Source: Trichodesmium erythraeum IMS101 (GTDB lineage: Bacteria > Cyanobacteriota > Cyanobacteriia > Cyanobacteriales > Microcoleaceae). From it: a stretch of 32,000 nt of DNA. A program made the translations under genes and the position numbers. Positions within the stretch are counted from its first letter, which is position 1. Every line of letters begins with the position of its first letter. Below the pieces are notes generated by a model. It was not told the origin of the DNA and searched no databases. It saw only the letters and a program-made list of their open reading frames with translations. The stretch is taken from assembly GCF_000014265.1 (NCBI RefSeq), contig NC_008312.1, positions 2,910,001 through 2,942,000 of the forward strand. Direction: 5' to 3'. Positions 1-32,000 of this stretch are shown in pieces.

Positions 1-3000
1 TATAAAGATATAGATCGGCATTCTTGTTCAACCCCGTCAAATCAATTTGAACCTGGCTACCGCTACCCTCTACCTGAAACTTATAGAAATCATTCAGGTC
101 ATCTACAAACCCGTGGGGGTTACCCACATATTCAGTTTTTGCTATGGGAGTAGCACTGACCGCACCAATATTCAGGGCAGTATTGCGGTTCCAGCCCGTA
201 ATTTGCGGCACTGGATATTCTAGTGGCAATGCTGACATTTCCAAGTCATAGTTGGTGTTGCCTCCGTCATCCTTCCAAACTAAACCATAATAAGTACCAG
301 GTAATAATTTTATATCAATTGCTTCCTCTTTATTCTCCGACTCCTCAGACTTTTGTAGCAAATCTCCATCGCTGTCGTACAAGTAGAGGTTGGCATTAGC
401 GCTCAAACCCTTGAGATTTAAATTGAGACGACTTCTGTCATCAAGTTCTATCTTGTAGTAGTCGTGGGTATCTTCCGAGACGCCATAGAAATCACCCACC
501 CAGTCTGAGAACTTCTGAGTTTTATTACCAAGGACACCAACTTTTCGCCCTTTATTTAGTTTGTTGCCCGCATTGTCCTGGGGTACAGGACTCAGGGAGA
601 CTTTTTCTTTGCTAACATTGTTAGTCTCGTTGACTTCCCTCAATACATCTTGGTCGTCAGCGATCGCCCCAATAAAATATTTCTTAACTCCACTGACGCT
701 GGCCACTGGTAAAGTCAACTGCTTGTTGATGGTAGTACTCTTCTTACCCCCCAAAGATGTGACCATCTTAGAACCGAGTAACTCATCACTGGTAGTAATT
801 TCATTATCCTCTGACACATAAAATCCCACCCGGAAATCATCAAGCTTACCACCAGCATTATTCAAAGTGACTTTGGCATTAAACTTTTGTCCGGGGTTAA
901 CAGTTTTTTCCTGCACATCAAAACCGCTAACAATCAAATCGCTGGAAAGATCAACACCCACTCTCTGACTGCCGGTATTATTCAGTTCGTTATTTTCGAC
1001 AATAGCGTCCTGAACATCCACCATCATACCCAGATAGTAGTCTCCAGAGCCCTGCCAGAAATTGTCCCCGGACTCTGGCAGAGTCAATTGCTTCGCCAAC
1101 TTCTTGGTATTCTTATCACCGGAAAGAGACTTAACCTTGGCAGTCCCCAAGAGGAAATCTCCCTTGTCTATACCCTCATCTTTGGACAAATAAAATCCAA
1201 CCTCAAAAGCATCTGCCTTAGTATTACCGATGTTATTAACCTGGTAATTAACCTTAAGTCTCTCCCCGGCTTTTAATCCATCTTGCACATCCAGGGCTTC
1301 AAACTTCAAACTAGACAAATCTACAGTTTTCTGTGTTACCCCCAGAGTTAATTCGTAATCAGTTTTAGCTCCAGAAACCGGGAAAATTGCCGCATAATAA
1401 GTCCCTGCTTCTAACTTTTTCTTAATATTTTCAGCTTTGAGACCTTTGGCAGTAGATTCATCAAGGGTGTTCTTATTATCCAGCAATAACAAATTTGCAT
1501 CTCCATCCAGGCCATCCAAAGACAAATTAACATCACTGGTTTCAGTCAGTTTAAAACTGTAGAAATCTGCTTGGTCTATAAGGCTACCTTCTTTGAACCC
1601 TACCCTATTGTTTTGTGTCACCTGGTCTTGCAAATTAAGAGTCCCTAATTGCTGGGCATTCTGACGATTATTAAAATCATCCTTCTGAAGATTAGTTGTT
1701 ACTTCTAAATTGTAATTAGTCTTAACCTTTCCCCCATTTGGTTTCACACCAATATAATAATTTCCTGGCTGCAAAATCTCGTTGATAATTTCATTTCTCT
1801 TACCTTTATTGTTAGAAACTTCTATTTCTCCCCCATCATTTCCTACCAAGAATAAATTAGCATCACCGGTTAAACCATCTAGAGTAATATTAACCCCCCT
1901 TTGTTCTGCTAAACTGAAATTATAGAAATCCCCAACATCCCGGATATTTTGGGAAGATTCAAAACCAATTTCGTCCTTTTTAACAATCTTTTGATTTCCC
2001 AATTCTCCCAAATTCGTCCCCGGCAAAGCATCATCTTTTTCTCCTATTTGCGTATTGCCAGTTACGCTCAATTTATATTTGCTACTGCTACCACCCTTAG
2101 ATTTTACCTTAATGTAGTAGATACCTTTATCCAAGATACTGCTAATTTCTTCTGGTTTTTTGCCCTTTTCTTTTGAACTATAAATCAGAGTAGTTCCATC
2201 TTTGTCGTATAATTCTAAATCCGCATTTTGACTCAACCTGTCTAAAGTAATAGTTAAGTCTGTTTCCTTTGTTAACTCAATTCTCCAGAAGTCACTCGTA
2301 TCTAAAAAACCTTTTTTCTTTAAACCAATATCGTCAATTCGAGAAATAGTTTTTCCCTTTAATTTACCCAGATTTTTCCCCGGTAATTTAGCATCGGGGT
2401 CTTGAATTTTACTATCCCCATCTATAGATAAGGTATATTCTGAGCGATCGCTACCCATTGGCTCAACCAAGGCATAATATTTACCCTTATCTAAAATAGT
2501 GCTAATTTTTTCTACTTCTTTGCCCTTATTAGTAGAACTGTAAAGCAAATTTCCTTTACTGCCCAACAACTTCAAATCTACATTTTGGTTGAGACCATCC
2601 AGGGAAAAATTTACCTCACTATCCCTATTCAAATTAAATTGATAATAATCTTTTTGGTCTCGCTTTCCACCTACCTCAAAACCTATTTCGTCTCGTTTTT
2701 TTATCGGTTTATTACCAAGAGTTCCCAAATTCTCTGCCCGTGTTCGAGTACCATCTGGGTCGTCAATTTTATCCCCATCCAAACTTAGCCGATATTTAGT
2801 CCTAGCATTTCCGGTTGGAGTAACTTTCAGGTAATAAGTACCCCCTTCTAAAATTTGGTCAATTATTTCTTTCTTCTTGCCCTTGCTTCTTGACTGGTCG
2901 ATAATTGTTTTGCCATCTTCATCTAAAAGTTGGATATTAGCATCGTCCTTGAGACCATCCAAAACAATATTTAGATTATTTAACTTTTCGGTTAAGGTAA

Positions 3001-3829
3001 ATTTATAGAAGTCCCTATTATCCCGAGTGCCTTTTTCCTTAAAACCTATCTCGTCCGTAATTACTTTTTTCTTCTTACCTAATGGCCCTAAATTAGTGGC
3101 TCCAGGTGATTTGCTATCGGGGTCTTGGAGTATTTCTTCCGCACTAATACTGAGCTCATATTTAGTTTTCGCGTTCCCTTTGGGGTAAACCCGCAAGAAA
3201 TAAGTACCTTGAGCTAATTCTTGCTCAATGGTTTCTGGTTTCTTACCTTTTTGTGTGGAGTTAAATAAAACAGACTTACCATTTTTATTCCGTAATTCTA
3301 GGTTAGCGTTATCTTTCAGGCCATCTACTACTATGCTGACATCATTCTCTTTACCTTTTAGGTTAAATTTGTAGTAGTCATTTTTGTCTCTGGCCTTACC
3401 AGATTTCATACCTATATTATCATTGTATGTTATGACGTCGTCTCCCACCCGCCCTAAGTTTAGAGCTGTTTTCACATTATTGCCTGGGTCTTTCTTTCTA
3501 GCTTTTCTCTGCTTTATAGTATATGCATTTTTTTCTGGGGGAATATTGGCTTCCTCTGTTGTAAGACCAGTGAGAGGATCTTTACCATCAATGTCCTCTG
3601 GTGTTGAAGCAACAGTTGTTAGGTCTAGCTGAGACGAATTGATGATTTTACTGGGCACTATAATTTGTGGCAGTTGGTTGTCTACCTCGTCCATAGGTAC
3701 TTGTTCCAGCACATCAGGTTCCTGCACAGAATAAACTGGGAACATCATATTAACAGACTGATGTTTTGATTCTAATTCAAATCCTAGTATGTTTTGTGAT
3801 GGTTCTAATCCTATTACTTCTTCTCTCAT
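1..3829 (-). CDS. Large multi-repeat secreted/surface protein, N-terminal ~1276 aa (C-terminus runs off the left window edge): six PPC (bacterial pre-peptidase C-terminal-like) repeats, two CARDB-like modules, then at least two more PPC repeats
   Basis: Absent from the supplied ORF track because no stop lies in the window. Hand translation of the minus strand starts at ATG 3829-3827, with an in-frame stop upstream at 3850-3848. The frame was checked at both ends: MREEVIGLEPSQNILGFELE at the start and SQVQIDLTGLNKNADLYLY at 58-2. No minus-strand ORF fragments are listed here, consistent with one open frame. A ~116-aa unit (~350 bp) recurs with the signature D-x-x-D-[YF]-Y-x-F-x-L ... LDGL-x-x-[DN]-A-[DN]-L-x-L ... 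G-x-x-x-E-I ... L-x-x-G-T-Y-Y-x-x-V, approx 3490-1330 and 560-1. Two modules at approx 1320-590 (VNYQVNNIGNTKADAFEVGFYLSKDEGIDKGDFLLG and KVTLNNAGGKLDDFRVGFYVSEDNEITTSDELLG) look like CARDB. No hydrophobic signal peptide in the first 100 aa. Confidence 0.85.
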   Translation of the reverse strand, partial: MREEVIGLEPSQNILGFELESKHQSVNMMFPVYSVQEPDVLEQVPMDEVDNQLPQIIVPSKIINSSQLDLTTVASTPEDIDGKDPLTGLTTEEANIPPEKNAYTIKQRKARKKDPGNNVKTALNLGRVGDDVITYNDNIGMKSGKARDKNDYYKFNLKGKENDVSIVVDGLKDNANLELRNKNGKSVLFNSTQKGKKPETIEQELAQGTYFLRVYPKGNAKTKYELSISAEEILQDPDSKSPGATNLGPLGKKKKVITDEIGFKEKGTRDNRDFYKFTLTEKLNNLNIVLDGLKDDANIQLLDEDGKTIIDQSRSKGKKKEIIDQILEGGTYYLKVTPTGNARTKYRLSLDGDKIDDPDGTRTRAENLGTLGNKPIKKRDEIGFEVGGKRDQKDYYQFNLNRDSEVNFSLDGLNQNVDLKLLGSKGNLLYSSTNKGKEVEKISTILDKGKYYALVEPMGSDRSEYTLSIDGDSKIQDPDAKLPGKNLGKLKGKTISRIDDIGLKKKGFLDTSDFWRIELTKETDLTITLDRLSQNADLELYDKDGTTLIYSSKEKGKKPEEISSILDKGIYYIKVKSKGGSSSKYKLSVTGNTQIGEKDDALPGTNLGELGNQKIVKKDEIGFESSQNIRDVGDFYNFSLAEQRGVNITLDGLTGDANLFLVGNDGGEIEVSNNKGKRNEIINEILQPGNYYIGVKPNGGKVKTNYNLEVTTNLQKDDFNNRQNAQQLGTLNLQDQVTQNNRVGFKEGSLIDQADFYSFKLTETSDVNLSLDGLDGDANLLLLDNKNTLDESTAKGLKAENIKKKLEAGTYYAAIFPVSGAKTDYELTLGVTQKTVDLSSLKFEALDVQDGLKAGERLKVNYQVNNIGNTKADAFEVGFYLSKDEGIDKGDFLLGTAKVKSLSGDKNTKKLAKQLTLPESGDNFWQGSGDYYLGMMVDVQDAIVENNELNNTGSQRVGVDLSSDLIVSGFDVQEKTVNPGQKFNAKVTLNNAGGKLDDFRVGFYVSEDNEITTSDELLGSKMVTSLGGKKSTTINKQLTLPVASVSGVKKYFIGAIADDQDVLREVNETNNVSKEKVSLSPVPQDNAGNKLNKGRKVGVLGNKTQKFSDWVGDFYGVSEDTHDYYKIELDDRSRLNLNLKGLSANANLYLYDSDGDLLQKSEESENKEEAIDIKLLPGTYYGLVWKDDGGNTNYDLEMSALPLEYPVPQITGWNRNTALNIGAVSATPIAKTEYVGNPHGFVDDLNDFYKFQVEGSGSQVQIDLTGLNKNADLYLY

Positions 3830-4020
3830 AAGAATTATATGATTTATCTATGCATATATATAGTACCACAGACAGCTCAAAAGTAAGCCTACTCTACCCC
3901 CCAACTAAGGAGATTAAAAATAATCCCTAAATTACGTTTTTTCATTTGTCGTCATCCTAATTATAATTTATGTTGCTATATTATGTTATTTAGATATTTT
4001 TTAATACTAACACTTAATTT

Positions 4021-4566
4021 AATAGCGATCGCTCCACAGAAAAAAAAATTAATTATTTGTTTGTTTCTGTTAGGTTTTTCTAAAAAAATATTGACTAATT
4101 ATCTCAAAAATGATATTTATCTATAATTTTCAAATTATTTCTAGCAACAAGAACAGATATAGCACTACACATTTAGAAAGTGAGTAAAAACACGTAAGTA
4201 ATAGGAAGAATAGCGATCGCTCCACAGAAAAAAATTAATTATTTGTTTATTGTTGTTAGGTTTTCTTCAAAAAATATTGACTAATTATCTCAAAAATAAT
4301 GTATAAAAAATGATAGTCATATATAATATCAAATTTTTATAGCAACAAGAACAGATATAGCACTACACATTTAGAAAGTAAGTAAAAACACGTAAGTAAT
4401 AGGAAGAATAGCGATCACTACACAGAAAAATAACAGAAAAATAAATGATTTCTTTATGTTAGGTTTTCCTTGAAAACTATTGACTAATTAGCTTAAAAAT
4501 GATACTCGTATATAATATCAAATTATTTATAGTAGCAACAACAGATATAACACTACATATTTAGGG
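4021..4566. repeat. Tandem direct repeat, 3 units of ~188/198/160 bp (unit starts 4021, 4209, 4407)
   Basis: Each unit opens with AATAGCGATCGCTCCACAG (a HIP1 core, degenerate in unit 3). Each carries TATTGACTAATTATCTCAAAAATGA ... TATAAT and the block AGCAACAAGAACAGATATAGCACTACACATTTAGAAAGTGAGTAAAAACACGTAAGTAATAGGAAG. Units 1 and 2 are nearly identical apart from small indels; unit 3 is more diverged. Lies between the start of the PPC gene and the end of the PPC pseudogene. Confidence 0.9.
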
Positions 4567-4740
4567 CGTAGATATTGGTAAATCATGTTTACTAAAAATT
4601 TTCCCTCTGAAAAACTCATTCAGATATTACTTCCCCCACTAGGGGTGCTCATTTCAGTTATCAGTTATCAAGACTTCTGAAACTAGCATCATGTATTCAA
4701 AAAAAACAAGTAAAAAAATAACCCTAGAAAAGCGAGGCTT

Positions 4741-5225
4741 TTAACGATATGGTCGATGCTGCAAAATCATAATTCACACCAATATCGGCGGATTTAATAT
4801 GAATGAAGTAAGTTCCAGGTTCGTTCATTACAACTAATTTTTTCATTGGCATTACCTCTAGCAAAAGATCCATCTATATATAACTCACTATCCTTGTAAA
4901 AGTTCAAATTATCATTGCCATTCATATTGTCAAACTGAGGTCAACTGTACTTTTAGTTGGTAACATAAACCTGTAAAAATCGTCTTCGTCAAAACTACCT
5001 ACCCACTCAGTCTGATTAAAGTTTGTTAAATTATCAATATCTTTAGCAGCTTTGAAATCATTGCCTGTACTTTCAACTAGTGAAGTTGCAGAGAGTTGTA
5101 AGTCATAGTAGGTATTGCCAGGAGCACCATTAACTATGGCAAAATAAGTTTCGGGTTCTAACTTGGTATTGATTACTTTATCAGTATTATCCGAATTTTT
5201 AGATAAACCTTTAGAAGATATCTGT
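4741..5225 (-). pseudogene. Decayed fragment of a PPC-repeat protein paralog (5'-truncated, at least 2 frameshifts and in-frame stops)
   Basis: Minus-strand translation gives QISSKGLSKNSDNTDKVINTKLEPETYFAIVNGAPGNTYYDLQLSATSLVESTGNDFKAAKDIDNLTNFNQTEWVGSFDEDDFYRFMLPTKSTVDLSL. The PPC pattern then continues only after frame changes (DNMNGNDNLNFYKDSELYIDGSFARGNANEKIS, then VVMNEPGTYFIHIKSADIGVNYDFAASTISL), ending at stop 4741-4743. The upstream end abuts the IS remnant. Confidence 0.6.
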
Positions 5226-5235
5226 AAATAAAACC

Positions 5236-6027
5236 TTAAGCGACAAGACGATTTAACATCAGTGAAATCATGGCTATATAAATAACGTATTCACTTACTT
5301 CCGGTAAACCCTCCTAATCTTTACTGAGTCGTTTGTGGGGTCAAAGCCTACCTAAATTTCTCTCCACCACCCAACCTCAAGGTTCAACCTCAAATTTTTT
5401 TTGAGAACCTTCAAGCACCTCCTGGTGAAGCTCCCATCCATTCGTGACTTGCTGTAACCCCTGGCTTTTATAGCCTCATTCAGCCCAAAGCTTTTGTAGG
5501 CTTGGAACTGACAGGCTATATTCTGCTAGCAACATCTTCCCAGGTGTGACATCTGATATATTAGCAACATGAACTAGCACCACTAATACCAACCCCAATG
5601 TTTATACTAGGATATAGCGTTTCCGACCTTTGACTTTTTTGCCTCCATCAAAGCCCCGCTCTGGTTCTCCTATCTCCGTTGTTTTCACTGATAGCCTATC
5701 AATTATTGCCCTTGTTGGTTCTGGGTTTCGTCCCTATTGTTGGCGGACATGAGTTCATAGGCTAGGGTGAATCAGTTGCCAGACTCCAAGAGTTCTGCCA
5801 TTTTCGGCAAATCACCATACGCAGTCAAAGCCGGTGGGAAATCATGGGGTAAAAGTTCCCAGGTACAACCACTACGACGACTCTAGAGAATACTATTAAC
5901 AACTGCTGGTAACTCCACGGTTTGTTTCCTTCCTCTAGATGTTTCATATTTAGCGACAGGTAGCATGGGATCTATCATTTCCTAAGAGCGATACCTTAAG
6001 TCTGTGGAATAGTTCAGAGCGAGTCAT
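5236..6027 (-). mobile_element. Degraded IS5-family (DDE) transposase gene, i.e. an IS remnant
   Basis: Minus-strand reading from ATG (6027-6025) gives MTRSELFHRLKVS. It continues, through several stops and frameshifts, with IIDRLSVKTTEIGEPERGFDGGKKVKGRKRYIL, LGLVLVVLVHVANISD, WVVERNLGRL, RLSKD and YVIYIAMISLMLNRLVA, then a stop at 5236-5238. This matches the remembered conserved blocks of IS5-family transposases (IIDSQSVKT..RGYDGGKKVKGRKRHILVDT..VVH.AN..D ... RWVVERTF.WL...RRLSKDYE....S...I.LA.I.LMLRRL). The length (~264 codons) is typical. Confidence 0.75.
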
Positions 6028-6225
6028 ATTCTCAATGTTTCACCTCTAGTTGACTAGTTCCATTTTTTCTGTTTTACTTCCCCATGGTTTTATTTTAATC
6101 TTTTTTTTAAAGATACCCTCCTACTCTACAAGGTTTTCAGGATTTTAGTTTAAATAGCACTATAAGTTTTGAATGATAATGGTTATAGTCATTTTTTTCT
6201 GAATTCCCAACAACTCTATTATATA

Positions 6226-6253
6226 ACTTCTGACTTCTGAGTTCTAACTTCAG
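6226..6253. repeat. STRR-type heptamer run (ACTTCTG x2 perfect plus 2 degenerate) just 3' of glgX
   Basis: Direct reading: acttctg acttctg agttcta acttcag. Confidence 0.6.
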
Positions 6254-6259
6254 GACTGC

Positions 6260-8395
6260 CTAATCTCTTTTTGTCATTAAAATAACAGCAGCCCGGGGCT
6301 CTAAGCGGTATCTAACACCAATAACTTTTGTTGCCACATCAAGGTTATTAAAATCTTTAGGAGAAGTAAAAGCAGTATTAACAATTAAATACCAATTTTC
6401 CCCCCTTTCCAAAGGTGGCAATTCAAACATTAAAGGTTTCCAATAAGCATTCAACATAATGTGAAAATATTCACCACTTTCTGGATGTTTTAAACTAAAA
6501 GCTAGAGTCCTGGAACCTACATTCCAATCAGGTATACCTAAATGTATTCCATGCCAACTAATATTAGGTACTTTATTCAAGTTAGTTTTCTCTTTAGTGC
6601 TAACCAAAGATGATTCGGGTATCGCTCCTACAGTAGCTAAAACCTTATCTAACTGTGTAATTTGTAATTCTTGAGTGAAATGAATAATCTTTTTGACAAA
6701 TCGTAATAAATCATTTTGTTGATCAATTTGACTCCAGTCAAACCAACTACTTTTATTATTCTGACAATAACTATTGTTGTTACCTAATTGAGTTCGCCTG
6801 ACTTCATCTCCCATCAAAATCATAGGTGTACCTTGAGAAAAAAACAGTATAGTAAAAAAGTTCTTAATTTGTCGCAGTCTTAACATTTCAATTTCTTCTT
6901 GATCTGTAGTTCCTTCAATTCCACAATTCCAACTAAAATTATGATTAGCACCATCGCGGTTATCTTCACAATTAGCTTCATTATGTTTCTCATTATAAGA
7001 AACCAGATCATTCATAGTAAAACCATCATGACAAGTAATAAAGTTAATACTATGATTTGGTTCTCGATCTGGTTTAGGATAAATATCAGGACTACCCATA
7101 ATTCTTGCTGCCAATTTCTCAACTATTTGGGGATCACTTTTGACAAATTGACGAACATCGTCACGATAATGTCCGTTCCATTCAGCAAAGCGATCGCCAA
7201 TAAATGAACCCACCTGATAAAGTCCGGCTGCATCCCAAGCTTCAGCAATAATTTTTGTGCCTGCCAAAACCGGATCTGACTCAATTGCCCACAAAACAGG
7301 AGGATCTTCTAAGGGATCACCAGTCATGCTCCGAGACATAACAGATGCCAAGTCAAACCGGAACCCATCAACATGCATTTCTCTAACCCAGTAACAAAGA
7401 CAGTCAACAATTAAGCGATGTACAAAAGGATTATTTGTATTGAAGGTATTGCCACAACCGGTATAATTGCTGTAGTATCCACGATCATTCTTTTCTAGAA
7501 TGTAGTAAGTTGAGTTTTCTAACCCCCGGAAAGAAACTGTTGGTCCGTTTTCGTTACCCTCTGCAGTGTGATTAAAAACTACATCCAGAATGACTTCTAT
7601 TCCTTCTTTATGCAATGCCTTTACCATATCTCGGAACTCATCCATTGGTCCGAAAATATCTTTGCGGGAACTATAACTGTGGTGAGGTGCAAAAAAAGCG
7701 ATCTGACTATAGCCCCAATAATTGATTAGGGGTTCGCGCACATCTTGTTCATCAAATTGCTGGACTGGTAATAATTCCACTGCAGTAATTCCCAATTCTT
7801 TGAGATAGGGAATTTTTTCTATTAGCCCAGCAAAAGTACCCCGTTTTTCAGGAGCAACACCAGAATTAGGATGACGAGTAAATCCACCAACATGCATTTC
7901 ATAGATAACTGTTTTAGCATAGGGAGTTTCTAAAGGTTTGTCATCTTCCCAGTCATAGGTAGTTGGGTCAACTACCACCCCCTTGAGAGCGTAAGCACAA
8001 TTATTACCGTTACCTGTAGCAGCTTTACGACTATATTTTTCTTGTCCCACTACAATTCTAGCATAAGGGTCAAGTAAAACTTTTGTACCATCAAACCGAT
8101 GACCTTTTTCTGGGTTAAAGGGTCCATAGACTCGATAGGCATATATTTGTCCCGCTCCAATACCAGAAATAAAAATATGCCAGTAATGATGAGTTCTGTG
8201 TTGTGTTGGGTCAAGTAAAATTACTTGCTTTGGTTTAGCTGCTAATGGTTCATCAAATAGTAGTAATTCTATTGCTGTAGCATTTTTGGAATAGATAGAG
8301 AAGTTTACTCCTTTGGGGTCTTGGCAGACAGTGGCACCAATGGGAAAAGTATTACCGGGTAAGATATTAAGATTCATGATTTTTGAGTTACGCAA
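6260..8395 (-). CDS. glgX: Glycogen debranching enzyme GlgX (GH13 isoamylase-type)
   Basis: 711-aa ORF with the GH13 conserved regions VILDVVFNHTAEG, VDGFRFDLASV, IAEAWDAAG and FITCHDGFTMNDLVSY. The N-terminus GNTFPIGATV...GVNFSIYS is typical of GlgX. The track start is a TTG at 8395; the ATG at 8377 (MNLNILPGNTFPIGATV) is an equally plausible true start. Confidence 0.95.
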   Translation of the reverse strand: MRNSKIMNLNILPGNTFPIGATVCQDPKGVNFSIYSKNATAIELLLFDEPLAAKPKQVILLDPTQHRTHHYWHIFISGIGAGQIYAYRVYGPFNPEKGHRFDGTKVLLDPYARIVVGQEKYSRKAATGNGNNCAYALKGVVVDPTTYDWEDDKPLETPYAKTVIYEMHVGGFTRHPNSGVAPEKRGTFAGLIEKIPYLKELGITAVELLPVQQFDEQDVREPLINYWGYSQIAFFAPHHSYSSRKDIFGPMDEFRDMVKALHKEGIEVILDVVFNHTAEGNENGPTVSFRGLENSTYYILEKNDRGYYSNYTGCGNTFNTNNPFVHRLIVDCLCYWVREMHVDGFRFDLASVMSRSMTGDPLEDPPVLWAIESDPVLAGTKIIAEAWDAAGLYQVGSFIGDRFAEWNGHYRDDVRQFVKSDPQIVEKLAARIMGSPDIYPKPDREPNHSINFITCHDGFTMNDLVSYNEKHNEANCEDNRDGANHNFSWNCGIEGTTDQEEIEMLRLRQIKNFFTILFFSQGTPMILMGDEVRRTQLGNNNSYCQNNKSSWFDWSQIDQQNDLLRFVKKIIHFTQELQITQLDKVLATVGAIPESSLVSTKEKTNLNKVPNISWHGIHLGIPDWNVGSRTLAFSLKHPESGEYFHIMLNAYWKPLMFELPPLERGENWYLIVNTAFTSPKDFNNLDVATKVIGVRYRLEPRAAVILMTKRD

Positions 8396-8579
8396 ATTGT
8401 TAGATAAATTCAGTAATTTTATAAGATATAAGTGGATATTTTAAGATTTACCCACAGTAAATCAGGTTTCGGGAAAAATTATAGTTGTTTTTAACAATAT
8501 ATCTCTACAGAAAAAATGTTTTCTAGGTTCGCTTCTGTCAGTTCTGTATTCAAAGAAACTTAGGGAATATTAATTAATT

Positions 8580-9043
8580 ATGTATAAAAACATTTTAGTT
8601 GCTATTGATACATCTGTTATCGGCGATCGCATGTTTAATATCGCTCTACAATTAGCAAAACTTGGTCACTCAAGTCTTCTGTTAGTTCATATTCTCTCAG
8701 AAGTAGCACAAGAAAGTCCTCTCAGGTTTTGGCCAATGAATATTGGTTATGATCCACAGATCATGAAGGCAGATCATCATCATTGAGAGAAAAACTTGAG
8801 AAAGAATGTTGACAAATGTTGCAATCAAAAGTAAGTAGAGGAAAAGATACTGGTTTTCAAACAGAATTTACTTAGCTAAGAGGCAACCCTGGTCGAGAAA
8901 TTTGTCTAGCCTAAGAATGGAATACTGATTTAATTGTTATAGGATATCGTGGACATTCTATTTTGAGTGCAACTGTATTAGGCGGTGTAAGTAGCTATAT
9001 GATTCACCGTGCTCATTGTTCTGTTCATATTTTACGGGGTTAG
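8580..9043 (+). pseudogene. Universal stress protein (UspA family) gene, disrupted
   Basis: Frame 1 gives MYKNILVAIDTSVIGDRMFNIALQLAKLGHSSLLLVHILSE (the Usp N-terminal motif), then stops at 8784-8786. The Usp C-terminal half continues in another frame: TGFQTEFT*LRGNPGREICLA*EWNTDLIVIGYRGHSILSATVLGGVSSYMIHRAHCSVHILRG*. It has in-frame stops at 8873-8875 and 8912-8914 and a terminal TAG at 9041-9043. Confidence 0.75.
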
Positions 9044-9048
9044 CATTT

Positions 9049-9069
9049 CATTTATCAGTTATCAGTAAG
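9049..9069. repeat. STRR-type heptamer run (CAGTTAT family); related runs at 4655-4670 and, reverse-complemented, at 18027-18047
   Basis: Direct reading: catttat cagttat cagtaag. 4655-4670 reads cagttat cagttat ca. 18027-18047 reads gtaactg ataactg attaata. Confidence 0.55.
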
Positions 9070-9565
9070 TAAAAGTAGTAACTGGTGGCAACTGCTTCTA
9101 AATATGAATATTGGTAAAGCGTTTTGAAGGAAAGCTACTGGTGAAATACTTACTGCCATAGTCACGAGCAAATTTTTGGTTCTTTTCTTACTAATCATAA
9201 ATTTTATCCTATTTATTAAGCTGCTTGAAATTGAAAAACAGTTTACTCTTGGAGGTTTCTTTCCTTGATAGTTATCATTTATGGGATTTGAGGATGAAGA
9301 TAAAAATAATTGTTGGTGGTGGTTATTATTATCGACAAATTTATTTAACCTAGCTATATATATAAAAAGTACATGAATAAGTTATATTAATTAAATGGGA
9401 TATTTAACCTTAATTTTATATTGCCAAAATTCGATTACAAAACAAGATATATATCTTCTAGTTTTGGCGAATTTTTGCAACAGTTAGGAATCCATAATTT
9501 TCTCTGGTAAAACTAACTAAATTACAGTTTTTCTAGTTTTAAGACAATAAATAAGATTAAAAACT

Positions 9566-11767
9566 ATGCCTGAAATTAATGACATCATTAATAATCGCAA
9601 AGCCAACGCTACTACTGCGATAAAAAAGAAGGAAGACTTAGAAGAACTTGAGAGGAAAATTAAGGAGCTTCAGAGGTTAAGACCAGAAATTATTAAAGCA
9701 CCTGGTATTACTTCTGTCGTCTCTGAGCGCTTAGAAAAAGTTGACCTTCAAGGCATCCTTGATATTATTACTCAAGAACGAGAGCTGTGGGGAAGGATTG
9801 AGAAACGCCTGAATAGGGATACTATTAATATTGCTGTTGTGGGTTTAGCACGTCAAGGAAAAAGTACATTTCTACAGCAAATAACTTTGTTGACAGATGC
9901 AGAAATTCCTGCCAGTGATGGTCAACCTTGCACTACTACTCAAAGCAATATTTATCATTCACCAAACGAAAGTTATGGCAGAGTTTATTTTCATTCTAAA
10001 AGTTCTTTTTTGGAAGAAGTAATTATACCTTATTTCAAGAAATTAGGCTTTACAAGTTTCCCTCAAAGAATTGAAGATTTTGGTCGGGCACAACTACCAT
10101 ATTTACGAGAAAATTTTTCTGCTAATGATCAGTCTATTTATAATCATCTAAAAGATGAGTATTACAGACACTTTTCTGACTATTCCCACCTACTAAAAAA
10201 TGAAAAACATGTCCAGAAAATTAGACAAGATGAAATTAAGGAGTATGTTTCTCAAAAGTATGATTTGGCCAGTCAACCAACCCTTTTTCATCACTTAGCT
10301 GTGGAAAAGGTAGAGATTTTTTGCCCATTTCCAAATAGAGGAGTAGAAAAAATTGCTGTAATTGATCTGCCTGGTCTTGGGGATACCCGGCTAGGGGATG
10401 CAGAACGAATGATTAAAGCCCTTGCGGAAGATACTGATTTTATTTTGTTTATTCGCAAGCCGAATGCTACTGGTGATTTCTGGGGACAACGAGATGTTGA
10501 TTTGTATGATGCGGCACATCAAGCTTTGGAAGATAAATTACCTCTGGAACAGTGGTCTTTTATGCTACTTAATTATGATGGAGAAAATGGGAGAGCGTGT
10601 CAAGATTTTCAAAATACGATTAAGTCTAAAGGAATTCATGTTAAGGAAGATCTTCAGTCTAACTGCAAGAATTCAACATCAGCGAAAGAAGTGTTAACAA
10701 AAATACTTACATATTTGGAAAGAAACCTAGTCAGATTAGACAAACAGTATATGTCGTCAACTTATCAACAATCATTTAAGCGCCAACAGCAAGTGAAACT
10801 AGAACTACAAGGACTGGAGCAAGCAATAGCTAGTTATGGGGATATCAATGCTCAGTATGTAGTGCTCAGAGATAAATTTGTGCTTCAACTTTACAATGAT
10901 ATAGAAAAGTTCCGAGAAGAAAAGCGAGAAGAATTGGACACTTCTAACCCAGAATTTAAAGCTGAGGTTGATGCAGCAATTAACCGGTGCCAACAAGAGT
11001 TTAATATTCCTGATTTAGAGCGTTTAAATAGTTGGGCAAGAAAAGATGGAATTAATGCTGTTTATTTTCGAGCTAAACAACAAATGCGTCCGGGAATATT
11101 GAAGAATTTTCACTTAATGGAAACTGGTCTCAAAGCTGCGGTTGATCAGACAAAATTAGAATTAGCAAATATTCTAATTCAACTAGGAATTGGAAATATA
11201 GTGAAAGATAATGGACTGGAGTTTTTCCCTGCTATGGTAGAGATTTTGAACAAAAGTAGTAGTTTGCCGAATCTTAGGTTTGCCTTTGAATTTATTGATT
11301 CTTTTGAAGTTACTTATAAAGGAATTATTCAATACCGAGTTTGGAAGGAGATTGTTGATATTTTACCTCCTAATACCATGACTTTTACTAAGGTATCAGA
11401 TAATATAAATAATGGTGATTTGTCTCCTAATACTATAGATTTTACTAAGGCATCAGATAATATGAATTTGGTTGTTCATGACCTTCAGAAACTCCATCAA
11501 AAAGCGATTGAAGTATGTGAAGAGATTTTAGATGATATAGGAATATACTTTAATAATGGACGAATATCAATGGTAGAAGAATTTGCAGATTACATTACAC
11601 GTGCAGAAGGGGTACAGGGGGAATGGGACATTTTTTTGAGCAATAACCGCAGTAAAGTTTGGCCAGAACTTAAGGAGATGGAAGAACAAGAGCAGTTACG
11701 AAAATATTGGCTGTCTTTAGTTCAAGAAGCACTGGCTATTAATGAACAAATTAAGCTCTCTTTTTGA
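9566..11767 (+). CDS. Dynamin-like GTPase (bacterial dynamin-like protein family), gene A of the four-gene cluster
   Basis: 733-aa ORF with an ATG start. G1/P-loop is INIAVVGLARQGKSTFLQQI (nt ~9836-9880). G3 is VIDLPGLGDT (nt ~10361-10390). These compare with the remembered Nostoc BDLP motifs LGDMKRGKSTFLNAL and DSPGLND. LLNYD sits at the G4 position. The C-terminal ~450 aa is helical and coiled-coil-rich. No hydrophobic TM/paddle segment was seen. Confidence 0.8.
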   Translation: MPEINDIINNRKANATTAIKKKEDLEELERKIKELQRLRPEIIKAPGITSVVSERLEKVDLQGILDIITQERELWGRIEKRLNRDTINIAVVGLARQGKSTFLQQITLLTDAEIPASDGQPCTTTQSNIYHSPNESYGRVYFHSKSSFLEEVIIPYFKKLGFTSFPQRIEDFGRAQLPYLRENFSANDQSIYNHLKDEYYRHFSDYSHLLKNEKHVQKIRQDEIKEYVSQKYDLASQPTLFHHLAVEKVEIFCPFPNRGVEKIAVIDLPGLGDTRLGDAERMIKALAEDTDFILFIRKPNATGDFWGQRDVDLYDAAHQALEDKLPLEQWSFMLLNYDGENGRACQDFQNTIKSKGIHVKEDLQSNCKNSTSAKEVLTKILTYLERNLVRLDKQYMSSTYQQSFKRQQQVKLELQGLEQAIASYGDINAQYVVLRDKFVLQLYNDIEKFREEKREELDTSNPEFKAEVDAAINRCQQEFNIPDLERLNSWARKDGINAVYFRAKQQMRPGILKNFHLMETGLKAAVDQTKLELANILIQLGIGNIVKDNGLEFFPAMVEILNKSSSLPNLRFAFEFIDSFEVTYKGIIQYRVWKEIVDILPPNTMTFTKVSDNINNGDLSPNTIDFTKASDNMNLVVHDLQKLHQKAIEVCEEILDDIGIYFNNGRISMVEEFADYITRAEGVQGEWDIFLSNNRSKVWPELKEMEEQEQLRKYWLSLVQEALAINEQIKLSF

Positions 11768-11835
11768 TAACTCGATTGATTTAAAGTGAGTTAAACTAGG
11801 CAAAATGTTAGCTATAAATTTAGTTGATTAAGCAT

Positions 11836-11873
11836 ATTGAGCAAAGTAACTTAGAACAAGTTATTTGCTCAAT
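11836..11873. other. Long imperfect hairpin in the A-B spacer, flanked by a 14-nt direct repeat
   Basis: attgagcaaa-g-taactt-agaac-aagtta-tttgctcaat: 16 bp of stem with one bulged G and a 5-nt loop. The direct repeat aaaatgttagctat lies at 11802-11815 and 11883-11896. No U-tract follows on either strand. Confidence 0.45.
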
Positions 11874-11965
11874 AAAAATCAAAAAATGTTAGCTATTCGT
11901 TGTTCAGAGAGGATTGCTATATTAACTTGTAGTTAGTCAACCAAACACAGGGGTTATTTATAATC

Positions 11966-13147
11966 ATGGTTCAAGAACAACAACGGCAAAAAAACACAAG
12001 AATTAAACTGGGAATTTGGGGAACTAGCAGTGCAGGAAAAACAGTTTATATGCTCATGCTATATCATTACCTTCAAAGGTCAAAAAGAAAAGACAGGTTC
12101 TTAGTTAAGGCTGGTAATGAACAAACAGACAAGTTTCTGAAAAAACATTTAATTTCAAGGATTTATAAAGGAGAATTTCCAAGCACAACAACAAAGGAAG
12201 ATAAATATAACTCATATTCTTATAAGCTGAAAAGGAATAATAGCGACACAATAGTAGAGTTGACCTTTCTCGATCTCTCAGGAGAAATCTGGAAAAGCAG
12301 AGGATACAAGGTAAAGACAAATAACAAGAAAAACGAGGATGTAAGTGTAGCAAAATACTTGACACAGTGCCATGGAATTTTAATTTTATTGAGTCCCTTA
12401 AAGGAAGACTACCCTCCTAAAAACTCATATTTCTCATTATTAGAAGGCTTATTTAGATTAATGCTAAGAGAAATTCCCGAATCCGAATTCAAACTAGAGC
12501 AATATGTTGTTTTTGGTATAACTAAAGCAGATCACGATGAAATTTACCAGCGGACAATAGACAGGAATTTTTATCAATTGATTATGGAAATTATAGGACC
12601 CCAAGCAAGCCTAGAAGGGCTCGAAAGCTATTTTCATCTAGAAATAGTGGAAGAGAAAGATGGAACAAAGCGAGTGAATGTAAATGGAGAAAATAATCGT
12701 TGCTGTTTTCTTCCTATTTCACCCTTCGCAAAATATTACGATGAAGATGGTGGTAAAATGATATCCCCTGTTATTGAAAATAAAACAGAGGAAGAACCAA
12801 GGGCAAATGAGTCACAGCAGGAGCCGCCAAAAGCTGCTGGTAAGCGACAGGAGAAACAGCGAGAAGACCCTTTTAAAAAAAATCTAGGTAAGAAGCAAAA
12901 GAATAATGATGATTATGAAACACCCAGTACGGCTGACAATTCTGAAGGTGGTCAAAGGGAAGGCCACAGTAGTGACAATGATGACTATGACACACCCAGT
13001 ACAACTAATGATGATGAACCAAATCAAAAACAGGGAAAATACAAGATTGATACACGCGTTGAGTGGAGACCTCAAAATGTAGTTGAGCCTATTGAGTGGT
13101 TGATTCAGCGTATAGAAAATCATCCTCCCAAAATTTTTGATGAATAG
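11966..13147 (+). CDS. P-loop GTPase (Ras-like/TRAFAC class) with an acidic low-complexity tail, gene B of the cluster
   Basis: 393-aa ORF with an ATG start. G1 is KLGIWGTSSAGKTVYM (nt ~12005-12050), G3 is FLDLSGE (nt ~12262-12285) and G4 is GITKADHDE (nt ~12515-12540). The tail (aa ~270-350) is rich in E/K/Q/D and has a duplicated NDDYETPSTADN / NDDYDTPSTTND motif. A ~45-aa non-repetitive C-terminus follows (KYKIDTRVEWRPQNVVEPIEWLIQRIENHPP). Confidence 0.75.
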   Translation: MVQEQQRQKNTRIKLGIWGTSSAGKTVYMLMLYHYLQRSKRKDRFLVKAGNEQTDKFLKKHLISRIYKGEFPSTTTKEDKYNSYSYKLKRNNSDTIVELTFLDLSGEIWKSRGYKVKTNNKKNEDVSVAKYLTQCHGILILLSPLKEDYPPKNSYFSLLEGLFRLMLREIPESEFKLEQYVVFGITKADHDEIYQRTIDRNFYQLIMEIIGPQASLEGLESYFHLEIVEEKDGTKRVNVNGENNRCCFLPISPFAKYYDEDGGKMISPVIENKTEEEPRANESQQEPPKAAGKRQEKQREDPFKKNLGKKQKNNDDYETPSTADNSEGGQREGHSSDNDDYDTPSTTNDDEPNQKQGKYKIDTRVEWRPQNVVEPIEWLIQRIENHPPKIFDE

Positions 13148-13191
13148 CAACAAACAGAGTAACAACAGTTAATCAATTAGGAGAAAAAATT

Positions 13192-16100
13192 ATGCAACAA
13201 CAGCAAGAACTAGAGCAGTTTATTTACGGTAAATTTGTCGGTCCAGAAAGCGGATATTGCATCGTTGCCCATAGTTCTAACTTAGAAGACAAACAGGCTA
13301 TAGAAGAGATAGCCGAGCAAGAATGTCGCTTTTGGCAACAGCCTTCGGATTATAATCTCTGGGGGGTTGGCATTTGTCGAAATAATACTCAGATTTGTCC
13401 GGAACAGGAAATTATATTTATTCAAGAAAGGTCGGCTCAGAATTTGAACAAAAGCTTTGTTTTTAGCGGAAGTCGTAGATTTTATCAGCGACTTTATATT
13501 TTTGCTTCCGAAGCAACAGCGCTGAAATTCAACAAGATCATTTTTCTGTGGCTTACCAAATTTTCCCTCAACAAAGTGCCTACATTTAAAGCACTCAATA
13601 AACCCAATGGTTCCGGTGACTCTGGGTCTTGGTTTTTTCCTCAAAGTGACTTCTCATTAACTGACCAACAGACTGAAAAGGCAAACCCAAAAAAAATCAT
13701 AGCAGATGTTTGGCAGAAACTTAGCAACAATGAACGAAACCTCTGGGTTCAGGCGTTGGATGCAATTATGAGAGGTAAAAAGCTTTTGATTGCGATCGCA
13801 GATAATAAAGATGAAATAAGTAAATTCCTGTCAAAACTGGACAATCTTTTATTACTTTTCATTCCGATGGTTTGGCGAAGTAAACTCTCGATCGCAATGG
13901 GAAAAGACATCGATCTAGAAGTTTGTAAATGGGCAAATATAGTAGTTAGTTTTCAGGAAGAAAAACCGAGCTATTGGACTGATGATTGGGTTTGTCTAGA
14001 TTTAGCATCAACAATAATTACTCCAAATCTAAGTATTGAAAGTGAATACGTTAAAGATTTTATTGAACCACTTAAGGATGATTTTGGAAGTTTAACTATT
14101 CTATGTAAAAAATTTGCTGAAAATGAAAATGTTGGTCTTAAACTGAAGACCACCAACAATCAGAAAAACTCATCAGGATTTAGGCCAGATTCGTCTAATG
14201 TTAGTCTTTTATTACAGGGTAAGCCTTTAGACTTTAGTCATCCATCTGTTGATTTTATAGCTAATTACCCCAAGGACGATACCTATAAAACACAACTATT
14301 TTCCAAATACTTTTTACCCATGAAATCCGAGCTAAAAATCTTTCTTGAGAATGTGGGTAAAGATCAAAAGACAGTGTTAATAATCCTTTGGGAGGCTATC
14401 AAACAAAATTTAACGACTGATGCTGATATAGCGGTCCTCTGTTTGAGTAAAATGTTTGCTTTATTAACTAAAGATGAGTTTTTAAAGCGACTTCAGGAAC
14501 TTAAAGCAGCCGATGTTATGGAGCTAATAAGTCATGGCTTATGGAAAGAAACTCAAAAAAATGTCAATAAAGAAGACTCTTTAGAATTCATAAACAAAGA
14601 ATTACAACTTATTTCCTTAAAATTCATAAAAGAAGAAAGAAAGAGATACAAATACGAAGAATTTAAAAAATTTGTTAGCATTCATTTACAAGAAATATTT
14701 TTCTCAGATGTAGAAAAATTTCAACTATGGGATTCATTTTTAGCTCAGGAAATTGATCGGGAAAAGTTTCTGGATTTGTTTAACGAACAACTTATTCCTT
14801 TAATGCCTAAAATTGACTTAGAAATCTTTGAAAACAGCTATCTAATTAAATACCTAAAATCTTCATTTCCTATTGTATTTTTAGGATTGCAAGATGTTTT
14901 ATCAAATCGAAATTTCTCAAAGCTTTGCCTAGTTTCTAGTGACTTAAAAATAAATAATGCCACAACCAATAAGCTTTACCTAAACTTTTTAGAGTCTCAA
15001 TCACCAACCTATGAAAGTAGCCAGGATTTGTTAATAGATACTATTAATAGGAGTATCGATCTAAAAACAACAGTCCTTAAAATTCAAGATCTTTCTGATG
15101 TTTACCAATGGTTTTATAAGAAGAAACCAGGGTTATTCGATAATTTAAGTAAACTTTATAGCACTAATCCATCATGGTCAGACTGGGAAGAACTTGCATC
15201 TTTTTTGTACCCAGATGATCATAATCAAGAAAATAGGGTTTATTTTCTTGACAAAATAGTTGCTCAAAAATTCACCGCTGAGGTTTTAAAAACTTGGTTC
15301 AACTTATTAAAAAGTGAACCGAATAATCCCAAGATTAAAGAAAGTTTTTTGAATGGAAAAACCTGGAAGAATTTAAGGGACGAAACTATTAAAAATATGT
15401 ACTGTTATCTAACAACTGAGGTCCCAGATTATGTAAGTAAGTTAATACAATGGGCCTCTGAAAAAAGTAGGTTTGATTTGATTAACGGAAAACTCACCGA
15501 ATCTGCCATAGAAATTTGGGAAAATAATAAGACAATTGATCAACAAACTTGGCAAATTTTAATGTTTTCACCAGTACAAGCAAACTTATCCAATGAAAAG
15601 CGTTTTAGAATGAGAATTGCTGATTTATTGTGTGAACCAAATTCACTATCCTTGACAAATAATGTTGAAATTAAAAGCCAAAATATTTCTAAAGAAAGAC
15701 AAAATAAAAGCGAGTCACAGCAAAAAAAACCAAGAGATCTTTTTAAGAAATATACTGCACATAAAACTATTCAGGAAAATGTTTCAAGCACTGATGATCC
15801 TTTAACAAACTCGACATCTACTCAGATGTCTAATAATAACCAAAATGAGGGCAAAGTCAACGAGTCCAGGAGAGACTTGCCACTCTACAATAAAGAACAA
15901 AAAACACTGCATTTATTAACTGAACTTGCTAGAAAAAAAATTAATAAATTCAAGGACGACCCTGAGAAAATTGAAGGTTTTCTTGAGCTTTGTGAAACCT
16001 TTGAAATAAAAATACTGGAAGTTTTAGTGGAAGTGGATTTAAAAAATTGCCCTGGTGTCTTCTTCAAGTATCTGCATAGCAAAAATTATGATAGAAACAG

Positions 16101-16284
16101 CACAGAATATATTCGTTGCTTTGAAAAAATGTTATCTCAAATTCAAAGCAACACTAAAGAGCGAGACAAAATTATCGATTTTGTGAGAGATATAGGAAAG
16201 AATATGATTGGGGAAGGAGACAAAGAGCTTCGGGAGCTAGCTGTTGATTCTCTAGCCTCTTGGGCACGTCAGGGATTGAAGTGA
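13192..16284 (+). CDS. 1030-aa hypothetical protein, predominantly helical, gene C of the cluster (possible GAP1-like GTPase-associated scaffold)
   Basis: Long uninterrupted ORF 44 nt after gene B. It has a good ribosome-binding site (TAGGAGA, 8 nt before the ATG). The N-terminal ~130 aa reads QFIYGKFVGPESGYCIVAHSSNL...WGVGICR...FIQERSAQ...FVFSGSRRFYQRLYIF. The remainder is rich in K/E/N/L/I, with a low-complexity S/N/Q/K segment near aa 830-880. I recognise no enzymatic motif. Confidence 0.8.
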   Translation: MQQQQELEQFIYGKFVGPESGYCIVAHSSNLEDKQAIEEIAEQECRFWQQPSDYNLWGVGICRNNTQICPEQEIIFIQERSAQNLNKSFVFSGSRRFYQRLYIFASEATALKFNKIIFLWLTKFSLNKVPTFKALNKPNGSGDSGSWFFPQSDFSLTDQQTEKANPKKIIADVWQKLSNNERNLWVQALDAIMRGKKLLIAIADNKDEISKFLSKLDNLLLLFIPMVWRSKLSIAMGKDIDLEVCKWANIVVSFQEEKPSYWTDDWVCLDLASTIITPNLSIESEYVKDFIEPLKDDFGSLTILCKKFAENENVGLKLKTTNNQKNSSGFRPDSSNVSLLLQGKPLDFSHPSVDFIANYPKDDTYKTQLFSKYFLPMKSELKIFLENVGKDQKTVLIILWEAIKQNLTTDADIAVLCLSKMFALLTKDEFLKRLQELKAADVMELISHGLWKETQKNVNKEDSLEFINKELQLISLKFIKEERKRYKYEEFKKFVSIHLQEIFFSDVEKFQLWDSFLAQEIDREKFLDLFNEQLIPLMPKIDLEIFENSYLIKYLKSSFPIVFLGLQDVLSNRNFSKLCLVSSDLKINNATTNKLYLNFLESQSPTYESSQDLLIDTINRSIDLKTTVLKIQDLSDVYQWFYKKKPGLFDNLSKLYSTNPSWSDWEELASFLYPDDHNQENRVYFLDKIVAQKFTAEVLKTWFNLLKSEPNNPKIKESFLNGKTWKNLRDETIKNMYCYLTTEVPDYVSKLIQWASEKSRFDLINGKLTESAIEIWENNKTIDQQTWQILMFSPVQANLSNEKRFRMRIADLLCEPNSLSLTNNVEIKSQNISKERQNKSESQQKKPRDLFKKYTAHKTIQENVSSTDDPLTNSTSTQMSNNNQNEGKVNESRRDLPLYNKEQKTLHLLTELARKKINKFKDDPEKIEGFLELCETFEIKILEVLVEVDLKNCPGVFFKYLHSKNYDRNSTEYIRCFEKMLSQIQSNTKERDKIIDFVRDIGKNMIGEGDKELRELAVDSLASWARQGLK

Positions 16285-16395
16285 TTGCTGTCTCACCATT
16301 ATAAGAAGTGTAGCCAACAGGGTAACTAGGCTTTTTGTTCAGCTTTAAGGTAGTGCAAGTTAATAAAAACTTAGTCAAATTGGAGTTTTTTTTAA

Positions 16396-17916
16396 ATGAT
16401 TAATGATAACAGCCAAAATCAGGAAACAAATTTTTGGATATGCAATGGAGAGGAAAAAAACCTGCCTCATCCCCCGCAAATGCTTCATTACGGTGATGAG
16501 TGTCCTATTTGCCACAATGTCAAAAAAATCAAACGGAACCCACCTCCTCCAAACCCAGACACCATTAATATTACTAGACCAACCGATTTTGAAGTACCCC
16601 CAGAGGTCGACACCAATAGTATTAAAGGTACTAGACCAACTGCTTCTCAAGTATCCCCAACAGGACAAAAGTCAAAACGCGACTGGCCTCTTGTTGGGGC
16701 ACTTACGATTTTGAACCTGGGGAGTGCATTTACGACTGTTCGTGGTGCGTCGCAAATTCTCCCGAGTTTTGTCGCTTATCCTATGGGTATTACTATTCAG
16801 GGAGTGCTATTTGCCTTAATTGCTCGTTTATTCCTGAAACACGCCCCCTTAATTAAATGGGTAGTTGTAGGCTGCTTTTCAACTTTTAGCGTTTACACTA
16901 GCTTTTTTGCTTACTATGATTTACTAAATCGAGAGACACGGGAAAAGACTCGTATTGAGCTAGCTAATTCTGGTCATCAAAGCTTAGTAGGAGAATTCTT
17001 TACCCCGATTCAAAATAAAGTTAATTCCTTGGAAAGCGAGATAGGTATTATTAACAAAAAAATAGAGAAAGAAACTCAAGGAGAGAGGGGAGGAAGACCA
17101 AAAGGTTGTGGAAAAGTGTGTCAGCAACTAAAAGAAGAAAGAGAAATACTCGAAGAACAAAAAGCTCAACTTAAACCATTAGTCAACCGCTTACAGCCTT
17201 TATTTAACTACAATGTGGAAGGTAAGTCACCAAAAGAAATTTTTGACACTGACTTCAAAGCTTTATCTAAAGTTGGGGAAAATTGTTTACCAAAAGAGCT
17301 GTTATCACAGCTAGAGATTACTTGTTTGCCCGATCAATATTTGAAGGCTTTAAACCCACAAAATTCTGAAAATTACGAAAGGCTAAGATTGACATACATC
17401 GATCCAGATCTAGAGGTTGATTTTCTTGCGCCCATTCTTAAAGTCATGAAAGGTGAAGGTTCTGCCATAGCATCTGTCATTATGGCTTTGCTAATTGATG
17501 GCTGTATCATTTTGTTAGGAATTGGTGTTGAAATTCGCCCCCAGGTAACTCGTCAACGACAACAAACATTGACCTTGCAAATAAAAGATGGTAAAATTGT
17601 GGAGTTTTTAAACCTGTTACTATCGAAATCAGAAAATGAAACTATTGAAATAGAAAAAAGCGATAACAATAAAGATGAATACCAAAATTTGCTCACTTGG
17701 CTTTCTGTAAACACTCGATGGATTTGGCAAGATGAAGATAAAAGCTGGTACTTTCGATCTTCCAGTAGTAAAGAGAATTTTCAGAAATGGTTGATAAATC
17801 AGATAAATTTGCAAAATCAGGCTCGGGCTAGTACGAATTTATTGGAGTCCTGGAAGAAAAAGCCTCCAGAATATTTTGTGCTTGAGATGCCAATAGTTTC
17901 AAAAGATCAGGATTAA
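16396..17916 (+). CDS. Membrane protein with an N-terminal Cys/His knuckle (zinc-ribbon-like), a Pro-rich linker, 3 TM helices, a coiled coil, a 4th TM helix and a C-terminal soluble domain, gene D of the cluster
   Basis: 506-aa ORF with an ATG start; TGGAG lies 11 nt upstream. The knuckle is WICNGEEKNLPHPPQMLHYGDECPICH (C16, H25, H31, C36, C39, H40), followed by the Pro-rich KRNPPPPNPD. Hydrophobic segments are WPLVGALTILNLGSAFTTV, FVAYPMGITIQGVLFALIARLFL and WVVVGCFSTFSVYTSFFAYY. A heptad-rich stretch follows (NKVNSLESEIGIINKKIEKE...LKEEREILEEQKAQLKPLV), then AIASVIMALLIDGCIILLGIGV (nt ~17458-17525). Confidence 0.8.
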   Translation: MINDNSQNQETNFWICNGEEKNLPHPPQMLHYGDECPICHNVKKIKRNPPPPNPDTINITRPTDFEVPPEVDTNSIKGTRPTASQVSPTGQKSKRDWPLVGALTILNLGSAFTTVRGASQILPSFVAYPMGITIQGVLFALIARLFLKHAPLIKWVVVGCFSTFSVYTSFFAYYDLLNRETREKTRIELANSGHQSLVGEFFTPIQNKVNSLESEIGIINKKIEKETQGERGGRPKGCGKVCQQLKEEREILEEQKAQLKPLVNRLQPLFNYNVEGKSPKEIFDTDFKALSKVGENCLPKELLSQLEITCLPDQYLKALNPQNSENYERLRLTYIDPDLEVDFLAPILKVMKGEGSAIASVIMALLIDGCIILLGIGVEIRPQVTRQRQQTLTLQIKDGKIVEFLNLLLSKSENETIEIEKSDNNKDEYQNLLTWLSVNTRWIWQDEDKSWYFRSSSSKENFQKWLINQINLQNQARASTNLLESWKKKPPEYFVLEMPIVSKDQD

Positions 17917-17956
17917 GTTTGGCAGAGATTGCTTCCTACTTACTAAGGTACACTTG

Positions 17957-17975
17957 TGCGGGCAATATGCCCGCA
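17957..17975. terminator. GC-rich hairpin between the convergent gene D and gyrA (possible bidirectional terminator)
   Basis: tgcgggca-ata-tgcccgca: a perfect 8-bp stem lying 41 nt after the gene D stop and 67 nt after the gyrA stop. No clear U-tract on either strand, hence the low confidence. Confidence 0.35.
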
Positions 17976-18041
17976 ATAGCAAGATAGAAGTTTTAATATC
18001 TGTACCTCATATACTGGAAATTTGCTGTAACTGATAACTGA

Positions 18042-20663
18042 TTAATAACCAACCACTTTAATAATTTTTTCTTTGGCACCCAACTTCAGTAGACGATGGC
18101 CGTGATCATCTTGTTGATCAACTTTTACCCTGTCAGCAATCATTCCAAAAACTCTACCATCAGTTGTCAACACCTGAACCAGAACATTTGAACTACTAGC
18201 AACTATCCCCGCTAAAATATCATCTTGTCTGGTAAACTGAAAAACATTTTGACCAATACCACCACGATTAGCTACTCGCAAAGCAGTAACAGGAATTTGC
18301 TTACCATAACTGTGTTGAGAAACTAACAATAAATTACTTCCTATATCCAAAGTCACACAACCAACTAACTCTTCTTGTTTCCTTAACCTAGTTGCTTGAG
18401 AACCTTGAGCAGCACGCCCCATTAATGGTAATTTTTCGTCATCTATTTGTAATCTTAATAATCGCCCACCAGAAGTAGCCAAAACCACTTGTTCTCCAGT
18501 TTTACCCAAACTAACATAACGTAATTCATCATCTTCTTTAAGCTTAATTACTGTCACTCCACGATTTCTCATATCACTCAAATCAGACAAACATAAACGT
18601 TTAATTTTGCCATTTTGAGTCAACATAATTAAGTCTTTATTCTCCTTAGCTTCATTTAAAATAAATTGACCAATAATAATTTCTTTACGAGCATCAGTAA
18701 TTTCTTTTGTAGCTGATGGGGGTAGTAAAGTTACTAAAGGTACCCCTTTATTTTCATTCCGTATTGTCGAACGGTTAGAAGCAGAAGGAATATTATTGAC
18801 TTTCAAAGGATATGCTTTACCAGTACGAGTTAGTAATACTAAAGTTTTGTCAGTAGTTGCCTCAATTATATTAGTAGTAAAATCCTCACTATTTTCCATA
18901 GTTATATGAGATTTTTTATCAATTTTATACTTCTCAAATCCTTTAGCAGGAATTCGTCTTACATATCCTCGGTGGCTAAATTCTATAACAACTTTTTCTG
19001 TAGGTGGCGGAGCAGCTTCCAAAGTCAAAATTGGCGATTTAACTGTTATATTTTTTGATTTTATTACTCTACCTTTTGTTTTTATATCTATTTCTTTATT
19101 TCCAGCTTCTAGATATTTTTTCTGTTGAGAAATAGATGCAAAATCATCAGCATTTTTTAATTTTATTTGGTCGATAATTCGAGTACGTCTAGGGTCGTTA
19201 TATTTACGCTTTAGGGTTCGCAATTCTTTTTTGAGGGCTTTGAGAAGTTGATGGCGATCGCCTAATAAATTTTCTAGCTCTTGTATTTTTCCCATGAGTT
19301 GCTCATGTTCTTCCTCTAACTTTTGTTTTTCCAAACCAGTTAGTCTTCGCATTGGCATTGCTAGGATAGCATCAGCTTGATTTTCGCTTAAACCCAAACT
19401 TTCTTGGAAGCTAACTTTAGCAGTATTACCATCCGGTGCATTTCTGAGAATATCAATTACTCTATCCAATTCTTTTAGAGCAGTTAGTAAACCTGCAACA
19501 ATGTGACTTCTAGCTTGAGCTATTTGTAGCTCATGGGTATAGTGACGGGTGAGAGTCTCTTCTCTAAAATTGAGAAATTCTTGTAAAAGTGTTCGCAAAG
19601 ATAATTGCTGTGGTTGTCCATTAACCAAAGCTAGCATAATTGCACCAAATTTAGAAAGTAAGTCAGTATTTCGGTAGAGATGGTGAAGTACAACACTAGG
19701 GTCAGCTTCACGTTTTAGCTCAATAACAACTCTAATACCAGAGCGATCGCTCTCATCTCGCAAATCAGCAATACCTTCGATCTTGCCTGCATTAACTAAG
19801 TCTGCTGTTTTTTCTATCCAGCCTGCTTTATTAACTTGGAAAGGTAACTCTGTGACCACAATAGCTGTTTTTGTCCGTCGTCCACGACCTGTAGGCACTT
19901 GCTCAATAGTTGCCACACCCCTCATGGGGATGCTACCTCGACCCTTAGTATAAGTATCAATAATTCCATCTGTGCTAACAATTTCTCCTCCAGTGGGAAA
20001 GTCAGGCCCAGGAATTAATTCAAATAACTTTTGATCAGAAATATTAGGATTGTCAATTAAAGCAATGAGGCCATCTACGACCTCACCTAAATTATGCGGT
20101 GGAACATTAGTTGCCATTCCTACAGCAATTCCAGAAGAACCATTTAGTAATAAAAATGGTAATTGTGCCGGTAATACTTTAGGCTCTTGTTGGGAACCAT
20201 CAAAGTTGTTGGTAAAGTCAACTATAGCTTCACTAATTTGGGTTAATAAACCTTCATTGCCAATTGATGCCAAGCGACTTTCTGTGTAACGCATAGCAGC
20301 GGCAGGGTCATTGTCAATGGAGCCAAAGTTACCGTGGCCATCTAGTAATGGATAACGACTAGAAAAATTTTGAATCATCCGCACCATAGCATCATAAACA
20401 GCCTGGTCGCCGTGGGGATGGTATTTTCCGAGAACGTCACCAACTACTCTGGCGCATTTGCGAAATGGTCTATCTGGAGTGAGACCAAGTTCGTGCATAG
20501 CGTATATTATTCGACGATGAACTGGTTTTTGTCCATCTCTAACATCTGGCAAAGCTCGGCCAACAATCACACTCATGGCATATTCAAGATATGATTGTTG
20601 CATTTCTGTATGGAGTGATGTAGTAATAACTTTTCCGGAAAGTAAATTTAATTTTTTGGCCAT
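18042..20663 (-). CDS. gyrA: DNA gyrase subunit A
   Basis: 873-aa ORF. The N-terminus reads [37 protein letters not shown] and [18 protein letters not shown]. The active-site region is [10 protein letters not shown]. The C-terminal beta-pinwheel repeats are present. Confidence 0.97.
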
Positions 20664-20677
20664 GAGTTAGTATTTTA

Positions 20678-20736
20678 GATAGGGAATAGGGAGGGAATAT
20701 GGAATAGAGAATATAAATGGGAATAGGGAATATAAA
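20678..20736. repeat. STRR-type heptamer run (GGGAATA and variants) immediately upstream of gyrA
   Basis: Direct reading: gatagggaatagggagggaatatggaatagagaatataaatgggaatagggaatataaa. Confidence 0.6.
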
Positions 20737-22408
20737 TTAGTATTAAACTATACCTCACCATCCTAAAAATTGCTTTAATTTTATTAATTGAGATAATTTT
20801 GAGGATATTATTAGGAAATTCAGCCAAAGTAAAAAGGCTAAAGTGTTAGATTCCCATTACTAAATAGGAGTTTAAATATAATTAGATAAGTATACAATTA
20901 AGCTAGCTAATGGAAGTAATTTTCTCATATTTTTAGACAAGTTTTTCAAATAGTTATTAATTGAGACATTTTTATAAGAAGTTTAGCTAAGGGATTAAAA
21001 CTTTTGATATTGTTTCTTTAGAAGTTATATTTATGGCCTTTTTCTTGTTATGTAACCTCAGCTATTATAATTAATTATTAGAAATATCTAATAATAGGTT
21101 ATTTGTAAAGGAGATACAAAAAACGAAGATAGGAAATAGGGAATGTTTAAGATAGTAAATAACACAGCTAAAACCCTGAAATTTTACGAAAATTGTAGAA
21201 AAATTTATTGATATTTATCCAACTATTCTAGTTACCTCTTGCTGCAGAAGCTCTGCTAAATCTACTTATCAGGCATCAGCTTTTTTCATGAATAACTTGC
21301 CTGGTTGATTTTTTTTGAGCTTAGTTAAAGTATTGACTAACCTAAAAACATTTGAAATAACTATTCCTCTCCATAAATGTCGATTCAGGAAAGGCAGTTT
21401 AAGGGTTTGAGAGCCTTTTATGAAGATATCTATTAAGATTGCTAATTACGGACTGCCTTTTTCTAAAATTACTGTCCTAGCACTCTCAAAGCTTACTAGT
21501 ATTTTTAACAAAAGACAAATCAAAATATCTGCTAGACTAGTCAAAATAAATACCTACACAAAATTATTGGCAAAACTCGATGTTTATACAAGGATTAGAT
21601 TTCAGCTTTTAAAGTGTGTAATTTATTTTATTTACTCACTTGATAATTAAACTATTTTTAGGCATAGTAGATCTTCAGTAATACTGAAGTAATTTAAGTC
21701 TTACTTTTAACTTACAGCTAATTTTAATACTAATCTATATTCCCAAAATTTGTAAAACTTTGCACCTCATCAACTGAAAAACTGCTATAATAAAATATAT
21801 ATTCTAATTTTAAAATTGTCAGTAAGTATGAGTTTTAATATTTTAGGTTATTTTTTGGGAATTGATTATGCCAGTATTTATGGGATACTTATAGTGGGTT
21901 TCATCAAGGGTGAGGTATAGTTGTCACGGGCTATATTTTCCCGTAAAAAAGGTTTGATGGTTTAGTATTTGTATTTGATCAGTGTGGGAATCTGTTGTAT
22001 TTAATTATAATAGCAGTCATAAAAAAATATATCGTTAACTACTTTATTCTAATATTATCTTACTACTAGGCAACTATCAGTGGGTATTTAAAAGTCCCAA
22101 ATTAATTTTATCCATGATCCAAAAATTAAGATGTCAAACCTCTTCTTGAATAGGGTATGAAAAAAAATCAACTTGCGTATTTCAAACCTTTGGCTTCATT
22201 GGTTGGTATTGATAACTGATGAGGTTAGTAAAGCATGATCAAAACTTGGATCATAGCTGTTTATGAGTTGAGAAAGCCTTCGTTTAATTTTTAGTTCGTT
22301 TTATGTTAAAGCGAATTAACTATTACTAGTTAAACCTATGGAATTTAGTCTAAACTTTATGATGGTAGAGTAGTGATTACACTTACAAGTATTTAGTAGG
22401 AGAATTAT

Positions 22409-22807
22409 ATGAGTACCATTTTAATAGTAGAAGATGATCAGGTTAATGCTAAGGTTTTTTCCAAGATTTTGACAAAAAGGGGTGGTTTAAATGTTAAGCA
22501 TACAGAAGATGTGGAAGAAGTAGTGAAAATTGCTAGGTCAAAGGAAGCAGATTTGATTTTAATGGATGTTTCTCTAACTCGCAGCGTCTATAATGGTAAG
22601 GCTTTTGATGGCATTCAAATTACTCAACTTCTCAAATCTGATCCTCAAACATGTAAGCTACCAATTATATTATTAACAGCTCATGCCATGTCAGGTGATC
22701 GAGAAAATTTTTTAAATAAAAGTGGCGCTGACGGTTATATTTCTAAACCAGTAGTGGATCATCAAGAATTTGTCAATCATATCAAGTCATTTTTGAGTGA
22801 AGATTAA
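22409..22807 (+). CDS. Single-domain response regulator (CheY-like receiver)
   Basis: 132 aa. It has ILIVEDD (acidic pocket), DLILMDVSL (phospho-acceptor Asp), PIILLTAH and YISKPV (conserved Lys). GGAG lies 7 nt before the ATG. No output domain. Confidence 0.9.
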   Translation: MSTILIVEDDQVNAKVFSKILTKRGGLNVKHTEDVEEVVKIARSKEADLILMDVSLTRSVYNGKAFDGIQITQLLKSDPQTCKLPIILLTAHAMSGDRENFLNKSGADGYISKPVVDHQEFVNHIKSFLSED

Positions 22808-22860
22808 TGAATGGATAAATTGGCCACTGCACTTTATTCAAAAGTAAGATATATTTGAAA

Positions 22861-22882
22861 AGTACTAGAATGTTCTAGTACT
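22861..22882. terminator. Near-perfect palindrome / hairpin 54 nt downstream of the response-regulator stop
   Basis: agtactagaa-tg-ttctagtact (10-nt arms). AT-rich flanks but no U-run. It could be a terminator stem or a protein-binding palindrome. Confidence 0.3.
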
Positions 22883-23587
22883 AATAGCGACTGATATACA
22901 GACATCTAATTACCATCAATTAGGATTTGCGGAAAAAGTCGTTTTGTAAGGATAAGGAATGGCTAATTGACAGTAAACAATCTTTAGAAACAAGGCATTA
23001 GGGAGTAAGGAGTAGTGATAAATAATTAATCATTTGTATAAGATAATTGCTTTGATATTTTATGATCGGAGATGTCTAATACCATTCCTCAAAAATTTTT
23101 AAACTTTACGCTTTGAGTGGGGGAGTGGGAGAGAAGTAAATATTTATAAAATTAAAACAATTCTAGAGTGTTAATCGTACAATAAGCAAAAAGTTTATTC
23201 CCTTGATGTTAATTGCTTAAATTTATGAAGTTTTACCTAAGTAAACTAGAGTTGTTTGGTGTGGGAAAATTTAAAATACTCAAAAGCTTACTCTATAAGC
23301 TTTTCAGGATTTTAATGCTCAAAATCACGCTTAAACCTGTACTTGTTTTGGGTTTTAGACATTTTTTGGGCTTAATTCCCAACAACTCTATTATTAATGG
23401 ATGGGAATTGGTCTAATAAGTAATAGTTGCGATCTGTGAATTTTTATTGATTTTTTATGGGTTTTGTGGGAACAAATCCCAAGTGATCGAATATTAATCT
23501 CGTAAGTTTTGGGCACTTTTCTTAAAGTAAACCATTGCTTAAACTGATATATTATCAGGATTTTATATTTATTCAGTTGGTTCGTTC

Positions 23588-25822
23588 TTATCGATCGCTG
23601 AGAACTTCACCATAAGAAAAACCTGGAGCTGCCAGAACAAAAACTGTAGTAGGAAGACCAAGAGTTTTAGACTGTAAATCCTGATAATATTCGGTAAAAT
23701 TCTCTCCTGGAGTGCGAATACCAAGGAAAATTAAATCTGCATTCCGAGAAGACTCATGCAAAATATCATAAAAAGAACGACCATTAGAGACCAAAACTTG
23801 AGAACTTGCACTAATGCGTAAACTTTGAATTAAATTATCAACATTTGCTTGGGTTTTTTGAGCTGCAGTTTGTTCAGGAACTACTAGTTTTAAGTTAATT
23901 TGAGCATTCCGCCAATCCATATCCGTACGCAACAAATAGGCCAAAAGTAACATTAAGCCACCATTATTTTGTAAACCGCCCCACCATACATCTATTCGAC
24001 GATATTGACCAAAGCCGTGATCGCTATTTTCCCGGAAAATTACTACATTTTTTTTGGCTTTATGAATATGAGCAACCAACTGACAGTAGCGATCGCGACG
24101 AGAAGCTTCCTGACTATCTCCAAGCACCACTGTATTTGGTGTTAGTGGTCCAATACCATAAGTTTCTACCAAGAGTTTTGCCCCATCAAAAAAGTCTGTA
24201 GCTGTTACAACTCTTACCAACACTTGCACTCCACGCTTTTCAACGTACTCACGAATAGTTTCTTCGGTATCACTCTGCTGAGAAACATCGCGAGATGAAC
24301 TGGGTAAAACACTACAGACTGTAATTATCCCTCGGTTATGGGTTAGGTGATCTGCAAACCGAATTAATAACCAACGTTTTTTTGGTACTCCAGATAAGAC
24401 TAAAATATGAGGACGCCAGTTTTTAGTATCTTCTTCACCTAGGAGCAAAATCCCTTCCCGTACTAAGGCCATCCATATTCCTCGTCTAGCATCTCCCCAA
24501 GTGGTCTCTAATTCCCGTCTTTGTAGCCAGATAAATATTGTTAGCACTATCACAGCAGCAATAACTGTAGCTATAGCATTAATCAGAAACATTACTGCTA
24601 AACAACCCAGGGCACCCAGCATTGATAATGACCAATGGACTTTAAATGTAGGACGAAAAGAAGGACTTTGTAAGAAGCCTTCTATACCTGCTGAGACGTT
24701 TAAAACCATATATGTTGTTAAAAAGAACATGGTCAGTACTGGGGCAATAATATTTAGGTCGCCTATGCAAACTGTAGCAGTAGCAACTCCTAAAGTCACT
24801 GCTGTACCAATTCGAGGTTCGTCTTTAAGCTTACTACCATTGCCAAGAAAAGATAACCAACGTGGTAAAACTCCATCTCTTGCTAAAGCTTGTAAGACTC
24901 TGGGAGCTCCCAATATACTACCGATGGCGCTGGAAAGAGTTGCACCCCAAACTCCAAATAAAATAGCTGGTTCCCAAACAGCCATTTCTTTCATGATCAA
25001 GGGTTTTTCTATTAACGTAGTTGGATCTGCACGCATGGCCAGAATAATTGGTAATATCATATAGATTACATATCCTGTACCAACTGCTGCTAGAGTACCT
25101 ATAGGAATAGAACGGTTAGGTTCTTGCAAGTCTCCAGACATACTGACTCCTGCCATTATTCCTGTTACTGCTGGAAAGAAGACGGCAAAAACTGTCCAAA
25201 AAGGTTCTGTAGATTGCTCTGGAGTTGCCAAAATGTCTATACTTGTTATTTCTAGGGGATGTCCAAAGGCAAATGAGATTAGGGATAAGGCGATCGCTCC
25301 CATAATAAAATATTGGGCCTTAATAGCGATTTCTGCTGAGGTAAAGGCCAATACTGCTACAGCTATGGTGGTAATTAAAGCTACATACAATTTGTTAAAG
25401 CTACCAAAAGTATCTACAATGCTTTCTGCAAAACCAATGGTATAAAGGGCAACAGAGAGAGCTTGGGCAAAATAAAGGGGTATTCCTACTGCACCACCTG
25501 TTTCAAGACCCAGAGATCGACTAATCATATAGTATGCTCCTCCCCCTCTAACTATTCTGTCTGTGGCGATCGCGCTAACTGACAAAGATGTGAGCAAGGT
25601 AATAACTGTGGAGAGAGTAACAATAAGTAAGGTTCCCAATAAACCTACATTACCTACTACCCATCCAAAGCGGAGATACATAATTACACCCAAGATTGTC
25701 AAAATTGAGGGAGTATATACACCTCCGAATGTCCCTAAACCTTTTTCATTTATACGCTCGGGAGATGTTTTGGGAGTGGCTTGTGTTTCTTCTGGTAGGT
25801 TTGAACTTTTAAATAGTTTCAT
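23588..25822 (-). CDS. Cation-chloride cotransporter-like permease (SLC12 / APC superfamily) with a cytoplasmic C-terminal domain
   Basis: 744 aa. The N-terminus reads GLGTFGGVYTPSILTILGVIMYLRFGWVVGNVGL, matching the SLC12 signature region. About 12 hydrophobic helices follow, then a ~280-aa soluble C-terminal domain (RPHILVLSG...). Confidence 0.85.
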   Translation of the reverse strand: MKLFKSSNLPEETQATPKTSPERINEKGLGTFGGVYTPSILTILGVIMYLRFGWVVGNVGLLGTLLIVTLSTVITLLTSLSVSAIATDRIVRGGGAYYMISRSLGLETGGAVGIPLYFAQALSVALYTIGFAESIVDTFGSFNKLYVALITTIAVAVLAFTSAEIAIKAQYFIMGAIALSLISFAFGHPLEITSIDILATPEQSTEPFWTVFAVFFPAVTGIMAGVSMSGDLQEPNRSIPIGTLAAVGTGYVIYMILPIILAMRADPTTLIEKPLIMKEMAVWEPAILFGVWGATLSSAIGSILGAPRVLQALARDGVLPRWLSFLGNGSKLKDEPRIGTAVTLGVATATVCIGDLNIIAPVLTMFFLTTYMVLNVSAGIEGFLQSPSFRPTFKVHWSLSMLGALGCLAVMFLINAIATVIAAVIVLTIFIWLQRRELETTWGDARRGIWMALVREGILLLGEEDTKNWRPHILVLSGVPKKRWLLIRFADHLTHNRGIITVCSVLPSSSRDVSQQSDTEETIREYVEKRGVQVLVRVVTATDFFDGAKLLVETYGIGPLTPNTVVLGDSQEASRRDRYCQLVAHIHKAKKNVVIFRENSDHGFGQYRRIDVWWGGLQNNGGLMLLLAYLLRTDMDWRNAQINLKLVVPEQTAAQKTQANVDNLIQSLRISASSQVLVSNGRSFYDILHESSRNADLIFLGIRTPGENFTEYYQDLQSKTLGLPTTVFVLAAPGFSYGEVLSDR

Positions 25823-25861
25823 AGATCTTCAATTTTAATGGCCATCACGAAAAAGTTATAG

Positions 25862-25892
25862 AAGTCAAAAGTCAAAATTTAAAAGTCAAAAG
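25862..25892. repeat. STRR-type heptamer run (AAAGTCA) in the divergent promoter region
   Basis: Direct reading: aagtcaaaagtcaaaatttaaaagtcaaaag. Confidence 0.6.
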
Positions 25893-26255
25893 CAAGGGAG
25901 GCTGGGCTGAAAATTTTGACTTGAGAGTAATTTAAAGGAATTATTTGACATAATAACTTTGAAAGTATTTGTGCCATCAAATTCAGTGAATTGCTATTCA
26001 AGAATTAATATTTAGCATTTTCTTGAATTTGCTATAGTTTTCTGGTCTAATAGTTCCTTTATCCTGTTTGGAATTTTATTAGTTTTGTTGGGTGGGAGAG
26101 CTAGTACCTATCTCTGGCTAAAAGAAATAAGGGTTTTCCCTACTCCTAGTCTTTGTAGTTAGAGAAGATTAGGATTTTGCTATACAGGAAAATTAAATAA
26201 GGGGCAAAGGTTTTCCCTACTCCGTACTCTCTTTTTATTAAGTTGATTTTAGTCA

Positions 26256-27893
26256 ATGCCTACTTCTCGCTTGTTAACACTAATTTTAGGTTTTAGTTTA
26301 ATCTTATTGTTGATAATTTGGCTGGTTGGTTCTTTATCATGGTTGTACAGTCAAATCTTATGGTCAGCTCCTCCACTTGTGGCCAATTTATTACTACTGT
26401 TGTTAATTATGCTCATGGGAATTGTCCTTTTTACTCTTGTCTATTATCTGAGACTATACACAATTGGCAAAAATAAAAGGCAACGATCATCAAAAATTAC
26501 TATTCCTGTTGTTAAGTCTGAGGCGGTTTCCGAATCTCTGAAGGCGGTTAGGCAGCAAATAATTCAAATACAAGATGAAGTAGCTAGACAAGCATTGTTG
26601 AACCGTTCTCAAAAAATAGAATATATTGCAGCACAAGGTAATATAAAAGTTGTAGTTTTTGGTACGGGTTCAGCTGGTAAAACTTCTGTGGTTAATGCTC
26701 TAATGGGACGAATGGTGGGAAGGGCGGAAGCACCAATAGGATCGACAAAAGTAGAAGAAACCTATTGTTTAAAGTTATCGGCTTTGGAAAGGGAAATTTT
26801 GATTACTGATACACCAGGTATTTTAGAGGCAGGGGTGGCAGGTAGGGAAAGGGGTCAACTGGCAAAAGTTTTGGCGACGGAAGCTAATCTTTTGTTGTTT
26901 GTGGTTGATAATGATCTACAACAGTCGGAATATATGGCTTTGAAAAGTTTGGCGGCTATTGGTAAGCGATCGCTTGTAGTGTTTAACAAAACTGATCTTT
27001 ATACGACTGAAGATCACGAAGCAATTTTAGTTCGCTTGAGGGAAAGGTTAGTTGGGGTTATAAGTAAAATGGATATTGTGGCGATCGCTGCTTGTCCTAA
27101 TTCTGTGCGACTGGAAACAGGGGAAGTATATCAACCGGAACCGGATATTATAGCTTTAATTGAACGTTTAGCTGCAGTTTTACGACTTGAGGGGGAAGAT
27201 TTAATTGCTGATAATATTTTGCTACAGTCTCAACTTTTGGGGGAGGAAGCAAGGAGTTTAATTGATAGTCAAAGAAGAAAACGAGGGGAAAGGGTTGTCG
27301 AAAAGTTTCAGTGGATAGGAGCGGGTGTGATAGCAGCTACGCCTGTACCAGTTATAGATGTGTTGGCAACTGCGGCTGTTAATGCTCAAATGGTAATAGA
27401 AATTGGCAAGGTTTATGGTTGTGAATTAAATCTGAAAAGAGGGCAAGAATTGGCAATGTCTTTGGCAAAAACTCTTGCTAGTTTGGGTATTGTTGAAGGG
27501 GTAATAAAATTGATTTCTATGGCTTTACAATTAAATGTAGCTACTTTTATTCTTGGTAAGGCTATTCAAGGAGTAACTGCAGCTTATTTAACTAGAATTG
27601 CTGGTCAAAGTTTTATTGAATATTTTAGTCAGAATCAAGATTGGGGAGATGGTGGGATTACAGAGGCTGTAAAAAAACAGTTTCAATTGACCAAAAAAGA
27701 TGAGTTTGTTAAGTTATTTATTCAGGATGCAATCACTAAGTTTGTTGAACCTTTGACTAATATTTATTCTTCTGATGAAAAAGTTGAAACTGAGTCAGAA
27801 GCTGAAATAAATTATTATTCTCAGTCTGATAAAAAAGTATATGATTATGATGATTGGAAAACAGAAAGTCGGAATAAAAAAGAAGATTGGTGA
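26256..27893 (+). CDS. Membrane-anchored GTPase with a DUF697 (YcjF-like) C-terminal membrane domain
   Basis: 545 aa. Two N-terminal TM helices are followed by G1 VVVFGTGSAGKTSVVNAL, G3 ITDTPG and G4 VFNKTDL. The C-terminus (IGAGVIAATPVPVIDVLATAAVNAQMVIEIGKVYG ... GKAIQGVTAAYLTRIAG) resembles DUF697. This architecture is widely conserved in cyanobacteria. Confidence 0.85.
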   Translation: MPTSRLLTLILGFSLILLLIIWLVGSLSWLYSQILWSAPPLVANLLLLLLIMLMGIVLFTLVYYLRLYTIGKNKRQRSSKITIPVVKSEAVSESLKAVRQQIIQIQDEVARQALLNRSQKIEYIAAQGNIKVVVFGTGSAGKTSVVNALMGRMVGRAEAPIGSTKVEETYCLKLSALEREILITDTPGILEAGVAGRERGQLAKVLATEANLLLFVVDNDLQQSEYMALKSLAAIGKRSLVVFNKTDLYTTEDHEAILVRLRERLVGVISKMDIVAIAACPNSVRLETGEVYQPEPDIIALIERLAAVLRLEGEDLIADNILLQSQLLGEEARSLIDSQRRKRGERVVEKFQWIGAGVIAATPVPVIDVLATAAVNAQMVIEIGKVYGCELNLKRGQELAMSLAKTLASLGIVEGVIKLISMALQLNVATFILGKAIQGVTAAYLTRIAGQSFIEYFSQNQDWGDGGITEAVKKQFQLTKKDEFVKLFIQDAITKFVEPLTNIYSSDEKVETESEAEINYYSQSDKKVYDYDDWKTESRNKKEDW

Positions 27894-28644
27894 TTTTAAT
27901 AAGGAAGTAGAAAAAAAAGGATTTTTGAAAGGGATATACGGATAATATAATACTACCCATTTAGGTCAGGATATTCGTAAATTCTGAAGTTTAGTCAGGG
28001 ATTACTTTTAACTTTTGAATGCATGACTTTGACTTCCAGGTAGGACTATGTTCTATGTATTGTCAGCTATTTACGGTTAAGTATATACAATCTAAATTCC
28101 GAATACTAGCAAAATCAAAGGAGGGATAACTTTTCAAGTAGAAGAGGATATAAAATAATTTGTCTTCAACAGTGCGTAAACGAGCCAAAATGCCTCCTCG
28201 AAAAGAGTGTTGACGAGATTTGTCTCTCAATTAAGCAACCGTTGCTTTTGTTCCAACCTCCTATTGTTGTTGGTGGTGGTGACATAGGTGGCGCAATAGC
28301 TGGATTTTCTGTTCCTGTACCTCCTTAACTCAACTCTGTGATAAAACTGTGATGGAACCGGAAGTGAAGGCGGTGAAATACTTACTGAATCTCAAGGGTA
28401 AGGAGCTGATGTCCATCTGCAGCAATTGGGGGCATCACTCAGCAAATACTCTTGGGTGATATTTGGAAGTACGACGAACCTAACGGTTTATTTGAATGCT
28501 TTTTAGATGATGAATGTTTCCTTCCCTTTGAAGGAACGGTACATTATCAAGCTGGCGATTAGAGTTAAGAGGAAAGCGCGGCAGCTACTCAATGGTTTCA
28601 AGCTGCTTGTCACTCTGTGAGCTAATTAAGTGTTGTGCATCTAT

Positions 28645-29650
28645 GGTTGAATAAAAAGTCATATATATGGGCGAGGTAACCCTTATAACTTTCATAGTAT
28701 CAGAATTTTAGTGAGGATGCAACTGAATAACTACCCTATTTTTTTGAGCTTAATGTAATGACAATAGAAATAAAAATTATAGAAATAAAAATTTTGGTGG
28801 TTTTCTGTTAAGGAAGAAATGAAGAATGGATAGAAAAATCTCAGTACATTAAGCTGATTTGAGGTTGAATAAAAAGTCATGTATATGGGCGAAGTAACCC
28901 TTATAGCTTTTATAGTATCAGAATTTTAGTGAGGATGCAACTAAATAACTACCCTATTTTTTTTGAGCTTAATGTAATGACAATAGAAATAAAAATTATA
29001 GGGATAAAAATTATAGGGATAAAAATTTTGGTGGTTTTCTGTTAAGGAAGAAATGAAGAATGGATAGAAAAATCTCAGTACATTAAGCTAATTTGAGGTT
29101 GAATAAAAAGTCATATATATGGGCAAGTTGACCCTTATAAATTTCATAGTATCAGAATTTTAGTGAGGATGCAACTGAATAACTACCCTATTTTTTTAAG
29201 CTTAATGTAATGACAATAGAAATAAAAATTATAGAGATAAAAATTTTGGTGGTTTTCTGTTAAGGAAGAAATGAAGAATGGATAGAAAAATCTCAGTACA
29301 TTAAGCTGATTTGAGGTTGAATAAAAAGTCATGTATATGGGCGAGTTGACCCTTATAAATTTCATAGTATCAGAATTTTAGTGAGGATGCAACTGAATAA
29401 CTACCCTATTTTTTTGAGCTTAATGTAATGACAATAGAAATAAAAATTATAGAAATAAAAATTTTGGTGGTTTTCTGTTAAGGAAGAAATGAAGAATGGA
29501 TAGAAAAATCTCAGTACATTAAGCTGATTTGAGGTTGAATAAAAAGTCATGTATATGGGCGAAGTAACCCTTATATATTTCATAGTATCAGAATTTTAGT
29601 GGGGATGCAACTGAATAACGACGCTATTTTTTTTGAGCTTCATAAAATAA
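28645..29650. repeat. Tandem direct repeat of ~4.5 units, period 218 bp (one unit is 234 bp); unit starts 28645, 28863, 29097, 29315, 29533
   Basis: Unit: GGTTGAATAAAAAGTCAT(A/G)TATATGGGC...ACCCTTATA...TCATAGTATCAGAATTTTAGTGAGGATGCAACTGAATAACTACCCTATTTTTTTGAGCTTAATGTAATGACAATAGAAATAAAAATTATAGAAATAAAAATTTTGGTGGTTTTCTGTTAAGGAAGAAATGAAGAATGGATAGAAAAATCTCAGTACATTAAGCTGATTTGA. Units 1 and 4 differ at 4 of 218 positions by my count. Unit 2 carries an extra 16-bp internal duplication (TTATAGGGATAAAAA). The last unit is partial and diverges after ~29640. Confidence 0.9.
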
Positions 29651-29720
29651 AAACTAAGGGTCAGGATGGATGGAAATATTTGATGGGAAAGCCTGATTCT
29701 AATCTTATATATGATGAATA

Positions 29721-31274
29721 TTAATAAGGAAAAGGAATAATCTTGGCTTCAATTCCTATACCTATAAAACGATTAATAGTTGTCTGCCCATCTTCTACCC
29801 AAAATTCACGACCGAATTGTACTAGCTGTTGTCGTTGATCATCAAATATTAATGTTCCAACTGCTACCTTTGCTTTTTCCTCATCTCCAGAAGATTGTTC
29901 TTTCAAAATAGCTTGAATTTGTTCAAACAAAGAATTATCTTCAGGAATCTTATCTACTGACAGTTCCAAGATAATTATTTGTCTTTGTTTTGCAGAACTA
30001 TTTTCAGTTTTTGATAATTCAGTTTTTCTAAGATTTCTTTGAGTCTCTAATTGCTCTACTGGTTTTTCTGCTTTTCCAATATCTTGATATTTTTTTATCT
30101 CTTCATCTCTTGACTCATTTTGATAATTATCTAATTCTGTCACTGGTTTTTCCTCTTGTTTAACTGCATCTGCCATTACCTTTTCTATTGTTTCTGCACT
30201 CTCTACTAATAATTGACTTTCGTCATCTTTATTATCAACTTTTCCTTTCAAAACTAAAAGAGAATTTTCTGTTAGTAATTCTTTAATTTCTTGATATACT
30301 TTTGGAAAAACTACGGCATCTAGTTGCCCGGTCATATCTTCTACTTGAATAAATGCCATAGGGTCGCCTTTTTTTGTAACATGAGGTTTAATTCCAGCTA
30401 ACATTACTACTAATTTTATTTTGGAATTAGATTTTTTTTCTTTCATTTGAGCGATAGAAATAGCATCTTGAATTTGATTTTGTTCTTGTGCATATTTAAG
30501 GGGATGATCAGATACATAAAATCCTAGAATTTCTTTTTCATATTCCAATTTTTCTTTGGCTGGAAAATCTGAAACTGGGGAAGATTTAGGAACAGAATCA
30601 AAAGCTGAATTTTTTGCTCCAGGGATATGATTATCAAATAAACTTAATTGTCCTATATTGCGGTCTTTATTTCGATCTTGTGCCCATTTCATTACACCTT
30701 CTAAGTCTTTAATTAATTGGTGACGGTTTGCTTCAATTTTATCGAAGGCTCCACATTTTATTAAAGATTCTAAAGTACGACTATTAAGGGCATTAAGATT
30801 AACGCGGTCACATAAATCTGCTAAAGACTTAAATTCTCCTCCTTCTTTTCTGGCTTTTAAAATTGCTTCTATTGCTCCTTCTCCTACATTTTTTACAGCG
30901 GATAATCCTACTAAAATTTTATCTTTTATTTCTTTTGTGGCTACTTTTGGCAAAGGAGTAAAGTCTACTTCTGACTGATTAATATTTGGTGGTTCGACTT
31001 CGATATTAAATTTCTGACAATTAGCAAGATATTTTTGTACTTTATCTTGGTCGCCACTATTTGCGGTTAGTAAAGCTGCCATATATTCGAGTGAATAATT
31101 AGCTTTTAAATAAGCAGTTTGATAAGCTACATAAGCGTAAGCTGTGGAATGAGATTTATTAAAACAGTTGGAAGCAATTAACCCGTTTGCTAATACAAAA
31201 TTATGGTCTTTAGTTACACCAATGTCATAAACATTTTCTGTTTTGGCAAGTTTGCGAGAGACAATTTTTACCAC
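29721..31274 (-). CDS. dnaE: DNA polymerase III alpha subunit, C-terminal half (DnaE-C), preceded by the split-intein C-fragment
   Basis: The ORF reads (M)VKIVSRKLAKTENVYDIGVTKDHNFVLANGLIASN|CFNKSHSTAYAYVAYQTAYLKANY. The first 36 aa match the remembered Npu/Ssp DnaE IntC (MIKIATRKYLGKQNVYDIGVERDHNFALKNGFIASN), followed by the Cys+1-Phe-Asn extein junction and DnaE C-terminal domains. The preferred start is GTG at 31274, which has AAGGAG (31288-31283) 8 nt upstream. The track instead starts at an upstream TTG (31298). Confidence 0.93.
   Translation of the reverse strand: MVKIVSRKLAKTENVYDIGVTKDHNFVLANGLIASNCFNKSHSTAYAYVAYQTAYLKANYSLEYMAALLTANSGDQDKVQKYLANCQKFNIEVEPPNINQSEVDFTPLPKVATKEIKDKILVGLSAVKNVGEGAIEAILKARKEGGEFKSLADLCDRVNLNALNSRTLESLIKCGAFDKIEANRHQLIKDLEGVMKWAQDRNKDRNIGQLSLFDNHIPGAKNSAFDSVPKSSPVSDFPAKEKLEYEKEILGFYVSDHPLKYAQEQNQIQDAISIAQMKEKKSNSKIKLVVMLAGIKPHVTKKGDPMAFIQVEDMTGQLDAVVFPKVYQEIKELLTENSLLVLKGKVDNKDDESQLLVESAETIEKVMADAVKQEEKPVTELDNYQNESRDEEIKKYQDIGKAEKPVEQLETQRNLRKTELSKTENSSAKQRQIIILELSVDKIPEDNSLFEQIQAILKEQSSGDEEKAKVAVGTLIFDDQRQQLVQFGREFWVEDGQTTINRFIGIGIEAKIIPFPY
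31167..31274 (-). other. Split intein C-fragment (IntC, 36 codons) of DnaE; the Cys+1 codon is at 31166-31164
   Basis: The terminal ...GLIASN is immediately followed by CFN. Block G residues HNF...ASN are present. The partner dnaE-N/IntN must lie elsewhere in the genome. Confidence 0.9.
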
Positions 31275-31307
31275 GAGAATAACTCCTTTGTTAGACAAAA
31301 ATAGAAT

Positions 31308-31983
31308 AGGTTTTAGGTTTTAGGTTTGAGGTTTTAGGTTTTAAGTTTTAGGTGTCAATTTTTTGAGGTTTTAGGTTTTAGGTTTTAGGTTTTAGGTTTT
31401 AAGTTTTAGGTGTCAATTTTTTGAGGTTTTAGGTTTTAGTTTTTAGGTTTTAAGTTTTAGGTTTTAAGTTTTAGGTTTTTAAGTTTTAGGTGTCAATTTT
31501 TTTTTGTGTTAATTTTCTGAGGTTTTAGGTGGTAGGTTTTAGACGTCAATTTTTTGAGGTTTTAGGTGGCAGGTTTTAGGTTTTAGGTTTTAAGTTTGAG
31601 GTGTCAATTTTTTGAGGTGTTAATTTTTTGAGGCGTCAATTTTTTGAGGTTTTAGGTGGTAGGTTTTAGACGTCAATTTTTTGAGGTTTTAGGTTGCAGG
31701 TTTTAGGTTTTAGGTTTTAAGTTTGAGGTGTTAATTTTTTGAGGTGTTAATTTTTTGAGGCGTCAATTTTTTGAGGTTTTAGGTGACAGGTTTTAGGTGT
31801 TAATTTTTTGAGGTTTTAGGTTGCAGGTTTTAGGTGTTAGGTGTCAATTTTTTGAGGTGTTAATTTTTTGAGGTGTTAATTTTTTGAGGTTTGAGGTTTT
31901 AGGTTTTAGGTTTGAGGTTTTAGGTGGTAGGTTTTAGGTTGCAGGTTTTAGGTTGCAGGTGTTAGGTGTTAAGTTTGAGGTTT
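31308..31983. repeat. ~680-bp compound microsatellite: heptamer GGTTTTA (and variants GGTTTGA, AGTTTTA, GGTGGTA, GGTTGCA) interleaved with a 14-16-mer G(T/C)GT(C/T)AATTTTTTGAG
   Basis: Direct reading of 31308-31983. The plus strand is almost entirely G and T, with few A and very few C. The array begins about 34 nt upstream of the dnaE-C start and reaches to about 17 nt from the window edge. Confidence 0.9.
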
Positions 31984-32000
31984 AAAATTAACAAATTCAT

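What the first reader, a model, noticed from the sequence alone, without database searches (positions are those of the whole stretch)
9566..17916. Four-gene GTPase-centred cluster (dynamin-like GTPase + Ras-like GTPase + 1030-aa helical giant + zinc-knuckle/4-TM coiled-coil membrane protein): candidate uncharacterised conflict or membrane-remodelling system
SEEN: four same-strand ORFs separated by short gaps (198, 44 and 111 nt). On the left are a decayed usp gene and ~520 bp of AT-rich spacer. On the right are a GC-rich hairpin and the convergent gyrA.
- A (733 aa) has dynamin-type motifs (VVGLARQGKSTF; IDLPGLGD; LLNYD) followed by ~450 aa of helical sequence.
- B (393 aa) has a second, different TRAFAC-GTPase signature (GIWGTSSAGKT; LDLSGE; TKAD).
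- C (1030 aa) is K/E/N/L-rich beyond a ~130-aa N-terminal module.
- D (506 aa) combines a Cys/His knuckle, a Pro-rich linker, 3 TM helices, a ~90-aa coiled coil, a 4th TM helix and a ~125-aa C-terminal domain.

ESTABLISHED (from memory): bacterial dynamin-like proteins remodel or repair membranes (Nostoc punctiforme BDLP, B. subtilis DynA). LeoABC/Eleos-type dynamin operons have been reported as anti-phage. Comparative genomics from the Aravind group (Kaur, Burroughs, Iyer, Aravind, 2020) predicted GTPase-centric conflict systems in multicellular bacteria, built from paired GTPases, a giant GAP1 protein, helical adaptors and effectors. To my knowledge none has been characterised experimentally.

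INFERENCE: the four genes form one module in which two GTPases and a giant scaffold control a membrane-inserted effector. Two GTPases as separate genes, plus a membrane partner with a zinc knuckle and TM helices but no GTPase domain, is not an arrangement I can match to a named system.
Basis: partly seen in the sequence, partly recalled or inferred. Interest (0 to 1): 0.85.

Follow-up and report, generated by a model that had tools for sequence, protein, structure and literature searches.

The report
Cyanobacterial dynamin plus DO-GTPase membrane cassette
Four neighbouring genes in Trichodesmium (a dynamin-like GTPase, a small "DO-type" GTPase, a 1030-residue scaffold and a membrane protein) form a cassette that recurs in the same order in many filamentous cyanobacteria and on a plasmid, and it is most likely an uncharacterised membrane-linked defence or damage-response system.

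Summary
In detail: the ORFs, gaps, motifs and flanks are as described. The window is Trichodesmium erythraeum IMS101 (D = Tery_1900).

- **A** passes Pfam's cut-off for Dynamin_N.
- **B** passes for DO-GTPase1 and DO-GTPase2 and has the family's Walker-B glutamate.
- **C** matches no library. Its family has only 97 representatives among 1.84 billion proteins. Its N-terminal ~300 residues are fused directly to a DO-GTPase in some relatives.
- **D** belongs to a family in which 14 of 21 members match DUF4407.

The A-B-C-D order recurs in at least 13 assemblies or contigs from several cyanobacterial orders. Each has different flanking genes. One copy is on a Stanieria plasmid and another lies beside conjugation genes. 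Several copies neighbour EAD-trypsin, EAD-NB-ARC, CHAT or transposase genes, and several look decayed. B, C and D are the constant core. The A slot holds two very divergent dynamin lineages or is empty.

PADLOC, PDB and phage or viral collections gave no matches. No Pfam GAP1, GASH or FNIII match was found.

I read it as a new, cyanobacteria-specific variant of the predicted DO-GTPase conflict systems, with a dynamin/DUF4407 membrane module. The function is inferred, not shown.

The AlphaFold model of C suggests a longin/DENN-like N-terminal module. This is a weak lead.

The parts
9041..9565 (+). AT-rich spacer upstream of A; presumed promoter region of the cassette
   Evidence: Sequence read. 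GC is about 0.32. Promoter-like hits are no more frequent than in shuffled sequence, so no promoter is assigned.
9566..11767 (+). Gene A: 733-aa dynamin-like large GTPase (type-1 lineage), no transmembrane segment
   Evidence: ORF. Pfam Dynamin_N scores 38.9 bits against a cut-off of 27. Orthologues are found. No hydrophobic segment.
9830..10459 (+). A: GTPase domain (aa 89-298) with P-loop G93-T101 (Lys99) and DLPGLGDTRLGD. The conserved non-canonical G4-like N336-x-D338-G339 lies just downstream, at nt 10571-10582.
   Evidence: Pfam envelope. Invariant columns.
11966..13147 (+). Gene B: 393-aa DO-GTPase (TRAFAC clade)
   Evidence: Pfam DO-GTPase1 scores 47.7 bits and DO-GTPase2 37.7 bits, both above the cut-off of 27. 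The profile search found 101 relatives, all cyanobacterial where named.
12008..12544 (+). B: GTPase core (aa 15-193) with P-loop G19-T26 (Lys25), Walker B F-x-D-x-x-G-E (Glu107) and T-K-x-D
13079..13126 (+). B: invariant C-terminal peptide (P-I-E-W-L-I-x-x-I-x-x-H-P-P) after a variable acidic low-complexity linker; probable docking motif
   Evidence: Alignment A5.
13192..16284 (+). Gene C: 1030-aa scaffold that occupies the position GAP1 holds in described DO-GTPase systems
   Evidence: ORF. No Pfam, NCBIfam or PADLOC hit. The family has 97 representatives. AlphaFold model has pLDDT 80.2.
13192..14121 (+). C N-module (aa 1-310): a longin-like b-b-a-b-b-b-a-a subdomain plus an alpha/beta subdomain. 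It is the most conserved part of C and is fused to a DO-GTPase in relatives.
   Evidence: Model. Fusions P0092 and similar. Conservation. DENND10 fold match.
14239..15636 (+). C central all-alpha solenoid (aa 350-815)
   Evidence: Model. Fold matches to importin-, HEAT- and TPR-like solenoids and designed repeat proteins.
15883..16278 (+). C C-terminal helical bundle (aa 898-1029), after an 80-aa disordered linker; the least conserved region of C
16396..17916 (+). Gene D (Tery_1900): 506-aa membrane protein of a DUF4407-related family
   Evidence: 100% identical to Tery_1900. 14 of 21 family members hit DUF4407. Model has pLDDT 73.7.
16432..16515 (+). D N-terminal Cys/His knuckle (W-x-C-x-G ... 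H ... [DE]-x-C-x2-4-C)
   Evidence: Conserved in all cyanobacterial D proteins and absent from the Myxococcota-type ones. The same knuckle sits on a neighbouring ParA-like ATPase in Nostoc.
16684..16926 (+). D hydrophobic helices 1-3 (aa 97-177), including the invariant SVYTSFFAYYD
16927..17451 (+). D long helical hairpin or coiled-coil region (aa 178-352), with four cysteines that recur in most cyanobacterial members; possibly extracytoplasmic
   Evidence: The topology is inferred from the positive-inside rule.
17458..17529 (+). D transmembrane helix 4 (aa 355-378)
   Evidence: Strongest hydropathy peak, 2.59. Helix 355-385 in the model.
17566..17886 (+). D C-terminal alpha/beta domain (aa 391-497)
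   Evidence: Conserved W451 and W465.
17957..17975 (.). GC-rich hairpin between the convergent D and gyrA genes; candidate bidirectional terminator
   Evidence: Sequence. It lacks the T-run required by the terminator scan and was not listed there.

Best explanation
A self-contained, horizontally mobile four-gene cassette. It is a cyanobacteria-specific variant of the DO-GTPase-centred conflict (defence or damage-response) systems, and it acts at the membrane.

Shown:
- B is a DO-family TRAFAC GTPase.
- C is a tripartite scaffold. Its conserved N-terminal alpha/beta module is covalently fused to a DO-GTPase in relatives, which strongly suggests, though it does not prove, that this module binds B.
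- D is a four-helix membrane protein with a Cys/His knuckle.
- A is a soluble dynamin-family GTPase.
- B-C-D travel together, and A is a replaceable partner.

Inferred mechanism:
1. C holds B through its N-module and sets B's nucleotide state, as a GAP- or GEF-like platform.
2. C's solenoid, or D's long helical hairpin, senses an invader or envelope damage.
3. B switches state and passes the signal to D.
4. D, in the cytoplasmic or thylakoid membrane, recruits the dynamin-like A.
5. A oligomerises and uses GTP to remodel the membrane. It either seals or contains the lesion, as B. subtilis DynA does against phage, or collapses the membrane as abortive infection. I lean towards containment.

In other lineages the output slot is filled differently: by a second dynamin lineage, or by a ParA-like ATPase carrying the same knuckle together with EAD-trypsin proteins.
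For: - **Family assignments.** A is Dynamin_N; B is DO-GTPase1/2, above the Pfam cut-offs. The Walker-B glutamate and G motifs are conserved.
- **Rosetta-stone fusions.** Seven of 31 remote C relatives carry a DO-GTPase domain. P0092 has the C N-module at aa 5-292 followed by a DO-GTPase from aa 318. Its locus reads DO-GTPase, then [C-N::DO-GTPase], then C.
- **Block conservation.** The same order and strand occur in Okeania, other Trichodesmium lineages, Coleofasciculaceae, Calothrix, Chroococcales, other MAGs and a Stanieria plasmid.
- **Mobility.** Of 27 related loci, none has glgX or gyrA beside the cassette. Copies lie on plasmid pSTA7437.02 next to an IS4 transposase, next to relaxase and TrwB genes, and next to DDE transposases in Pleurocapsa.
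- **Conflict-type neighbours.** These are EAD1-trypsin with EAD1, EAD8-trypsin with EAD8, EAD4-NB-ARC, and CHAT-TPR and CHAT-CHASE2.
- **Decay and copy-number change.** A, B or C is split, C is duplicated, or D is lost in various loci.
- **Constant core with a variable partner.** Two dynamin lineages share about 21% identity, in the G domain only. A is absent in Nostoc UHCC 0252. The knuckle is shared between D and a ParA-like ATPase there.
- **Conservation gradient in C.** The N-module averages 37% pairwise identity, the solenoid 26-29% and the C-terminal bundle 22%.
- **Literature.** DO-GTPases are described only in predicted conflict or membrane-stress contexts (PMC7159879; PMC11237479). 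DynA membrane binding is needed for phage defence (PMC12998192, listed).
Against: - There is no experimental or expression evidence of any kind, and no paper mentions these genes.
- PADLOC finds nothing for any of the four proteins.
- C has no detectable GAP1 domain, and no GASH or FNIII partner is present. Placement among the Kaur-type systems therefore rests on B, on gene position and on the fusions.
- The EAD proteins next to the cassette share their EAD only with each other. None of A-D carries one. They may simply be neighbours in the same island.
- Part of the genus Trichodesmium keeps the cassette at the same site, with D, gyrA, a response regulator, an SLC12 transporter and a GTPase in the same order. 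That shows long residence rather than recent mobility.
- Split genes in MAGs could be assembly or frameshift errors.
- The sensing step, the direction of signalling and the outcome (repair or killing) are all inferred.
Confidence: 0.5

Rival explanations
1. A physiological membrane-maintenance or envelope/thylakoid stress-response machine, not directed against invaders. D anchors a dynamin-like remodeller, and B with C act as its regulatory GTPase switch. This would resemble Psp/Vipp1-type or DynA-type membrane repair.
For: - Dynamin-like proteins are common in cyanobacteria and are linked to membrane dynamics (PMC5827413, listed).
- The cassette stays at one site in part of Trichodesmium.
- PADLOC finds nothing.
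- D is an integral membrane protein.
Against: - The distribution is patchy. C's family has only 97 representatives among 1.84 billion proteins, and no relative found carries the name of a unicellular model or picocyanobacterium.
- Flanking genes differ in every genus.
- Copies sit on a plasmid or next to conjugation and transposase genes.
- Copies are frequently decayed.
- The dynamin can be dispensed with or swapped.
Confidence: 0.25
2. A function that serves a mobile element, such as plasmid or ICE maintenance, entry exclusion or addiction, rather than host defence.
For: The cassette lies on Stanieria plasmid pSTA7437.02. In Coleofasciculaceae it is adjacent to relaxase and TrwB coupling-protein genes. 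In Nostoc a ParA-like ATPase sharing D's knuckle lies downstream.
Against: Most copies are chromosomal and sit between housekeeping genes, such as secA, ribF, surE and pheS, alaS and dapF, and glgX and gyrA here. PLSDB types the Stanieria plasmid as non-mobilizable. No relative of B was found in viral contigs, and D has no match in phage genomes.
Confidence: 0.1
3. Two independent modules lie side by side: a B+C GTPase switch and an A+D membrane pair, with no functional coupling between them.
For: B+C occur without A or D in loci L033-35. D is followed by A, with no B or C upstream of D, on a short Leptolyngbyales contig, L022. D-like proteins in Myxococcota-type contigs pair with an unrelated 310-aa protein.
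Against: The A-B-C-D order is kept, with B and C sitting between A and D, in at least 13 assemblies or contigs whose A and D orthologues are down to about 30% identical to the window's and whose B and C orthologues fall to about 20-35%. B-C-D persist together where A is missing. Intergenic gaps are short, and the only two + strand terminator-like hits inside the cluster are weak 5-6 bp stems lying within ORFs A and C.
Confidence: 0.08

Closest known systems
DO-GTPase/GAP1 'GTPase-centric' conflict systems (Kaur, Burroughs, Iyer and Aravind 2020, eLife; PMC7159879); predicted only, never tested
   Same: - B is a DO-GTPase by Pfam and has the Walker-B glutamate.
- A large tripartite protein is encoded immediately downstream of the GTPase, and in relatives part of it is fused to the GTPase.
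- The setting is membrane-proximal, with transmembrane components and a zinc-knuckle or zinc-ribbon-like element.
- The neighbourhoods are mobile and variable, with EAD, trypsin and STAND proteins.
- The hosts are mostly multicellular or filamentous.
   Different: - That paper states these systems are 'nearly completely absent in cyanobacteria'. This clade is cyanobacterial.
- C matches no GAP1-N1, -N2, -M or -C model, and there is no GASH or FNIII component.
- The window has one DO-GTPase, not two.
- The knuckle is on the membrane protein D, not on the GTPase.
- A dynamin-like GTPase and a DUF4407-type protein are integral parts. Neither word occurs in that paper.
Bacterial dynamin-like proteins (Nostoc BDLP, B. 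subtilis DynA, SynDLP, IniA, Cj-DLP1/2)
   Same: A has a Dynamin_N GTPase domain followed by about 450 aa of helical sequence and has no transmembrane helix. Membrane remodelling or repair, and DynA-type phage containment, are plausible outputs.
   Different: A profile of the A family hits no solved BDLP sequence at E<=1. It gives only weak matches to IRG GTPases and to apolipoprotein A-I amphipathic repeats. The G4 motif is non-canonical (N-x-D-G). A is not paired with a second dynamin-like gene. It is instead embedded with a DO-GTPase, a scaffold and a membrane protein.
Eleos / LeoABC dynamin-type anti-phage system
   Same: A dynamin-like GTPase is encoded with further GTPase-type partners in a candidate defence operon.
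   Different: No PADLOC model matches A-D at E<=1 apart from a few stray weak hits (mad8, PDC-M08B, Csm2), and none of them is a Leo/Eleos model. B is a DO-GTPase, not LeoB or LeoC. C and D have no counterparts in Eleos (from my own knowledge of that system).
Eukaryotic longin-DENN-dDENN modules and prokaryotic MglB/roadblock GTPase platforms
   Same: The model of C's N-module has the longin strand and helix order, followed by an alpha/beta domain and then helices. The best non-solenoid fold match is DENND10 (probability 0.99, 348 aligned columns). The module is fused or adjacent to a small GTPase.
   Different: The match is weak (E 8.3e-3, TM 0.27). Only one DENN structure appears in the top 50. 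There is no sequence-level signal. The partner GTPase is not Rab-, Arf- or MglA-like.

Membership tests
DO-GTPase/GAP1 GTPase-centric systems (Kaur et al. 2020) | TRAFAC GTPase of the DO-GTPase family with a conserved Walker-B glutamate | tested here: met
   Pfam DO-GTPase1 scores 47.7 bits and DO-GTPase2 37.7 bits against a cut-off of 27. F-x-D-x-x-G-E is present, with E in 8 of 9 aligned orthologues.
DO-GTPase/GAP1 GTPase-centric systems (Kaur et al. 2020) | GAP1 protein with recognisable GAP1-N1 or -N2, GAP1-M and GAP1-C domains, downstream of or fused to the GTPase | tested here: not met
   C gave no GAP1 hit at E<=1. Thirty-two C-family members gave none at E<=0.01, and nine more scans gave none. 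Gene position, the three-part build and the fusion to a DO-GTPase do parallel GAP1. A profile-profile comparison with GAP1 could not be run because no GAP1 sequences were obtainable.
DO-GTPase/GAP1 GTPase-centric systems (Kaur et al. 2020) | Third conserved component: a GASH protein (N1 type) or an FNIII-repeat protein (N2 type) | tested here: not met
   Pfam finds neither GASH nor FNIII in A-D. The precomputed or scanned Pfam annotation of neighbouring genes at the related loci shows neither.
DO-GTPase/GAP1 GTPase-centric systems (Kaur et al. 2020) | Two paralogous DO-GTPases (38% of systems) and/or N-terminal zinc ribbons on the GTPase (60%) | tested here: not met
   The window has a single B with no Cys-rich N-terminus. 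A double-GTPase variant does exist in L033-35. A Cys/His knuckle sits on D instead.
DO-GTPase/GAP1 GTPase-centric systems (Kaur et al. 2020) | Mobile neighbourhood with variable effector or EAD components | tested here: inconclusive
   EAD1-, EAD8- and EAD4-bearing trypsin or STAND genes lie next to three loci. None lies in the window, and none of A-D carries an EAD.
Dynamin superfamily / bacterial dynamin-like proteins (protein A) | Dynamin-type GTPase domain | tested here: met
   Pfam Dynamin_N scores 38.9 bits against a cut-off of 27, at aa 89-298. G1 and G3 are invariant.
Dynamin superfamily / bacterial dynamin-like proteins (protein A) | Canonical G4 motif ([NT]KxD) and helical stalk or paddle with membrane binding | tested here: inconclusive
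   G4 is the conserved but non-canonical N336-x-D338-G339. No structure was predicted for A. There is no sequence match to solved BDLPs. Membrane binding cannot be tested here.
Eleos/LeoABC and other catalogued defence systems | Match to a PADLOC-DB model | tested here: not met
   There is no relevant hit for A-D at E<=1.
DUF4407 (protein D) | Match to Pfam PF14362 | tested here: inconclusive
   The window's D has no hit at E<=1. Fourteen of 21 aligned family members hit DUF4407, the best at 4.5e-7, so membership holds only by transitivity.
Longin-DENN module (C N-terminal 310 aa) | Longin fold followed by a DENN alpha/beta domain that binds a small GTPase | tested here: inconclusive
   The model has the longin secondary-structure order. 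Foldseek matches DENND10 (8p0v_M) with probability 0.99 and E 8.3e-3, but TM is only 0.27. There is no Pfam or PDB sequence signal. A search with the domain alone was not possible.

The most novel reading that the evidence does not exclude
C's N-terminal 310 residues are a true prokaryotic longin-DENN-type GTPase platform that regulates the DO-GTPase B. The cassette would then be a bacterial 'small GTPase + DENN-like regulator + dynamin + membrane adaptor' circuit. That is a prokaryotic counterpart, and possibly a relative, of the regulator logic of eukaryotic membrane trafficking, used here for defence in multicellular cyanobacteria.
Probability: 0.2. Interest if true: 0.88.

Novelty: new variant of a known kind. 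Interest (0 to 1): 0.6.

Why it matters
- **An untested class of system.** DO-GTPase systems are a large, purely predicted class of bacterial conflict systems. The library searched here holds no experimental study of any of them. This cassette is a compact four-gene version found in cyanobacteria, where the class was reported to be almost absent.
- **A new link.** It ties a DO-GTPase to a dynamin-like GTPase and a DUF4407 membrane protein for the first time. That gives DUF4407 and the C family a testable context.
- **Ecology.** Trichodesmium is a major oceanic nitrogen fixer whose blooms collapse through cell death and possibly viral lysis (my own knowledge). A membrane-acting defence or suicide module would bear on that.
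- **Evolution.** If the longin/DENN-like reading of C holds, it would also bear on where eukaryotic GTPase regulators came from.

Tried and rejected
**Searches that gave nothing useful**
- PADLOC and NCBIfam on A-D gave nothing useful.
- PDB sequence searches with A and B (single sequences) and with profiles of C and D found no relatives. The same holds for the C N-module profile. The A profile found no BDLP.
- Foldseek of the D model against PDB returned only generic long-helix matches, none at E<=1e-3.
- Foldseek of the C model against viral structures found nothing.
- D has no match in phage genomes. B has no relatives in viral contigs.
- The metagenome scan with C returned only two short contigs.
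- Literature searches for Tery_1897-1900 returned nothing. DUF4407 is mentioned only in passing in three papers.

**Tests that could not be completed**
- I tried to obtain GAP1 sequences for a profile-profile test of C. The supplement to Kaur et al. holds no alignments. The B-profile search returned only the cyanobacterial clade and the fusion proteins, not classical DO-GTPase systems.
- Alignments A4 and A6 were too divergent for pattern scans of the collections.
- The look-up of the Stanieria B protein failed. That locus was recovered through the plasmid collection instead.

**Ideas rejected**
- An EAD hidden in A-D would link them to the neighbouring EAD-trypsin genes. BLAST found none.
- The cassette as a recent insertion in Trichodesmium. 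A metagenomic Trichodesmium contig whose D is 86% identical keeps the same downstream synteny.
- The 17-nt inverted pair that brackets the cassette looks like a dispersed heptamer repeat, not a proven element end.

Full report
**1.

One search lists four + strand ORFs at exactly the stated coordinates: A 9566-11767 (733 aa), B 11966-13147 (393 aa), C 13192-16284 (1030 aa) and D 16396-17916 (506 aa). The gaps are 198, 44 and 111 nt, and every quoted motif is present.

Upstream lies a Usp-like gene broken by stops, at about 8581-9040, followed by about 525 bp of AT-rich spacer. Downstream lies a GC-rich hairpin at 17957-17975 and the convergent gyrA. Only two weak terminator-like stems (5-6 bp) fall on the + strand inside the cluster, both within ORFs A and C, and the promoter scan is no better than shuffled sequence.

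D is 100% identical to Tery_1900 of Trichodesmium erythraeum IMS101. That identifies the organism and explains the low GC content and the sparse coding.

**2. What the four proteins are**

*Protein A.* A passes Pfam's gathering score for Dynamin_N (38.9 bits against 27, aa 89-298). Its P-loop (G93-T101) and DLPGLGDTRLGD are invariant among orthologues. The G4-like motif is the conserved but non-canonical N-x-D-G. A has no hydrophobic segment. Neither A nor a profile of its family hits any solved bacterial dynamin-like protein. The only matches are weak ones to IRG GTPases and to apolipoprotein A-I amphipathic repeats.

*Protein B.* B passes the cut-offs for DO-GTPase1 (47.7 bits) and DO-GTPase2 (37.7 bits). 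It has the Walker-B F-x-D-x-x-G-E that defines the family (PMC7159879). After the GTPase core comes a variable acidic low-complexity linker, and then an invariant C-terminal peptide, PIEWLIxxIxxHPP.

*Protein C.* C matches nothing in Pfam, NCBIfam, PADLOC or PDB sequences. An exhaustive profile search of 1.84 billion representative proteins found only 97 relatives. The AlphaFold model has mean pLDDT 80.2 and shows these parts:
- an N-terminal alpha/beta module of about 310 aa in two subdomains, the first with the longin order b-b-a-b-b-b-a-a
- a disordered linker
- an all-alpha solenoid at aa 350-815
- an 80-aa disordered stretch
- a C-terminal helical bundle at aa 898-1029

*Protein D.* D has an N-terminal Cys/His knuckle and a disordered Pro-rich linker. 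Three hydrophobic helices follow, containing the invariant SVYTSFFAYYD. Then come a long helical hairpin, a fourth transmembrane helix and an alpha/beta C-terminal domain. The window's copy misses DUF4407, but 14 of 21 family members hit it, the best at 4.5e-7. Its model has no meaningful fold match in PDB.

**3. The link between C and B**

Seven of 31 remote C relatives carry DO-GTPase domains. P0092 (683 aa) has the C N-module at aa 5-292, followed directly by a DO-GTPase from aa 318. Its locus reads DO-GTPase, then [C-N::DO-GTPase], then a full-length C.

This gene fusion is strong circumstantial evidence that C's N-module works on or with the DO-GTPase. It mirrors what Kaur et al. describe for GAP1, which lies downstream of the GTPase and is sometimes fused to it.

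No GAP1-N1, -N2, -M or -C, GASH or FNIII model matches any family member. C is therefore GAP1-like in position and build but not by detectable sequence. I could not obtain GAP1 sequences for a profile-profile test.

Within C, the N-module is the most conserved part (37% mean pairwise identity) and the C-terminal bundle the least (22%).

**4. Gene-neighbourhood conservation**

I anchored on D in one genome per species, looked up homologues of C, D and B and searched the plasmid collection. I then classified all ORFs with iterated profiles.

The complete A-B-C-D order on one strand is found in:

| Source | Note |
|---|---|
| A 66-69% identical relative (L010/L028) | |
| Trichodesmium MAG_R03 | a second lineage, about 40% identical |
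| Okeania SIO2B3, SIO2C9, SIO1I7 | |
| Cyanobacteria bacterium P01_H01_bin.35 | |
| A tar-biofilm MAG | |
| Coleofasciculaceae | |
| A Chroococcales MAG | |
| Calothrix FACHB-1219 | |
| Metagenome contigs L030-32 | carry the type-2 dynamin also seen in Calothrix |
| Stanieria cyanosphaera plasmid pSTA7437.02 | |

Variants also occur:
- C is duplicated (A-B-C-C'-D) in Okeania SIO2B3 and the tar-biofilm MAG.
- B-C-D occur without A in Nostoc UHCC 0252, between dapF and EAD8-trypsin genes, and in another Okeania.
- A-B-C are followed by transposases, with D missing, in Pleurocapsa PCC 7319.
- Only C'-D remain in Dapis.
- D is followed by A on a short Leptolyngbyales contig.
- Copies are visibly decayed in Okeania SIO1I7, with A split and C' and D in fragments.

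The B profile adds Nodularia, Scytonema, Planktothricoides and further Nostoc strains. Every named hit is a cyanobacterium.

D-like proteins outside cyanobacteria, in Myxococcota-type contigs, lack the knuckle and lack A, B and C. They pair with an unrelated 310-aa protein.

**5. Context**

Of 27 related loci, none has glgX or gyrA beside the cassette. Each genus has its own flanks:
- ABC transporter genes in Okeania
- secA, ribF, surE and pheS
- OpuAC and Uma2
- alaS and dapF

Several contexts are typical of mobile DNA or of conflict islands:
- relaxase and TrwB upstream, EAD1-trypsin with EAD1 downstream, and three further dynamin genes in Coleofasciculaceae
- CHAT-TPR and CHAT-CHASE2 in Calothrix
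- EAD4-NB-ARC and an IS4 transposase on the Stanieria plasmid
- EAD8-trypsin, an EAD8 protein and a ParA-like ATPase in Nostoc

The ParA-like ATPase carries at its C-terminus the same Cys/His knuckle as D's N-terminus (blastp E 1e-7). That ties the Nostoc downstream gene to the cassette. The EAD proteins share their EAD only with each other, not with A-D.

Within Trichodesmium, a contig whose D is 86% identical keeps the same order: D, gyrA, a response regulator, an SLC12 transporter and a GTPase. The cassette is therefore an old resident at this site.

**6. The dynamin slot varies**

Two lineages of A fill the same position:
- Type 1: the window, Okeania, Coleofasciculaceae, Stanieria, Chroococcales and the Leptolyngbyales contig.
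- Type 2: Calothrix, L030 and Pleurocapsa.

The two types share only about 21% identity, confined to the G domain. B, C and D are clearly orthologous throughout. Together with the Nostoc locus that lacks A, this gives a constant B-C-D core with a replaceable output or partner. That is the pattern Kaur et al. describe for their systems.

**7. Interpretation**

The best reading is a mobile, cyanobacteria-specific variant of the DO-GTPase conflict systems that acts at the membrane.
- B is the switch.
- C is the platform (N-module), the sensor or scaffold (solenoid) and the adaptor (C-terminal bundle).
- D is the membrane component.
- A is a dynamin-type remodeller recruited to D.

I cannot decide whether the outcome is sealing or containment, as with DynA (PMC12998192), or membrane collapse.

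D's topology is inferred from the positive-inside rule and from four cysteines that recur in most cyanobacterial members of the hairpin alignment. This places both termini in the cytoplasm and the hairpin outside it, so D might also be the sensor.

Confidence in the conflict-system reading is about 0.5. The main rival is a physiological membrane-stress machine, supported by the link between DO-GTPases and psp operons in PMC11237479 and by the absence of any PADLOC hit. It gets about 0.25.

**8. A lead worth following**

In the PDB fold search with the C model, the only top hit that is neither a solenoid nor a designed repeat is DENND10 of the Commander complex (8p0v_M). It has the highest probability in the list (0.99) and aligns over 348 columns, nearly the whole 357-residue target. 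The E-value is only 8.3e-3 and the TM-score only 0.27.

The model's N-terminal subdomain has the longin order, followed by an alpha/beta domain and then helices. This resembles the longin-DENN-dDENN module, which was described as confined to eukaryotes in the 2012 analysis by Zhang et al. (PMC3521125).

Three points count against the resemblance. There is no sequence support. Only one DENN structure appears among the top 50. I could not search with the domain alone. I put the probability at about 0.2.

**9. Novelty**

Only two papers in the library discuss the DO-GTPase family, and neither is experimental. The words dynamin and DUF4407 do not occur in the founding paper. No paper names these genes.

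The founding paper says these systems are nearly absent from cyanobacteria. This cassette is a cyanobacterial clade with a different scaffold and a dynamin/DUF4407 module. I therefore rate it a new variant of a known, predicted kind.

Noticed in passing
window 29721-31298 (- strand): C-terminal half of DNA polymerase III alpha (Pfam HHH_6 plus OB fold). Its N-terminus begins with a split-intein C fragment, VKIVSRKLAKTENVYDIGVTKDHNFVLANGLIASN|CFNKSH. This is the known cyanobacterial split DnaE intein.
   Followed up: partly
window 2-3847 (- strand) and 4925-5290 (- strand): A stop-free frame of at least 1282 aa runs off the left end of the window. It contains a PPC-like motif (DFYKFQVEGSG...). 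A second PPC-like fragment lies nearby. The rest of 3.9-6.2 kb has no ORF of 50 aa or more with a start codon.
   Followed up: no
window 26256-27893 (+ strand): A third large GTPase in the window: 545 aa, MMR_HSR1 GTPase plus DUF697. It is syntenic with gyrA in another Trichodesmium contig.
   Followed up: no
window 4658-4671, 9052-9065 and 18031-18044: The heptamer tandem TTATCAGTTATCAG occurs three times where none is expected by chance. The last two copies form a 17-nt inverted pair (94% complementary) that brackets the spacer and the cassette. It could be an STRR-like dispersed repeat or an old insertion scar.
   Followed up: partly
window 11362-11467 (A), 12905-13018 (B), 16564-16659 (D): A, B and D each contain a recent in-frame tandem duplication in a linker that is disordered or low-complexity (shown for B and D, presumed for A). 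The periods are 57, 72 and 57 nt, and the copies are 79-84% identical.
   Followed up: no
L020 13723-14853 (Nostoc sp. UHCC 0252): A ParA/MinD-like ATPase downstream of B-C-D ends in the same Cys/His knuckle as D's N-terminus (41% identity over 39 aa, E 1e-7). The knuckle therefore behaves as a movable adaptor module.
   Followed up: partly
L033 827-6998, and L034, L035 (metagenome contigs): A cassette variant without the dynamin or the membrane protein: DO-GTPase (387 aa), then [C N-module fused to DO-GTPase] (683 aa), then full-length C (924 aa). L034 has a further partial fusion gene upstream.
   Followed up: partly
L004 9022-11332 and L024 6835-9180 (Myxococcota-type contigs): DUF4407-like D relatives that lack the knuckle are preceded by a conserved 310-aa protein with no Pfam match. 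This suggests a separate two-gene module.
   Followed up: partly
L007 13224-20668 (- strand; Coleofasciculaceae): Three further Dynamin_N genes (644, 810 and 649 aa) and a 352-aa gene lie just downstream of the cassette and its EAD1 genes. Relaxase and TrwB genes lie upstream.
   Followed up: no
window 8581-9040 (+ strand): A universal-stress-protein gene interrupted by in-frame stops, i.e. a pseudogene, lies directly upstream of the cassette's spacer.
   Followed up: no
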